In this document: positions 1-64,000 of the stretch, piece by piece
How positions within the stretch are numbered: the stretch's first letter is position 1
Layout: each line of letters opens with the position of its first letter
Source: Octopus sinensis
Lineage: Eukaryota
Assembly (NCBI RefSeq): GCF_006345805.1
Contig: NC_043014.1
Location: 7,254,001-7,318,000, forward strand
Reading direction: 5' to 3'
DNA: 64,000 nucleotides
The notes under the pieces: generated by a model
What the model was told of the DNA's origin: nothing
The model's database searches: none
What the model saw: the letters and a program-made list of their open reading frames with translations, nothing else
Translations under genes and position numbers: made by a program

Positions 1-637
1 CCACATGGTTCCGGGTTCAGTCCCACTGCGTGGCATCTTGGGCAAGTGTCTTCTGCTATAGCCCCGGGCCGACCAATGACTTGTGAGTGGATTTGGTAGA
101 CGGAAACTGAAAGAAGCCTGTCGTATATATGTATATGTATGTGTGTGTGTGTATGTGTTTGTGTGTCTGTGTTTGTCTCCCTAGCATTGCTTGACAACCA
201 ATGCTGGTGTGTTTACGTCCCCGTCACTTAGCGGTTCGGCAAAAAGAGACCGATAGAATAAGTACTGGGCTTACAAAAAGAATAAGTCCCGGGGTCGAGT
301 TGCTCGACTAAAGGCGGTGCTCCAGCATGGCCGCAGTCAAATGACTGAAACAAGTAAAAGAGTAAATTGAAAACAATGTGAATGAATAAGGATTACATTT
401 GATAGAGAAATCTGAATGCTAAAGGGGTAAATGGGAATTCTGCGAGAGGTCTCAATGTAATAAAATTCAAACTCGGCATCAACAGGTTCAATCTCACCAA
501 CCTGAAATGTGACTTAAGGACATGCGTTGTTCTTTATCTTCAGATTAATATATTTACACACACACACACACACACACATGCGCGTGCGGGCATGTGTGGC
601 AAAGAGCAAAATGTTGAAGGATCATGAGAAGTCTTAC

Positions 638-690
638 GTGATATCATCCTGGCAGAGTGAGTACAACATCTGGCAAACTGATATCTTCAT
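638..690 (-). CDS. TDRD12: Exon W28 (53 nt, phase 0-2): [17 protein letters not shown]; gene continues beyond position 1
   Basis: Long pyrimidine tract ...tttttctgtccatttccag|ATG, donor TCAC|gtaaga. Confidence 0.7.
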
Positions 691-3600
691 CTGGAAATGG
701 ACAGAAAAATTAAAGGTATGAGCAAAACAGATCAAGAAATAATGTTAGGTTTTGTTAAGCTGGTAGCTGTTATGGATTTTATTAAGGTGATAGTTTGCCA
801 GCCCCGACTGGCACCTGTGCCGATGGCACATAGAAAGCACCATCCAATCGTGGCCGTTTGCCAGATCATCTGGCACCTGTGCCGGTGGCACGTAGAAAGC
901 ACCCACTAGACTCATGGAGTGGTTGGCGTTAGGAAGGGCATCCAGCCGTTGAAACATTGCCAGATCAGACTGGGCCTGGTGCAGCCTTCTGGCTTCCCAG
1001 ACCCCAGTTGAACCGTCCAACCCATGCCAGCATGGAAAGTGGACGCTAAATGATGATGTAGCTTTTATAGAGAGCTTTACAAAATTACATTAATATTATT
1101 ATACATCGCTACTTGCACACTACAAACCAGATCTATAGCGATGGCTTGCATCATCATCATCACTTAACGTCCGCTTTCCATGCTAGCATGGGTGGGACGG
1201 TTTGACTGTGGGCTGGCGAACCAGACTCCAATCTGATCTGGCAGAGTTTCTACAGCTGGATGCCCTTCCTAACGCCAACCACTCTGAGAGTGTAGTGGGT
1301 GCTTTTACGTACCACTGGCACAAGGGCCACTTTGGTGGTACTGGCTCCTGTGCAGGTGGCACATAAAAGGCACCATTTGGGCATGGCCGTTGCCAGTACC
1401 ACCAAAGTGGCACACAAAAGCACCCACTACACTCTCGGAGTGGTTGGCGTTAGGAAGGGCATCCAGCTGTAGAAACTCTGCCAGATCAAGACTGGAGCCT
1501 GGTGCAGCCTCTGGCTCACCAGTTCTCAGTCAAACCATCCAACCCATGCTAGCATGGAAAGCGGACGTTAAACGATGATGATGATGATGATGTTGCACAT
1601 AGGTAAGCTTATAATTTTACCTGCAGGAATGCTGGTAAAACAACCTTTGACATTTATTGTGGAAATGCTGCCAATTCTATCAATTCCAAGTAGAATTTCC
1701 AGGAAATCCTTTACATGACTAAAATTGGAAACAAAGTCATTCCCAAATGTAACGGACCAAAAGAAAATTCTGGCCAAAAGGTAAAGAACTCTCCAAAATG
1801 ATGCTCCCAGAATTGCTACAGTCTAAATACTAAAACCGAGAAAAGACTAAAAGAATACAAAAATTGAGAAAAATAATAATAAAAAATGTTAAGGATTTCA
1901 ATTTTTACAAAAGTTCTTACTTTGGGTGAAAAAGCACTGTTCAGTAATTTAGAAATTGTTAAAAATAAGGAACAAGCAGCACTGGAACTTTTTTGTTTGT
2001 TTTTCAGTCTGAAAAAGACAAAAAAAAAATATTTGAAATTATTACTTTAACCCTTTCATTGCCAATCTGGATGAAACCATCTCTGGCTCCATAGAACAAA
2101 TGTCTTGTTTTCAAAAATCCATGTTAAAAAAAAAACCAATCTCCTTAACTCTAACCAGTGATTCCAAACCATTGTTTTCATAAGTTTTGAATTAAAATCT
2201 TCCACCAAATCTTAATTACAATTTATGTTCCTAACACTAGTTTAATAACTAAGTTATTTTACTAAATTCTTTATTATATTCAAAATTAATTGAAAGAAAC
2301 ACAGAGCATCTCAACAGAAATATGTTAACAAAAGGGTTAAAATATATATAATAGAGAAACAATTCTTAACCCTTTCGTTACCAACCTGGTTGAAACCACA
2401 TTTGGCTCTGAGTACAAATGTCTTGTTTTCATAAGTTCTGAATTAAAATCTTCCACCAAACCTTAGTCACAATTTATGTTCCTAACACTAACTTAATGAT
2501 AACTAAGTTATTTTACTAAATTCTTTATTATATTCAAAATTAATTGAAAGAAACACAGAGCATCTCAACAGAAATATGGTAACAAAAGGGTTAAAATATA
2601 TATAATAGAGAAACAATTCTTAACCCTTTCGTTACCAACCTGGTTGAAACCACATTTGGCTCTGAGTACAAATGTCTTGTTTTCATAAGTTCTGAATTAA
2701 AATCTTCCACCAAACCTTAGTCACAATTTATGTTCCTAACACTAGCTGAATGATAACTAAGTTATTTTAATAAATTCTTTGTTATATTTAAACTTAATTA
2801 AAAGACACACAGAGCACCTCAAAATAAATACAGTAACGAAAGGGTTAACATACACAAAACAAAAAGTGGAAGAAAGAGAAATATATAAAAATTACTATAA
2901 ATATAGACACCTTGGGCAAGTGTCTTCTACTTTAGCTTCAGGCCAACCAAGGTCTGGTGAGTGGATTTGGTAGATGGAAACTGAAAGAAGCCTGTCATAT
3001 AAATATATATATATATATATATAGGTTATAAGAGGTAATGGTGTCATTGAGACACAAGGGTGTCAGGTAATGCTGAATAAGTGCTACAGACAGACCTTAG
3101 TTAAGTTCCAGGTTAGGTAATTTTGCGAATAAGGGGTTCAACGTTGGTTCTATGTCAGCGTGTGTGTATAAGAATTTTTTGCGCAATGAGATAAAAAAAC
3201 CAAGGGTGTTTAGATATCAGAACATTTATAGATAGAAGGTCTTACAGCTGTTTCTAGGATATTTATTAATTATATCCCTTCATTGGAGACGGTGTGAGAG
3301 GATGGTTAAGTAAAAGTTAATTTAGATAGGATACGAAATAGAGTGAGGTGGAGGAGAGAAAATAGATGTGAGATATGCAGTGATATTGCATTTGTAGATC
3401 CATTATTTAGGCAGAATGATATCTACAACTTTAATATCCCCACATATCTCACATCTATTTTCTTTCCTTTACCTCACTCTCTATTTTGTATCCTATCTAA
3501 ATTAACTATTACTTAACCATCCTCTCACACCGTCTCCGATCATCATCATCATCATCATCATCGTTTAGCGTCCGCTTTCCATGCTAGCATGGGTTGGACG

Positions 3601-5386
3601 GTTCAACTGGGGTCTGTGAAGCCAGAAGGCTACACCAGGCCCAGTCTGATCTGGCAGTGTTTCTGCAGCTGGATGTCCTTCCTAACGCCAACCACTGCGT
3701 GAGTGTAGTGGGTGCTTTTTACGTGCCACCGGCACAGGTGCCAGACGAGGCTTGCAAACGGCCACGATCGGATGGTGCTTTTTACGTGCCACCGGCACGG
3801 AAGCCAGGCGAGGCTTGCAAACGGCCATGAACGGATGGTGCTTTTTATGTGCCACCGGCATGAGGCCAGTCGGGGCGGTGCTGGCAACGGCCACATTCGG
3901 ATGGCTCTCTTACGTGCCACCGGCACTGGTATCACAGCTGCAATTTCGATTGATGTTGATCGATTTCGATTCTCACTTGCCTCAACAGGTCTTCACAAGT
4001 AGAGTTATGTGTCCCAAGAAGGAAAGGTATGCATAAGTGGACAGGCGCATCCCATGTAGAGGCCATGGGTTATGGTCTCACTTGTCCATAACCCGTGGCC
4101 TCTACATGGGATGAAGGGATATAAATTAATAAATATCCTGGAAACAGCTGTAAGACCTTCTATCTATAAATGCTCTAATATCTACACAGCCTTGGTTTTT
4201 TATCTCATTGTGCAAAAAATTCTTATATTATATTTATGTATGTATATATATATGTATTTGTTAATGTGTCTGTATTTGTCCCCACCACCAATCGCTTGAC
4301 AACTGATGTTGGGATGTTTACGTCCCCTGTAACTTAAATACTAGGCTTACAAAGAATAAGTCCTAAGGTCGATTTGTTCAACAAAAGGCAGTGCTCCAGC
4401 ATGGACGCAGTCAAGTGACTGAAACAAGTCAAAGAATATAAGAATACCATTGAAATCTTGAAGCTATATGCTAAAGCATCGTTAATTCTAAGCAACATAA
4501 TTAAATAAGCAATAGATTTGGCAGAGAAATTCGAATGCTAAAGGGTCAAAGCTAACGGGAGATCCAAATTTGGGTATAGGAACTGGGATGATTTTCCAGA
4601 GACATATTTTGGCAGGGACCAGAAAGGTGCATCTTATATGCGCAACAAATATGGTGAATTTGCTTTTGATACTGAAAAAGAAATAAAAACATGCACACAT
4701 AGACGCAGGAGTGGCTGTGTGGTAAGTAGCTTGCTTACCAACCACATGGTTCCGGGTTCAGTCCCACTGCGTGGCATCTTGGGCAAGTGTCTTCTGCTGT
4801 AGCCCCGGGCCAACCAATGCCTTGTGAGTGGATTTGGTAGACGGAAACTGAAAGAAGCCTGTCGTATATATGTATATTTATATATGTATGTGTGTGTGTT
4901 TGTGTGTCTGTGTTTGTCCCCCTAGCATTGCTTGACAACCGATGCTGGTGTGTTTACGTCCCCGTCACTTAGCGGTTCGGCAAAAGAGACCGATAGAATA
5001 AGTACTGGGCTTACAAAGAATAAGTCCCGGGGTCGATTTGCTCGACTAAAGGCGGTGCTCCAGCATGGCCACAGTCAAATGACTGAAACAAGTAAAAGAG
5101 GAGGGTCAAAACTGAAACGCTTCCTACTGTGGGTCTTGTATTTTGCTAACATTAAAATATAACTCTTTTACTCTTTAACTTGTTTCAGTCATTTGACTGC
5201 GGCCATGCTGGAGCACTGCCTTTTAGTCGAGCAAATCGACCCCAGGACTTATTATTTGTAAGCCTAGTACTTATTCTATCGGTCTCTTTTGCCAAACTGC
5301 TAAGTAACGGGGACGTAAACACACCAGCATCGATTGTCAAGCAATGCTAGGGGGACAAACACACACACACAAACACACACACACAA

Positions 5387-5421
<35 letters not shown>

Positions 5422-7565
5422 CGACGGGCTTCTTTCAGTTTCTGTCTACCAAATCCACTCACAAGGCATTGGTCGGCCCGGGCTATAGCAGAAGACACTT
5501 GCCCAAAATGCCACGCAGTGGGACTGAACCCGGAACCATGTGGTTGGTTAGCAAGCTACTTACCACACAGCCACTATGCATGCACACATGTATACACACG
5601 CATGCATGCATACATGTATACACACACACAGACATGCATGCACACCTGAAAGAAAGAGTCAAAGTGTCAAAATGGTTAATTACCAACGTACCTGCCTGGA
5701 AAGCTGTGTAAATCTGGGACCAGCTGTAGCACTGCCTGGAGGATGGCCTCGTCTTTGTTCTAAGAAACCAGTAATGTGTGTTAAAAGATTGTTGAGGCAA
5801 GTGAAAATCAAAACAAATCAAAATAGATGAACATCAATGGAATTTGTATCTTTGTGGTACCAGTGCCGGTGGCACACAAGAAAACCATCCGAACGTGGCC
5901 GTAGCCAGTACCGCATCGACTGGCCTCCGTGCTGTGGGCACGTAACAAACACCATCCGATCGTGGCCGTTCGCCAGCCTCATCTGGCACCTGTGTCGGTG
6001 GCACATAAAAACACCATCTGAGCGTGGCCGTCTGCCAGCCTCGTCTGGCACCTGTGTCGGTGGCACATAAAAAAAAAACACCATCCGAGCGTGGCCGTTC
6101 GCCAGCCTCGTCTGGCACCTGTGTCGGTGGCACATAAAAAGCAGCCACTACACTCATGGAGTGGTTGGCGTTAGGAAGGGCATCCAGCTGTAGAAACACT
6201 GCCAGATCTGACTGGCCTGGTGCAGCCTTCGGGCTTCCCAGATCCCAGTTGAACCGTCCAACCCATGCTAGCATGGAAAGCGGACGTTAAATGATGATGA
6301 TGATGAACACTAAAATAAGAACAATAATAAATTTGAAGTGAAGAACGAATATATAATGTGTGTTTACTTGGTAATCTCATCTCATCTACGTTGTCCCATA
6401 GGACACCCCGATTTAGGGGTTTTGGCTACGCATCATCATCATTGTTCGACCGTGGTCGAGACAATGGAATTTACTATGTTACACCAGACTTCACGGTCCA
6501 TCATAGCATTACGGAGGTCCTGTTGCTGGATGCCTGTATCCCTGGAGATTACATCAGGGTAGGAGAGTGTGCACCCTCTGGTATCCCGAGCAGATGGATT
6601 CCAGAGGAGAAGAGTAGAAATTACTTCTTTTTCAGCTCTACAACAATGTCCAGCAAACTGGACTCTCCTACCTTTCACAAGAGATGACACAGGTGGTAGT
6701 TTCCCATATATTTGCATTTTGGTTGGATGGCGCTTCCACGAGGCGAGTGTAGGTTCCATCCAACCGCCTCTCAAGCTTCTTTGATAACGTCCAGGTTTCT
6801 GAGCCATATAGTAGAATTGGTTCGACTGTGGCTTTGAAGATTTCAAGTATGGCTACGCATACTATACGGAGTCACAGTAATTCCGCAGCTTCCATCTAAC
6901 TGGGAATATTAGTATCTCATCCATTGTCTTGTACTCAAGATCTTCTGTATGACATCCTGTTAGTGCCAAGCCAGAAAGCTGATCTTTTAGGTCCTTCCAG
7001 TAACTAAATCCACACCCTGCTGCCGACGCTTTGATTTATTGTCATTAAGGTTTTGTCTGTTTCCTACCCTTTGACCTGTCTGGCCTGGTAAGACCTGCCT
7101 GACAATTTCTCTCCCGCCAGCATAGCTCTCCCGGTCGATGGAGCACACAGGTACTTCATCGCAACAAGGTACTTGTTGAATTGGGTGTTGACTACACAGT
7201 AGTTCTTCCGCTCTTTGACGGGTCTTGTTTTTCGTGCCGCAGGGTGTCCAACAATCACCCGCCTCACCAAGCAGGCTTGATGAGGTTGCCAGTTTAGTCG
7301 CCGACGACCCAACCATGTGACAGATTTTACTGGGTTACATGGCAAAAAAACAAAAAAAAACCCCCTGAAAATCAACCATCCCAAAATATAACACTATCTG
7401 TTCCAACACACAGTCTCACATCAGGAATCTTCAAAAGCAAATACACAAACTTGAAAAAAACATAGTGAAATCCAAAACTTACCACTTCTAAAATATTCGT
7501 TAACACATAGTAAAGACCATTGCTTTCCATATTACAATAAACACTGGGGAGAAAAAGAGAAAGGA

Positions 7566-7601
<36 letters not shown>

Positions 7602-8062
7602 TAATTCTTTTTTATTGGCCACAAGGGCTGACACACATGATTAGAAAACATAAAGGGACAAAACAGGACGAAAGGTTACAAAGGGTTTTTTCCGTTTGTG
7701 AAAAAATCGTGTAAAAACAGTTTAACAACGAAAGACTGTAACAATTAAAAACTTCCAATAGGAGGAGGCGCTTCGAAAGGTCCCTGGTGGAAAAAAACCC
7801 ATAAAAGCCAACGGGAGCCTGGTCAAAAAGGGGGTAGAGAGTCCCCTTTCTCCTTTTATAATACCTTTTTGAATCACAGGTGAAACCTGAGAACTGGTCC
7901 ATTTATACTGGCCATTCTCGCACAATTCACCCACCTTTCAGAAAACTTGCTATCGGACAGCACTCTCCTCTCTAACCTCATCTTCCTTTTCAAGTGAAAC
8001 TTGAAAAAGTTGATGAGGCCTTGACCAAAGAGGAAAGTGTCGGACTTTAGCCCTTTCAAACG

Positions 8063-8105
<43 letters not shown>

Positions 8106-8530
8106 TGAGTGTTCCCTGTGATCACAATATAGCGGCGAAAGAATTTGACAAGATTAGTAAATATAAAGACCTGCTAATAGAAATTGAAAAAATGTGGCAT
8201 CTCAAGGCGACTACAGTACCAGTGATTGTAGGATCTCTGGAATGATAAAAAAAGGTACTGAAACCTATTTGAAAATGATTCCAGGCTCACCATCCCTACA
8301 GGAAGTGCAAAACGACGTGTTAACTGGAACGGCTCATGTACTGAGAAGAGCACTATCGCTGTGGAAATAACATCCATCTATGAATTTATTTATTTATTAA
8401 TTTTTAAATACATATTTTATCTGTGAATTTGCGCGTGTAATCTGGGAATGCATACAATGAACTTCTCTGCCCAAGGTATATGGAAAACACTCGGCGAGAA
8501 ACAGAAGAAAATTTGAACAAAGAAGGAAAA

Positions 8531-8568
<38 letters not shown>

Positions 8569-9177
8569 GCCAGACATAGTCTTAATTGAGAAAGAAAGCA
8601 AACTATGCTGGATCATAGATATAGTATGCCCTGCTGACAACAAGGTATGCGATAAGGAAGAAAGAAAAGTCGATAGGTATGACAGGTTAGCTTGGGAGGT
8701 TAAGCAGTTGTGGTGGATGAAAAAAGGTGGTAGTAGTACCAATAATTGTCGGAGTGAGTAAAAATCTTGAGAGGTACATGGAACAAATAGGGCTGCAATA
8801 AGGGTGGATCACTTGTAGAAGACAGTACTGCTTGGAACCGCTTGAATACTCCGGAGGGTGCTCGAAAAATTAAGGGGTGTTACTTTAGTTCACTGGTGGT
8901 GAACAGCTGACACTGTAGTACATCTCCAGTGTTAGAAGCTGTGCAAAGGCAATAATAATAATACTCTTTACTCTTTTACTTGTTTCAGTCATTTGAGTGC
9001 GGCCATGCTGGAGCACTGCCTTTAGTTGAGCAAATCAACCCTGGAACTTATTCTTTGGAAGCCCAGTACTTATTCTATCGGTCTCTTTTGCCAAACCGCT
9101 AAGTGACGGGGACGTAAACACACCAGCATCGGTTGTCAAGCAATGCTAGGGGGACAAACACACACACACAAACACAT

Positions 9178-9220
<43 letters not shown>

Positions 9221-12200
9221 TACGACAGGCTTCTTTCAGTTTCCGTCTACCAAATCCACTCACAAAGCATTGGTCGGCCCAGGGCTATAGCAGAAGACAC
9301 TTGCCCAAGATGCCACGCAGTGGGACTGAACCCGGAACTATGTGGTTGTTAAGCAAGCTACTTTACCACACAGCCACTCCTGCACCTATCTCAGCGTTTG
9401 TTTAAAACTATATACCATCATTATCATTTTAATGTCCTCGTTTTCATGCTTGCATGAGTCTGACAGAATTTTTATGGAAACAGATTTTCTACAACCAGAT
9501 CCCCATTTTTGGTCACCAACCCAAACCTGTGTCCTAGCAAGGTAGTATTCTCTCCCCCACCCACCCCCGTGACCCGACATGTTTTCAACAGAAGACTGGA
9601 AATAAAGGGAACCGCTTGTATGACAGGGACATTCATTTACCATTATCACGTGATGTAAACACAAAGAGTGACTGATACACACACACAGAGCTGCATACAT
9701 ACATGTACATAAATATGGCGTGATTCACTTAGTTTCCACTAACTTAAAAGTCACTCTCCATGCGGACTTTTTTTATTTTTAGTTAATTTTTTGGCTCAAA
9801 AAGCAAAAAGCAAGGCCATGTAGGGGAACATGGAGTTATGTACAAGGTGGTGTTCATGTAAAGAGTTCAGGCCATTTGTGGTCAAGGGAGACTTTGAACC
9901 GAGCGGTCGTCGGCATCTTCACTATCTCGTCCGGCAGCTTATTCCACGGATCTGCAACCCGGACGGAGAAAGCCCCTCTCCTTCGATTGAGATGAAATCG
10001 TCGCAGATAGAGCTCCTGTAGCGGGCTAATTGACAGCTAAATAGCATCACTATGTTTGTAGTGACCATATGCCCCGGTAATGTTTGATCAAAGGTCAAGG
10101 ATGGATGAGAATTAATTCTGTAATGCCGGTGGCACGTAAAGAGCACCATCCGAGCGTGGCCGTTCGCCAGCCTCGTCTGGCACCTGTGTCGGTGGCACAT
10201 AAAAAGCACCCACTACACTCACGGAGTGGTTGGCGTTAGGGAGGGCATCCAGCTGTAGAAACACTGCTAGATCAGACTGGGCCTGGTGCAGCCTTCAGGC
10301 TTCCCAGACCCCAGTTGAACCGTCCAACCCATGCCAGCATGGAAAGCGGACTCTAAACGATGATGATGATGATGATGATGATGAATCGTTCTATTGTTTC
10401 AAACCCAAAGTCGAATTCCAACTGTTGGCCAGTTTATCCCAAAGTTCTTATTTCAATGTAAAATTAACGAAGTGAATGTCATTTATCATCCCCTTGATTT
10501 CTGACGTCATTAGGCAAATGCCACCAAGACAGCACGAATCAGCTAGAAATAGCAACCCAAATGCTTTTAAATCGGGTCCCAAAGCTGGCTGTTCAATAAC
10601 CAAATGAAGGGCATATTTCCAATCCCAGGATCATCCTGCTTCCAAAAGGATATATATTTCTTTACTGCCCAGAAGGGGCTAAACACAGAGGGGACAAACA
10701 AGGACAGACGAAGGGACTGAGTCGATTATATCGGCCCCAGTGCGAAACTGGTACTTTATTTATCGACCCCGAAAGGATGAAAGGCAAAGTTGACCTCGGC
10801 GGAATTTGAACTCAGAACGTAACGGCAGACGAAATACCGCTAAGCATTTCGCCCGGCGCGCTAACGTGTCTGCTAGCTCGCCTTCCAAAAGGATATAATA
10901 TGTCTATGGAAAGCAAATGTAAGCTGAGATACAGGGGTACCAGACAGACAGAATTTCACTTTTATTATTATAAAAAATAAAAAAAAACACCATCCGAGCG
11001 TGGTCGTCTGCTAGCCTTGTCTGGCACCTGTGTCGATGGCACATAAAAACACCATCCGAGCGTGGCCGTTCGCCAGCCTCGTCTGGCACCTGTGTCGGTG
11101 GCACATAAAAACACCATCCGAGCGTGGTCGTCTGCCAGCCTTGTCTGGCACCTGTGTCGGTGGCACATAAAAACACCATCCGAGCGTGGTCGTTCGCCAG
11201 CCTCGTCTGGCACCTGTGTCGTGGCACATAAAAAAAAAAAAAAAACACCATCCGAGCGTGGTCGTCTGCCAGCCTTGTCGGCACCTGTGTCGGTGGCACA
11301 TAAAAACACCATCCGAGCGTGGCCGTCTGCCAGCCTCGTCTGGCAACCTGTGTCGGTGGCACATAAAAACACCATCCGAGCGTGGTCGTCGCCAGCCTCG
11401 TCTGGCACCTGTGTCGGTGGCACATAAAAAAAAAAAAAAAAAACACCATCCGAGCGTGGTCGTCTGCAGCCTTGTCTGGCACCTGTGTCGGTGGCACATA
11501 AAAACACCATCCAAGCGTGGCCGTTCGCCAGCCTCATCTGACACCTGTGTCGGTGGCACATAAAAACACCATCCGAGCGTGGCCGTCTGCCAGCCTCGTC
11601 TGGCACCTGTGTCGGTGGCACATAAAAACACCATCCGAGCGTGGCCGTTCGCCAGCCTCGTCTGGCACCTGTGTCGGTGGCACATAAAATCACCCACTAC
11701 ACTCTCGGAGTGGTTGGCGTTAGGAAGGGCATCCAGCTGTAGAAACACTGCCAGATCTGACTGGCCTGGTGCAGCCTTCGGGCTCCCCAGACCCCAGTTG
11801 AACCGTCCAACCCATGCTAGCATGGAAAACGGACGCTAAATGATGATGATGATGATGATGAGATGTACCTAATGTACTCACCAAGCTTTGGTTGGCCTGG
11901 GACTAGAGTACAAAACACTTGTCCAAGCTGCCAAGGACTCAACCTGACACAATGTGGTTGTGAAGCAAATTTCTTAACAGCACAGCCACACCTGTGTCTG
12001 TGATTGACTAAATCTTCAAAGGTAGAGCCCAGGGTAGACACAGTCCAATAGCTGGGACAAATAAATGAATAGAAGAAAAAAAGAATATACCTTCGGTGTT
12101 GACAGAGTCCTTTAAGGATTGCTATTAGGGTGTTAAAGATAACCAGGTCTTCTGTGTAGTTTAACAGTTTGAGCAGGCTTTCAGGGTATCTGTGTGCAAT

Positions 12201-15200
12201 GAGTCTCTCAGGGTACCTGGCAACAACGAAATTAACAAAAGGATTTAAAAAAGGTGGGGGTAGTCGTTAAGAAAGAAGGTCTTCATTCAACCCTTTAGGG
12301 ACCAGATTACTCTGTTAAATGTAACGCTTACTTATCCTCATTGCTTTAATCCTGCATTATTTTGTACCTTTGAGATTTCGATGAGGTAACAGTTTTTAGA
12401 ATTATATTGTAGGGCTGGTGTAAGAGGTCAGATCCGGCCATTTTTTGAAGATAAAACAGGCAGAGTATTTTGGTCAGATATGGCCAGTTTATATGCTAAA
12501 GGGTTAATGTTCACTTGTTCCATGCTTACATGGGTCAGACAGTTTATTGAGACAGATTTTCTTGGGCCAGATGCCCTTTCTGTCATCAACCCTTATTTGT
12601 TTCCAAGCAAGGTAGTATTTCCCCCATGGTCAGACAAATGGATTAAGTCGATTTTATTGACCCCAGTGCGTAACTGGTACTTAATTTATCGACCCCAAAA
12701 GGATGAAAGGTAAAGTCGACCTCGATGGAATTTGAACTCAGAACGTAGCGGCAGACGAAATACCTATTTCTTTACTACCCACAAGGGGTTAAACATAGAG
12801 GGGACAAACAAGGACAGACAAACGGATTAAGTCGATTTTATCGACCCCAGTGCGTAACTGGTACTTATTTAATCGACGCCAAAAGGATGAAAGGTAAAGT
12901 CGACCTCAGCGGAATTTGAACTCAGAACGTAGAGGCAGACGAAATACCTATTTCTTTACTACCCACAAGGGGCTAAACACAGAGGGGACAAACAAGGACA
13001 GACAAACGGATTAAGTTTATTTTTATGTTATGCCAGGATCTTTATCTGCCCCACAAGCACCAAGGTAAACTCCTAGGGTAGTGCTTCAGGTTCAGTCACT
13101 AAGAACTCAATCCCCAAAGCAGGTAACACTGGGGTACATGATTACTGGTAACTAGGAGACAATTTTTGATCTGACCTGATGAGCAACTGACTTTCTAGAA
13201 GAGGAGAGAAGGGAAAAGCAAAGGAGAAGCATGGACACCTACTTCAGACAGACTTTTGTGTATTTTCCAAGCAAGTTAGCAGTGAGTTTAAGTCCTGACT
13301 TGTCCTGCAATAGAAAAAAGAAAGCAACATTATTGTTATTGTTCTTCCCTCTTTAACTTGCTTCAGTCATTGGCCATGCTGGGTCATGATATATGTATGA
13401 TATATATATGTATTGTAGGGATTATATTTTAAAAGGAGCTATATTTTAAGGGGAGGGTTTATTTTAGGTAAGGGCTATATTTTAAGGAAGTGGACTGCTC
13501 AAAATTACATGCTGCTGTGTTTAGAAATCGAACCCAAGACCTTTTGACTGTGAGGTCGACACCCTAACCACTGGGCCACATGCTAGGGTAATGGTTGAGC
13601 TATGTCAGGATAGAGGTAGGAAAAAGAGAAGAAGTCTTTTTAGAACAAACTTGGGATCTTTTCCTTTTGAACGGCAGATGTCAACACAATTTCTTTGTAA
13701 CTAAACACTTTTAAACTTCGTATACTGGTAGAATGTGTTTATAAAACATCTTTTTCTCTTGGCTTTATTGAGAAAATTCTATAGTTTGTAAGATATTTGT
13801 TGTTTTTTTTTCTTCAATTTCTGCAATTTCAACCAATCACTGACGTATATTGAGGTAAAAAAAAACCATTCTGTGCCGTATGAATATGTCCCTCATTTAA
13901 GAAACAGATTGGGTTTATTTACATTTGCGAAGAAAAAAGATACCCTTCCCCCACTCCTAACCCTAACCCTAATCCTAAAATAGATTGAAATGCAATAGAT
14001 CAATACTAAGGCCAAATTATGGGTGACATTTTCATTTGACACTGCTAGAAAAAAATCTCATTTTCCGTAGCAGTGTCGTATGAAATTGTCACCCATAATT
14101 ATAACCCTAGTATCGATCTATTGCATTTCAATCTATTTTAGGGTTAGGGTTATGGTTAGGGGTGGGGGAAGGGTATCTTTTTTTCTTCGCAAATGTAAAT
14201 AAACCTAATCTGTTTCTTAAATGAGGGACATATTCATACGGCACAATGGGGTTTTTTTTTACCTCAATAGACGTCATTGATTGGTTGAAATTGCAGAAAT
14301 TGAAGGAAAAAAAACAACAAATATCTTACAAACTATAGAATTTTCTCAATAAAGCCAAGAGAAAAAGATGTTTTATAAACACATTCTACCAGTATACGTA
14401 GTTTAATATTTTTTAGTTACCTAGAAATTATGTTAAAAACTGCCGTTCAAACCGAAAAGATCCAAAGAATGCGTACACCACCGGTTTTCGGCGTAACAAA
14501 TACCCTAACTCTAACCACCGGGTGTACGTATTCTTTGGATCTTTTCGGTTTGAACGGCAGTTTTTAACTGGTACTCGCTTCTTCAAGAATTTGGAAAGGA
14601 TGAAGGGCAAAGCCGACCCAAGCAAAATTTGAACTTAAAACGTGAAATTAGACAAAATTCCGCTATGAATTTTATCCGGCGAGCTAACGATTCTTCCAGC
14701 TCGCCGCCTTAGTAATTAAGTGATAATAATAATTATCATTATAATTATAATTTACTCTCGTTAATTTTCTCAATAAAGCCAAGAAAAAATGATGTTTTAT
14801 AAACACATTCTACCAGTATACGAAGTTAAAAATTTTTTAGTTACCTAGAAATTGTGTTAAAAACTGCCGTTCAAACGGAAAAGATACCAAACATGAAATA
14901 TATGATGATAACAACAACAACAACAAGAACAGTAAGGACTACAACAAATGACAATTATAGCAAAAAGAAAAACGAAGGAACAAACAATAATAAAACCAAT
15001 GTCATAACAAAAACAAGAACAACAAATGAGAATGATAAAAACAGCAAAGACAATGGGACAATAACAAATAAAACAACAATACTCAGTCATTTGACTGCGG
15101 CCATGCTGGAGCACCGCCTTTAGTCGAGCAAAATCGACCCCAGGACTTATTCTTTTGTAAGCCTAGTACTTATTCTATCGGTCTCTTTTGCCGAACTGCT

Positions 15201-18200
15201 AAGTTACGGGGACGTAAACACACCAGCATCGGTTGTCATGCGATGTTGGGGGGGGGGGTACAAACACAGACATACAAACATACACACACACACATATATA
15301 CGACGGGCTTCTTTCAGTTTCTGTCTACCAAATCCACTCACAAGGCTTTGGTCGGCCCGAGGCTATAGTAGAAGACACTTGCCCAAGGTGCCACACAGTG
15401 GGACTGAACCTGGAACCATGTGGTTGGTAAGCAAGCTAATTACCACAGCCACTCATGCACATATATACATATACACACATGTATACGACAGGCTTCTTTC
15501 AGTTTCCGTCTACCAAATCCACTCACAAGGCTTTGGTCGGCCCGAGGCTATAGTAGAAGACACTTGCCCAAGGTGCCACACAGTGGGACTGAACCTGGAA
15601 CCATGTGGTTGGCAAGCAAGCTACTTACCACACAGCCACTCCTGCACATATATACATATACACATATACACATATATACGACGGGCTTCTTTCAGTTTCC
15701 GTCTACCAAATCCACTCACAAGGATTTGGTCGGCCCGAGACTTTAGTAGAAGACACTTGGCCAAGGTGCCACGCAGTGGGACTGAACCAGGAACCATGTG
15801 GTTGGTAAGCAAGCTACTTACCACACAGCCACTCCTGCACATATATACATATACACACATGTATACGACAGGCTTCTTTCAGTTTCCGTCTACCAAATCC
15901 ACTCACAAGGCTTTGGTCGGCCCGAGGCTATAGTAGAAGACACTTGGCCAAGGTGCAACGCAGTGGGACTGAACCCGGAACCATGTGGTTGGTAAGCAAG
16001 TTACTTACCACACAGCCACTCCTGCACATATATACATATACACACATGTATACGACAGGCTTCTTTCAGTTTCCGTCTACCAAATCCACTCACAAGGCTT
16101 TGGTCGGCCCGAGGCTTTAGTAGAAGACACTTGCCCAAGGTGCCACACAGTGGGACTGAACCTGGAACCATGTGGTTGGCAAGCAAGCTACTTACCACAC
16201 AGCCACTCCTGCACATATATACATATACACATATATACGACGGGCTTCTTTCAGTTTCCGTCTACCAAATCCACTCACAAGGATTTGGTCGGCCCGAGAC
16301 TTTAGTAGAAGACACTTGGCCAAGGTGCCACGCAGTGGGACTGAACCAGGAACCATGTGGTTGGTAAGCAAGCTACTTACCACACAGCCACTCCTACAAC
16401 GATAAACAACCATCACAACAACATTAAGACAAGGAAAAGTCAAGATGAAACCAAAAAGAAGAAAGTAATAGGTGTTACCTTGGTGTGTGATCTACAACTT
16501 AAAGGGTTATTACTTTAGGTGATTTTTTAGTTTACTTTTCAATTTCTGGAAAACCCTTAACCTTTTCGTTACCAACCCGGCTGAAACCACATTCTGGCTC
16601 TGAGTACAAATGTCTTATTTTCAAAAGTTCTGAATTAAAATCTTCCACCAAATCTTAGTCACAATTTATGTTCCTAATACTAGCTGAATGATAACTATGT
16701 TATTTTACTAAATTCTTTGTTATATTTAAAATTAATTGAAAGAAACACAGCATCTGAACAGAAATATGGTAACAAAAGGGTTAAAATATATAATAGAGAA
16801 TAATTCTTAACCCTTTTGATACCAACCTGGCTGAAACCGGTTCTGGCTCTGAGTACAAATGTCTTGTTTTCAAAAGTTCTGAATTAAAATCTTCCACCAA
16901 ACCTAGTCACAATTTATGCTCCTGACACTAGCTTAATGATAACCAAGTTATTTTACTAAATTCTTTGTTATATTTAAAATTAATTGAAAGAAACACAGCA
17001 TCTGAACAGAAATATGGTAACAAAAGGGTTAAAATATATAATAGAGAATAATTCTTAACCCTTTTGATACCAACCTGGCTGAAACCGGTTCTGGCTCTGA
17101 GTACAAATGTCTTGTTTTCATAAGTTCTGAATTAAAATCTTCCACCAAACCTTAGTCACAATTTATGCTCCTGACACTAGCTTAATGATAACCAAGTTAT
17201 TTTACTAAATTCTTTGTTATATTTAAAATTAATTGAAAGAAACACAGCATCTGAACAGAAATATGGTAACAAAAGGGTTAAAATATATAATAGAGAATAA
17301 TTCTTAACCCTTTTGATACCAACCTGGCTGAAACCGGTTCTGGCTCTGAGTACAAATGTCTTGTTTTCATAAGTTCTGAATTAAAATCTTCCACCAAACC
17401 TTAGTCACAATTTATGTTCCTAACTCTAGCTTAATGATAACAAAGTTATTTTACTAAATTCTCTGTTATATTTAAAATAAATTGAAAGAAATATAAGAGC
17501 ATCTCAAAATAAATGGAGTACAAAAGGTTAAGATGTTAGCTAAAGATTTTTACGATGTAATCAGCAATGAGAAGAAAACAGTTCACTTTTATGAAGAAAT
17601 GGACTTCAAAATGACAAAGAAAATGTTGCACCATGCCATCGCTTGCCAATTTTAGATTGCAAAACTCACAGCAGCCCAACTTGTGTGATCTACGTGCTTA
17701 TTTTAATTATCAGCTTGTTTATTCTTGGTTTTTTTATTATTAATTACTAAGACAGAAATGAAACAGTTTTATTATTATTAAAAAGTAAGAATTTTGAAAA
17801 AAAATACCTTTACAATGCTAAGTATGTACTCTTTTATTTGTTTCAGTCATTTGACTGCGGTCATGCTGGAGCACCACCTTTAGTCGAGCAAATCGACCCC
17901 GGGACTTATTCTTCGTAAGCCCAGTACTTATTCTATCGGTCTCTTTTGCCGAACCGCTAAGTGACGGGGACATAAACACACCAGCATCGGTTGTCAAGCA
18001 ATGCTAGGGGGACAAACGCACACACACAAACACATACATATATATATATATATAGACATATATATGACAGGCTTCTTTCAGTTTCCGTCTACCAAATCCA
18101 CTCACAAGGCTTTGGTCGGCCCGGGGCTATAGCAGTAGACACTTGCCCAAGATGCCACGCAGTGGGACTGAACCCGGAACCATGTGGTTGGTTAGCAAGC

Positions 18201-20085
18201 TACTTACCATACAGCCACTCCTACGCCTATGTACAAAAGAATTTATTAAAAATTTGAATAGCAATTTGATAATTTTGAATAACTTTATCAATGAATTGAG
18301 TGAACGTCTGCTAGAAATGCAAGAACATCTTAAGGGTTTTTAGAAAATGAAAAGTAAACTAAAAAGTGACTTAAAGTAATCACCCTTTAAGTTACAGATC
18401 ACATGCCAAAGTAATATCAGGCAATACTACCTTGGTGTTATTTGAACTTACTTCCTTCCAATACAGGATACGGCATATTGTGACAAGCTTGTCAGCCGAA
18501 GGAGTGAATATCTGGAAAGCTGTCTCGGACTCTTCAAACACCGGCTTTAAAAAATAGAAATAAAAAAATAAAATACATAAATTCATACAGTGGGGTCCTC
18601 TGTGTGGTAAGGAGGGTGATGAAGGCAGAAGTGGTAGGCAGCAGAACCAGAGGCAGACCTCGGTTTGCGTGGATGGATGGAGTGAAGAAAGCTTTGGTGG
18701 TTAGAGGTGTTGGAGTGAGAGAGGCAAGAGAGTTTATAAATGATAGGAAACTTGGAGAAGGTTTGTGGAGGGTTGAGTGAATTTTATGTTGCATAAAGGA
18801 GTACGGAACCAGCATGGAGTGGCAGGGGTAAACCAGCATATGCTGTCGGGCCCCGCTGCTGATATCGGGAGTTGCTTTCTATGCCTTGACCCAAACATAG
18901 GACAGGGCTCGACCCTTTGAGCTGGGAAATGAATGGAATGCTTGGTGCATGTCGTGTTGTGGCTACCTGCTCCTATGGGGAATTATGGTTTGGTATATGT
19001 ATGTATTATTAAGCTGGTGCCTGGAACACAAAATTGACATTTTGACCACTAACAATACATTTCTCTGAAACTTTGGTTCCTTCTTTATTTGAAAAGGGGT
19101 ACTTTTCCCGAAATATAGGATCATTAAACAACACATCAGAATGGCTTACGTACAGCAACATATTTCTCAAACTCTAACCAAACCACTAACAATACATTTC
19201 TCTGAAACTTTGGTTCCTTCTTTATTTGAAAAGGGGTACATTTTCCCGAAATATAGGATCATTAAACAACACATCAGAATGGCTTAAGTACAGCAAGTGG
19301 CAGCATATGCTGTCAGGCCTCGCTGCTGATATCGGGGGTTGCTTTCTAACAGTAAGCTTGTATCTCAGGACAAAGGGCAGTCTCATGTAGGCTGGTATTA
19401 GGATGGATTAAAAATATGGAGCAAACATATATGACAGGAATTAAGTGGTGGCTTGAAGTAATCTCACCTGAAAATAACCATCTCTGGACACTGCTTTCTT
19501 CCAGTTGACCAACTGCTGACCCACACTGTGGTTATTGTTGTTATTATTATTATAATTATTATTATTATTATCAGCATCATCATCATCATCATCATCATCA
19601 CAGTCTTCAGAACCAGCTGTTGTTGTATTATCCAGTAGTTCTACAGCATACGATGGATAACCATCCGTTTCAACATCATCCTTTCCAATGTTGTGATGGT
19701 CATTATCGTTTGGTGCAGAGGGTGACGCAACCTGAAACAGCAAGAGCAACACTACGTCATTATCATCATGCTACCACCGCTTCCGCCATTACCAACATTC
19801 CAACCAGTCACCACCGCCACCACCATGACAACCACCACTACCATCATTCCTACCAGTCACCACCACCACCATGACAACCACCACTACCATCATTCCCACC
19901 AGTCACCACCACCACCATGACAACCACTACTACCATCATTTCCACCACAATCACCACCACCACCAGCAGCATCACCCCCACACAACACACCTCCATATCC
20001 ACCACCACTACATCATTTTTCCAGTCACTAGCACCCCCATCATCATAATCACTATTATCATCATCTTCACAGTCGCCACCACTAA

Positions 20086-20117
<32 letters not shown>

Positions 20118-23100
20118 CTACCTGTCCCATCACCATCACAGCCAATGTTATTATCATCTCCTCCTCCACTCACACCATTTACACAACTGTGCTTCATAAC
20201 AGAAAACGAAACATCAACTGGACCGGTTTCAAACCTGCGCTAAGACTTCATCAGCAACCACATACACGCTCCAACTGTCTGTGTCTAGGGAGATATCACT
20301 TGCGACCCCAGCATTAACAAGGTCTTAAGTACATCAGAGAGATTAAGTTGGTGAGGTAGTGAATTTAGACCCAAGGGCATGTAAGTTTTGAAAAAGAAGA
20401 TGATCTCCTGTGTCCCAGTGGGTGTGAGTGATAGGGGATCTGGTGTTGGAGGCCAAGAGACATTGAGTAGAGAAATCAGGTGAGCAGAAATGGCAAGAGA
20501 CAGGTGACCTGTTTCCAAGTCAGATGTCTCTGATGCCCTCCGCAAATCTGTAAGACAATCATCATCATCATCATCGTTTAACGTCCGCTTTCCATGCTAG
20601 CATGGGTTGGACGATTTTGACTGAGGGCTGGTGAACCAGATGGCTGCACCAGGCTCCAATCTTGATCTGGCAGAGTTTCTACAGCTGGATGCCCTTCCTA
20701 ATGCCAACCACTCCGAGAGTGTATGGGGTGCTTTTTCCGTGCACCAAGCACGGGGCCCGTCAGGCCGTACTGGCAACGACCCTCGCTCGAATCTTTTTAC
20801 ACATGCCACCAGCACAGGTGCCAGTAAGGCGATGTTGGTAACGATCACGCTCAAATGGCGCTCTTTTACATTCCACCGGCAAGGAAGCCAGTTGGCTGCT
20901 CTGGCAACGATCACGCTCGGATGGTGCTCTATGGTCATATTTGGCAAATGCGGATCAAATTACAGGGGAAAACACCAGAGCACACATACATAGCATCTAA
21001 ACTGGCCACATCCAGTTCAAATATTCTAGCGCTTGTAAATTACTTGGTGACCCCCACCAGTGCTGGTGTCATGTAAAACGCATCCAGTCCACACTGTCAA
21101 GTTGTTGGTGTTCGGAAGGGCATCCGTCTGCAAAAACCATGCCAGAAAACAGGCCTCAAAAAAAAAAAAAGGCAGGTGCTGGTGCCACATAAAAAGCACT
21201 CGGTCCATTCTGCAAAATGGTCGGCATTAGGAAAAGCCTTAAAACCCTGCCAAAATAGACAGTAAAGCCTGGTACAGTCTTCTGCCGAGCCAGCTTCTGT
21301 TAAACGATCCAACACATGCCAGCATGGAAAATGGACATTAAATGATGATGATGATGATGCTTATGCTCAAACCAACCAGATCCAGCTTCTCACACCGACA
21401 CTACAATGTCGTTCTAAAAATAAATAATCACAGGCGTAGGAGTGGCTGTGTGGTAAGTAGCTTGTTTACCAACCACATGGTTCCGGGTTCAGTCCCACTG
21501 TGTGGCACCTTGGGCAAGTGTCTTCTACTATAGCCTTGGGCCGACCAAAGCCTTGTGAGTGGATTTGGTAGACGATTTGAAAGAAGCCCGTCGTATATAT
21601 ATGTGTGTTGTGTGTGTGTGTGGTGTGTGTGTGTGTGTGTGTGTGCGTGCGTGTGTGTCTGTGTTTGTCCCCCTAGCATTGCTTGACAACCGATGCTGGT
21701 GTGTTTATGTCCCCGTCACTTAGCGGTTCGGCAAAAGAGACCGATAGAATAAGTACTGGGCTTACAAAGAATAAGTCCCAGGGTCGAGTTGCTCGATTAA
21801 AGGCGGTGCTCCAGCATGGCTGCAGTAAAAATGACTGAAACAAGTAAAAAGAGAAAAAAGAGAATGTTGAAATCACAAAGCTACAAGATAATGCATGATT
21901 AATTCCAAACATTTGACAGAGTNNNNNNNNNNNNNNNNNNNNNNNNNNNNNNNNNNNNNNNNNNNNNNNNNNNNNNNNNNNNNNNNNNNNNNNNNNNNNN
22001 NNNNNNNNNNNNNNNNNNNNNNAGATGGATGAAATGCCGCTGAGCATTTCACCCAGGAGGCTAACAATTCTGCCAGCTTGCTGCCCTAATAATAATGATG
22101 ATGATGATGATCATCATCATCGTTTAGCATCCGCTTTCCATGCTAGCATGGATCGGACGGTTCAACTGGGGTCTGGGAAGCCAGAAGGCTGCACCAGGCC
22201 CAGTCTGATCTGGCAATGTTTCTACGGCTGGATGCCCTTCCTAACGCCAATGCCCTTCCTAACGCCAATTCCCTTCCTAACACCGATAATAATAAAGGTT
22301 TCAAATTTTGGCACAAGAATTGCAATTTTGAGAGAGGGGTTAAGTCAATTACATCAACCCCAGTGCATAGCTGGTACGTATTTTATCAACCCCAACAATT
22401 TCTAATGTAGTTGAAGGAGAAGGTTAAACTCAGAATTTAAAAATATATAAACTAATGAACACTAATATATAAATGGTATTAGATTAATTGAATCCCTTAA
22501 GTGACAAAAGAAAAAATAAATAAAAAAAAATTTTAATGGGCAATGCTGACTTTATCCCACGTGGGTGGGAATTGAACTTAGGAAATGGTGAAATCTTTAT
22601 ATATAAAATTGAAGTTGTGTATGTGAGACTCTGTCTCCTCCGATTTAGATTCCTAACTACTCCCACATTTTGCGGTGCAGTTTAACCAAAAGCGGGTATC
22701 TTATAGTCGTCATTCATATTGAGCCCTTCTGGGTATTAGCGCGTGTCTTCGATGAGTTTAAGATTTTAAAAAAATTTAACATAATTTTCCCGCATTTTTA
22801 ATGATTTTTGCTCGGGTTATATAAGGGAAGTAACTCTCTAAAAATGCTTATATAGTTATTTCCCTTACAAACCCGAGCAACGCCGGGCGATACTGCCAGT
22901 GGAACATATAACAGAAAAACAACAAAAGAAAGCAAAGAAGCAGAGTTAGTAGTTTACCTTGAACTGGGCTGATATGAGCCAGGTGGCACCTGATGGCCTG
23001 AGCAGGGAGGCACATGAGCTGCTGTGACATGGTTCGAAGATCACTCAGTGGCACCATGCCACAGGAACCACGGTCAACAAAATGGACATCGGCTTCGCTG

Positions 23101-26100
23101 TCAGTAACCTTCGTCAGCCGTACTCTGTGCCACCTGAATGTGGAAGGAGACACTGTTGTTTTATGATGGTAATATTAAATGGCATTTCATTATCTATATA
23201 TATAAAGCTGAAGTTGTCTGTGTGTATGGCAGGTTTGGTAGCCTTCAACTAACACTATCTCCTCTGAGACCCTGCGGTGCAAGTTGACCAAAATTGAGAG
23301 TATGATAGAAGAAGGCTTGCTCTTCCTTCCTTAGAAGAAAAAATTCAAATCAGACCATGTTAACACCAAAAATTATTTACATCAAAAAGGTGCTTTTTTT
23401 CTATGAAAATACCTAACTTTTACGATTTTTTGACTGCTGTGTTGCCATTTTTCAGTGTATTTCAACCAGAAAAATGTTCACTTAAAGAGAATAACAAGCT
23501 ACATAATGCAAAATTTTTACTTTTCAAAAATTCCAATTCTGAAGGGTCAAAACAAACCCGAGCAACGCCGGGCAATACTGCTAGTCTATATATATAAAGC
23601 TGAAGTTGTCTGTGTGTATGGCAGGTTTGGTAACCTTCAACTAACACTATCTCCTCCAAGACCCTGCAGCGCAAGTTGACCAAAATTGAGAGTATGATAG
23701 AAGGCTTGCTCTTCCTTCCATAGAAGAAAAAATTCAAATCGGACCATGTTAACACCAAAAATTATTTACATCAAAAAGGTGCTTTTATTTTCTATGAAAA
23801 TCTCTATTTTTTACGATTTTTTGACTGCTGTGTCGCCATTTTTTGGTGTATTTCAATCAGAAAAATGTTCCCTTAAAGAGAATAACAAGCTACATCATCA
23901 TCATCATCATCGTTTAGCATCCGCTTTCCATGCTAGCATGGTGTAATTTAATTGTTCATTTTATACATATAGTCATATTTCCAAAATTTTCAGAAATGTT
24001 TGGCTGATAGGGATATATAATCTGAGCGGGTACCAATATGCTTGTCTATTGGTTTCATCATTTCCGCGCTAGCATGGGTTGGACAGTTCGACCGGGGTCT
24101 GGGAAGCCAGAGCTGCACCAGGCTTCAGTCTGATCTGGCAGTGTTTCAACAGCTGGATGCCCTTCCTAACGCCAACCACTCCGCGAGTGTAGTGGGTGCA
24201 TTTTACGTGCCACCGGCACAGGTGCCAGGGGTGTCTGACATCGGCCACGATCGGTTGGTGCTTTTAACGTGCCACCGGCACGGAAGCCAGCCAAGGCGGT
24301 GCTGGCATCGGCCACGTTTGGATGGTGCTTTTTATGTGCCACCGGCACAGAAGCCAGTCGAGGCGGAGCTGGCATCGGCCACGATTCGGATGGTGCTTTT
24401 TACGTGAATTTGTGTACTTCCAGAGAAGACCCGTCAAATTGAGTGAAATCATAGCCATGCCCAAGGCCAGTGTTGTGTACCTGGTATGCATGCTGGTGGC
24501 ATGAAAAATTACGCACTACACTCACGGAGTGGTTGGCAACAGGAAGGGCATCAAGCTGTAGAAACGATGCCAAATCAGATTGGAACTTGGCGCAATTCCT
24601 CAGTTTATCAGTTTTCAGTCAAACTGTCCAACCCATGCCAGGAGGCAAAATGGACATATGATAATGATGATGATCCAAATATTTAACAGAAAATTCACAT
24701 ACAGGCATGGCTGTGTGGTAAGTAGCTTGCTTCCCAACCACATGGTCCTGGGTTCAGTCCCACTGTGTGGCACCTTGGGCATGTGTCTTCTACTATAACC
24801 TCAGGCCAACTAAAGCCTTGAGTGGATTTGGTAGACGGAAACTGAAAGAAACCCGTCATATATATGTATATATATATATATTATGTATGTGCGTGTATGT
24901 TTGTGTGTCTGTGTTTGTCCCCCTAGCATTGCTTGACATCCGATGCTGGTGTGTTTATGTCGCCATCACTTAGCGGTTCGGCAAAAGAGACCGATAGAAT
25001 AAGTACTGGGCTTACAAAGAATAAGTCCTGGGGTTGATTTGCTCAACTAAAGACAGTGCCCCAGCATGGCCACAGTCAAATGACTGAAACAAGTAAGCCC
25101 ATCGTATGAAACAAGGCCGTTGTATGTGTGTGTCTGTGTCTGTGTTTGTCCCCCCACCATCGCTTGACAACTGATGTTGGTGTGTTTACATCCTTATAAC
25201 TTAGTGGATCATCAAAAGAGACTGATAGAATAAGTACTAGGCTAACAAAAAAATAAGTCCTGGAGTTGGTTTGTTCGACTAAAGGTGGTGCTCCAGCATG
25301 GCCACAGTCAAATGACTGAAACAAGTAAAAGAATAAAAGGATACAAGACATTGCTGACGCTTCATCAGTCATCATCCAAAAGATCAGTTTCCTGCCTTTA
25401 ATGAGGATAGGAGGCCAGTGCCCACCCCTACTCATCTAAGGAGGCATAGACTACATAGTCAGACAGAGAGTGACCTCTTTCACTTACAGAGAATCAGACC
25501 AGATGGCCAAACAGTGCAGTCCTTCTGTCCAGTCACGTTTCGGTTGAGGTTTAGTTTCTTTCCGAACGCTCTCCTCAATCTTCTCCATCAATTCACTGAG
25601 GCTGCGTGTAAAAGGAGAGTAAGAAAATAAATTAGATGAGGAGAGAGAGAGAGAGAAAGTGAGATTTGCATAAGCATCTATTAACCCTTTAGTGTTCACA
25701 TTATTCTACCAAAATTAATCCTTTTTTATCCACATTGTGTTGAACTAATCCTGAATTATCTTGTAGCTATGAGATTTTGATGAGGTAGCTGTTAATTTTT
25801 AAAATGATATTGTAGGGTTGGTGTGGGAGACCAGATCTGGCCAGTTTGAACATAAAACAGGCAGAATACTTTTGGCCGGATACGGCCGGTTTAAATGCTA
25901 AAGGGTTAAGTAAGAGAGGACTTGAAACTTGGAACCTAAAGCCAGAAGCATTTTGTCTGATATGCAAACAACAACAACAACAACAATAATAATTTATTTT
26001 ATGATCATAATCCTTTCTACCATAAGCAAAAGGGCTGAAGTTTTGTGGGAGGGGTTAAGTCAATTGTAATGACTCCAGAAATTAACTGGTACTTGTTTTA

Positions 26101-29100
26101 TTGACTCTGGAAAGATAAAAGGCTAAGTCAACTGTGGCAGAATTTGAACTCCAAAAGAAAAGACGGAGAAAATGTCACTAAGCGTTTTGTCCAATGTGTT
26201 AACCCTTTCCTAACCGGATTTCTGTTGAGATGCTCTGTGTTTCTTTCAATTAATTTTAAATATAACAAAGAATTTAGTAAAATAACTTTGTTATCATTCA
26301 GCTAGTGTTAGGAACATAAATTGTGACTAAGGTTTGGTGGAAGATTTTAATTCAAAACTTATGAAAACCAGACATTTGTACTCAGAGCCAAAGGTGGTTT
26401 CAGCCAGATTGATATCAAAAGGGTTAAGAATTGTTTCTCTATTATATATATTTTAACCCTTTTGTTACCAAATTTCTCTTGAGATGCTCTGTGTTTCTTT
26501 TAATTATTCTAAATATAACAAATAATTTAGTAAAATAACTTAGTTATCATTCAGCTAGTGTTAGGAACATAAATTGTGACTAAGGTTTGGTGGAAGATTT
26601 TAATTCAGAACTTTTGGAAACAAGACATTTGTACAACAGAGCCAGAGCTAGTTTCGGCCAGGTTGGTAACGAAAGGATTAATGACCCTGCTAGCTCACCC
26701 CAATCTTAACAACAACCCTTAATAATAATGGCTTCAAATTTTTTGCAAAAGGCTAGCAATTTCAAATTAGGAGATAACTCGGTTACATCAACCCTGGTGC
26801 TCACCTGGTTCTTATTTCATCAACCCTGAAAGGGTGAAAGACAAAATCAGCACTGATGGCATTTGAACCCAGAGAATAAAGTCACAAAAACGCTACTAAG
26901 CATTTTGTTCACAACCGAAAAAATTCAGCCAACAGTAAAGGGCAACAATGGGTACAAAAACAACAACAACAACCCTTTCTACTAAAGGCACAAGTCCTGA
27001 TATTTTAGGGGAGGCGACTAACCGAGTACATTGATCCCCCAGGATGAAAGGCAAAGTAAACCTCAGCGGCATTTGAACTCAATGTACAAATGGAGGAAAT
27101 ACCACAAGGTATTTTGCCCGGCAAAGCAATGATAATAATAATAATAATCTATTTTACTCTAGGCACAAGGCCTGAAATTTGTGGGGAGGGGAATACGCGA
27201 TTACGTTGGCCCCAGGGTTTCATTGTTAGGAAAGGATGAAGGGCAAGATCGACCTCGGTGGCTTTTGAACTCAGGACATACAGACAGATGCAATACCACT
27301 AGGTATCTTGTCGAGCATAGCAATAATAATGCTAAATCCTTTCTACTATAAGCACAAGGCCTGAAATTTGAGGGGAGGGGACTAGTCAATTACATCGACC
27401 CCAGTGTATCACTGGGATTTCATTTATTGACCCTGAAAGGATGAAGGGCAGTCAACCTCAGTGACATTTGACCTCAGAAGATACAGACAAACAAAATATT
27501 GCAAGTTATTGTGCTAAGAAGAAAAGAAGAAGAAGAAGAAGAAGAAGAAGAAAATGAAGAAGAAGAAGAAGAAGAAGAAGAAAATGAAGAAGAAAGAAGA
27601 AAATGAAGAAGAAGAAGAATAAAATGAAGAAGAAGAAGAAGAAGAAAGAAAATGAGAAGAAGAAGAAAGAAGAAGAAGAAAGAAGAAGAAAATGAAGAAG
27701 AAGAAGAGAGAAAAGAAGAAAGAAGAAAATGAAGAAGAAGAGAGAAAAGAAGAAGAAAATGAAGAAGAAGAAAATGAAGAAGAAGAAGAAGAAGAAGAAG
27801 AAAGAAGAAGAAAATGAAGAAGAAGAAAATGAAGAAGAAGAAGAAAGAAGAAGAAAATGAAGAAGAAGAAAATGAAGAAGAAGAGAGAAAAGAAGAAGAA
27901 AGAAAAGAAAATGAAGAAGAAGAAGAAAGAAGAAGAATAAAATGAAGAAGAAGAAGAAGAAGAAGAAGAAGAAGACGACGACGACAACGACGAAGAAGAA
28001 GAACAACAACAAGAACAAAGAAAAAAAAAGAAGGTTAACAACCCACCTATTTAGTTTGTCCACTTTCTGAACATAGAAATGACCAGGGTGGACAATGTAT
28101 GAGATGACAACATTTTGGTTAGATTCTTCTGGAACCAGCTGCTCTGAGGAAAGATCACTTTCCCAACCAGTTACTCTGTTCAGGAGAAAACATAAACGAG
28201 ACGCAATAACAACACCAACGCACAAAGCAATACAACTCACTGGTATATAACACATACTTTTACCTCATAGGAACATCTCAAAAAGAAACCCCTGCAAAGT
28301 TGGGCCTCCTGAAACCTTTTTTTTTTATCTTTTTATCTTCTTATTTTACTTGTTTCAGTCATTTGACTGCGGCCATGCTGGAGCACCGCCTTTAGTCGAG
28401 CAAATCGACCCCTGAGACTTATTCTTTGTAAGCCCAGTACTTATTCTATTCGTCTCTTTTGCCGAACCGCTAAGTGACGGGGACATAAATACACCAGCAT
28501 CGGTTGTCAAGCAATGCTAGGGGGACAAACACAGACACACAAACACACACACGCATATATATATATATATACATATATACGACGGGCTTCTTTCAGTTTC
28601 CGTCAACCAAATCCACTCACAAGGCATTGGTCAGCCCGGGGCTATAGCAGAAGACACTTGCCCAAGATGCCACGCAGTGCAACTGAACCCGGAACCATGT
28701 GGTTGGTTAGCAAGCTACTTACCACACAGCCACTCTCCCTGAATTTACGAGCGGAAGACCCAAAAAATGAATATTCTGTGACTTCGAAGACCCGACAAAT
28801 GAAGTGAGTTCATGGCTCAGAGGATGGCCTGCTATGCTAACCTTGGATTGTAGAGTGACCCACTGTTCTTGAGGAGACCTGTTGAGTCAAGTATGTTAAT
28901 ACCAACATCAAAATGAAAAATCAAATGGAAATTGTAATTAGGATACCCGTGCAGGTGACACGTAAAAAGCACCGTCCGAACGTGGCAGTTGCCAGCGCCG
29001 CCTGACTGGCGTCCGTGTCGGTGACACATAAAAGCACCAACCAATCATGGCTGTTTGCCAGTCCCCACTGGTCCCTGTGCCGGAGGCACGTAAAAAACAC

Positions 29101-30577
29101 CCACTACACTCACGGAGTGGTTGGCGTTAGGAAGGACATCCAGTTGTAGAAACACTGCAAGATCAGACTGGAGCCTGGTGCAGCCCCTGGCTTCCCAGAT
29201 CCCGATCGAACCGTCCAACCCGTGCTAGCACGGAAAACAGACACTAAACGATGATGATGATGATGATGGTCCTGGAAAAGGGGTGGATGATCAACAGTGC
29301 AAGATACAGTGCTTTGCTGGCCAACAGACTGAAGCTTTGTTGTAGCATGACAATGCACACCCACACATGGCTGCCCAAACCATTGAAACCCTTAATTGAT
29401 TTGGGTTTTGAGGTGCTGGAATACCCTGCCACCAAACCCAGATCTCGACCCTTCCGACTAGCATATCTTCGGACTGATCAAAGATGGTTTACGAGGGTGT
29501 CGATTTCCTATGGATGAAGACGTGAAGGAAGAGGTGCATAAATGGTTGCACAAGCAACGGAAGACCTTCTTTTTGTAGGGAATACACAAGCCTGAGGACC
29601 ACTGGGGCAAGTGCATCAGAAAGGAGACTATATATATTTCTGTACTACCCACAAGGGGCGAAACACAGAGAGGACAAACATGGGCAGACAAACGGATTAA
29701 GTCGATTACATCGACCCCAGTGCGTAACTGGTACTTAATTTATCGACCCCGAAAGGATGAAAGGCAAAGTAAACCTCGGCGGAATTTGAACTCAGAATGT
29801 CAAGACAGACGAAATACCGCTGAGCATTTCGCCCGGCGTGCTAACGTTTCTGCCAGCTTGCCGCCTATATAGAAATTACAGCTGTGATACCAGTGCCGGT
29901 GGCACGTAAAAAGCACCACCCGATCGTGGCCGTTTGTCAGCCTCGTCTGGCACCTGTGCCGGTGGTATGTAAAAAGCACCCACTACACTCACGGAGTGGT
30001 TGGCGTTAGGAAGGGCATCCAGCCGTAGAAACATTGCCAGATCAGACTGGGCCTGGTGCAGCCTTCTGGCTTCCCAGACCACAGTTGAAGCGTCCAACCC
30101 ATGCTAGCATGGAAAGCGGACACTAAATGATAACGATGATGATAGAAAAATGATGTACTTGTTTACCCCCTGCTTTTGTGTTTAAATACATTGAAAAACA
30201 AGATTGCATATAATTTTTTTACTCTCCCATATATCATCATAATCATAATCATCATCATTTAACGTCCTTCTCCCATGCTGGTATGGGTTGGATGGCTTGG
30301 CAGAAGCTGGCCAAGCAGGGGCCTGTGCAATGCTTCTGTGTCTGATCTGGCGTGGTTTTTACGGCTGAATTCCCCTCCTAATGCTAACCACTCCATGTGT
30401 GCAGACATGGTAAAAAGTTTGCTTCTCAACCACATCGTTCCAAGTTCAGTCCCACTGCGTGGCACGTTGGCCAAGTGTCTTCCAATATAGCCTTAGGCCA
30501 ACCAAAGCCTTCTGAGGGGATTCGGTAGACGGAAACTGAAAGAAGCTCTGTGTGTATGTTTGTGTGTGTGTGTGTGT

Positions 30578-30615
<38 letters not shown>

Positions 30616-33600
30616 TGCATATATTGAGACAGGGTACAGCAAGCAGTCTGTTAAAGACATTTGCGAAATCCTTCCACTGTGTGGTAAGTAGCTTGCTTCC
30701 CAACCACATGGTTCCGGGTTCAGTCCCACTGCATGGCATGTTGGGCAAGTGTCTTCCAATATAGCCTCAGGCCAACCAAAGCCTCCTGAGGGGATTCAGT
30801 CGACGGAAACTGAAAGAAGCTCTGTGTGTGTGTATTTGTCCCCATCATCATTTGACTGGCCTTGAAGTGTTTACGCCCACTAACTTAGCAATTTGGCAAA
30901 AGACACTGATAAAACAAGTGCCAGGCTAAAAGCAAGAAAAAAGTACTGTAGTTAATTTGTTCGAGTGAGATTCTTTGAGACAGTGCCCCAGCATGGGCAC
31001 GGTTCAGTCCACTTGGATTGAAACAAGTAAAAGATATATACATACACAGCAGCACACACACACACAGAGGCGTGCACAAAACACACATATGCACATGTGC
31101 ACTCGCACACACACACACAAGTACACATGCAAGCAAGCAAGCACATGTATGTAGGGGCAAATGTATAGAGTGGTTAAAAAGCATCCAGCAACACGGCTGG
31201 AAAAAAAAAACAAAGAAGTATTTTCTTTTATATCCGTAAAAAGCACCATCCGAATTGTGGCCGATGCCAGCGCCGCCTTGACTGGCTTCTGTGCCGGTGG
31301 CACGTAAAAAGCACCATCCGAATCGTGGCCAATGCCAGCACCGCCTTGACTGGCTTCTGTGCCAGTGGCATGTAAAATGCACCAATCCGATCGTGGCTGT
31401 TGCCAGCACCGCCTTGACTGGCTTCCGGGCCGGTGGCACATAAATAGCACCATCCGAATCGTGGCCGATGCCAGACTCCCCTGGCACCTGTGCCGGTGGC
31501 ACGTAAAAAGCAGCCACTACACTCACGGAGTGGTTGGCGTTAGGAAGGGCATCCAGCTGTAGAAACACTGCCAGATCAGACTGGAGCCTGGTGCAGCCTT
31601 CTGGCTTCCCAGATCCACGGTTGAACCGTCCAACCCATGCCAGCATGGAGAACGGACGTTAAACGATGATGATGATGATGATGATTTTCACTGACCTTGT
31701 CTTGGCTATGACTGAGGGTTTCTCATCAGGGAGGTACTTTCTAAATTTCTCTCGAAGAAGGACCAAGTGCTAAAAGTAGAAGGCAAGAGTATAAGCAACA
31801 AAAATAAACATGCAACAACAAAATATGAATCAATGAGGAAACCACCACATACACACTCAACTTGCAAGAAATAGCAGCTAAGTTTCCTTCAAAACATACC
31901 CTAATAGGCGCAGGAGTGGCTGTGCGGTAAGTAGCTTGCTAACCAACCACATGGTTCCGGGTTCAGTCCCACTGCGTGGCATCTTGGGCAAGTGTCTTCT
32001 GCTATAGCTCTGGGCTGACCAATGCCTTGTGAGTGGATTTGGTAGACGGAAACTGAAAGAAGCCTGTCATACCAAGACAAGACCCCAGTTGAACCGTCCA
32101 ACCCATGCTAGCATGGAAAGCGGACGCTAAACGATGATGATGATGATGGAGTGTGTGGGTTTAGTACATAGCAGAAGTGGGTGTAAAAGTCTTGAAAAAA
32201 AAGCTCGGGAATTTCCAGCTATCGGACAGGTACCAACAAGATTTTTCTTGATGTGCCAGTATGGGCATAGAGCAGTGCGGTTCGGCAAAAGAGACCGATG
32301 GAATAAGAACTAGGCTTCCAAAGAATAAGTCCCGGGGTCGATTTGCTCGACTAAAAGACGGTGCTCCAGCATGGCCACAGTCAAAATGACTGAAACAAGT
32401 AAAAGAGATGATGATGATCCTGATGATGATAAGAACAGACAACGATGATGACGCGAATGATGCTGAAGATACAGATGATCCTAGTAAGCGATGACAATGA
32501 CAGGCACATGCAAAATACCTCAGGGTTATCAACTGCAAGTTTCTGATCCAACAGCTCCCGGCGCAGACTCGTACCATTGGTCACTGAATTGATGTCCTTT
32601 AAAAAGATCCGTTCAAGAAGTGGATCAAGCCACAGTGAATTCTTTGTTCTGGAAAACAATAAAAAAAGAAATTTTTAACAATATACATATATATATATAT
32701 ATACTCTTTACTTTTTTACTCTTTTACTTCTTTCAGTCATTTGACTGCGGCCATGCTGGGGCACCGCCTTTAATCGAGCAACTCGACCCCGGGACTTATT
32801 CTTTTGTAAACCCAGTACTTATTCTATCGGTCTCTTTTGCCGAACCGCTAAGTAACAGGGACATAAACACACCAGCATCGGTTATCAAGCAATGCTAGGG
32901 GACAAACACAGACACAAACATACACGCACATATATATATATATATATATACCTACATACGACGGGCTTCTTCCAGTTTCCGTTTACCAAATCCACTCACA
33001 AGGCTTTGGTCAGCCCGGGGCTATAGTAGAAGACACTTGCCCAACGTGCCACGCAGTGGGACTGAATTGATAAAAGGTAGGTTTTTTTATAATTTATATA
33101 CTCTTTCTCTTTTACTCTTTTACTTGTTTCGGTCATTTGACTGCGGCCATGCTGGAGCACCGCCTTTAATCGAGCAACTCAACCCCGGGGCTTATTCTTT
33201 TGTAAGCCCAGTACTTATTCTATCGGTCTCTTTTGCCGAACCGCTAAGTAACGGGGACATAAACACACCAGCATCGGTTGTCAAGCAATGCTAGGGGGAC
33301 AAACACAGACACACAAACACACACACATATATACACACACATATATGTAAGTACACACACACACATATATGTAAGTATGCATGTGTGTGTGTGTCTGTCT
33401 GTCTGTCTGTCTTTGTCTTTCCCAAAATCGCTTGACAACCGATGCTAGTGTGTTTACGTCCTATAACTTAGTGGTGCAGCAAAAGAGACCAATAGAATGA
33501 GTACAAGGTTTACAAGGAATAAATCTCGGAGTTGGTTTCTTCGACCAAAACCCTTTAAGGCAGTGCTCCAGCATGGCCACAGTCATATGACTGAAACGAG

Positions 33601-33753
33601 TTAAAAAAATAAAAGAATACACACACATACAATCTGAAGCATCTGCAGATACAGAAAGAGGTGTGTGTGTGTGTGTGTGTTGGGTACGTGTGTGTGTGTA
33701 CGTGAGTGTGTGTGTGTACATGAGTGTGTGTGTGTGTGTGAGTGTATGAGTGT

Positions 33754-33792
<39 letters not shown>

Positions 33793-33898
33793 TGAGTGTG
33801 TGTGTGTGAGTGTGTGTGTGTGTGTGAGTGTGTGTGTGTGCGTGTGTGTGTGTGTGTGTGAGTGAGTGTGTGTGTGTGTGTGTGTGTTGAGTGTGTGT

Positions 33899-33944
<46 letters not shown>

Positions 33945-36900
33945 TGTGTGTGTGAGTGTGTGTGTGTCTTTGTGTTTGATGCCCTCCATCACTTGACAAC
34001 CGGTGTTGGTGTGTTTATTGCCCCGTAACTTAGCGGTTCAGCCGAAGGGAACAAACAAATGACAACCAGGCTTGAAAACAAATAAGTTCGGGGGACAATT
34101 CGTTTGAGTAAAAGATTTCTTCAAGGCAATGCCCCAGCATGGCCACAGTCTAACTGACTGAAACAAGTAAAAAGTAAAAAAATAACAAAAAGAGAAAATA
34201 GAAAATTAAAAATACAAAAAAAAAAAAAAACAAGAAAAACAACTTAACTTACACGAACTGAATTTTTCCATACAACATCTTCGACTCGACCCAAAGGTTT
34301 GTGTAGGAATTGGCCTGTGAAAATAGATTAAGAACCATCATCATCATCGTCGTCATCATTTGACATCTCCTTTGACAACAGGCACCCATGCTTGCGAAGA
34401 CCTGTTGGGGCAAGTGAAATCGAAATCGGAATCGAAATTGAACCAATCCTATGACTGGCACCCGGCAGATGCCAGGAACCCTGAACTGGTGGTACGTAAA
34501 AAGCACTATCCGAATCATGGCCGATGCCAGTGCCGCCTCTACTGGCTTCCGTGCCGGTGGCACGTAAAAAGCACCATCCGAATCGTGGCTGATGCCAGTG
34601 CCGCCTCTACTGGCTTCTGTGCCGGTGGCACGTAAAAAGCACCATCCGAATCGTGGCCGATGCCAGCGCGGCCTCGACTGGCTTCTGTGCCGGTGGCACA
34701 TAAAAAGCACCATCCGAATCGTGGCCGATGCCAGCGCGGCCTCGACTGGCTTCTGTGCCGGTGGCACGTAAAAAGCACCATCCGAATCGTGGCTGATGCC
34801 AGTGCCGCCTCTACTGGCTTCTGTGCCGGTGGCACGTAAAAAGCACCATCCGAATCGTGGCCGATGCCAGCGCGGCCTCGACTGGCTTCTGTGCCGGTGG
34901 CACGTAAAAAGCACCATCCGAATCGTGGCCGATGCCAGTGCCGCCTCTACTGGCTTCTGTGCCGGTGGCACGTAAAAAGCACCATCCGAATCGTGGCCGA
35001 TGCCAGCGTGGCCTGACTGGCTTCTGTGCCGGTGGCACGTAAAAAGCACCATCCGAATCGTGGCCGATGCCAGCGCCGCCTCGACTGGCTTCTGTGCCGG
35101 TGGCACGTAAAAAGCACCATCCGAATCGTGGCTGATGCCAGTGCCGCCTCTACTGGCTTCTGTGCCGGTGGCACGTAAAAAGCACCATCCGAATCGTGGC
35201 CGATGCCAGCGCCGCCTCTACTGGCTTCTGTGCCAGTGGCACGTAAAAAGCACCATCCGAATCGTGGCCGATGCCAGCACCGCCTCTACTGGCTTCTGTG
35301 CCGGTGGCACATAAAAAGCACCATCCGAATCGTGGCCGATGCCAGTGCCGCCTCTACTGGCTTCTGTGCCGGTGGCACGTAAAAAGCACCATCCGAATCG
35401 TGGCCGATGCCAGCGCCGCCTCGACTGGCTTCTGTGCCGGTGGCACGTAAAATGCACCAATCCGACTGTGGCCGTTGCCAGCCTCGCCTGGCACCTGTGC
35501 GGGTGGCACGTAAAAAGCACCCACTACACTCACGGAGTGGTTGGCGTTAGGAAGGGCATCCAGCTGTAGAAACACTGCCAGATCAGACTGGAGCCTGGTG
35601 CAGCCTTCTGGCTTCCCAGATCCCCGGTCGAACCGTCCAACCCATGCCAGCATGGAAAGCGGACATTAAACGATGATGATGATGATGATGATTTCCCATG
35701 CTGGTTGAGGCAGATTTACTACGACTGGATACCTTTGTCAGTAACCCTCACGTTTTTCTTCCCCTATATAAGGTAATATTTTTCCATGGCTTGACATGCT
35801 TTCACACTATCTTGCATGGAGTATTGGACAGGCTATTCAGTTTGCCTCCAGTTTCGTTCAGGAACATGATGTTGAAATCCACAAAAATGGTGAAACACTG
35901 ATGCCCATTGTCCCTGGATGGGATCCGAGGTGAGTCATCTCACCTATGACTCTCAGTTGTTTTAACACCCAGTACTTAAAGGGACTTGTACTTGTGACGG
36001 CGTTCACCCAGATCAGACTGGGCCTGGTGCAGCCTTCTGGCTTCCCAGACCCCTGTTGAACCGTCCAACCCATGATAGCATGGAAAGCAGACGCTAAACG
36101 ATGATGATGATGATGATGATGATGGAAAGAGCATACTGTAAATTTTGTCGGGCAAGCAGACAGATAGACAGACAGACAGACAGATAAAGATATGAACTTA
36201 CAAAATTAGACCAGCGAACATCACAGTCAACTGGCTGGAGTCGACAGAGGAATATTTCTACAGCTTGGTAAGGCACACGAGCAAACTGGTCAGGTATCGT
36301 GTACAGATTGCACACCGGGTGTTCCTCGGTCTTGCCAATATCAACAAAGAACAACTGGAGGAGAAGGAAGAGGGTGAAGAGAAGTGAGTACATGTTAAAG
36401 AAAGGTGGGAGGGAATTAGAAATAACACAAGGAGAATGGAAATGCAAAAACATAAAATATACATATATAGGCGCAGGAGTGGCTGAGTGGTAAGTAGCTT
36501 GCTAACCAACCACATGGTTCCGGGTTCAGTCCCACTGCTTGGCATCTTGGGCAAGTGTCTTCTGCTATAGCCCCGGGCCAACCAATGCCTTGTGAGTGGA
36601 TTTGGTAGACGGAAACTGAAAGATGCCTGTCGTATATATGTATATATATATATATGTGTGTGTATGTGTGTTTATATGTTTGTGTGTCTGTGTTTGTCCC
36701 CCCCCCAAACATCGCTTGACAACCGATGCTGGTGTGTTTACGTCCCCGTCACTTAGCGGTTCGGCAAAAGAGACCGATAGAATAAGTACTGGGCTTACAA
36801 AGAATAAGTCCCGGGGTCGATTTGCTCGACTAAAGGCGGTGCTCCAGCATGGCCGCAGTCAAATGACTGAAACAAGTAAAAAATACAATGAAACAAATAA

Positions 36901-39900
36901 ACCTAAGTCTGCCCACTAAATCCTCATCATCATTATTCGACCGTGGTCGAGACAATGGAATTTACCATGCTACGCCAGACTTCACGGTCCATCATAGCAT
37001 TACGGAGGTCCCGTTGCTGGATGCCTGATTCCCTGGAGATTACATCAGGGTAGGAGAGTGTGCACCCTCTGGTATTGCGAGTAGATGGCTTCCAGAGGAG
37101 AAGAGTAGAAATTGTTTCGTTTTCAGCTCTACAACAATGTCCAGCAAACTGGACTCTCCTACCTTTCACAAGAGATGACACAGGTGGTAGTTTCCCATAT
37201 ATTTGCATTTTGGTTGGATGACGCTTCCACGAGAGATTTTGAGCTCTCATAAGGAGGCGAGTGTAGGTTCCATCCAACCGCCTCTCAAATCTTTGATAAC
37301 GTCCAGGTTTCTGAGCCATGTAGTAGAATTGGTTCAACTGTGGCTTTGAAGATTTTAAGTTTGAAGTCTCTACTTAGATTTGATGACCAGATCTTATGCA
37401 TGTCATTACAGGCTGACCAGGCCATACCCTTTCTAGTTAGAAAATCTTTTTTCAGATGATGATATGTATGACCCAAGATATTTGTATGAGTATCTTGGCT
37501 CATACTCACTAAAGGCTGACCAGGGGTTAAAGAACAACAACTACTATGATAACAATGATGATGGTGATGGCCACAACACAACACTCAAAGATCAACAAGC
37601 CCCCAACGTCCAGTGGTCAGCTTGTATATACTTACAGTCACTGTGTTTTTCGTAGCACAATTGTTCAGTTTGGACAACTTCACACTGTAAAGAACACAAA
37701 AAAAAAAAAAAATTAAAAATAAGAAAGAACTGATAGCAATCATACCATTGGAAATGGAAGGTAGGAAGTGTGACAGCGGAAGCTCCCCGGTGTCATGTGA
37801 TTCACACATAAAAAGCCCCTTTCAAGTGTTGGGCCCCACGGAGGCAATGACCAATGACCGAGACCTTTGGCAACAATATGCCATGCTTGAGTTGAAGACC
37901 CATCAAGCCGAGTGAAATCATAGCCGGGGTAGATACTGGTGCCACGCAAGTGGCATGTAAAAGCACCCATTACGCTCTGCAAAGTGGTTGGCGTTAGGAA
38001 AGGCATCCAACCAGAGAAACCATGCCAAATCAGACTGGAGTCTGGTGCAGCCCCTCAGCTTACCAGCCCTGGTCAAAAAGTTAAACCCATGCCAGAATGG
38101 ACAATGGACGTTAAAAGCACCTTTTTGATGTAAATAATTTTTGGTGTTAACATGGTCTGATTTGAACTTTTTCTACTACGGAAGGAAGAGCAAGCCTTCT
38201 TTTATCACACTCTCAATTTTGGTCAACTTGCGCCGCAGGGTCTCGGAGGAGATAGTGCTAGTTGAAGGCTACCAAATCTGCCACACACACAGACAACTTC
38301 AGCTTTATATATAAAGATATATATTTATGTATATAAATACACATATACATATATACATACATAGATATATGTACACAGGCACGTATACACATATACGGTG
38401 GCACATCGTGCTGGTGATACGTAAAAGGCACAATCCGATCGTGGCTGTTGCCAGCCTCACCTGGCCCCTGTGCCGGTGGCATGTAAAAAGCACCATCCGA
38501 TCGTGGCCATTTGCCAGTACCGCTTGACTGACCCCTGTGCCAGTAGCACGTAAAAAGCACCCACTACACTCATGGAGTGGTTGGCATTAGGAAGGGCATC
38601 CAGCCGTAGAAACATTGCCAGATCAGACTGGGCCTGGTGCAGCCATCTGGCTTCCCAGACCCCAGTTGAACCGTCCAACCCATGCTAGCAAGGAAAGTGA
38701 ACGCTAAATGATGATGATGATGATGATGATGATGACACAAAGTCATTTCTGTGAATGTGTGCCCAATTTGAATTACAAAAAGGTACTAACCGAAAGAATC
38801 CTTTCGATGTGTTGACTGCACACAGAGTCCCAATTTCCAGTTTCTCTGTGGGGGAAAATAATTAAGAAAAGAAACAAAGAGAATAACAATTAAATGAATA
38901 TAGTTAATTTAAGTTTAAGTTTAAGTTAATTTTTTGGCTCAAAAAGCAAAAAGCAAGGCCATGTAGGGGGACATGGAGTTATGTACAGGGTGGTGTTCAT
39001 GCAAAGAGTTCAGGCCATTTAAGGTCAAGGGAGACTTTGAACCGAGCGGTCGTCGGCATCTTCACCATCTCGTCCGGCAGCTTATTCCACGGATCCGCAA
39101 CCCGGACGGAGAAAGCCCCTCTCTTTCGATTGAGATGAAATCGTCGCAGATAGAGCTTTTCGGAGTGACCCCGCAGCCAACGCTCTGGAGCAGGAGTGAA
39201 GAACAGCTCTTTCGAGAGGTTACACTTTCCGCTTATGATGTTGTGAGCAAGAATGAGATCACCACGGCGTCGTCGTTTTTCTAGAGAATAAAGGTCGAGC
39301 GTCTTCAGCCTTGCACGTAAAACAAGCAAACAATACGTTTAATGTGCACTGTTCTAATGCATATGAATGAAGACGGTTGCATCAAGAAGTGCCGATGTCT
39401 AATCGCGGAGAGAATGTGTGGAATGGGTAGATCCAGGAAGACATGGGATGAAGTGGTAAGAAAGTCAAAGAGGGGATGACAGAGAACCGAGACTTCTAGA
39501 GGTTTGCTGTACTCGAGAAGACTGTATCAGGACAATTAGCCCCAGTCAAGGCGGCGCTGGCAATGGCCACGTTCGGATGGTGCTTTTTATGTGCCACTGG
39601 CACAGGCCTCACAGCTAAAATTTCCATTTGATTTTTCAAACCAAATCAAATCCAATATCAGAAAGCAGAACCAAAATCGAAGTTGATCAACATCAATGGA
39701 AATTGCAGCTGTGGTACCAGTGCCGGTGACAAGTAAGCGAACCATCTGATCGTGGCCGTTGCCAGCACCGTCCCGACCAGCTTCCGTGCCGGTGGCACGT
39801 AAAAGCACCATCCGTTCGTGTCCGTTGCCAGCCTTGCCTGGCCCCCATGCCGGTGGGACGTAGCACCATCCGTTCGTGGCCGTTGCCAGCCTCGTCTGGC

Positions 39901-42900
39901 CCCCGTGCCGGTGGCATGTAAAAAGCACCATCCGATCATGGTCGTTGCCAGCCTCGCCTGGCCCCCGTGCCGGTGGCACGTAAAAAGCACCATCCGTCCG
40001 TGGCCGTTTGCCAGCTCCGTCTGGCACCTGTGTGGGTGGCACGTAAAAAGCACCCACTACACTCATGGAGTGGTTGGCGTTAGGGAGGGCATCCAGCTGT
40101 AGAAACACTGCCAGATCAGACTGGAGCCTGGTGCAGCCTTTTGGCTTCCCAGACCCCAGTTGAACCGTCCAACCCATGCTAGCATGGAAAGTGGGCCCTA
40201 AACGATGATGATGATGATGATGATGATGATGTACTTGACTCAATAGGTCTCCTCAAGCACAGTGTGTATATATATATATCATCATCATCCTTTAACGTCC
40301 GCTTTCCATGCTAGCATGGGTTGGACGATTTGACTGAGGACTGGTGAACCAGATGGCTGCGCCAGACTCCAATCTGATCCGGCAGAGCTTTCAGAGCCAG
40401 ATGCCCTTCCTAACGCCAACCACAGGATTAAACCAACAAACATCCACTTGAGCCGTGACTCTTACCAGCACATGGCCACTTGAGCCAATGTATGTCCACT
40501 GAAAACAATACAAGCACAGTTAATCCAACACATGCCCATCCAAAGGCACACGTGTACAGGTAAACATCCCCAGGTCCAGCTACAATAATACTCCACTGTG
40601 GCCCCAGACAAGTTTTCTGTACCCCCTCAGTGCATTTTAGAGAAACAACTCTGCCTAACCACATCTAAATTCAAGATAAAACAAATGATGAAAATTAAAA
40701 TAAAAAGACAAAAAAAAAAGCCTTACCCAAAGGTTTCTTGTTGGCCAGATCACAAAAGTGGGTGGCCATGCCGAGTGTAAGACTGACCAAATCACTATGG
40801 ACAGCAACAGACTTCTTTTGGCCTTGCCAGATCTCCAAGATCCTCCCAAAGAAGTGACTGGCTGACTTTACATGGAGGACCATAATCTGAAAGGTAAATA
40901 TAGAAGAGATAACATGGAGGATTCCACAAGGTGACTCCACATGGGGGACCATAATCGGAAAGGCAAATACCGAAGAAATAACATGGAGGACCATAATCTG
41001 AAAGGCAAACACTGAAGAAATAACATGGAGGATTCCTCATGGAGGATTCCTCATGGAGGATTCCTCATGGAGGACCATAATCTGAAAGGCAAATACTGAA
41101 GAAATAACATGGAGGACCCCTCATGGAGGACCATAATCTGAAAGGCAAATAATGAAGAAATAACATGGAGGATTCCTCATGGAGGATTCCTCATGGAGGA
41201 CCATAATCTGAAAGGCAAATATAGAAGAAATAACATGGAGGACTCCTCATGGATGGCCGTAATCTGAAAGGCAAATAATGAAGAAATAACATGGAGGACC
41301 ATAATCTGAAAGGCAAATATAGAAGAAATAACATGGAGGATTCCTCATGGAGGATTCCTCATGGAGGACCATAATCTGAAAGGCAAATAATGAAGAAATA
41401 ACATGGAGGACCATAATCTGAAAGGCAAATAATGAAGAAATAACATGGAGGACCCCTTATGGAGGACCATAATCTGAAAGGCAAATATAGAAGAAATAAC
41501 ATGGAGGACTCCTCATGGATGGCCGTAATCTGAAAGGCAAATAATGAAGAAATAACATGGAGGACCATAATCTGAAAGGCAAATATAGAAGAAATAACAT
41601 GGAGGACCCCTCATGGAGGACCATAATCTGAAAGGCAAATACATAAGAAGTAACATGGAGGATTCCTCATGGAGGACCATAATCTGAAAGGCAAATATTG
41701 AAGAAATAACATGGAGGACCATAATCTGAAAGGCAAATACTGAAGAAAAACATGGAGGATTCCTCATGGAGGACCATAATCTGAAAGGCAAATATGAAGA
41801 AAAACATGGAGGACCCCTCATGGAGGACCATAATCTGAAAGGCAAATACATAAGAAGTAACATGGAGGATTCCTCATGGAGGACCATAATCTGAAAGGCA
41901 AATATTGAAGAAATAACATGGAGGACCATAATCTGAAAGGCAAATACTGAAGAAATAACATGGAGGATTCCTCATGGAGGACCATAATCTGAAAGGCAAA
42001 TATTGAAGAAATAACATGGAGGACCCCTCATGGAGGACCATAATCTGAAAGGCAAATACTGAAGAAATAACATAGAGGATTCCTCATGGATGGCCATAAT
42101 CTGAAAGGCAAACATAGAAGAAATAACATGGAGGACTCCACATGGAGGACCATAATCTGAAAGGCAAATATTGAAGAAATAACATGGAGGACCCCTCATG
42201 GAGGACCATAATCTGAAAGGCAAATACTGAAGAAATAACATGGAGGATTCCTCATGGAGGACCATAATCTGAAAGGCAAATACTGAAGAAATAACATGGA
42301 AGACTCCTCATGAAAGGGTGTATGTGTGTGTATATGTATGTGTGCATACATGCGTGCGCATGCATGTGTATATGCGTGTGTATACAGAGGCATGTGTGTA
42401 TGTGAGGAGGGTATGTGTATGCATGTGTGTATATGTGTGTGCTTTTTTTTCCTTGTTTTGACATCAAATGGTAGTTATAAACGAACATCACTGCCGTACA
42501 AACTGTGTTATTCATTTCTAATATTCTCCGAGAACATGTTTGGCCATGTGGAGATGTATTACCTCACCAGGAAACAGGCGAGGGTTAGGGACAGGAAAGG
42601 GGTCAAGCCATAGAAAACGTGCCTCAGCAAACTCCATCTGACCATTGCAAGCATGGAAAACTAGACATTAAAACAATGACGATGATGATGATGGTGGTGG
42701 TGGTGGTGGTGGTGGTGGAGGTAATAATGGTGATGTTGGTGATGGTAGTGGTGATGAAGATGATGATGATGATGATGCTCTTGATGGTGGTGGTTGCGGT
42801 CGTGGTGGTGGATAATGATGATGATGATGATGGTTGTAGTGATGGTGAAGATGGTGACGATGATGATGGTGGTGGTGGTGGTGGTGGTGATGGAGGAGGC

Positions 42901-43155
42901 ATTAATGGTGATGTTGGTGATGGTAGTGGTGGTGGTGATGATGATGATGCTCTTGATGGTGGTGGTAGTGGTGATGATGGTGGTTGTGGTTGTGGTGGTG
43001 GATAATGATGATGATGATGATGATGGTTGAGCGAAACTCGCGCTCTCGCCCACGTACAGTGGTGATGATGGTGATGGTAGCAGTGATGGTGATGTTGGTG
43101 ATGGTAGTGATGATGATGATGATGCTCTTGATGAAGGTCGTAGTGGTGATGGTGA

Positions 43156-43189
<34 letters not shown>

Positions 43190-43206
43190 GGTAGTGGTGA
43201 TGATGA

Positions 43207-43245
<39 letters not shown>

Positions 43246-43248
43246 TGA

Positions 43249-43287
<39 letters not shown>

Positions 43288-44748
43288 TGGTGATGATGAT
43301 GATGGTTGTAGTGATGGTGACGATGATGACGGTGGTGGTGGCAGCAGCAACGACGATAGTGGTGGTGGTGATGGTGTTGATGATGATAATTGTGATGATG
43401 ATGATGACGACGACAACGACAATGACATCACTTACCCTCACATCTCCTTGATGAGGCAGCAGGATGTGTTCGTCGCTGCATCCATTCAAATCAACCCCTG
43501 GCAAAACGCTATGGCGCTGGTTGCAGTTGGAATAGCTCCTGAAACAGACAGAAGCACAAGAAATACAGTCGTTGCGGAACAAGAGAAGGAAGAGGTGTAG
43601 GAGAGGCGGACGGTATGGAGTGGCTGGGTGGTAAGTAGCTTGTTTACCAACCCCAAGGTTCCGGGTTCAGTCCCACTGCATCATGGAACCTTGGGCAAGT
43701 GTCTTCTACTATAGCCTCGGGCCGTCCAAAGCCTTGTGAGTGGATTAGGTAGACGGAAACTGAAAGAAGCCTGTCGTATATATGTAAATATATATATATT
43801 TATAGGCGCAGGAGTGGCTGTGTAGTAAGTAGCTTGCTTACCAACCACATGGTTCCGGGTTCAGTCCCACTGCGTGGAACCTTGGGCAAGTGTCTTCTAC
43901 TATAGCCTCGGGCCGTCCAAAGCCTTGTGAGTGGATTAGGTAGACGGAAACTGAAAGAAGCCTGTCGTATATATGTAAATATATATATATTTATAGGCGC
44001 AGGAGTGGCTGTGTAGTAAGTAGCTTGCTTACCAACCACATGGTTCCGGGTTCAGTCCCACTGCGTGGAACCTTGGGCAAGTGTCTTCTACTATAGCCTC
44101 AGGCCGTCCAAAGCCTTGTGAGCGGATTTGAAAGAAGCCCGTCGTATATATGTATATATATATATATGTGTGTGTGTGTATGTTTGTGTGTCTGTGTTTG
44201 TCCCCCTAGCATCGCTTGACAACCGATGCTGGTGTGTTTACATTTCCGTAACTTAGCGGTTCGGCAAAAGAGACGGATAAAATTACATCAGCCCCGGGCC
44301 GACCAATGCCTTGTGAGTGGATTTGGTAGACAGAAACTGAAAGAAGCCCATCATATATATGTGTGTGTGTTGTGTGTGTGTGTGTGTTTGTGTGTCTGTG
44401 TTTGTCCCCCTAGCATTGCTTGACAATTGATGCTGATGTGTTTACATTTCCATCCCTTAGCGGTTCGGCAAAAGAGACCGATAAAATAAGTACTAGGCAT
44501 ACAAAGAATAAGTCCCGGGGTCGATTTGCTCAACTGAAGGCGGTGCTCCAGCATGGCCGCAGTCAAATGACTGAAACAAGTAAAAGAGTAAAAGAGTAAA
44601 GAGTATAAGGAAGGTCCACTGGTCGACCACCCATGCAAATAACCAAAACAAACAAAAATAATGAACCATACCTGCATTTTCCATACATTTTAATGTTATA
44701 ACACAGAGCATTATCTGGGTTCCGTTCGTTCTCCTGGAAAAGAAAATG

Positions 44749-44795
<47 letters not shown>

Positions 44796-44798
44796 GAA

Positions 44799-44834
<36 letters not shown>

Positions 44835-45253
44835 GAAAATGATAATAATAGTCCCTTAGTGGCTGACGATATGTGCATCTCTGATCACGAGCAGAAGTAG
44901 TGGGGGAGCATCATAGCCTTGTGTTGAGAGGGATTCTTTGGGGTTTAAATAATTCACCTCTGGAAACATGGGTGGTTCTTTCAACATCCTTAAACAACCC
45001 TTATTCAGGGACCTTTTGAGCGGGATGGGCTACTCAACCTGAAGAAAATTCTAACTGGGCCCCACCTGCAAGGTCATGTGCTGTTTATCTTGATAAGAGA
45101 TCACCATGTCGCGCACATATGGTTGTGATGCATGTGCCTAGTGTACCCTTATCAGACGGGTAGTCATGATGGGTATATTGGGCTTCGTATATTTTACCCC
45201 AGTGTCACTTTGATGGCATGCACTGCTCTCTCACTCAATAATAATAATCACTC

Positions 45254-45311
<58 letters not shown>

Positions 45312-45631
45312 GTCCTGATGCAGTACCAGGCAGTGGCTCTCATGGCTTTTGATCTTAACTGATTGGAAGTGTTATCATGTACATTGTTTTGTCTTGGTAT
45401 AAAAGATGGGCCACAGCAAATATTCTGCTCAATACCACAGATTTGCTTGTCAGTTGGATGACCTTAACCAGTTGAGCATGTCCCTTAGTGGCTGACGATA
45501 TGTGCATCTCTGATCACGAGCAGAAGTAGTGGGGGAGCATCATAGCCATGTGTTGAGAGGGATTATTTTTGAGGTGTGAATAATTCACCTCTGGAAACAT
45601 GGATGTTTCGATCAACATCCTTAAACAATCC

Positions 45632-45673
<42 letters not shown>

Positions 45674-48600
45674 CTATCACCATCACCACCACCGCGAGTA
45701 GATGGCTTCCAGAGGAGAAGAGTAGAAATTGCCTCGTTTTCAGCTCTACAACAATGTCCAGCAAACTGGACTCTTCTACCTTTCACAAGAGATGACACAG
45801 GTGGTAGTTTCCCATATATTTGCATTTTGGTTGGATGACACTTCCACGAGAGATCTTGAGCTCTCGTAAGGAGGCGAGTGTAGGTTGAAGTACAACAGAA
45901 GGGCAAGAAGAGATGTCTTACCGTAGGAGAGACATGTGGTGACACCTGTTGGAAAACAGAGAGACGATGGTGGTTAAGGTGTGTCAGGATGTACTCCCAG
46001 GTAACAGAAAGGCGAATATAAGAGGAGTCAAGTGAAATCATAGCTGTGGTCGATGCTGGTGCCACATAACCAGCACCCATGCTGGTGGCACACAAAAGGT
46101 ACCCACTTGGAGTGGTTGGCATTTAGGAATGGCATCCAGCCATAGAAACCAGGCTGAATCAGACTGGAACCTGGTACAGCTCTCCGGCTTACTAGTTTTC
46201 GGTCAAACCGTCCGACCCGTGCTAGCATGGGAAATGGAGGTATTATTATTTTTGCCTGTAATTGAAAAAGGTATTATAAAAGGAGAAAGGGGCTCTCTAG
46301 CCCGCTTTTGACCAGGCTCCCGTGGCTTTTATGGGGTTTTTTCCACATGAGACCTTTTCTTTTTTCGAAGCGTCTCCTCTATTGGGAGTTTTGTAAATTG
46401 TTCAATTGTTTCGTTGTTGTAAAGCGGGACTTTTTTCTTTCGAAAAAGGGACAAAACCTTTTGTAAGCTTTCATCCTGTTTTGTCCCTTTGTTTTCTAAT
46501 CATGTTTGTCAGCCCTTGTGGCCAATAAAAAGAATTAATTATTATTATTGTTGTTGTTGTTGTTGTTGTTGTTGTTATTGTGGTGGTGATAATGATGATG
46601 GTGGTGGTGGTGGTGGGGACGGTGGTGATGATGATGGCGATGATGGTGGTGGTGATGATGATGGTGGTGGGGACGGTGGTAATGGTGGTGGTGGTGATGG
46701 CGATGATGGTGGTGGTGATGATGATGGTGATGGCGATGATGGTGATGGTAGTGTTGATGATGATGATAATGATGGTGGTGGTGGTGGTGATGGTGGTGGT
46801 GGTGGTGATGGTGATGATGATGGTGGTGGTGGTGGGGACGGTGGTGATGATGATGGTAATGGTGGTGGTGGTGATGGCGATGATGGTGATGGTGGTGGTG
46901 GTGATGATGATGGTGGTGGGGACGGTGGTGGTGGTGGTGGTGATGGCGATGATGGTGGTGGTGGTGGTAGTGTTGATGATGATGATAATGATGGTGGTGG
47001 TGGTGGTGGTGGCGATGGTGGCGGTGATGGTGGTGGTGATGATGATGGTGGTGGTGGTGATGGTGGTGATGATAATGATGATAGAGAGGATTAGACAAGG
47101 TGAGTGAACCGTTATTGAATTAGTGCAGAATGCCGTAGCAGGATACAGTGTTAGAATAAGAAGAGAATGCAACGGTAGAATGAAGACTTACTTCTTGTAT
47201 TGAAGAGAAAAACTTGATGGTTTCGTCCCTGTGTTGACCGCTGCTGTTGTTCAACAATAAAGACTTCAGACTTTTCACTTTCTTTAAATCCATCTTACTC
47301 ATCAGTATGTAAGATTTACCGAGTCGCAAAGGCACCTGGGAAAATAATTAATATCCTTAAATCTTTCAGTCAAATGACAAAGAAGCCCCTAGATTTACCG
47401 AGTCGCAAAGGCACCTGGGAAAATAATAAATGCCTTAAATCTTTAAGAAAGAAGCCCCTAGATTTACCGAGTCGCAAAGGCACCTGGGAAAATAATTAAT
47501 ATCCTTAAATCTTTCAGTCAAATGACAAAGAAGCCCCTAGATTTACCGAGTCGCAAAGGCACCTGGGAAAATAATAAATGCCTTAAATCTTTAAGAAAGA
47601 AGCCCCTAGATTTACCGAGTCGCAAAGGCACCTGGGAAAATAATAAATGCCTTAAATCTTTAAGAAAGAAGCCCCTAGATTTACCGAGTCACAAAGGCAC
47701 CTGGGAAAATAATAAATGCCTTAAATCTTTCAGTCAAATGACAAAGAAGCCCCTAGATTTACCGAGTCGCAAAGGCACCTGGGAAAATAATAAATGCCTT
47801 AAATCTTTAAGAAAGAAGCCCCTAGATTTACCGAGTCGCAAAGGCACCTGGGAAAATAATTAATATCCTTAAATCTTTCAGTCAAATGACAAAGAAGCCC
47901 CTAGATTTACCGAGTCGCAAAGGCACCTGGGAAAATAATAAAGCCTTAAATCTTTAAGAAAGAAGCCCCTAGATTTACCGAGTCGCAAAGGCACCTGGGA
48001 AAATAATAAATGCCTTAAATCTTTAAGAAAGAAGCCCCTAGATTTACCGAGTCACAAAGGCACCTGGGAAAATAATAAATGCCTTAAATCTTTGAGTCAA
48101 ATGAGAAAAAAGCCCCCAGATTTACCGAGTCGCAAAGGCACCTGGGAAAATAATAAATGCCTTAAATCTCTAAGAAAGAAGCCCCTAGATTTACCGAGTC
48201 ACAAAGGCACCTGGGAAAATAATAAATGCCTTAAATCTTTGAGTCAAATGAGAAAGAAGCCCCCAGATTTACCGAGTCGCAAAGGCACCTGGGAAAATAA
48301 TAAATGCCTTAAATCTTTAAGAAAGAAGCCCCTAGATTTACCAAGTCGCAAAGGCACCAGGGAAAATAATAAATGCCTTAAATCTTTGAGTCAAATGAGA
48401 AAGAAGCCCCTAGACTTACCAAGTCGCAAAGGCACCTGGGAAAATAATTAATGCCTTAAATCTTTGAGTCAAATGAGAAAGAAGCCCCTAGATTTACCGA
48501 GTCGCAAAGGCACCTGGGAAAATAATAAATGCCTTAAATCTTTAAGAAAGAAGCCCCTAGATTTACCGAGTCACAAAGGCACCTGGGAAAATAATAAATG

Positions 48601-51600
48601 CCTTAAATCTTTGAGTCAAATGAGAAAGAAGCCCCTAGATTTACCATGTCGCAAAGGCACCTGGGAAAATAATAAATGCCTTAAATCTTTGAGTCAAATG
48701 GGAAAGAAGCCCCTAGATTTACCGAGTCGCAAGGCCACCTGGGAAAATAATAAATGCCTTAAATCTTTGAGTCAAATGAGAAAGAAGCCCCTAGATTTAC
48801 CGAGTCGCAAAGGCACCTGGGAAAATAATAAATGCCTTAAATCTTTGAGTCAAATGAGAAAGAAGCCCCTAGACTTACCAAGTCGCAAAGGCACCTGGGA
48901 AAATAATAAATGCCTTAAATCTTTGAGTCAAATGAGAAAGAAGCCCCTAGACTTACCAAGTCGCAAAGGCACCTGGGAAAATAATAAATGCCTTAAATCT
49001 TTGAGTCAAATGAGAAAGAAGCCCCTAGACTTACCGAGTCGCAAAGGCACCTGGGAAAATAATAAATGCCTTAAATCTTTGAGTCAAATGAGAAAGAAGC
49101 CCCTAGATTTACCGAGTTGCAAAGGCACCTGGGAAAATAATTAATGCCTTAAATCTTTGAGACAAATGAGAAAGAAGCCCCTAGATTTACCGAGTCGCAA
49201 AGGCACCTGGGAAATTAATAAGTGCCTTAAATCTTTGAGTCAAATGAGAAAGAAGCCCCCAGATTTACCGAGTCACAAAGGCACCTGGGAAAATAATTAA
49301 TATCCTTAAATCTTTAAGAAAGAAGCCCCTAGATTTACCGAGTCGCAAAGGCACCTGGGAAAATAATAAATGCCTTAAATCTTTAAGAAAGAAGCCCCTA
49401 GATTTACCGAGTCACAAAGGCACCTGGGAAAGTAATAAATGCCTTAAATCTTTAAGAAAGAAGCCCCTAGATTTACCGAGTCACAAAGGCACCTGGGAAA
49501 ATAATAAATGCCTTAAATCTTTGAGTCAAATGAGAAAGAAGCCCCTAGATTTACCATGTCGCAAAGGCACCTGGGAAAATAATAAATGCCTTAAATCTTT
49601 GAGTCAAATGGGAAAGAAGCCCCTAGATTTACCGAATCGCAAAGGCACCAGGGAAAATAATAAATGCCTTAAATCTTTGAGTCAAATGAGAAAGAAGCCC
49701 CTAGAGTTACCAAATCGCAAAGGCACCTGGGAAAATAATAAATGCCTTAAATCTTTAAGAAAGAAGCCCCTAGATTTACCGAGTCACAAAGGCACCTGGG
49801 AAAGTAATAAATGCCTTAAATCTTTAAGAAAGAAGCCCCTAGATTTACCGAGTCACAAAGGCACCTGGGAAAATAATAAATGCCTTAAATCTTTGAGTCA
49901 AATGAGAAAGAAGCCCCTAGATTTACCATGTCGCAAAGGCACCTGGGAAAATAATAAATGCCTTAAATCTTTGAGTCAAATGGGAAAGAAGCCCCTAGAT
50001 TTACCGAATCGCAAAGGCACCAGGGAAAATAATAAATACCTTAAATCTTTGAGTCAAATGAGAAAGAAGCCCCTAGATTTACAGAGTCGCAAAGGCACCT
50101 GGGAAAATAATAAATGCCTTAAATCTTTGAGTCAAATGAGAAAGAAGCCCCTAGATTTACCGAGTCGCAAAGGCACCTGGGAAAATAATAAATGCCTTAA
50201 ATCTTTGAGTCAAATGAGAAAGAAGCCCCTAGATTTACCAAATCGCAAAGGCTCCTGGGAAAATAATTAATGCCTTAAATCTTTGAGTCAAATGAGAAAG
50301 AAGCCCCTAGATTTACCGAGTCGCAAGGCCACCTGGGAAAATAATAAATGCCTTAAATCTTTGAGTCAAATGAGAAAGAAGCCCCTAGATTTACCGAATC
50401 GCAAAGGCACCTGGGAAAATAATAAATGCCTTAAATCTTTGAGTCAAATGAGAAAGAAGCCCCTAGATTTACCGAGTCGCAAAGGCACCTGGGAAAATAA
50501 TAAATGCCTTAAATCTTTGAGTCAAATGAGAAAGAAGCCCCTAGACTTACCAAGTCGCAAAGGCACCTGGGAAAATAATAAATGCCTTAAATCTTTGAGA
50601 CAAATGAGAAAGAAGCCCCTAGACTTACCAAGTCGCAAAGGCACCTGGGAAAATAATAAATGCCTTAAATCTCTGAGTCAAATGAGAAAGAAGCCCCTAG
50701 ATTTACCGAGTCGCAAAGGCACCTGGGAAAATAATTAATGCCTTAAATCTTTGAGACAAATGAGAAAGAAGCCCCTAGATTTACCATGTCGCAAAGGCAC
50801 CTGGGAAAATAATAAATGCCTTAAATCTTTGAGTCAAATGGAAAGAAGCCCCTAGATTTACCGAATCGCAAGGCACCAGGGAAAATAATAAATGCCTTAA
50901 ATCTTTGAGTCAATGAGAAAGAAGCCCCTAGATTTACCAATCGCAAAGGCACCAGGGAAAATAATAAATGCCTTAAATCTTTAAGAAAGAAGCCCCTAGA
51001 TTTACCGAGTCACAAAGGCACCTGGGAAAATAATAAATGCCTTAAATCTTTGAGTCAAATGAGAAAGAAGCCCCTAGATTTACATGTCGCAAAGGCACCT
51101 GGGAAAATAATAAATGCCTTAAATCTTTGAGTCAAATGAGAAAGAAGCCCCTAGATTTACCGAGTCGCAAGGCCACCTGGGAAAATAATAAATGCCTTAA
51201 ATCTTTGAGTCAAATGGGAAAGAAGCCCCTAGATTTACCGAATCGCAAAGGCACCAGGGAAAATAATAAATGCCTTAAATCTTTGAGTCAAATGAGAAAG
51301 AAGCCCCTAGATTTACCAAATCGCAAAGGCACCTGGGAAAATAATTAATGCCTTAAATCTTTGAGTCAAATGAGAAAGAAGCCCCTAGATTTACCGAGTC
51401 GCAAGGCCACCTGGGAAAATAATAAATGCCTTAAATCTTTGAGTCAAATGAGAAAGAAGCCCCTAGATTTACCGAGTCGCAAAGGCACCCGGGAAAATAA
51501 TAAATGCCTTAAATCTTTGAGTCAAATGAGAAAGAAGCCCCTAGATTTACCGAGTCGCAAAGGCACCTGGGAAAATAATAAATGCCTTAAATCTTTGAGT

Positions 51601-54600
51601 CAAATGAGAAAGAAGCCCCTAAATTTACCGATTCACAAAGGCACCTGGGAAAATAATAAATGCCTTAAATCTTTGAGTCAAATGAGAAAGAAGCCCCTAG
51701 ACTTACCAAGTCGCAAAGGCACCTGGGAAAATAATAAATGCCTTAAATCTTTGAGTCAAATGAGAAAGAAGCCCCTACATGGTCACTAGACATGCTAAAA
51801 ATAACAACTAATACATGTACTAATCAGGTTCTTAGAAAATTGAAGGACAAAGTGAATATTTCGGGTTTAGTCTGTCTTTATTTATTGTTACTGAAGACTC
51901 AGAGTGGCTGAACAGTTTGAGAAGTTTGCTTTGCAACCATGAAGTCCTAGGTTCAATCCTACAAGGTGGCATCTTGGGAAAGTGTTTTCAACCATAGTCG
52001 TGAACTGAACCAAGGTTTGTGAATGAAACTAGGTAGATGGCAACTGTACCGAAGCCTGTCATATGGGCTATCATCAGCAGTGATGCCATGTGCGTGGATC
52101 TCTGTGATGCTCTGTCACCATCCAATTCTTCAAATTGGGAGTCTGAGGAGGCTGTGATGATTCTTTCATGTGTGTCTGTGTTTGTCTCCCTAGCATTGCT
52201 TGACAACCGATGCTGGTGTGTTTACGTCCCCGTCACTTAGCGGTTCGGCAAAAGAGACCAATAGAATAAGTACTGGGCTTACAAAAGAATAAGTCCCGGG
52301 GTCGAGTTGCTCGATTAAAGGCGGTGCTCCAGCATGGGCGCAGTCAAAATGACTGAAACAAGTAAAAAGTAAAAAAGAAAAAAAATATATATACATACAT
52401 ATGTATGTGTATGTCTGTGTGTCTGTGTTCGTCAAAGCCAACCACTGTTTAAACAACCGGTGTTGGTTTGTTTACACCCCTGTAACTCAGCAGTTCGCCA
52501 AAAGAAACTGATAGAATAAGTACCAGACTTAAAACGGAGTGAGATAAATAAATACTGGGCGGCGGCGGGGGGGGGGCATTCTGTTTGAGTGAAACTCTTG
52601 AAGGCAGTGCTGCAGCATGGGCAGAGCCCAATGACTGAAGCAAGTAATAAACAAAAACAAAAAAAAAAAAACAAAGTAAAAGATTCACAGAAAATAAGAC
52701 GGATCTTTTCCTTTTGAACGGCAGACAATTTCTGATTAACTAAACACTTTAAAACTTTGTATACTGCTAGAATGTGTCAAAAGAAAACATTTTTTTCTCT
52801 TGGCTTTCTTTGAGAAAATTGTAATTTGTTTGTTTAACGTAGTTTAATTTTTCGAATTTTAACCAATCCTATGCTCTCTTTTGAGCTAAAATCATTTGCC
52901 GCGTCTAAAACTGAGACAACATCCTGTAACTAACCCTAAACCTCCCCCCTAACCCTAACCCTAAATTTTTTTTTCTTAATTGTTAAATTAATTTAATTGT
53001 TGCGCGTGCAAAAAAACCTAAAGCAATGGAATTTGATTAATTTAACAATTTAGAAAAAAAAATTAGGGGTTAGTGTTAGGGGGGAGGTTTAGGGTTAGTT
53101 ACAGGATGTTGTCTCAGTTTTAGATGTAGCAAATGATTTTAGTTGAATGGAGGTAATCGATTGGTTAAAATTGCCGAAATACTCGGATTTTCAGACGAAA
53201 TATCTTACAAACTATAGAATTTTCTCAATAAAACCAAGAGAAAATGATGTTTTATAAACACATTCTACCAGTATACGAAGTTTAAAAGTGTTTAGTTAAC
53301 TTGGTTAAAATTGCCGAAATGCTCAGATTTTCAGACAAAATATTGTACAAACTATAGAATTTTCTCAATAAAGCCAAGAGAAAAAGATGTTTTATAAACA
53401 CATTCTACCAGTATACGAAGTTTAAAAGTGTTTAGTTAACTTGGTTAAAATTGCCGAAATGCTTGGATTTTCAGACGAAATATCTTACAAACCATAGAAT
53501 TTTCTCAATAAAACCAAGAGAAAATGATGTTTTATAAACACATTCTACCAGTATACGAAGTTTAAAAGTGTTTAGTTACCTTGGTTAAAATTGCCGAAAT
53601 GCTTGGATTTTCAGACGAAATATCTTACAAACTATAGAATTTTCTCAATAAAACCAAGATAAATGATGTTTTATAAACACATTCTACCAGTATACGAAGT
53701 TTAAAAGTGTTTAGTTAACTAGAAATTGTGTTGATATCTGCCGTTCAAAAGGAAAAGATCCAAAAAGACAAAACAACACAAACAACAAACAAACAAACAG
53801 GGGAATGTGTTCCAGTTCTTAATCTGTACTTACCGTTTTATCGTTGTAATGGGGGTAATATTTACTCATCGTCTGCATTCTAAGACCGACGTGGACCTTT
53901 TTAGATGGGAACTGATAATGAACAATACAGGTGGCATCGGAAATCTTCAGGTCACAAAGAACACTATCAGGACACACTATAAAATAACAAGAACAATAAT
54001 AATGATGATAATGATGATGATGATGATGATGATGATGACGGTTTCAAATTTTGCCACAAGGCAGCAATGCTCGTATGGGTCAGAAGGAATTTGTTCATTG
54101 CTTGTACCAATGAAATACCTATTTCTTTACTACCCACAAGGGGCTAAACACAGAAGGGACAAACAAGGACAGACAAACGGATTAAGTCGATTACATCGAC
54201 CCTAGTGCGTAACTGGTACTTTATTTATCGACCCTGAAAGGATGAAAGGCAAAGTCGACCTCGGCGGAATTTGAACTCAGAACGTAACGGCAGACGAAAT
54301 ACCTATTTCTTTACTACCCACAAGGGGCTAAACATAGAGGGGACAAACAAGGACAGACAAACGAATTAAGTCGATTACATCGGCCCCAGTGCGTAACTGG
54401 TACTTAATTTATCGACCCAGAAAGGACGAAAGGCAAAGTCGACATTGGTGGAATTTGAATTCACAACGTAAAGACAGATGAAATACTTATTTCTTTACTA
54501 CTCACAAGGGGCTAAACACAGAGAGGACAAACAAACGAATTAAGTCGATTACATCGGCCCCAGTGCGTAACTGGTACTTAATATATCGACCCAGAAAGGA

Positions 54601-55142
54601 TGAAAGGCAAAGTTGACTTCGGCGGAATTTGAACTCAGAGCGTAACGACAGACGATACACCGCTAAGCATTTCACCCGGCGTGCTAACGTATCTGCCAGC
54701 TCGCCGCCTTTAAATACCAATGAAATACAATTGAATATCCACGGCACATTAAGCACACCATCCGAGCGTGATCGTTGCCGCGTCGCCTTACTAGCACATG
54801 TGCTGGTGGCACATGAAACCTTCAAGTGAGGTCGTCGCCAGTGCCGCTGGACTGGCTCCTGTGCAGGTGGCACATAAAAAGCTCCATTTGGACGTGGCTG
54901 TTGCTAGTACCACCAAACTGGCCCTCGTGCTGGTGACACTCTTTTACTCTTTTACTTGTTTCAGTCATTTGACTGCGGCCATGCTGGAGCACCGCCTTTA
55001 ATCAAGCAACTCGACCCCGGGACTTATTCTTTTTGTAAGCCCAGTACTTATTCTATCGGTCTCTTTTTGCCAAACCGCTAAATGACGGGGATGTAAACAC
55101 ACCAGCATCGGTTGTCAAGCAATGCTAGGGGGACAAACACAG

Positions 55143-55181
<39 letters not shown>

Positions 55182-55704
55182 CACATATACGACAGGCTTC
55201 TTTCAGTTTCCGTCTACCAAATCCACTCACAAGGCATTGGTCGGCCCGGGGCTATAGCAGAAGACACTTGCCCAAGATGCTATGCAGTGGGACTGAACCC
55301 GGAACCATGTGGTTGGTTAGCAAGCTACTTACCACACAGCCACTCCTGCGCCCATTCATTTTATTTCCAGTTTGATTTAATCGCACCCAGAATGTGGCTG
55401 ATTTTCACACTACTGACCCTGAAAGATCTTAAGGTAATGATGTCAACCCTAGCAACCAAGTGGATGAAAAAAGCAGAAGCAACAGGAAAAAAAAAAAGGG
55501 ATTTTTTGGTAAATAATGGATATGCCATGAAGTTAGTAAAATTTACCTAGGAATCGGTAAGGCTCATTTTCAGACAGGGGTCGATGCCATTGCTTCGAGG
55601 ATTCCTCACGTTGGGCTAAATACGAAGAGCTCCAGACTCCAATAGCAGCTGATGTCAGGTAATTGTTCAATAACTGAATAATAATAATAATAATGAAAAT
55701 GATG

Positions 55705-55744
<40 letters not shown>

Positions 55745-58700
55745 CAACAACTGAGCAAATATAAAGATCTTGAAATAGAAATCAGCAAAATGTGGAACCT
55801 GAAGACTAAAACAATACCTGTTGTCATAGGTGCCCTGGGAATGATAGCAAAAGGGGCTGATTGCTACCTAACTCAGATACCAGGAAACCCCAAAATGGCA
55901 GAAATTCAAAAGATAGTGCTCATGGGAACTGCTCATATCCTACGCAAAATACTCTCTATGTCATCCCAAGGTTTAAAACAAACTTTTTTTAAACTTTTTT
56001 TATTTATTTATTTATTAGACATTCACTAATACAACACCAAAAAAAAAACCCCAAATATATGGCACACTAGGCATAACAACAATGTGAACTTCCAGCCTGT
56101 TGTCTCTTGAGGTCTCTGGGTGAGACTTGGAGCCAACTTGTACAGACATAAAGCAAAAGTCAAACATAGAATCATAATTCTTTTCTTTTATTCTTTTACT
56201 AGTTTCAGTCATTTGACTGCGACCATGCTGGAGCACCGCCTTTAGTCGAGCAAATCGATTCCGGGACTTTGTAAGTCCAGTACTTATTCTATCGGTCTCT
56301 TCTGCTGAACCGCTAAGTGATAATGTTGGTGGTGGTGGTAGTGATGATGGTGGTGGTGGTGGTGGTAGTGATAATGTTGGTGGTGGTGGTAGAGATGATG
56401 TTGGTGGTGGTGGTGGTGATGTTGATGGTGGTGATGGTGGTGGTGGTGATAATGATGGTGGTGGTGGTGGTGGTAGTGATAATGTTGGTGGTGGTGGTGG
56501 AAATGTTGATGGTGGTGGTGGTGATAATGTTGGTGGTGGTGGTGGTGGTGGTGGTGTGATGTTGATGGTGGTGGTGGTGGTTGTTATGTGATTGTCATGG
56601 TGGTGGTGATTGATGATTATGACGATGATGGTGATAGTGATGGTGGTAGCGATTGCAGTGGTGATGACGAGCATGACAACAACGATGCTGGTGATGACAG
56701 CGTCATTCTCCCAGGTCAAACAGAAGACATGATGCTCTCCAGCTCCCCAGACCTCACAAATGTGTACCGTATCACCGACACTACAACTTCCATAGTAACC
56801 CACTTGTGATGATGAGGAAGGAGCAGAAGAGGCAGAAGAGGGGAGATGTACTTACAAATAAAACCTTGTGACAACTCTGATCCCCATCGGTGAAGATGAT
56901 TACTTTCTCGCCTTGGATGGTCAGGTCTGGAAGGAGTTCGATTAGTTTCCTCTCACGGCCATCTTCCGTTGTAATCATTGGAATCTGAGAGAAAAAAAAA
57001 GTAAAAAGGCTTAGTAGAAGACACTTGCTCAAGGTGCCACATAGTAGAATTGAACCTGAAACTTAGGGGTCAGACAGTAAACTTTTTAACCCAATAGCCA
57101 TGCTTAGCTACACCAGCACATTCACTCACACAGACCACACTACACTACATGGTAATCGCTATTTGAGATTACAGTCTCCAATTCTACATGAATTACAGAC
57201 TGTAAAAATGAAATAAAAAATGAAATAAAATGAAATAAAAAAGAAATCAAAAAGAAATACAATGAAAGCCAACTGCATCTCACTCACCTGTTTAACTCGG
57301 CCGTAGGTGGATGCTTCTATCATGTCCGTAATGACAATAACAACATCCTCCAGTGCATTCATGGCAAATGTTCTGACATGAGACGTCCAATTACTACCAA
57401 AGATCATCACCTGGTTTTGCAGATTAGATCTCTGCTTCGAGAGCAGCACTTGCTTCTTCAGGGACCGCATAAGATCTCGAATCTGTAATGAAAAACGGAA
57501 ATAAAATAAAGGTAAGATGACATACACATTCATCATCATCATTTAGTGTCCGCTTTCCATGCTAGCATGGGTTGGACGGTTCAACTGGGGTCTGTGAAGC
57601 CGGAAGGCTTCATCAGGCCCAGTCAGATCTGGCAGTGTTTCTACGGCTGGATGCCCTTCCTAACGCCAACCACTCCGTGAGAGTAGTGGATGCTTTTTAC
57701 GTGCCACCCGCACAGGTGCCAGACAGAGCTGGCAAATGGCCATGAACGGATGGTGCTTTTATGTGCCACCGGCACGGGGGCCAGGCGAGGCTGGCAACGG
57801 ACACGAACAGATGGTGCTTTTACGTGCCACTGGCACGGGGGCCAGGCGAGGCTCATTCATAAAATCTTCTGGCACATTTACAAAGTGATTATGTCATGGG
57901 CTGTTCTTTCTCGCCACTGGAGAACAATTCCTTTCAGGTGAGCACGTGTTTCTAATGCACTTTATTCCTTAGAGTGAGGGGACTTTGGGACACTTGGTGT
58001 TTCAACATTGCTGTATATCTTCAGTCAAAGCTACCCTGGACTAATGAATCTAACAACTTTTCCTTTCAGATGAATGTGTGTTCATAATACATTTGATTAT
58101 TTAACATAAGGAGACTTTGTGACACCTGGTGTTTCAATATCATTGTACCTCCTCAGTCAAAGCTAACCCAGACTAATGAATCGAACAAGAATAGCAATGA
58201 GCATGCACAAGGTGAATTCAAAAAAATGTCTGAATTTATTTTTAACAGTCAAAACTAATGTTGTGTGGGAAGTAACACCCACGCCTTGGCTGGCTTCCGT
58301 GCCGGTGGCACGTTAAAAGCACCGACCGATCGTGGCCGATGCCAGACTCCCCTAGCACCTGTACAGGTGGCACGTAAAAAGCACCCACTACACTCGTGGA
58401 GTGGTTGGCGTTAGGAAGGGCATCCAGCTGTAGAAACACTGCCAGATCAGACTGGAGCCTGGTGCAGCCCCTGGCTTCCCAGACCCCAGTCGAACCGTCC
58501 AACCCATGCTAGCATGAAAAACGGACGCTAAACGATGAGGATGATTGAATGTATTGTGTGAAGATATTGCATCAAGTTTTGCCAAAAGCTTGATGGTGCT
58601 CCAAGCTCGAAACCTTCCAGAAAATTCAGCAGACTTTTGGCAATGATGCCATGGACAAAAGTCAGATAAAGGAGTGGTGCATGTCTTGCTAGTATATTAT

Positions 58701-58909
58701 ATTTTTGTACATGGCCTGAAGTTGGCAGGGAAGGGGTTACTCAATAACATGGGCTCCAATGCTCAACTGGCACTTATTTTGTTAACCCAGAAAGGGTGAA
58801 AGGCAAAGTGGACTTTGGCAGAATATGGACTCAGAACATAAAACTGGACACAATGCCACTGAGCATTTTATCCAAAGCAGCAACTGTTCTACAAGTTCAC
58901 TACAATAAA

Positions 58910-58959
<50 letters not shown>

Positions 58960-58971
58960 TGATAATAATAA

Positions 58972-59016
<45 letters not shown>

Positions 59017-59069
59017 TAATAATAATAATAATAATAATAATGATAATAATAATAATAATAATAATAATG

Positions 59070-59103
<34 letters not shown>

Positions 59104-59120
59104 TAATAATAATAATAATG

Positions 59121-59154
<34 letters not shown>

Positions 59155-59184
59155 TGATAATAATAATGATAATAATAATAATAA

Positions 59185-59260
<76 letters not shown>

Positions 59261-59262
59261 AA

Positions 59263-59293
<31 letters not shown>

Positions 59294-59333
59294 AATATAA
59301 TAATAATAATAATAATGATAATAATAATAAAAA

Positions 59334-59368
<35 letters not shown>

Positions 59369-59404
59369 ATAATAATAATAATAATAAAAATAATAATAAT
59401 AATG

Positions 59405-59438
<34 letters not shown>

Positions 59439-59465
59439 TAATAATAATAATGATAATAATAATAA

Positions 59466-59525
<60 letters not shown>

Positions 59526-59537
59526 TAATAATAATAA

Positions 59538-59591
<54 letters not shown>

Positions 59592-59948
59592 TAATAATAG
59601 CGATGATGATATTCATCATCATCGTTTAGCATCCGCTTTCCATGCTAGCATGGGTTGGACGGTTCAACCGGGGTCTGGGAAGCCAGGAGGCTGCCCCAGG
59701 CTCCAGTCTGATCTGGCAGTGTTTCTATAGCTGGATGCCCTTCCTAACGCCAACCACTCCGTGAGTGTAGTGGGTGCTTTTTATATGCCACTGGCACAGG
59801 TGCCAGGGGAGGCTGGCAATGGCCACGATTGGTTGGTGGTTTTTACGTGCCACTGGCACGGAAGCCAGTCAAGGTGACGCTGGCATCGACCATGTATGGA
59901 TGGTGCTTTTTACATTGCCACCAGCACAGGTGCCAGGGGAGGCTGATG

Positions 59949-60004
<56 letters not shown>

Positions 60005-62028
60005 TAATAATAATAATAACAATAATAATAATAATAATAATGATGATCCTTTCTACTGGAAGCACAAGGCTTCAAATTTGGGGGTGGGGATGAAGTAATT
60101 ACATCGACCCCAGTACGTAACTGATACTTATTTAATCGACCCTGAAATGATGAAAGGCAAAGTCAAGCTCAGCAGAATTTGAACTCAGAATGTAGAGACA
60201 GACAAAATGTCGCTAAGCATTTTGTCCAGCATGTCAACACTTCTGTCAGCTGGCCGCTTATATAATAACAAAAAAATGGACTTCTTCATGTCATCTGATA
60301 GGATAGAAAATGATTTTTTTCTTTTTAACCCTTTCTTTACTGTATTTATTTTGAGATGCTCTGTGTGTCTTTTAATTACTTTAAATATAACAAAGTATTT
60401 AGTAAAATAACTTAGTTACCATTAAGCTAGTGTTAGGAACATAAATTGTGACTAAGGTTTGGTGGAAGATTCTAATTCAGAACTTTTGAAAACAAGACAT
60501 TTGTACTCAGAGCCAGAAGCAGTTTCAGCCGGGTTGGTATCAAAAGGATTAAGAATTGTTTCTCTATTATATATATTTTAACCCTTTTGTTACCATATTT
60601 CTGTTGAGATGCTCTGTGTTTCTTTCAATTACTTTAAATATAACAAAGTATTTAGTAAAATAACTTAGTTACCATTAAGCTAGTGTTAGGAACATAAATT
60701 GTGACTAAGGTTTGGTGGAAGATTTTAATTCAGAACTTTTGAAAACAAGACATTTGTACTCAGAGCCAGAAGCAGTTTCAGCCGGGTTGGTATCAAAAGG
60801 ATTAAGAATTGTTTCTCTATTATATATATTTTAACCCTTTTGTTACCATATTTCTGTTGAGATGCTCTGTGTTTCTTTCAATTACTTTAAATATAACAAA
60901 GTATTTAGTAAAATAACTTGGTTATCATTCAGCTAGTGTTTGGAACATAAATTGTGACTAAGGTTTGGTAGAAGATTTTAATTCAGAACTTTTGAAAACA
61001 AGACATTTGTACTCAGAGCCAGAAGCAGTTTCAGCCGGGTTGGTATCAAAAGGATTAAGAATTGTTTCTCTATTATATATATTTTAACCCTTTTGTTACC
61101 ATATTTCTGTTGAGATGCTCTGTGTTTCTTTCAATTACTTTAAATATAACAAAGTATTTAGTAAAATAACTTGGTTATCATTCAGCTAGTGTTAGGAACA
61201 TAAATTGCGACTAAGGTTTGGTGGGAGATTTTAATTCAGAACTTTTGGAAACAAGACATTTGTACTCAAGAGCCAGAGGCGGTTTCAGCCAGGTTGGTAT
61301 CAAAAGGGTTAAATAACAAAACAAACAAAGCAATGAAATACTTGCATCACTGTAGAAGTCTTCAAGAATGATATCAGCTTCATCAATAATCTGTTAACGA
61401 GGAATCAGAGAAAAAAAAAACCGATATAAAGGGATTACTGTGATTATGGTTGGGCAGAGACAAACAGACAGAAATATTTAGATTTTGCATCATCATCATC
61501 ACTACAATTACCACTTTTCCATCCTTGCATGGGTCTGACAGAATTTGCTGAGTCTTATTTGCTGCAGCTGGATGCTCCTACTGTTAGCAGCCTTCACTTG
61601 TTTCCAAGCACGCTAATGCTTCCCCATAGTCAGACATGTTTTCACGGAGGATTGTAAACAAAGGACACCATTTATATGATGATAACACTTATTTACAACT
61701 AATGCGTGATATCAAGACAAGGACGCACATAATTACAAGGCTAATATTGACTAAAAGCCATAGAAGATATTGCTGAAGGCGCCATCAAAGACATAGGCTG
61801 TAAAATAAATACAACAGCATAGATTTTGTATCATCATCATCACTATAATTACCACTTTTCCATCCTTGCATGGGTCTGACAGAATTCGCTGAGTCTTATT
61901 TGCTGCAGCTGGATGCTCCTCCAGTTATCAACCTTCACTTGTTTCCAAGCATGCTAATACTCCCCCATGGCCGGGCATGTTTTCACAGAGGATTGTAAAC
62001 ACAGGACATGCATGTTCATCTCTTTCTT

Positions 62029-62097
<69 letters not shown>

Positions 62098-62228
62098 CAG
62101 CTAAAGATGTGCAAAAGAACGCTTACCAAATGACAAAGCCTGTTGAGGTTAGTGTACTGGTTGATCATCATTCGGCTGAGACATGGTAGGGTGGCCACCA
62201 GGATGTGACACCCGTTCAACAAACTCAC
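638..62228 (-). CDS. TDRD12: Partial multi-exon gene, TDRD12/Yb-family Tudor and DEAD-box-like piRNA pathway protein (28 exons in window, about 1071 aa; 5' and 3' ends outside window)
   Basis: Exons found by hand with AG/GT (one GC) boundaries chain with consistent phases into one open frame (3215 nt). Motif order matches TDRD12 as I recall it: LCHLIIDEAD; [18 protein letters not shown]; KVIIFT; [13 protein letters not shown]; [10 protein letters not shown]; CCCH finger; SHFFGRI; FVDIG; [15 protein letters not shown]; NSLWLDP; DNPEHL. Orthology is recognised from memory, not from a database search. Confidence 0.88.
1921..2008 (-). CDS. TDRD12: Exon W27 (88 nt, phase 2-0): [29 protein letters not shown]
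   Basis: Acceptor ttttgtctttttcag|A, donor AAA|gtaaga. Confidence 0.72.
2048..2848 (+). mobile_element. Trimer of a TTAA-bounded piggyBac-type MITE (about 229 bp, 254-bp period)
   Basis: Termini ttaa-ccctttcgttacc ... ggtaacaaaaggg-ttaa; 25-bp spacer aatatatataatagagaaacaattc. Confidence 0.8.
4703..5100 (+). mobile_element. tRNA-derived SINE family A, representative full copy (about 400 bp). Other approximate copies: 1-365, 5163-5578(-), 8965-9385(-), 17830-18225(-), 21432-21855, 24700-25095, 28340-28735(-), 32700-33060(-), 36468-36882, 54940-55350(-), 63345-63742(-)
   Basis: Head ggagtggctgtgtggtaag...ggttccgggttcagtccca resembles Pol III A and B boxes; internal (TA)n(TG)n; 3' end gactgaaacaagtaaaagag; many near-identical dispersed copies. 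Confidence 0.9.
5692..5759 (-). CDS. TDRD12: Exon W26 (68 nt, phase 0-2): [22 protein letters not shown](R)
   Basis: Acceptor ctggtttcttag|AAC, donor GCAG|gtacgt. Confidence 0.72.
6410..7344 (-). mobile_element. RTE-clade LINE remnant: 3' end of the RT ORF with (GAT)n tail, apparently joined to a 5'-end segment
   Basis: ORF 6439..6846 ([33 protein letters not shown]...) is a typical RTE C-terminus; near-identical to 36925-37440. Confidence 0.75.
7483..7543 (-). CDS. TDRD12: Exon W25 (61 nt, phase 2-0): [20 protein letters not shown]
   Basis: Strong acceptor ctctttttctccccag|T, donor GTG|gtaagt. Confidence 0.75.
7580..7925 (-). mobile_element. Dispersed repeat ending in (AAT/ATT)n, probably a LINE 3' UTR; second copy at about 46250-46545(+)
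   Basis: Two diverged copies in opposite orientation, both ending gcccttgtggccaataaaaagaattaattatt. Confidence 0.55.
8568..8960 (+). mobile_element. R4/Dong-like RLE fragment flanked on both sides by (AAT)n
   Basis: ORF 8480..8761 ([49 protein letters not shown]), a PD-(D/E)xK-type RLE signature. Confidence 0.75.
10985..11862 (+). mobile_element. SINE family B copy with roughly 15-16 internal 45-47-bp tandem units. Other approximate copies: 790-1060, 3540-3960(-), 5830-6305, 10125-10385, 20560-20940(-), 24060-24410(-), 28900-29270, 29880-30140, 31230-31685, 38395-38735, 39540-40230, 57535-57855(-), 58270-58545, 59610-59945(-), 62470-62790(-)
   Basis: Same conserved core and (GAT)n tail in all copies; variable number of 5' units. 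Confidence 0.88.
12091..12216 (-). CDS. TDRD12: Exon W24 (126 nt, phase 2-2): [41 protein letters not shown](S)
   Basis: Acceptor tttcgttgttgccag|G, donor GAAG|gtatat; the other two frames contain stops. Confidence 0.75.
13243..13304 (-). CDS. TDRD12: Exon W23 (62 nt, phase 0-2): [20 protein letters not shown](K)
   Basis: Acceptor cttttttctattgcag|GAC, donor CTGAA|gtaggt. Confidence 0.7.
13654..14463. mobile_element. Foldback/palindromic element (about 810 bp) with internal ctaaccctaaccct motifs; extra arms at about 14464-14885
   Basis: Termini ggatcttttccttttgaacggcag / ctgccgttcaaaccgaaaagatcc; the arms are reverse complements over several hundred bp. Confidence 0.8.
15085..16395 (-). repeat. 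SINE A copy with six tandem copies of its tRNA-like 5' half (about 187-bp period)
   Basis: Unit cgacgggcttctttcag...ccacacagccactcctgcacatatat starts at about 15299, 15484, 15677, 15864, 16050 and 16237. Confidence 0.9.
16557..17511 (+). mobile_element. Tetramer of the same TTAA MITE (248-bp period)
   Basis: Same TIRs and closely related spacer aatatataatagagaataattc. Confidence 0.8.
18452..18544 (-). CDS. TDRD12: Exon W22 (93 nt): [31 protein letters not shown]
   Basis: Acceptor tttctattttttaaag|CCG, donor GAA|gtaagt. Confidence 0.7.
19468..19731 (-). CDS. TDRD12: Exon W21 (264 nt, phase 0-0): low-complexity linker with poly-Asp and poly-Asn
   Basis: Acceptor cttgctgtttcag|GTT, donor CAG|gtgaga; only this frame is open (ORF 19441..19752). 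Confidence 0.65.
20300..20547 (-). CDS. TDRD12: Tentative exon W20 (248 nt, phase 1-0): (D)[31 protein letters not shown]...LLMLGSQ
   Basis: Acceptor ttgtcttacag|AT, moderate donor CAA|gtgata. Only the phase-matching frame is open (ORF 20285..20545); no recognisable domain. Confidence 0.55.
21923..22022. other. Assembly gap (100 N)
   Basis: Run of n characters. Confidence 1.
22958..23133 (-). CDS. TDRD12: Exon W19 (176 nt, phase 2-1): [58 protein letters not shown], Tudor core
   Basis: Acceptor ccttccacattcag|G, donor CAAG|gtaaac; ORF 22848..23153; W-x-R and FVDxG motifs. Confidence 0.92.
23193..23892 (+). mobile_element. Non-autonomous Helitron-like elements head-to-tail (23193-23584 complete, 23585-about 23892 truncated); related copies at 22594-22899 and about 38118-38316(-)
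   Basis: a|TCTATATATATAAAGCTG start; subterminal hairpin cccgagcaacgccggg; CTAG|t end; no TSD. These are Helitron hallmarks. Confidence 0.75.
25488..25601 (-). CDS. TDRD12: Exon W18 (114 nt, phase 2-2): (S)[37 protein letters not shown](L)
   Basis: Acceptor ctccttttacacgcag|C, donor CTCT|gtaagt; ORF 25484..25699. Confidence 0.88.
25681..25909. mobile_element. Second TTAA MITE family (ccctttag...ctaaaggg); another copy at about 12287-12507
   Basis: ttaaccctttag ... ctaaagggttaa terminal inverted repeats. Confidence 0.75.
26220..26681 (-). mobile_element. Dimer of the same TTAA MITE, reverse orientation
   Basis: Same body; spacer gaattgtttctctattatatatatt (reverse complement). Confidence 0.8.
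27512..28015. repeat. (GAA)n-rich purine microsatellite, about 500 bp
   Basis: Direct reading. Confidence 0.95.
28047..28175 (-). CDS. TDRD12: Exon W17 (129 nt, phase 2-2): [42 protein letters not shown], start of second Tudor domain
   Basis: Acceptor ttttctcctgaacag|A, donor ATAG|gtgggt; ORF 27506..28255. Confidence 0.88.
31696..31769 (-). CDS. TDRD12: Exon W16 (74 nt, phase 0-2): [24 protein letters not shown](R)
   Basis: Acceptor gccttctacttttag|CAC, donor CAAG|gtcagt; completes DNPE-HL. Confidence 0.85.
32519..32648 (-). CDS. TDRD12: Exon W15 (130 nt, phase 2-0): [43 protein letters not shown]
   Basis: Acceptor ttattgttttccag|A, donor GAG|gtattt; the WLDP and DNPE motifs are typical of TDRD12. 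Confidence 0.92.
33660..33968. repeat. (TG)n microsatellite
   Basis: Direct reading. Confidence 0.95.
34253..34314 (-). CDS. TDRD12: Exon W14 (62 nt, phase 0-2): [20 protein letters not shown](V)
   Basis: Acceptor atctattttcacag|GCC, donor TCGT|gtaagt. Confidence 0.85.
34490..35695 (+). mobile_element. SINE family B, (GAT)n-tailed, with roughly 16-17 internal 58-bp tandem units
   Basis: Units ggtggcacgtaaaaagcaccatccgaatcgtggccgatgccag... precede the core ccactacactcacggagtggttggcgttaggaagggcatcc...gcggacattaaacgatgatg. Confidence 0.88.
36202..36354 (-). CDS. TDRD12: Exon W13 (153 nt): [51 protein letters not shown], Tudor
   Basis: Acceptor cttccttctcctccag|TTG, donor TTT|gtaagt; ORF 36094..36453. 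Confidence 0.92.
36925..37445 (-). mobile_element. RTE-clade LINE 3' fragment (further fragment at about 45680-45880)
   Basis: ORFs 36933..37337 and 37285..37584 ([15 protein letters not shown]...[18 protein letters not shown]). Confidence 0.85.
37636..37684 (-). CDS. TDRD12: Exon W12 (49 nt, phase 2-0): [16 protein letters not shown]
   Basis: Acceptor ttgtgttctttacag|T, donor ACT|gtaagt. Confidence 0.85.
38791..38845 (-). CDS. TDRD12: Exon W11 (55 nt, phase 1-2): (E)[17 protein letters not shown](R), Tudor core
   Basis: Acceptor attattttcccccacag|AG, donor TTCG|gttagt. Confidence 0.85.
38921..39325 (-). mobile_element. CR1/L2-type LINE 3' end (second near-identical copy at about 9778-10021)
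   Basis: ORF 38997..39329 ([26 protein letters not shown]...RGHSEKL...[13 protein letters not shown]) matches a CR1/L2 ORF2 C-terminus. Confidence 0.85.
40727..40886 (-). CDS. TDRD12: Exon W10 (160 nt, phase 0-1): [53 protein letters not shown], start of extended Tudor domain
   Basis: Acceptor atatttacctttcag|ATT (terminal copy of the 42/56-bp array), donor TTGG|gtaagg; ORF 40695..41012. Confidence 0.88.
40871..42312 (-). repeat. Minisatellite of about 26 copies (42-bp unit, often plus a 14-bp module); unit = last 29 nt of the intron plus first 13 nt of exon W10
   Basis: Plus-strand unit ggaggaccataatctgaaaggcaaatactgaagaaataacat, optional ggaggattcctcat. The terminal copy is the W10 acceptor. 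Confidence 0.95.
42676..43420. repeat. (GAT/GGT)n compound microsatellite; similar tracts at about 46545-47085, 56325-56600 and 19780-20170
   Basis: Direct reading. Confidence 0.95.
43436..43538 (-). CDS. TDRD12: Exon W9 (103 nt, phase 2-0): (R)[34 protein letters not shown]
   Basis: Acceptor ctgtctgtttcag|G, donor AGG|gtaagt; ORF 42902..43582. Confidence 0.88.
43610..44290 (+). repeat. SINE A copy with three tandem 5' halves (about 190-bp period)
   Basis: Heads at about 43610, 43803 and 43993, followed by one 3' half. Confidence 0.85.
44672..44733 (-). CDS. TDRD12: Exon W8 (62 nt, phase 0-2): [20 protein letters not shown], first half of CCCH finger
   Basis: Acceptor cattttcttttccag|GAG, donor GCAG|gtatgg. 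Confidence 0.88.
47192..47335 (-). CDS. TDRD12: Exon W7 (144 nt): [48 protein letters not shown]
   Basis: Acceptor attattttcccag|GTG (terminal copy of the 78/69-bp array), donor GAA|gtaagt; ORF 47120..47335. Confidence 0.88.
47312..51777 (-). repeat. Minisatellite of about 59 copies (78-bp and 69-bp units); unit = last 54 nt of the intron plus first 24 nt of exon W7
   Basis: Plus-strand unit agaaagaagcccctagatttaccgagtcgcaaaggcacctgggaaaataataaatgccttaaatctttgagtcaaatg. The terminal copy runs directly into exon W7. Copies counted by hand. Confidence 0.95.
52701..53761. mobile_element. Related foldback element with an internal tandem expansion (about 120-bp unit) in the right arm
   Basis: Same terminal sequences; unit ttggttaaaattgccgaaat...aagtgtttagttaac repeated about five times. 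Confidence 0.8.
53834..53976 (-). CDS. TDRD12: Exon W6 (143 nt, phase 1-0): [48 protein letters not shown]
   Basis: Acceptor cttgttattttatag|TG, donor ACG|gtaagt; matches the degenerate motif V/VI region of TDRD12. Confidence 0.9.
54120..54712 (-). mobile_element. SINE family C with tandemly repeated 3' part. Other approximate copies: 10655-10885, 12640-13018, 29635-29865
   Basis: Head ggcggcgagctggcag...ctgagttcaaattccgccg (tRNA-like B box); body ggggtcgataaattaagtaccagttacgcactggggtcgatgtaatcgac. Confidence 0.8.
55547..55673 (-). CDS. TDRD12: Exon W5 (127 nt, phase 0-1): [42 protein letters not shown]
   Basis: Acceptor (tta)n-ttcag|TTA, donor CTAG|gtaaat; phases match both neighbours. Confidence 0.85.
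55740..55965 (+). mobile_element. R4/Dong-like non-LTR retrotransposon 3' fragment (restriction-like endonuclease C-terminus) next to (AAT)n
   Basis: [28 protein letters not shown]...[17 protein letters not shown]; related fragments at about 8103-8370 and 8568-8955 (PDIVLIEK...IIDIVCP). Confidence 0.75.
56856..56984 (-). CDS. TDRD12: Exon W4 (129 nt): [43 protein letters not shown] (motif IV)
   Basis: Acceptor ttttttctctcag|ATT, donor TTT|gtaagt. Confidence 0.9.
57288..57482 (-). CDS. TDRD12: Exon W3 (195 nt): [10 protein letters not shown]...[42 protein letters not shown]
   Basis: Acceptor ttttcattacag|ATT, donor CAG|gtgagt; ORF 57159..57542. Confidence 0.9.
58905..59600. repeat. (AAT)n microsatellite, about 700 bp
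   Basis: Direct reading. Confidence 0.97.
60326..61312 (-). mobile_element. Tetramer of the same TTAA MITE, reverse orientation
   Basis: Four units of about 250 bp with the same spacer; ends 34 nt from the W2 donor. Confidence 0.8.
61346..61390 (-). CDS. TDRD12: Exon W2 (45 nt): [15 protein letters not shown], Walker B DEAD motif
   Basis: Acceptor tctgattcctcgttaacag|ATT; frame continuity with W3 requires the GC donor GAT|gcaagt. Confidence 0.85.
62127..62228 (-). CDS. TDRD12: Exon W1 (102 nt, phase 0-0): [38 protein letters not shown]-box motif Ib region
   Basis: Acceptor ttgttatttcag|GTGAGT, donor TTG|gtaagc; contained in ORF 62097..62345. Confidence 0.9.
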
Positions 62229-62900
62229 CTGAAATAACAAACACAAGGAAAAAAAAAAAAGAAAACATTTACAAAACACCAAATCACTATTTATATAATG
62301 CACTACTCTCATACAAACATACATACACATATATACTTTATACATGTGTATATATTTCTATATATAATGACAAAGACATCAACCTGTGCCAGAATGAACA
62401 ACAGACATTGATAGATGATAATGATGCTATGTATGTAAGCGTGTGGCATTTATGTATAGTAATGCCCTCTATCATCATTTAACGTCCGCTTTCCATGCTA
62501 GATGGGTTGGACGGTTCAACTGGGGTCTGGGGAGCCCGAAGGCTGCACCAGGCCAGTCAGATCTGGCAGTGTTTCTACAGCTGGATGCCCTTCCTAACGC
62601 CAACCACTCTGAGAGTGTAGTGGGTGATTTTATGTGCCACTGACACAGGTGCCAGACGAGGCTGGCGAACGGCCACGCTCGGATGGTGTTTTTTATGTGC
62701 CACCGACACAGGTGCCAGACAAGGCTGGCAGACGGCCACGCTCGGATGGTGTTTTTATGTGCCACCGACACAGGTGCCAGATGAGGCTGATAATATAAAT
62801 AAATATATTTAAGTGAAAAAATTGGTGGATTTTTTCTCTTATGAGGTTTTTCACGCTAACTACTTGATAAATTCTTATGAAGATTTTATTCTATTTTTAA

Positions 62901-62935
<35 letters not shown>

Positions 62936-64000
62936 TGTGGAGGTGCAATGGCCCAGTCCTACTGGTTAGGGCTGTAGACTCACGGTCATAGGATCACGGT
63001 TTCAATCCCCAGACTGGGCGTTATGAGTGTTTATTGACTGGAAACACCTAAAGCTCCATGAGCCTCCGGCAGTGAGGGAGGGGGGGGGGTCAACACTGCT
63101 GTACTCTTTCACCACGACTTTCTCTCACTCTTTCTTCCTATTTCTGTTGTATCTGCATTTCAAAGGGCCAGCCTTGTCACACTCTGTGTCACGCTGAATC
63201 TCCCCGAGAACTATGTTAAGGATATGTGTGTCTGTGGAGTACTCAGCCACTTACACATTAATTTCACAAGCAGGCTGTTCCGTTGATCGTATCAGCTGGG
63301 ACCCTTGTCGCAACCAACGGAGTGCCACGTATAGGTATACTCTTTCACTCTTTTACTTGTTTCAGTCATTTGACTGCAGCCATGCTGGAGCACTGCCTTT
63401 AGTCAAATCAAATCGACCCCGAGACTTATTCTTTGTAAGCCCAGTACTTATTCTATCGGTCTCTTTTGCCGAACCGCTAAGTGACGGGGACATAAACACA
63501 CCAGCATCGGTTGTCAAGCAATGCTGGTGGGGGGGACAAACACAGACACACAAACACACACACATATATATACATATATACGACGGGCTTCTTTCAGTTT
63601 CCATCTACCAAATCCACTCACAAGGCTTTGGTCGGCCCGAGGCTATAGTAGAAGACACTTGCCCAAGGTGCCATGCAGTGGGACTGAACCCAGAACCATG
63701 TGGTTGGTAAACAAGCTAATTACCACGCAGCCACTCCTGCACCTATGTATGTATATAAAAATTGAATAAATAGAGCCAACAGAAAGAAGTAGGTCTAGAC
63801 AGCTATTTAATAAACACTACACCTGTTTCGATACAACACAGATCCACACATACACACGATTTAAATTAAGCAACAGTTCACCTGTATGATGGGATCCAGT
63901 CACATCTCCTCAGGTGATATATCATTTCATCATTTCATCTAGTTTCAGCTCATGAGCTGTGGCCATGCTGGGGGCACTGCCATTTGGTGTTGCTACATGA

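What the first reader, a model, noticed from the sequence alone, without database searches (positions are those of the whole stretch)
40871..51777. Two independent minisatellites in one gene are both amplified 3' splice sites ('acceptor arrays')
Seen: the only two large tandem arrays here that are not transposon-derived have unrelated sequences but the same architecture. Each unit is the end of an intron (pyrimidine tract plus AG) joined to the first 13-24 nt of the next exon. The functional acceptor is the final copy transcribed, and the distal end of each array continues into unique intron sequence. Inference: either 3' splice-site regions are hotspots for repeat birth in this genome, or such arrays are tolerated or used as splicing modulators (decoys, NMD-coupled dosage control, recursive splicing). 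I do not recall this described as a recurrent system. Two cases could still be coincidence.
Basis: partly seen in the sequence, partly recalled or inferred. Interest (0 to 1): 0.85.

Follow-up and report, generated by a model that had tools for sequence, protein, structure and literature searches.

The report
Minisatellites that reiterate splice acceptors
Two tandem arrays in an octopus-like TDRD12 gene really are dozens of copies of an intron end plus exon start, the acceptor-side mirror of a known human oddity, and most likely a tolerated by-product rather than a regulatory device.

Summary
The minus strand carries a TDRD12 orthologue. Array 1 (40871-42312) has 26 copies of a 42-nt unit. Array 2 (47312-51777, not 47663) has 59 copies of a 78/69-nt unit. 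Each unit is the last 26 or 54-55 nt of an intron plus the first 16-17 or 24 nt of the next exon. With the last AG of each array, exons E6-W10 splice into one open frame. That frame aligns almost without gaps to six TDRD12 orthologues, and both intron positions are identical in a scallop. The upstream copies are 24 and 51 intact pseudo-acceptors. All but one would give a frameshift or a stop if used.

The donor-side version is already described in human F7, IFI6, CBS, LMNB2 and PDGF. The scallop TDRD12 gene has eight junction-spanning arrays, seven at donors, against about 3 expected (P about 0.01). Reiteration is therefore recurrent but not acceptor-specific. I found no evidence of function.

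Best reading: tolerated junction-spanning minisatellites, with the exon-contiguous copy chosen by exon definition. No RNA data or other cephalopod genomes could be reached.

The parts
40871..42312 (-). Array 1: 26 units of 42 nt (26 nt of intron 3' end plus 16 nt of exon W10 start), with 23 interspersed 14-nt sub-units. 25 units have an intact TTTCAG|ATTA.
40887..40888 (-). AG of the functional acceptor of exon W10, in the last array copy.
   Evidence: Open spliced frame. Gapless alignment GDVR|[13 protein letters not shown] against GEVK|VLVTNVVDASHYF. Same intron position in scallop.
40727..40886 (-). Exon W10 (160 nt), the start of the second Tudor domain. Donor is TTTGG|GTAAGG. It matches the scallop 160-nt exon.
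40940..40981 (-). Penultimate 42-nt copy, whose AG is lost (CAG to CCG). It is followed by a scrambled 27-nt piece.
47312..51777 (-). Array 2: 59 units of 78 or 69 nt (54-55 nt of intron 3' end plus 24 nt of exon W7 start). 52 units have an intact CCCAG|G and 7 have lost the AG. 56 carry a donor-like GGTAAAT or GGTAAGT 16 nt after the AG.
47336..47337 (-). AG of the functional acceptor of exon W7, in the last array copy.
   Evidence: An in-frame TAA lies 4 codons upstream and the conserved SYIL starts at the array/unique junction. Same intron position in scallop.
47192..47335 (-). Exon W7 (144 nt). Donor is CAAGAA|GTAAGT. It matches the scallop 141-nt exon.
47313..47496 (-). The 184 nt that include the functional acceptor and 23 exonic nt. 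They are 100% identical to the copy 148 nt upstream (47461-47644), so this is the youngest higher-order duplication.
53834..53976 (-). Exon E6 (helicase C-terminal part). Its donor ACG|GTAAGT pairs with the array-2 acceptor across a 6.5-kb intron.
43436..43538 (-). Exon W9 (CCCH zinc-finger part). Its donor AGG|GTAAGT pairs with the array-1 acceptor across a 2.5-kb intron made almost wholly of tandem repeats.
44672..44733 (-). Exon W8 (62 nt). An (ATT)35 microsatellite ends 11 nt upstream of its acceptor.

Best explanation
The two arrays are junction-spanning minisatellites inside two ancient introns of a TDRD12 orthologue.

In each case a short segment straddling the intron 3' end (polypyrimidine tract plus AG) and the first 16-24 nt of the next exon was tandemly duplicated. 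It was then amplified by unequal exchange or replication slippage to 26 and 59 copies (inferred).

Only the copy that is contiguous with the rest of the exon can give an in-frame mRNA, so productive splicing must use the last AG (shown from frame and homology). The other 24 and 51 intact AGs are intronic pseudo-acceptors.

The spliceosome most likely picks the last copy by exon definition: it is the AG nearest upstream of the strong GTAAGT/GTAAGG donor, 144-160 nt away (inferred). Occasional use of nearby pseudo-sites would give transcripts with premature stops.

The arrays are most likely neutral or slightly harmful by-products that are tolerated. They are the acceptor-side mirror of the human F7/IFI6/CBS/LMNB2 donor minisatellites, not a regulatory device.
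For: Anatomy of both arrays.

Gene identity: a Tudor Pfam hit at 2e-15. Orthologues are named TDRD12.

Colinear exon map. One open frame across four junctions. Near-gapless alignment to six orthologues through both array junctions.

Intron positions, phases and exon sizes are conserved in scallop (102/45/146~143/141~144/62/160). The introns are therefore old and the arrays are lineage-specific additions.

Upstream AGs would give 14 frameshifts, 9 stops and 1 open insertion in array 1, and 51 of 51 frameshifts or stops in array 2.

Array turnover includes the functional copy (184 nt identical), as expected for an ordinary evolving minisatellite.

36% of the gene span is tandem repeat, and arrays abut donors as often as acceptors.

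Donor-side precedents exist in which only the exon-contiguous site is used (PMC1557585). Eight further junction arrays occur in scallop TDRD12.
Against: No transcript evidence could be reached, so use of the last AG rests on reading frame and homology only.

By a crude PWM the pseudo-acceptors score as well as or better than the functional ones (medians 7.6 against 8.4, and 5.9 against 3.7). They are also transcribed first, so some interference seems unavoidable. Tolerance of 25-50 such decoys is not obviously neutral.

Junction-spanning arrays are over-represented about 3-fold in the scallop gene (P about 0.01). Both locally born arrays of the window sit on junctions (P 0.0026). A purely random-seed origin does not predict either.
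Confidence: 0.65

Rival explanations
1. Splice junctions are favoured places for minisatellites in these genomes. One route is mutation: slippage at pyrimidine tracts, or transcription- or splicing-coupled damage in a germline-expressed gene. The other is persistence: the exon-contiguous copy is protected by selection, cannot be deleted, and keeps re-seeding the array. On this reading the excess is real but carries no function. This adds to the best explanation rather than excluding it.
For: Scallop TDRD12 has 8 of 31 arrays spanning a junction against 3.0-3.2 expected (P 0.008-0.011), and 7 of 26 locally born arrays against 2.5 expected (P 0.008). In the octopus window both locally born arrays span junctions (P 0.0026). 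The Fisher combination gives 2.6e-4. Microsatellites also abut the acceptors of E6 and W8 and the donors of X1-X3 and W9.
Against: The octopus P value is post hoc, because the window was flagged for this very pattern. With all arrays counted there is no excess. Only one gene in two species was examined. The fly and beetle TDRD12 loci show none. No mechanism was tested.
Confidence: 0.35
2. The arrays are used as splicing modulators. Possible modes are decoy acceptors that sponge U2AF or slow intron removal, NMD-coupled dosage control of TDRD12, or stepwise (recursive) removal of the intron.
For: There are dozens of intact acceptors of equal strength. Array-2 units also carry a donor-like GGTAAAT or GGTAAGT 16 nt after the AG, giving 3'ss-16 nt-5'ss modules. 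The copy nearest the array-1 acceptor has lost its AG, which could reflect selection against close competition.
Against: No recursive-site motif is present: the junctions read AG|GTGCCT and AG|ATTATG. A 16-nt exon is too short for ordinary exon definition. Seven array-2 copies have lost the AG at random positions. The arrays are absent from the same junctions in scallop, where different junctions carry arrays, so nothing is conserved. The known donor-side arrays are silent pseudo-sites (PMC1557585).
Confidence: 0.1
3. Artefact: the exons are mis-called, so the arrays are purely intronic and merely contain acceptor-like motifs. Alternatively, the arrays are assembly errors.
For: There are no transcript data. 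The window contains an assembly gap at 21923-22022.
Against: The conserved residues IMVLH and the seven codons before SYIL are encoded inside the last repeat units. The frame is open only with these AGs, and the scallop introns sit at exactly the same codons. The arrays show internal variant structure and diverged edges typical of real minisatellites.
Confidence: 0.03

Closest known systems
Human donor-side junction minisatellites: F7 IVS7 37-bp VNTR, IFI6 (6-16) intron 2, CBS exon/intron 13 31-bp VNTR, LMNB2, PDGF intron 4 (PMC1557585)
   Same: A tandem array whose terminal monomer spans an exon-intron boundary, so the exact splice site is reiterated many times in the intron. Only (or mainly) the exon-contiguous copy is used. 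Unit sizes are 31-100 nt and copy numbers 5-25.
   Different: Those arrays reiterate 5' splice sites, and the used copy is the first one transcribed. Here 3' splice sites are reiterated and the used copy is the last transcribed, after 25-58 equal decoys. Copy numbers here are higher. Use of the contiguous copy is inferred here, not measured.
Scallop (Ylistrum balloti) TDRD12 junction arrays, found here (L001)
   Same: Same gene and same exon-intron structure. Units are an exon end plus a splice site plus an intron start, at 37-101 nt and 2-24 copies.
   Different: Seven of the eight are at donors. None sits at the two junctions that carry arrays in the window, so these are independent events.
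CFTR intron 8 (TG)m(T)n tract at the exon 9 acceptor (from my own knowledge)
   Same: A polymorphic tandem repeat sits inside a 3' splice-site region and affects acceptor use.
   Different: That is a microsatellite within one acceptor. It does not reiterate whole acceptors or exon sequence.
Recursive splice sites and decoy exons (decoy-exon model, PMC7373989)
   Same: Splice-site-like elements inside an intron that can engage the spliceosome without contributing to the mRNA.
   Different: Recursive sites need a juxtaposed AG|GTRAGT, which is absent here. Decoy exons are single conserved elements, not arrays. No intron-retention data are available here.
NAGNAG tandem acceptors, and acceptor sites created by expanded CAG repeats (PMC10614865)
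   Same: Multiple AG acceptors in tandem.
   Different: Those are spaced 3 nt apart and made of the AG alone, with no reiteration of a pyrimidine tract plus exon start.

Membership tests
Junction-spanning minisatellite that reiterates a splice site (F7 IVS7 type) | Head-to-tail array of monomers of about 10-100 nt | tested here: met
   42-nt x26 and 78/69-nt x59
Junction-spanning minisatellite that reiterates a splice site (F7 IVS7 type) | The terminal monomer spans an exon-intron boundary | tested here: met
   16-17 nt and 24 nt of conserved coding sequence lie inside the last monomer. The boundary is fixed by frame, orthologue alignment and the scallop intron positions.
Junction-spanning minisatellite that reiterates a splice site (F7 IVS7 type) | The splice-site sequence is repeated intact in the intron | tested here: met
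   24 and 51 additional intact AG copies with the same pyrimidine tract
Junction-spanning minisatellite that reiterates a splice site (F7 IVS7 type) | The reiterated site is a 5' splice site (all described cases) | tested here: not met
   Here 3' splice sites are reiterated, so this is filed as a variant and not a member in the strict sense.
Junction-spanning minisatellite that reiterates a splice site (F7 IVS7 type) | Only the exon-contiguous copy is used physiologically | not testable with these tools
   No transcript data. Inferred because all but one upstream AG would give a frameshift or stop.
Junction-spanning minisatellite that reiterates a splice site (F7 IVS7 type) | Copy number polymorphic in the population (VNTR) | not testable with these tools
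   Only one haplotype is available. A 184-nt perfect duplicate suggests recent turnover.
Recursive splice site (ratchet point) | Juxtaposed acceptor and donor, (Y)nAG|GTRAGT | tested here: not met
   AG|GTGCCT and AG|ATTATG
Transposon-derived tandem array | The unit is also found dispersed at other sites | tested here: not met
   The units occur only inside their own arrays, whereas all other large arrays of the window are dispersed.
TDRD12 (host gene) | Tudor plus DEAD-box helicase architecture, colinear with named TDRD12 proteins | tested here: met
   Pfam Tudor hit at 2e-15. An IIDEAD exon and helicase exons are present. A profile of six orthologues hits 13 colinear exons. Orthologues are named TDRD12.

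The most novel reading that the evidence does not exclude
Minisatellites anchored on exon-intron junctions may be a systematic feature of molluscan genes, perhaps especially germline-expressed ones.

One cause could be that junctions are birth hotspots. Another is that the selectively protected exon-contiguous copy makes such arrays hard to lose.

The octopus acceptor arrays, with 25-50 equal decoys transcribed before the used site, would then show a robust 'last copy wins' rule for 3' splice-site choice. That is the opposite of the 'first copy wins' rule shown for donor arrays.
Probability: 0.3. Interest if true: 0.65.

Novelty: new variant of a known kind. Interest (0 to 1): 0.45.

Why it matters
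If the last of 26-59 identical acceptors is used faithfully, these introns are a natural experiment on how a 3' splice site is chosen among many equal competitors that are transcribed first. Human F7 served the same purpose for 5' splice sites.

The excess of junction-anchored arrays in two mollusc TDRD12 genes, if general, would reveal a bias in how minisatellites arise or persist next to exons.

There are two practical consequences. Such arrays are a trap for gene predictors, which may pick the wrong copy. They are also likely sources of copy-number-dependent mis-splicing in a piRNA-pathway gene.

Tried and rejected
- A word-indexed protein search with concatenated window exons found nothing. 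No cephalopod TDRD12 is in the collections, so orthologous octopus introns could not be compared.
- Look-ups of three scallop TDRD12 proteins and the frog protein found no record. Only Ylistrum, a beetle and a fly were retrievable.
- An alignment-based homologue search returned only 8 proteins, none from further molluscs.
- Recursive-splicing reading: rejected for lack of an AG|GTRAGT motif.
- Coding-repeat reading: rejected. Array 2 has a stop in every unit in the exon frame, and in array 1 the 14-nt inserts shift the frame.
- Transposon origin: rejected.
- Acceptor-versus-donor bias in how close arrays lie to splice sites: not seen. Counting W7 as overlapping, 4 of 14 acceptors and 3 of 14 donors have an array within 35 nt.
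- The acceptor PWM was trained on only 12 sites of the same gene and is only a rough yardstick.
- Exon W5 (between 56856 and 53976) and the exons between W10 and X11 were not located.
- Scans of the metagenome and genome-contig collections were not run, because those collections hold no cephalopod DNA.
Full report
**What is in the window**

The window is repeat-rich animal DNA. TRF finds 67 merged tandem arrays covering 20.8 kb of 64 kb.

On the minus strand lies a gene with Tudor and DEAD-box helicase exons. A Pfam scan gives Tudor PF00567 at E = 2e-15 for the exons at ~25.6 kb and 23.1 kb. An exhaustive HMMER search with concatenated exons recovered six proteins of about 2000 aa with matching architecture. 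One of them is named 'Tudor domain-containing protein 12 [Mizuhopecten yessoensis]', and close relatives are named 'ATP-dependent RNA helicase TDRD12'.

tblastn and a profile built from the six proteins hit 13 colinear minus-strand exons from 62.2 kb down to 18.4 kb. I could not verify the species.

**The arrays**

Array 1 (40871-42312) consists of 26 units of 42 nt, TTATTTCTTCAGTATTTGCCTTTCAG|ATTATGGTCCTCCATG. These are interspersed with 23 sub-units of 14 nt (AGGAATCCTCCATG) that are a nested duplication of the exonic part.

Array 2 has 59 units of 78 or 69 nt ending ...TTTATTATTTTCCCAG|GTGCCTTTGCGACTCGGTAAATCT.

Neither unit occurs anywhere else in the window. Units of every other large minisatellite array (periods 62-68, 140, 184-191, 249-254) recur at several dispersed sites and so belong to mobile or dispersed repeats.

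**Are the last copies real acceptors?**

- With splice sites E6 ACG|GTAAGT, W7 CAG|GTG...GAA|GTAAGT, W8, W9 ...AGG|GTAAGT and W10 CAG|ATT...TGG|GTAAGG, the five exons join into a single open frame of 203 codons.
- That peptide aligns to the six orthologues almost without gaps through both array junctions. The window reads ..[12 protein letters not shown]|[13 protein letters not shown].. against the Mizuhopecten protein (P0082) ..MSKYYHNSSSKEKINIDPTSYILIT.., and ..HQGDVR|[18 protein letters not shown].. against ..SGEVK VLVTNVVDASHYFVRLLE...
- The residues IMVLH, and the seven codons before the conserved SYIL, are encoded inside the last repeat unit.
- For W7 an in-frame TAA lies four codons upstream of the AG, so no other AG can serve.
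- In the scallop Ylistrum balloti TDRD12 locus (L001) I mapped 49 exons exactly. Introns sit at precisely the same codons and phase..NKEK|VADVEPTSYIL and ..GEVK|VLVTNVV.
- Neighbouring exon sizes match (102, 45, 146~143, 141~144, 62, 160).

The two introns are therefore ancient, and the arrays were added inside them in the lineage of the window.

**Consequences of the reiteration**

Array 1 holds 24 and array 2 holds 51 additional intact AG copies. Seven array-2 copies and one array-1 copy have lost the AG.

By a crude position matrix trained on the 12 other acceptors of this gene, the pseudo-sites score like the functional ones or better. The medians are 7.6 against 8.4 for array 1, and 5.9 against 3.7 for array 2.

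If an upstream AG were used and the rest retained, array 1 would give 14 frameshifts, 9 in-frame stops and one open 111-nt insertion. Array 2 would give only frameshifts or stops.

In array 1 the terminal copy carries private substitutions, and the copy next to it has CAG changed to CCG. In array 2 the 184 nt that include the functional AG and the exon start are identical to the copy 148 nt upstream. The working acceptor is therefore itself part of the youngest duplication.

Array-2 units also contain a donor-like GGTAAAT (49 times) or GGTAAGT (7 times) 16 nt after the AG.

**Is it more than chance?**

Within the window the answer depends on the null.

- 36% of the gene span is tandem repeat. 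Arrays lie within 35 nt of 3 of 14 donors. They lie within 35 nt of, or overlap, 4 of 14 acceptors, counting W7 as overlapping because TRF under-called array 2.
- If all 45 arrays are placed at random, or seeded at random, about 1.4-2.2 junction-spanning arrays are expected against 2 observed (P 0.41-0.66).
- If only the two locally born arrays are considered, the chance that both seeds straddle a junction is 0.0026, and 0.0007 for two acceptors. That class was chosen after the pattern had been seen.
- Among the 28 mapped junctions, only these two are reiterated.

**An independent test**

The scallop orthologue was fetched only to check intron positions. It turned out to carry eight junction-spanning arrays among 31.

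- Seven are at donors (exons 3, 7, 17, 19, 33, 35, 36). Their periods are 37-68 nt and copy numbers 4-24. Each unit is the last 15-57 nt of the exon, then GTAAGT or similar, then the intron start.
- One is at an acceptor (exon 15, 101 nt x2).
- Random placement or random seeding predicts 3.0-3.2 (P 0.011 and 0.008).
- Restricting to units unique to the locus gives 7 of 26 against 2.5 expected (P 0.008).
- Beetle and fly TDRD12 loci have none.
- None of the scallop arrays is at the two junctions affected in the window, so all ten events are independent.

This replication suggests a roughly three-fold excess of arrays anchored on junctions. It also shows that the phenomenon is not specific to acceptors.

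**What is known**

The donor-side architecture is established. Borensztajn et al. [quoted passage not shown] They list IFI6 (6-16), CBS, LMNB2 and PDGF as further genes with such minisatellites.

In F7 the pseudo-sites are functional but silent, because the most upstream site is selected. In IFI6 and CBS the next two pseudo-sites are also used.

In six searches of the held literature I found no natural acceptor-side counterpart. That is a limited search, not proof of absence.

Intronic minisatellites and short tandem repeats that influence splicing in other ways are known (PMC4039745; PMC10078293).

**Most likely mechanism**

Shown:
- The arrays reiterate a real acceptor and the start of a conserved exon.
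- Only the last copy is compatible with the protein.
- The arrays are lineage-specific insertions into old introns.
- They turn over like ordinary minisatellites.

Inferred:
- They arose by tandem duplication across the junction and grew by unequal exchange or slippage.
- The last copy is selected by exon definition, being the nearest AG upstream of a strong donor 144-160 nt away.
- Use of nearby pseudo-sites would feed nonsense-mediated decay.

I rate this tolerated by-product reading at 0.65. A real bias toward junctions, from a mutational hotspot or from the undeletable, selection-protected anchor copy, is compatible with it (0.35). A regulatory role has no positive evidence (0.1). Mis-called exons or misassembly are very unlikely (0.03).

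**Why the acceptor side is still of some interest**

For donor arrays the used copy is the first one transcribed. For these acceptor arrays it is the last, after dozens of equally good sites have already emerged from the polymerase.

All human cases listed in PMC1557585 and 7 of 8 scallop cases are donor-side, and the single scallop acceptor array has only two copies. Large acceptor arrays may therefore be less well tolerated, which makes two of them in one gene unusual.

**Limits**

- No RNA data, no other cephalopod genome and no population data were reachable.
- The scallop gene model is a computational annotation.
- The statistics cover one gene in two species.
- The acceptor scoring is rough.

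Noticed in passing
L001 4432-4826, 11732-13180, 26720-27537, 28808-28977, 46865-47094, 49471-50331, 52646-53533 (donors); 25343-25545 (acceptor): Scallop (Ylistrum balloti) TDRD12 carries seven tandem arrays that reiterate an exon end plus 5' splice site (37-68 nt, 4-24 copies) and one that reiterates an acceptor (101 nt x2). That is 8 of 31 arrays against about 3 expected.
   Followed up: yes
window 18452-62228: 36% of the TDRD12 gene span is tandem repeat, and several introns are almost wholly arrays. Microsatellites end 11 and 25 nt upstream of the W8 and E6 acceptors. Tandem arrays start 20-33 nt after the X1, X2 and X3 donors, and a CAT/CAC-type run starts within ~10 nt of the W9 donor.
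   Followed up: partly
window 47312-51777: Every array-2 unit also carries a donor-like GGTAAAT (49 times) or GGTAAGT (7 times) 16 nt after the AG. That makes 3'ss-16 nt-5'ss modules, and one sits inside the real exon W7 at 47319-47313.
   Followed up: partly
window 61346-61390: The 45-nt exon encoding the IIDEAD motif appears to end in a GC donor (GAT|GCAAGT). The scallop 45-nt counterpart uses GT.
   Followed up: no
window 56856-57482 versus L001 25969-26289: The scallop 321-nt exon is split in the window into 195 + 129 nt by an extra ~300-nt intron (57287-56985). This is an intron gain or loss between the lineages.
   Followed up: no
window 45517-46122, 36936-37373, 6442-6852 (minus strand): Three copies of the same retrotransposon-like ORF fragment (..[25 protein letters not shown]..) lie in introns and upstream.
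   Followed up: no
window 21923-22022: A run of 100 N (assembly gap) lies inside an intron of the gene.
   Followed up: no
window 53977-56855: The exon expected here (equivalent to the scallop 115-nt exon 17, the one with the 12-copy donor array) was not found by tblastn or the profile.
   Followed up: partly
L001 44839-45346: A 30-nt x17 array ends 10 nt upstream of a scallop acceptor (exon at 45357) without overlapping the exon.
   Followed up: no

What the first reader, a model, noticed from the sequence alone, without database searches (positions are those of the whole stretch)
40871..42312. About 26-copy array of the exon W10 acceptor, largely open in all three frames
Seen on the minus strand: the 42-nt unit atgttatttcttcagtatttgcctttcag|ATTATGGTCCTCC translates stop-free as [14 protein letters not shown]. 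The optional 14-nt module shifts the frame, but the other frames are also mostly open (ORFs 41513..41929, 41972..42265). The nearest intact decoy (exon-like start at 40997) is 111 nt upstream of the true start at 40886, in frame and stop-free, so its use would add 37 aa at the start of the Tudor domain. Microhomology between exonic GTCCTCCATG and intronic GTCTTCCATG explains the unit boundary. Unlike the W7 array there is no GT after the AG, so recursion is not available.
Basis: partly seen in the sequence, partly recalled or inferred. Interest (0 to 1): 0.72.

Follow-up and report, generated by a model that had tools for sequence, protein, structure and literature searches.

The report
Tandem array of decoy splice acceptors
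A minisatellite in an intron of a mollusc-type TDRD12 (germline piRNA helicase) gene has copied the splice acceptor and first 13 bases of a Tudor-domain exon about 25 times; this kind of repeat is already known as a "mirage" and is most likely a tolerated by-product of a repeat-rich genome.

Summary
On the minus strand, 42311..40916 holds 25 copies of a 42-nt unit (29 nt of intron end plus 13 nt of exon start). They are interleaved with 23 intact and 2 degenerate 14-nt modules. The authentic copy follows at 40915..40874. Twenty-four decoys keep AG|ATTA.

The gene is a mollusc-type TDRD12. Five mollusc orthologues have an intron at exactly this position and no insertion, so 40886 is the authentic acceptor.

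"Open in three frames" is not meaningful: 12.5% of shuffled units also lack stops. Only the decoy at 40997 is in frame and stop-free (+37 aa). The other 23 hit a stop.

This matches "mirage" minisatellites, tandem repeats that span an exon-intron boundary, described in amphioxus. The human ABCA7 VNTR is a donor-side analogue.

The same gene has a second such array (W7). Scallop TDRD12 has five, one of them at the homologous acceptor. Abalone TDRD12 has three. An annotated abalone isoform enters one array from a decoy acceptor and stops early.

Arrays cover 26-31% of these loci, so boundary-spanning arrays need no functional explanation. Decoy use in this gene remains untested.

The parts
40916..42311 (-). 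Decoy part of the array: 25 A units (acceptor plus 13 nt of exon start), 23 B modules of 14 nt and 2 degenerate B modules. 24 units keep an intact AG.
40874..40915 (-). Authentic (proximal) unit: 29 nt of intron end (ATGTTATCTCTTCTATATTTACCTTTCAG) plus the first 13 nt of exon W10. It has two private substitutions, T8C and G21A.
   Evidence: Orthologue alignment and intron position:
40727..40886 (-). Exon W10 (160 nt, phase 0 start, phase 1 end). It encodes [20 protein letters not shown]..., the start of an extended Tudor domain.
   Evidence: Pfam TUDOR, E 3.9e-8, profile positions 7-119, match starting 2 residues before the junction. Collinear with scallop and limpet TDRD12.
43436..43538 (-). 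Exon W9 (..LLPHQGDVR), whose donor (GAGG|gtaagt, last exon base 43436) pairs with the W10 acceptor. The intron is 2549 nt.
40985..41026 (-). Nearest intact decoy unit. Its exon-like start is 40997, 111 nt upstream of 40886. It is the only decoy that is in frame and stop-free (+37 aa).
40943..40984 (-). Unit between that decoy and the authentic site. It has lost its AG (CAG>CCG) and carries two more private changes.
42295..42304 (-). Distal-edge GTCTTCCATG, the imperfect partner of the exonic GTCCTCCATG (40871..40880). This is the microhomology at the array boundaries.
47336..51777 (-). Second array of the same kind in the same gene (W7). The unit is 78/69 nt in about 53 copies, with at least 48 copies of TTTTCCCAG|GTG. 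Each unit is intron end plus the first 24 nt of putative exon 47335..47191.
   Evidence: The exon is collinear with scallop TDRD12.

Best explanation
The array is a 'mirage'-type minisatellite. A roughly 56-nt segment spanning the 3' end of the W9-W10 intron and the first 13 nt of exon W10 was duplicated in tandem. This probably happened by slippage or unequal exchange between the near-identical GTC(T/C)TCCATG motifs. The array then grew and was homogenised by unequal exchange, extending into the intron.

The gene is a mollusc-type TDRD12, with a DEAD-like helicase followed by Tudor domains. The authentic acceptor is the proximal copy at 40886. The 24 intact upstream copies are decoys with core signals of equal strength (polypyrimidine tract, AG, first 16-17 exon bases).

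Inferred: the spliceosome mainly picks the proximal copy, because only that copy is followed by a real exon body and a donor 160 nt downstream (exon definition). Any splicing to a decoy would give a transcript with a premature stop, except from 40997. Such a transcript would be lost or yield a truncated protein.

The array is best read as a tolerated by-product of a very high local rate of minisatellite formation, not as a device.
For: Shown:
- Structure, copy number and edges.
- Variants are shared among interior units in higher-order blocks. Most private substitutions lie at the edges: the three proximal A units, the two degenerate B modules and the distal B. A few interior modules (A unit 4 and two B modules) also carry one each. 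This is the pattern reported for mirages (PMC3087553).
- Gene identity: Pfam TUDOR hits. A collinear BLASTP match to Mizuhopecten TDRD12 with E 2e-44.
- The junction GDVR|IMVLHV aligns without a gap to GEVK|VLVTNV and its equivalents. An intron sits at exactly that place in scallop, limpet, abalone, oyster and ark clam.
- The same class is found elsewhere. There is a second array at W7 in this gene. Scallop TDRD12 has 5 boundary-spanning arrays, including a 128-nt x 4.1 array at the homologous acceptor. Abalone has 3, including an 82-nt x 20 acceptor array.
- In scallop and abalone the annotated full-length protein uses the copy that adjoins the exon.
- Arrays cover 26% of the window, 31% of the scallop locus and 27% of the abalone locus. 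Only 4-10% of located boundaries lie in arrays, so there is no enrichment to explain.

From the literature:
- Amphioxus mirages keep their AG/GT signals yet do not disturb normal splicing (PMC3087553; PMC3902484).
Against: - There is no transcript evidence for this gene. The main use of 40886 is inferred from orthologues, not observed.
- Decoys and the true site are indistinguishable in their core signals (16-17 pyrimidines in the last 20 nt). Distal decoys are transcribed first, so substantial decoy use cannot be excluded.
- An annotated abalone isoform (X3, XP_048253461.1) enters the 82-nt array from a decoy acceptor and ends at a premature stop. This shows that such arrays may not be fully silent.
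- No close relative of the source species was available, so the age and polymorphism of the array are unknown.
- Copy number depends on how well the assembly resolved the array.
Confidence: 0.78

Rival explanations
1. The array is a functional dosage control. Decoy acceptors capture the W9 donor and yield stop-containing transcripts that are degraded. Array length, which is probably polymorphic, would then tune TDRD12 output in the germline.
For: - 24 decoys match the true site in core signal strength, and 23 of them lead to a stop.
- An abalone TDRD12 isoform annotated from a decoy in a similar array ends prematurely.
- The length of the human ABCA7 boundary VNTR alters splicing (PMC5954066).
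- Scallop has an independent array at the same homologous acceptor.
Against: - Boundaries lie in arrays less often than array coverage predicts.
- With 5 of about 74 scallop boundaries in arrays, a shared boundary is expected with probability about 0.07 per window array in scallop alone, and about 0.2 over both window arrays and all five species.
- Units differ in sequence and length between species, and limpet, oyster and ark clam lack the array.
- Amphioxus mirages do not disturb splicing.
- The abalone isoform is a computed gene model. It may rest on ambiguously placed reads.
Confidence: 0.1
2. The nearest intact decoy (40997) is a genuine alternative acceptor. It would yield a protein isoform with 37 extra residues at the start of the Tudor domain.
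For: It is the only decoy that is in frame and stop-free. The exon would be 271 nt, still within the range for exon definition.
Against: - All five orthologues align without a gap across the junction.
- The insert is a hydrophobic repeat-derived peptide placed between the conserved G-[DE]-V-[KR] and the first strand of the domain.
- Being in frame is a 1-in-3 event, and stop-freeness over 37 codons follows from the stop-free unit.
Confidence: 0.05
3. The array is coding, either as an exonic repeat or as a separate ORF on either strand.
For: ORFs of up to 138 aa on the minus strand (the longest stop-free stretch is 152 codons).
Against: - There are 22 stops on the minus strand and 107 on the plus strand.
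- The openness is matched by 12.5% of shuffles.
- The frame continuous with W10 is open only for the last 150 nt upstream of the exon.
- Orthologues have no such segment.
Confidence: 0.02
4. The copy number, or the array itself, is an assembly artefact.
For: Minisatellites are hard to assemble. A misassembled mirage was reported for amphioxus BflGb6.
Against: The units carry structured variants in higher-order blocks and have diverged edges. That pattern is expected of a real array. Comparable arrays occur in independent scallop and abalone assemblies.
Confidence: 0.05

Closest known systems
'Mirage' minisatellites of amphioxus (Adh3, troponin C, globins BflGb6/BflGb9, PGBD5)
   Same: Both are tandem repeats whose unit spans an exon-intron boundary, and the array lies in the intron next to the authentic boundary. 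Many units keep AG or GT. Interior units are homogenised and edge units diverged. BflGb6 has the same layout: the 3' end of the intron plus the 5' part of the exon (PMC3087553; PMC3902484).
   Different: - The host here is a mollusc-type gene, not a cephalochordate one.
- There are 26 copies, against 3-6 in BflGb6.
- The unit is compound (42 + 14 nt).
- Silence of the decoys and length polymorphism were shown for amphioxus but are untested here.
Human ABCA7 intron-18 VNTR
   Same: A 25-bp intronic VNTR starts at the splice site of the flanking exon and repeats it. Use of the next copy retains one unit and gives a premature stop. Array length affects splicing (PMC5954066).
   Different: It lies on the donor side and no exon sequence is in the unit. 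Its functional effect is shown in patients. Nothing comparable is known here.
Internal tandem repeats at exon-intron boundaries of human segmental-duplication genes
   Same: These repeats overlap boundaries, and they alter splicing patterns and can form new introns (PMC2812944).
   Different: Those cases were detected as differences between paralogues and often involve coding repeats. The array here is purely intronic decoys.
Boundary-spanning arrays in scallop and abalone TDRD12
   Same: They occur in the same gene family with the same architecture. One is the 128-nt x 4.1 array at the homologous acceptor in scallop. Another is the 82-nt x 20 acceptor array in abalone, which has an annotated decoy-derived isoform.
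   Different: The unit sequences are unrelated, so the expansions were independent. Most scallop cases are on the donor side.

Membership tests
Mirage minisatellite (tandem repeat spanning an exon-intron boundary) | Minisatellite-type tandem array (units of tens of nt, several copies) | tested here: met
   26 copies of a 42-nt unit with optional 14-nt modules. The best TRF score is 1299.
Mirage minisatellite (tandem repeat spanning an exon-intron boundary) | The unit contains both intron and exon sequence of one authentic boundary, and the array abuts that boundary | tested here: met
   The unit is 29 nt of intron end plus 13 nt of exon W10. The boundary is authenticated by Pfam, by gap-free orthologue alignment and by conserved intron position in five molluscs. 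There is no transcript evidence from the source species.
Mirage minisatellite (tandem repeat spanning an exon-intron boundary) | Many repeats retain the splice signal | tested here: met
   24 of 25 upstream units keep AG.
Mirage minisatellite (tandem repeat spanning an exon-intron boundary) | Concerted evolution inside the cluster, with boundary units excluded from it | tested here: met
   Most private substitutions lie in the three proximal A units, the two degenerate B modules and the distal B. A few interior modules also carry one. Interior variants are shared in higher-order blocks.
Mirage minisatellite (tandem repeat spanning an exon-intron boundary) | Regular splicing is not disturbed | not testable with these tools
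   No RNA data are available. Indirectly, the annotated full-length scallop and abalone proteins use the copy adjoining the exon, but abalone isoform X3 uses a decoy.
Mirage minisatellite (tandem repeat spanning an exon-intron boundary) | Length instability or polymorphism | not testable with these tools
   Only a single haplotype is available.
Recursive splice site (AG|GT ratchet point) | The acceptor is directly followed by a donor (AG|GTRAGT) | tested here: not met
   All units read CAG|ATTATGG. The only GT-containing candidates (CCAT|GTTATT, ATG|GTCCTC) are poor donors.
Tandem (NAGNAG-type) acceptors | Alternative AGs a few nt apart that share one branch point and tract | tested here: not met
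   The spacing is 42-84 nt, and each copy has its own tract.
Coding tandem repeat (exonic VNTR) | One frame is open through the array and continuous with the flanking exons | tested here: not met
   There are 6-8 stops per frame. The exon frame is open only from 41036. Orthologues lack the segment.
TDRD12 / Yb-type Tudor-helicase (host gene) | A DEAD-type helicase core followed by extended Tudor domain(s), collinear with named TDRD12 proteins | tested here: met
   - BLASTP against Mizuhopecten TDRD12: 29% identity over 438 aa, E 2e-44, collinear from the helicase into the Tudor domain.
- The best collinear hits are named TDRD12 in scallop, abalone and oyster.
- Weak DEAD-box matches in the PDB.
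- Two Pfam TUDOR hits.
- Only the part of the gene inside the window was examined.

The most novel reading that the evidence does not exclude
Acceptor and donor arrays at TDRD12 exon boundaries may be a recurrent, selected feature in molluscs. They would act as length-variable decoy traps that set the dosage of a piRNA-pathway helicase through unproductive splicing. The independent array at the same homologous acceptor in scallop would then be convergence rather than coincidence.
Probability: 0.08. Interest if true: 0.65.

Novelty: new member of a known kind. Interest (0 to 1): 0.38.

Why it matters
The array is a natural experiment in 3' splice-site choice. Twenty-four decoys with the same tract, AG and first 16-17 exon bases lie upstream of the real acceptor in a germline gene that is probably essential.

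If splicing stays accurate, that is a clean demonstration that exon context, not the core signal, selects the site. If it does not, array length becomes a heritable modifier of TDRD12 output.

In the papers I retrieved, the 'mirage' class is named only in amphioxus.

There is also a practical point for annotation. Spliced reads with fewer than 18 nt beyond the junction cannot tell the copies apart, so gene models and junction counts in such arrays are unreliable.

Tried and rejected
- Word-indexed protein search with the exon alone and with 338 aa of joined exons found nothing. The exhaustive HMMER search was needed to find orthologues.
- No hit exceeded 36% identity. No close relative of the source species was available, so the array could not be dated.
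- An exact scan of metagenome contigs for a 28-nt core of the unit gave 0 matches.
- RNA folding of the proximal 291 nt gave z = -0.62. There is no structure that would hide decoys or expose the true site.
- The coding reading was rejected by stop counts and the shuffle test.
- The recursive-splicing and NAGNAG readings were rejected from the sequence.
- A dispersed-repeat origin was rejected, because all 26 core matches lie in the array.
- The original mirage paper (Canestro et al. 2002, PMC117041) is not held. It is cited only through PMC3087553 and PMC3902484.
- The GenBank scallop protein P0072 was not on record for locus retrieval. The RefSeq isoform P0151 worked.
- I did not score splice sites with a trained model, because none is available offline. 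Strength was compared only by sequence identity and pyrimidine content.
- The source organism was not identified. It is mollusc-like by best hits. A cephalopod origin is only my guess from the repeat landscape.

Full report
**What is there.**
- On the minus strand, 42311..40943 consists of two kinds of module.
  - There are 25 'A' units of 42 nt, with consensus ATGTTATTTCTTCAGTATTTGCCTTTCAG|ATTATGGTCCTCC. Two of them are 40 and 41 nt.
  - There are 23 'B' modules of 14 nt (ATGAGGAATCCTCC, with GG and AG variants).
- Two degenerate B modules follow (40942..40916), then a final A unit at 40915..40874. Its AG (40888-40887) precedes exon W10.
- A 22-nt core matches 26 times in the window, all inside the array, against 0 expected by chance.
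- 24 upstream units keep AG|ATTA(T/C)GG. The unit nearest the true site (40984..40943) reads CCG.
- Every module boundary is TCCTCC|ATG.
- GTCTTCCATG occurs once, at the distal edge (42295..42304). GTCCTCCATG in the exon (40871..40880) closes the array.
- The distal half is a regular 56-nt (B+A) array (TRF, 7.1 copies, 92% matches). I therefore take 56 nt as the founding unit, with B later lost or multiplied across the recurring 9-mer.

**The exon and the gene.**
- W10 (40886..40727, 160 nt, donor TTGG|gtaagg) encodes [20 protein letters not shown]...
- When W10 is joined to W9 (43538..43436..LLPHQGDVR) and to the downstream exons, Pfam TUDOR matches from two residues before the junction (E 3.9e-8). 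A later Tudor domain scores 5.4e-17.
- The word-indexed protein search found nothing. An exhaustive HMMER search found about 2000-aa proteins that are collinear with the helicase end, W7, W9, W10, W11 and W12. Their sources name them TDRD12 in scallop, abalone and oyster.
- BLASTP against scallop TDRD12 gives 29% identity over 438 aa, E 2e-44. GDVR|[18 protein letters not shown] aligns without a gap to GEVKVLVTNVVDASHYFVRLLE. Limpet gives the same result.
- In the genomic loci of scallop, limpet, abalone, oyster and ark clam, an intron lies at exactly this position.
- So 40886 is an old, authentic acceptor. No orthologue has extra residues there.

**Reading frames.**
- The A unit has no stop trinucleotide in any frame. 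Of the array's 22 minus-strand stops, 21 are the TGA of module B.
- 12.5% of shuffles of the 42-mer are equally stop-free. The long ORFs follow from repeating a short stop-free unit.
- Read from the W9 phase, 23 of 24 decoys meet a stop after 14-139 codons. Only 40997 (+111 nt) is open, adding 37 hydrophobic residues.

**What distinguishes the true site.**
- Nothing in the core signals does. The tracts are 16-17 pyrimidines in 20, the last six intron bases are the same TTTCAG, and the first 16-17 exon bases are identical.
- The authentic unit differs from the consensus at four positions. Two are private (T8C, G21A). The other two (TA at positions 14-15) are a variant shared with interior units.
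- No RNA structure stands out (z = -0.62).
- AG is followed by AT, so strict recursion is impossible, and the GTs inside the unit are poor donors.
- The likely discriminator is context. Only the proximal copy is followed by an exon body and a donor 160 nt away. This is an inference.

**Known class.**
[quoted passage not shown] They are reported for Adh3, troponin C, globins and PGBD5.
- Their reported properties are as follows (PMC3087553; PMC3902484):
  - Units run from 10 to 160 bp, and many keep AG or GT.
  - Array length varies between haplotypes.
  - Interior units are homogenised and edge units diverged.
  - Normal splicing is not disturbed.
- The W10 array meets every structural criterion. 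That includes a concentration of private substitutions at the edges.
- Human analogues exist.
  - The ABCA7 intron-18 VNTR begins at, and repeats, the exon-18 donor. One-unit retention gives a premature stop, and array length affects exon skipping (PMC5954066).
  - Internal tandem repeats lie at exon-intron boundaries in segmental-duplication genes (PMC2812944).

**How common it is here.**
- The same gene has a second array at W7 (47336..51777; 78/69-nt unit; at least 48 acceptor copies). Each unit is intron end plus the first 24 nt of the exon.
- In scallop TDRD12, 5 of about 74 boundaries lie in arrays.
  - Four are donors: 60 nt x 9.8, 51 x 15, 60 x 8.6 and 69 x 7.9.
  - One is an acceptor with a 128-nt x 4.1 array, and it is the homologue of W10.
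- In abalone, 3 of about 78 boundaries lie in arrays. One is an 82-nt x 20 acceptor array.
- Limpet has only one boundary inside a tiny 16-nt, 2.2-copy repeat. Oyster has none. In ark clam the only hit is a 30-nt coding repeat that covers a whole exon.
- Arrays (period at least 10, at least 2.5 copies) cover the following fractions of each locus:

| Locus | Covered by arrays |
|---|---|
| window | 25.8% |
| scallop | 31% |
| abalone | 26.8% |
| ark clam | 14.6% |
| limpet | 3.3% |
| oyster | 0% |

- Boundaries are therefore in arrays less often than random placement would give. Boundary-spanning arrays track array load.
- The shared boundary with scallop has a chance probability of about 0.07 for that species. 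Over both window arrays and all five species it is about 0.2. The units are unrelated in sequence and length.
- I read the shared boundary as coincidence, and I flag it as unexplained.

**Are decoys used?**
- This is unknown for the gene in the window.
- The annotated full-length proteins of scallop and abalone use the copy that adjoins the exon.
- Abalone isoform X3 (XP_048253461.1) ends ...QIQGLSLHAL-PEHRASVSNSDSLYLCVSDTGLVSPCPG*. That is a read-through of the 82-nt array entered at a decoy acceptor.
- It is a computed model and may rest on ambiguously placed reads. Still, it shows that decoy use with a premature stop is at least annotated in this gene family.

**Verdict.**
- The structure belongs to a described class, and the local minisatellite load explains it adequately.
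- The functional readings (dosage trap, 37-aa isoform) remain possible but have no support.
- It is of interest mainly as a natural test of acceptor choice and as an annotation hazard.

Noticed in passing
window 47336..51777 (minus strand); putative exon 47335..47191: A second boundary-spanning array lies in the same gene. The unit is 78/69 nt in about 53 copies, with at least 48 copies of TTTTCCCAG|GTGCC. Each unit also carries CG|GTAAAT 16 nt downstream (35 copies), that is, an acceptor plus a donor. The last copy runs into an exon ([19 protein letters not shown]...) that is collinear with scallop TDRD12.
   Followed up: partly
L001 31611..32130 (Mizuhopecten yessoensis TDRD12): A 128-nt x 4.1 array copies the acceptor and the first ~77 nt of the exon homologous to W10. 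Two decoy copies read cacag|GTGTAAGT and cacag|GGGTAAGT, with a donor-like GTAAGT two to three bases after the AG. The unit is unrelated in sequence to the window's unit.
   Followed up: partly
L003 74765..76399 (Haliotis rufescens TDRD12): An 82-nt x 20 array copies an acceptor plus ~30 nt of exon. Annotated isoform X3 (XP_048253461.1, 1757 aa) enters the array at a decoy and stops at a TGA in the next unit.
   Followed up: partly
L001 8567..9145, 33753..34523, 37051..37569, 57237..57797; L003 60072..60946: These are donor-side boundary arrays in scallop and abalone TDRD12. An example is ...CCCTACCAG|GTCAGTAAT x 15. The first copy is the annotated donor in each case.
   Followed up: partly
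window, whole: 25.8% of the window is tandem arrays of period at least 10. A 62-68-nt family (GGTGGCACGTAAAAAGCACCATCCGA...) recurs on both strands at about ten places, for example 10983..11694, 34488..35521 and 39720..40054.
   Followed up: no
window 38791..36354 (minus strand): W11 (38845..38791) ends in phase 2 but W12 (36354..36202) starts in phase 0. A small exon must lie between them. Scallop has one there (YHRVKVCDITGVNSPGDRIKAE). I did not locate it.
   Followed up: no
window 42677..43341: A long degenerate (TGATGATGG)n / (TGG)n array lies in the same intron. It starts about 95 nt downstream of the W9 donor.
   Followed up: no
window 37373..36936 and 6852..6442 (minus strand): Two similar ORF fragments occur here (..[38 protein letters not shown]..). 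They are probably remnants of a retroelement inside introns.
   Followed up: no

What the first reader, a model, noticed from the sequence alone, without database searches (positions are those of the whole stretch)
47312..51777. About 59-copy array of the exon W7 acceptor, with an AG|GT proto-splice site and poison frame
Seen on the minus strand: the 78-nt unit is aggggcttctttctcatttgactcaaagatttaaggcatttattattttcccag|GTGCCTTTGCGACTCGGTAAATCT. It carries a branch-point-like TTGAC about 33 nt upstream of the AG. By hand count about 51 upstream copies keep the AG and about 7 have lost it. The 69-nt variant loses both the TTGAC and the in-frame TGA. Using a decoy reads [14 protein letters not shown]-stop, or hits the same TGA in a downstream long unit, so decoys should be poison. 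Every junction is CAG|GT. Established: tandem duplication of an AGGT-containing segment is a proposed route to intron gain, and AG|GT sites can be recursive splice points. Inference: the array might be removed stepwise (a ratchet) and still give the correct mRNA.
Basis: partly seen in the sequence, partly recalled or inferred. Interest (0 to 1): 0.8.

Follow-up and report, generated by a model that had tools for sequence, protein, structure and literature searches.

The report
Splice-acceptor minisatellite inside a TDRD12 intron
A 4.5-kb tandem repeat in an intron of a TDRD12-type gene copies the gene's real splice acceptor 58 extra times; it is most likely a tolerated by-product of repeat expansion rather than a stepwise-splicing device, and scallop and abalone TDRD12 genes carry similar arrays.

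Summary
On the minus strand, window 51776..47312 holds 59 head-to-tail units: 44 long (76-79 nt) and 15 short (68-70 nt). Each is 54 nt of intron end plus the first 24 nt of exon W7. The last unit is the true junction and is identical to two decoys. Of the 58 decoys, 51 keep CAG, and all 51 reach an in-frame stop within 3-40 codons.

The host gene is a TDRD12 orthologue (DEAD and Tudor domains; best matches are mollusc TDRD12). Homology fixes the W7 start: an invariant Ser is the last codon of the repeated 24 nt. The intron sits at the same place and phase in scallop and abalone. So the intron is ancient and the array is a later, lineage-specific expansion, not an intron gain.

The ratchet idea is not supported. 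The donor regenerated after W6-to-decoy splicing (ACG|GTGCCT) scores -1.9 bits, below all 72 verified mollusc TDRD12 donors.

Scallop and abalone TDRD12 carry 7 and 3 such junction-copying arrays, one with about 94 acceptor copies. That is roughly the number expected from random repeat births.

Best reading: a tolerated minisatellite, the acceptor-side mirror of the human F7 and CBS donor arrays. No RNA data were available, so how the true site is chosen is inferred.

The parts
47312..51776 (-). Whole tandem array: 59 units (44 long of 76-79 nt, 15 short of 68-70 nt). Each unit is 54 (or 45) nt of intron 3' end plus the first 24 nt of exon W7.
   Evidence: TRF; unit parsing and MAFFT alignment; 54 junction 30-mers against 0 in shuffles.
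47391..51776 (-). The 58 decoy units. 51 keep CAG, and 50 of those are CAG|GT. All 51 meet an in-frame stop after 3-40 codons. Blocks of about 5 units repeat as higher-order units (7-11, 23-27, 28-32, 50-54, 55-59).
   Evidence: In units 46-59 the mean edit distance is 2.0 at a lag of 5 units against 9.9 at a lag of 1.
47312..47390 (-). Terminal unit 59 (79 nt): the authentic 3' splice site (AG at 47337-47336) plus the first 24 nt of W7. Identical to decoy units 52 and 57.
   Evidence: Acceptor matrix score 9.9 bits (57th percentile of real mollusc TDRD12 acceptors); the consensus decoy scores 8.9.
47192..47335 (-). Exon W7, 144 nt, phase 0 at both ends. It encodes [48 protein letters not shown] and is followed by the donor GAA|GTAAGT.
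   Evidence: Sequence. It aligns to 12 TDRD12 homologues, and the Ser of GKS|YIL is invariant. From +25 on, the exon body is 58% purine with 7 GAA/GAG motifs.
53834..53976 (-). Exon W6, 143 nt. It encodes (x)[47 protein letters not shown], the degenerate helicase motif V/VI region. Its donor is ACG|GTAAGT.
   Evidence: Sequence. It aligns with the conserved VIHYDLP.SKTKFGNRLSCM..YY block. The phase-1 start matches the scallop exon.
47336..53833 (-). The W6-W7 intron, 6498 nt. 68% of it is the array.
   Evidence: An orthologous phase-0 intron is present in scallop (L004 29328-30078) and abalone (L005 29622-30243).
48414..51709 (-). Span holding seven strong donor-like sites, 16 nt after the decoy AG in units 1, 15, 16, 36, 37, 38 and 44. 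The last 'exon' bases are at 51707, 50629, 50551, 49035, 48957, 48879 and 48420. Six are TTG|GTAAGT (8.8 bits) and unit 36 is TCG|GTAAGT (7.9 bits). Paired with the acceptor of the preceding unit they form 94-nt pseudo-exons. Most other units carry the weaker TCG|GTAAAT (3.9 bits).
   Evidence: Matrix scan of the array; unit alignment.

Best explanation
This is a lineage-specific intronic minisatellite. It was made by tandem amplification of a 78-nt segment that happened to straddle the 3' splice site of an ancient phase-0 intron in the TDRD12 orthologue. The likely process was slippage followed by unequal crossing-over.

Because the segment includes the polypyrimidine tract, the CAG and the first 8 codons of exon W7, each new copy is a full-strength decoy acceptor placed upstream of the real one.

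The array has no purpose of its own. It persists because it does little harm.

Inferred mechanism of tolerance: only the last copy is followed by the rest of the exon, which is purine-rich with GAA/GAG motifs, and by a strong donor 144 nt downstream. Exon definition would therefore pick that copy. Transcripts that do use a decoy carry a stop within 3-40 codons and would be cleared by mRNA surveillance.

Shown: the array, its origin from the gene's own junction, the age of the intron, the decoy stops, the poor regenerated donor, and the recurrence of such arrays in other mollusc TDRD12 genes at about the random-birth rate.

Inferred: which site the spliceosome uses and why, and the absence of a function.
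For: 1. Origin from the gene itself. The repeated 24 exon nt end in the codon for a Ser that is invariant in 13 aligned TDRD12 proteins. The 14-residue linker between '...YY' and 'SYIL' has the same length as in scallop. The window holds no other copy of the unit.
2. The intron predates the array. Scallop has ...SSKEK|INIDPTSYIL and abalone ...SKPQE|SSVTPTSYIF, both phase 0 and without any such array.
3. Ordinary minisatellite dynamics. There are 5-unit higher-order repeats and 36 distinct variants. Most variable sites are CpG-to-TpG changes in the exon-derived part. Both CpGs survive in 11 of 14 exon-proximal units (46-59) but in only 13 of 31 distal units (1-31).
4. No sign of selection on the decoy AG. 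Seven decoys have lost it, and these fall in related higher-order blocks. That is comparable with other non-CpG variable sites.
5. The same thing is common elsewhere. In scallop TDRD12, 7 of 27 arrays reiterate a splice junction. One is a 40-nt x 94 acceptor array ending at the exon orthologous to W6, with 85 copies of the junction 16-mer. In abalone it is 3 of 19. Expected numbers under random birth are about 5.4 and 1.7, assuming about 88 junctions per gene (my hand calculation from the array periods and pre-expansion lengths), so there is no depletion.
6. What sets the true site apart. Purine fraction is 0.58 with 7 GAR motifs after the true +24, against 0.42 and 0 GAR after a decoy. The real donor (9.2 bits) lies at +144.
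7. Precedent. Human junction-reiterating minisatellites (F7, LMNB2, PDGF) use only the authentic site although the pseudo-sites are functional (PMC1557585).
Against: - There are no RNA data for this species. Both searches with the gene's own exons found no close relative, so no transcript of this species is in the collection.
- Decoys score as typical real acceptors: 8.9 bits, with three equal to the true site.
- Decoys are transcribed before the true site. A first-come or 5'-to-3' scanning rule, as proposed from duplicated globin sites (cited in PMC1557585), would favour them.
- Seven units carry strong donors that make good-looking 94-nt pseudo-exons, so some mis-splicing is expected and its cost is unknown.
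- The random-birth expectation rests on three genes of one family.
- Copy number in the assembly is unverified. The scaffold has a 100-N gap elsewhere in the window.
Confidence: 0.6

Rival explanations
1. Regulated unproductive splicing. The decoys are used at a meaningful rate. Because every decoy leads to a premature stop, the array would act as a copy-number-dependent brake on TDRD12 output.
For: All 51 decoys that keep CAG give stops within 3-40 codons. Decoy acceptors score like real ones, and seven strong GTAAGT donors create 94-nt pseudo-exons. Decoys are transcribed first.
Against: The array is lineage-specific. Scallop and abalone have no array at this intron. Decoy AGs and CpGs decay as neutral sequence would. 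Junction-copying arrays occur at about the random-birth frequency in orthologues. There are no RNA data.
Confidence: 0.12
2. Nested pre-removal. Donors and acceptors inside the array splice to each other first, shortening the intron and removing most decoys before the final W6-to-W7 join. This leaves no trace in the mRNA.
For: Each unit holds a donor-like site 16 nt after its AG, and seven of these are strong. The unit-internal 'intron' of 62 nt has a pyrimidine tract and a TTGAC motif.
Against: The common donor TCG|GTAAAT is weak (3.9 bits, 6th percentile). A 53-62-nt intron may be too short. Every internal splice rebuilds a unit-like sequence with an intact decoy acceptor, so the choice problem remains. 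There are no RNA data.
Confidence: 0.08
3. Assembly artefact or dead allele. The copy number is inflated by mis-assembly, or this haplotype or gene copy is no longer functional.
For: The scaffold has a 100-N gap at 21924-22023. No independent assembly of the array was found: the W7 open frame is not on record and the array's plus-strand frame has no relatives.
Against: The units show structured variation (36 variants, imperfect higher-order blocks) rather than collapsed or cloned identical copies. All exons examined are open and align to TDRD12, both in the helicase core and in the Tudor domain. Scallop and abalone assemblies show the same type of array.
Confidence: 0.07
4. W6 splices to a decoy AG|GT, the junction regenerates a donor, and the array is removed step by step to give the correct mRNA.
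For: AG|GT is juxtaposed in 50 decoys. Recursive sites do have this layout (PMC8605326).
Against: The regenerated donor ACG|GTGCCT scores -1.9 bits, below all 72 verified mollusc TDRD12 donors; CAG|GTGCCT scores 0.8. The competing donor at +16 is stronger in every unit that keeps it, which by donor competition (PMC8605326) predicts retention of a 16-nt frameshifting piece. The intron is only 6.5 kb. The site is not conserved in orthologues.
Confidence: 0.04
5. A dispersed satellite or a transposon-borne tandem repeat inserted next to W7 and donated the present acceptor and the first 8 codons.
For: The window is full of dispersed tandem-repeat families, for example 249-254-nt units at three loci. 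The 7 residues before the invariant Ser lie in a variable linker.
Against: No other copy exists in 64 kb. The unit ends exactly with the invariant Ser codon. Linker length, intron position and phase all match the orthologues. I could not search this organism's whole genome.
Confidence: 0.04

Closest known systems
Human minisatellites that reiterate an exon/intron junction: F7 IVS7 37-bp VNTR, CBS IVS13 31-bp VNTR, LMNB2, interferon-inducible 6-16, PDGF (as listed in PMC1557585)
   Same: A tandem array whose terminal unit contains the authentic junction, so that identical pseudo splice sites line up inside the intron. Only, or mainly, the exon-contiguous site is used.
   Different: All of those cases listed in PMC1557585 are donor-side, with 5-25 copies, and the authentic site is transcribed first. 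Here the array is acceptor-side with 58 decoys that are all transcribed before the authentic site, so 5'-to-3' scanning cannot explain correct choice. Usage here is untested.
Junction-reiterating arrays in scallop (Mizuhopecten yessoensis) and abalone (Haliotis cracherodii) TDRD12, found here
   Same: Same gene family and same architecture. The closest is a 40-nt x 94 array (32 intron + 8 exon nt) ending at the acceptor of the exon orthologous to W6. Using one of its decoys also gives an early TGA.
   Different: They sit at different introns, have unrelated unit sequences and arose independently. The scallop and abalone models are database gene predictions, and I did not see their RNA support.
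Recursive splice sites or ratchet points (Drosophila Ubx, kuz, Bx; vertebrate RS-exons; PMC8605326, PMC6224609)
   Same: Acceptor and GT are juxtaposed (AG|GT), with a short cryptic exon and its own donor downstream.
   Different: The regenerated donor is far below any real donor (-1.9 bits). The intron is short. The site is not conserved. It is repeated 50 times rather than being single.
Intron gain by tandem duplication of an AGGT-containing exon segment (PMC3265369; potato RdRp gene, PMC4974935) and introns born from tandem arrays (Zhuo et al. 2007, cited in PMC2812944)
   Same: Tandem duplication of a segment containing AG|GT creates extra splice signals.
   Different: No new intron was created here. 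The intron is shared with scallop and abalone, and the duplication only lengthened it.

Membership tests
Junction-reiterating minisatellite (F7 / CBS / LMNB2 type) | Head-to-tail tandem array of a 10-300-nt unit inside an intron | tested here: met
   59 units of 78 or 69 nt; TRF score 6721.
Junction-reiterating minisatellite (F7 / CBS / LMNB2 type) | The terminal unit contains the authentic exon/intron junction | tested here: met
   The unit's last 24 nt are the first 8 codons of W7, including the Ser invariant in 13 homologues. The intron position is shared with scallop and abalone.
Junction-reiterating minisatellite (F7 / CBS / LMNB2 type) | Pseudo-sites identical or nearly identical to the authentic site | tested here: met
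   Units 52 and 57 are identical to unit 59. 39 sites have the consensus acceptor at 8.9 bits, against 9.9 for the true one.
Junction-reiterating minisatellite (F7 / CBS / LMNB2 type) | Authentic site used and pseudo-sites mostly silent in RNA; copy number varies between individuals | not testable with these tools
   No transcripts or population data for this organism were reachable.
Recursive splice site / ratchet point | Juxtaposed acceptor and GT (AG|GT) | tested here: met
   50 decoys are CAG|GT.
Recursive splice site / ratchet point | A regenerated 5' splice site strong enough to outcompete the cryptic-exon donor | tested here: not met
   ACG|GTGCCT scores -1.9 bits, below all 72 real donors. 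The competing +16 donors score 3.9 to 8.8 bits. The rule comes from PMC8605326.
Recursive splice site / ratchet point | Conserved position in a very long intron | tested here: not met
   The intron is 6.5 kb, and there is no counterpart in the scallop or abalone intron.
Recursive splice site / ratchet point | Splicing intermediates or lariats at the site | not testable with these tools
   No RNA data.
Intron gain by tandem AGGT duplication | The intron is absent from orthologues that lack the duplication | tested here: not met
   A phase-0 intron sits 6-7 codons before the conserved SYIL in scallop, abalone and the window.
Conserved poison exon / regulated unproductive splicing | Inclusion introduces a premature stop | tested here: met
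   All 51 decoys stop after 3-40 codons.
Conserved poison exon / regulated unproductive splicing | The element is conserved across species | tested here: not met
   Absent from the orthologous intron of scallop and abalone. The units decay at CpGs.
TDRD12 (host gene) | DEAD-box helicase core followed by a Tudor domain; closest relatives annotated as TDRD12 | tested here: met
   Pfam DEAD 8.8e-5 on two exons and Tudor 3e-20. 196 hits, the top ones at 32-38% identity, named TDRD12 in Mizuhopecten, Magallana and Haliotis.

The most novel reading that the evidence does not exclude
Splice-junction-copying minisatellites may be a common, effectively neutral feature of mollusc genes. If so, acceptor-side arrays like this one (58 decoys) and the scallop one (about 94) would show that dozens of full-strength acceptors, transcribed before the true site, are ignored. 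That would mean 3' splice-site choice in these animals is anchored by the exon body rather than by order of transcription or scanning from the donor. The arrays would then be ready-made natural competition assays for that rule.
Probability: 0.35. Interest if true: 0.55.

Novelty: new variant of a known kind. Interest (0 to 1): 0.45.

Why it matters
Tandem arrays that copy a splice donor have been used in human genes (F7) to work out how the authentic site is chosen. I found no reported natural acceptor-side array. It is the harder case, because every decoy is made before the real site.

If gonad RNA shows clean W6-W7 joining despite 58 equal decoys, that is strong natural evidence for exon-anchored acceptor choice. 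If decoys are used, TDRD12, a piRNA-pathway gene needed for fertility in other animals (from my own knowledge), would carry a copy-number-dependent handicap worth genotyping.

The scallop and abalone results suggest that such arrays accumulate at about the rate repeats arise. That points to a testable genome-wide pattern in repeat-rich invertebrate genomes. It also warns gene annotators that the exon-contiguous copy is the one to choose.

Tried and rejected
1. Protein searches with the W7 peptide, with concatenated exons and with the array's plus-strand frame found nothing. So there is no transcript or independent assembly of this species in that collection.
2. An exact look-up of the W7 open frame found no record.
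3. Solved-structure search with W6+W7 gave only a chance ribosomal-protein hit.
4. RNA folding of the long, short and terminal units. The consensus units can form a small hairpin around the pyrimidine tract and AG, which the terminal unit type lacks. But all folds are no better than shuffles (z of +0.3 to +1.2), so I dropped structure as the discriminator.
5. Rfam on the whole window gave no family at gathering score.
6. An alternative W7 start at the downstream AAG|ATG was rejected. It would delete the conserved SYIL and has no pyrimidine tract.
7. TTGAC as the branch point was not adopted. AGs lie 7 and 14 nt downstream of its A, and PMC1636351 places the AG exclusion zone about 7-19 nt after the branch point. 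Short units keep other yUnAy-like motifs, so 'short units lack a branch point' is not established.
8. Enrichment of junction-spanning arrays in TDRD12: observed 7 and 3 against about 5.4 and 1.7 expected is not a significant excess, so I make no claim of a junction-targeted mechanism.
9. Organism identity was not established. Logan contigs from SRR11869391, SRR11869394 and SRR11869385 carry one exon at 90% nucleotide identity, so they come from a related species. The dispersed SINE-like element reminds me of octopus repeats, but that is memory only and untested.

Full report
OBSERVATION

On the minus strand, window 51776..47312 holds a head-to-tail array. TRF reports a 78-nt period, 92% matches and score 6721. 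Anchoring on GGGGCTTCTT gives 59 units. The coordinates printed are 1 too low, which I checked against the ruler.

There are 44 long units (76-79 nt) and 15 short units (68-70 nt). The short ones lack a 9-nt block that carries both TTGAC and an in-frame TGA. A 30-mer across the junction occurs 54 times at up to 3 mismatches, only inside the array, against 0 in shuffles.

51 of the 58 upstream units keep CAG and 7 have lost the A. Unit 20 is CAG|GA, so 'every junction is CAG|GT' is slightly overstated. Reading from each of the 51 decoy acceptors gives a stop after 14 codons in 31 cases. In 11 cases the stop comes after 3 codons, where CpG decay turned CGA into TGA, and in the other 9 after 18-40 codons. 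The last unit, 47390..47312, is the real junction and is identical to decoy units 52 and 57.

THE GENE AND THE EXON

Minus-strand exons encode a DEAD-box core and a Tudor domain (Pfam). A full HMMER search with the spliced helicase exons gave 196 hits. The best, at 32-38% identity over about 270 residues, are 1,800-2,100-residue proteins with Tudor, DEAD and Helicase_C domains. Their sources name them TDRD12 in Mizuhopecten, Magallana and Haliotis.

In the alignment, W6 matches the conserved block VIHYDLP.SKTKFGNRLSCM..YY. A variable linker follows, and then an invariant Ser and YIL.TE. In the window this reads ...[10 protein letters not shown]|[14 protein letters not shown]. The invariant Ser is the last codon of the 24 exon nucleotides that belong to the repeat, and the linker has 14 residues, as in scallop. 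Those 24 nt contain no other AG, and the next AG downstream would delete SYIL. So the true acceptor is the last CAG|GTG.

W7 is 47335..47192 (144 nt, phase 0 at both ends, donor GAA|GTAAGT). W6 is 53976..53834 (donor ACG|GTAAGT). The intron is 6,498 nt, and 68% of it is the array.

THE INTRON IS OLD AND THE ARRAY IS YOUNG

I fetched the scallop and abalone TDRD12 genes and mapped their exons. Both have a phase-0 intron 6 codons before the conserved Ser: scallop ...SSKEK|INIDPTSYIL and abalone ...SKPQE|SSVTPTSYIF. Neither intron holds a comparable array. So intron gain by AGGT duplication (PMC3265369, PMC4974935) does not apply. A segment of 54 intron nt plus 24 exon nt was amplified inside an existing intron.

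The array behaves like an ordinary minisatellite.
- It has 36 distinct unit variants.
- It has 5-unit higher-order blocks. In units 46-59 the mean edit distance is 2.0 at a lag of 5 units against 9.9 at a lag of 1.
- Most of its variable sites are CpG-to-TpG changes in the exon-derived part.
- Both CpGs are intact in 11 of the 14 exon-proximal units but in only 13 of the 31 distal ones. This fits recent growth or homogenisation next to the selectively maintained true junction.

TESTING THE RATCHET

From 72 introns of the scallop, abalone and oyster genes whose junctions reproduce the annotated protein exactly, I built donor and acceptor weight matrices.

| Site | Score (bits) | Standing among the 72 real sites |
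|---|---|---|
| Native W6 donor ACG\|GTAAGT | 9.7 | 79th percentile |
| Native W7 donor GAA\|GTAAGT | 9.2 | 69th percentile |
| Regenerated donor ACG\|GTGCCT | -1.9 | below all (minimum 2.8) |
| Unit donor at +16, TCG\|GTAAAT | 3.9 | 6th percentile |
| Unit donor at +16, TCG\|GTAAGT (unit 36) | 7.9 | 44th percentile |
| Unit donor at +16, TTG\|GTAAGT (6 units) | 8.8 | 61st percentile |
| True acceptor | 9.9 | 57th percentile |
| Consensus decoy acceptor | 8.9 | 43rd percentile |

The donor that a W6-to-decoy join would regenerate is therefore worse than any real donor. Each unit also carries a better donor 16 nt further on. In Drosophila, competition between the ratchet-point donor and the cryptic-exon donor decides whether the cryptic exon disappears (PMC8605326). 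By that rule a used decoy here would keep a 16-nt piece, which shifts the frame into a TAA, instead of vanishing. The ratchet is therefore unlikely.

The decoys themselves are not weak. The seven strong donors pair with the acceptor of the preceding unit to give 94-nt pseudo-exons.

WHAT SETS THE TRUE SITE APART

Units 52, 57 and 59 are identical. Any discrimination between them must therefore come from more than 24 nt downstream of the AG. After the true site comes the exon body, which is 58% purine with 7 GAA/GAG motifs, and then a strong donor at +144. After a decoy comes unit sequence, which is 42% purine with no GAA/GAG motif. This fits exon definition, but it is an inference. Unit RNA folds are no better than shuffles.

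THE SAME THING ELSEWHERE

Scallop TDRD12 is one-third tandem repeat, and 7 of its 27 arrays reiterate a splice junction.
- Five are donor arrays, including 54 nt x 14.8, 51 nt x 15 and 60 nt x 8.6.
- Two are acceptor arrays, of 128 nt x 4 and 40 nt x 94.
- The 94-copy array ends at the acceptor of the exon orthologous to W6. It includes 8 exon nt and holds 85 copies of the junction 16-mer.

Abalone has 3 such arrays among 19, including a 20-nt x 28 donor array. The compact oyster gene has none.

If arrays are born at random positions, the expected numbers are about 5.4 for scallop and 1.7 for abalone. I calculated these by hand, assuming about 88 junctions per gene, from the array periods and pre-expansion lengths. 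So such arrays are not depleted, and they are not clearly enriched either. That argues they are tolerated rather than purposeful.

WHAT IS KNOWN

Human minisatellites that reiterate an exon/intron junction are described for F7, CBS, LMNB2, the interferon-inducible 6-16 gene and PDGF. In F7, only the most upstream of 5-9 identical donors is used, although the others are functional (PMC1557585). The cases listed there are donor-side. My library searches found no natural acceptor-side array.

The acceptor side is mechanistically harder, because the decoys are transcribed before the true site.

VERDICT

The ratchet is not supported.

The best reading is a lineage-specific, tolerated minisatellite that copies the W7 acceptor. 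It is an acceptor-side variant of a known kind of element and one instance of what looks like a common pattern in mollusc TDRD12 genes.

Which sites are used in RNA, the true copy number and the identity of the organism remain untested.

Noticed in passing
L004 (scallop TDRD12 gene) 25429-29186: A 40-nt x 94 array ends at the acceptor of the exon orthologous to W6 (ttcctcag|TTTGTACG). It holds 85 copies of the junction 16-mer. Using a decoy gives ICTLR-stop.
   Followed up: yes
L004 23889-24688; 33753-34523; 37051-37569; 8567-9145; 57241-57797; 31611-32130: Five donor-side arrays and one more acceptor-side junction-reiterating array lie in the same scallop gene. The 54-nt donor array is an open, in-frame 18-residue repeat (SKYDMEEWAGPSDKGKIL), so use of a downstream donor would add residues rather than a stop.
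   Followed up: partly
L005 (abalone TDRD12 gene) 44411-44969; 55619-56021; 64100-64268: There is a 20-nt x 28 donor array (CAAG|GTAAAT, 26 copies keeping GT) and two small acceptor arrays with 4 and 2 copies.
   Followed up: partly
window 21924-22023: A run of 100 N marks a scaffold gap inside the gene region.
   Followed up: no
window 46580-47082 (also 42676-43319 and about 56020-56600): Long (CAC/CAT)n-type microsatellites lie on the gene strand. The first starts about 110 nt after the W7 donor. They give long His- or Thr-rich open frames that a gene finder could mistake for exons.
   Followed up: no
window 53161-53720: A 140-nt x 4 array starts about 113 nt downstream of the W6 donor and contains no exon sequence. 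A (TCA)n run also forms part of the pyrimidine-rich stretch just upstream of the W6 acceptor (54030-53985).
   Followed up: no
window 2172-2852, 16556-17491, 60323-61312 (and about 26300-26700): The same 249-254-nt unit occurs as short tandem arrays at several places, so it is a dispersed tandem-repeat family. One copy starts about 25 nt after the exon that encodes the DEAD motif.
   Followed up: no
window 15270-16395, 43617-44128 and many single copies: A SINE-like element of about 190 nt, often in tandem, fills much of the introns. So do arrays of 62-68 nt (5855-6140, 10983-11694, 31235-31512, 34488-35521, 39720-40054).
   Followed up: no
window 51794 (minus strand): A strong acceptor-like site (ttgttatttttag|CATG, 9.8 bits) lies 18 nt upstream of the first array unit.
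   Followed up: no
L001-L003 (Logan contigs from SRR11869391, SRR11869394, SRR11869385): These genomic contigs come from a related species. They carry the motif-III helicase exon at 90% nucleotide identity and its flanking intron at about 81%. They could lead to the relative's W7 intron.
   Followed up: partly
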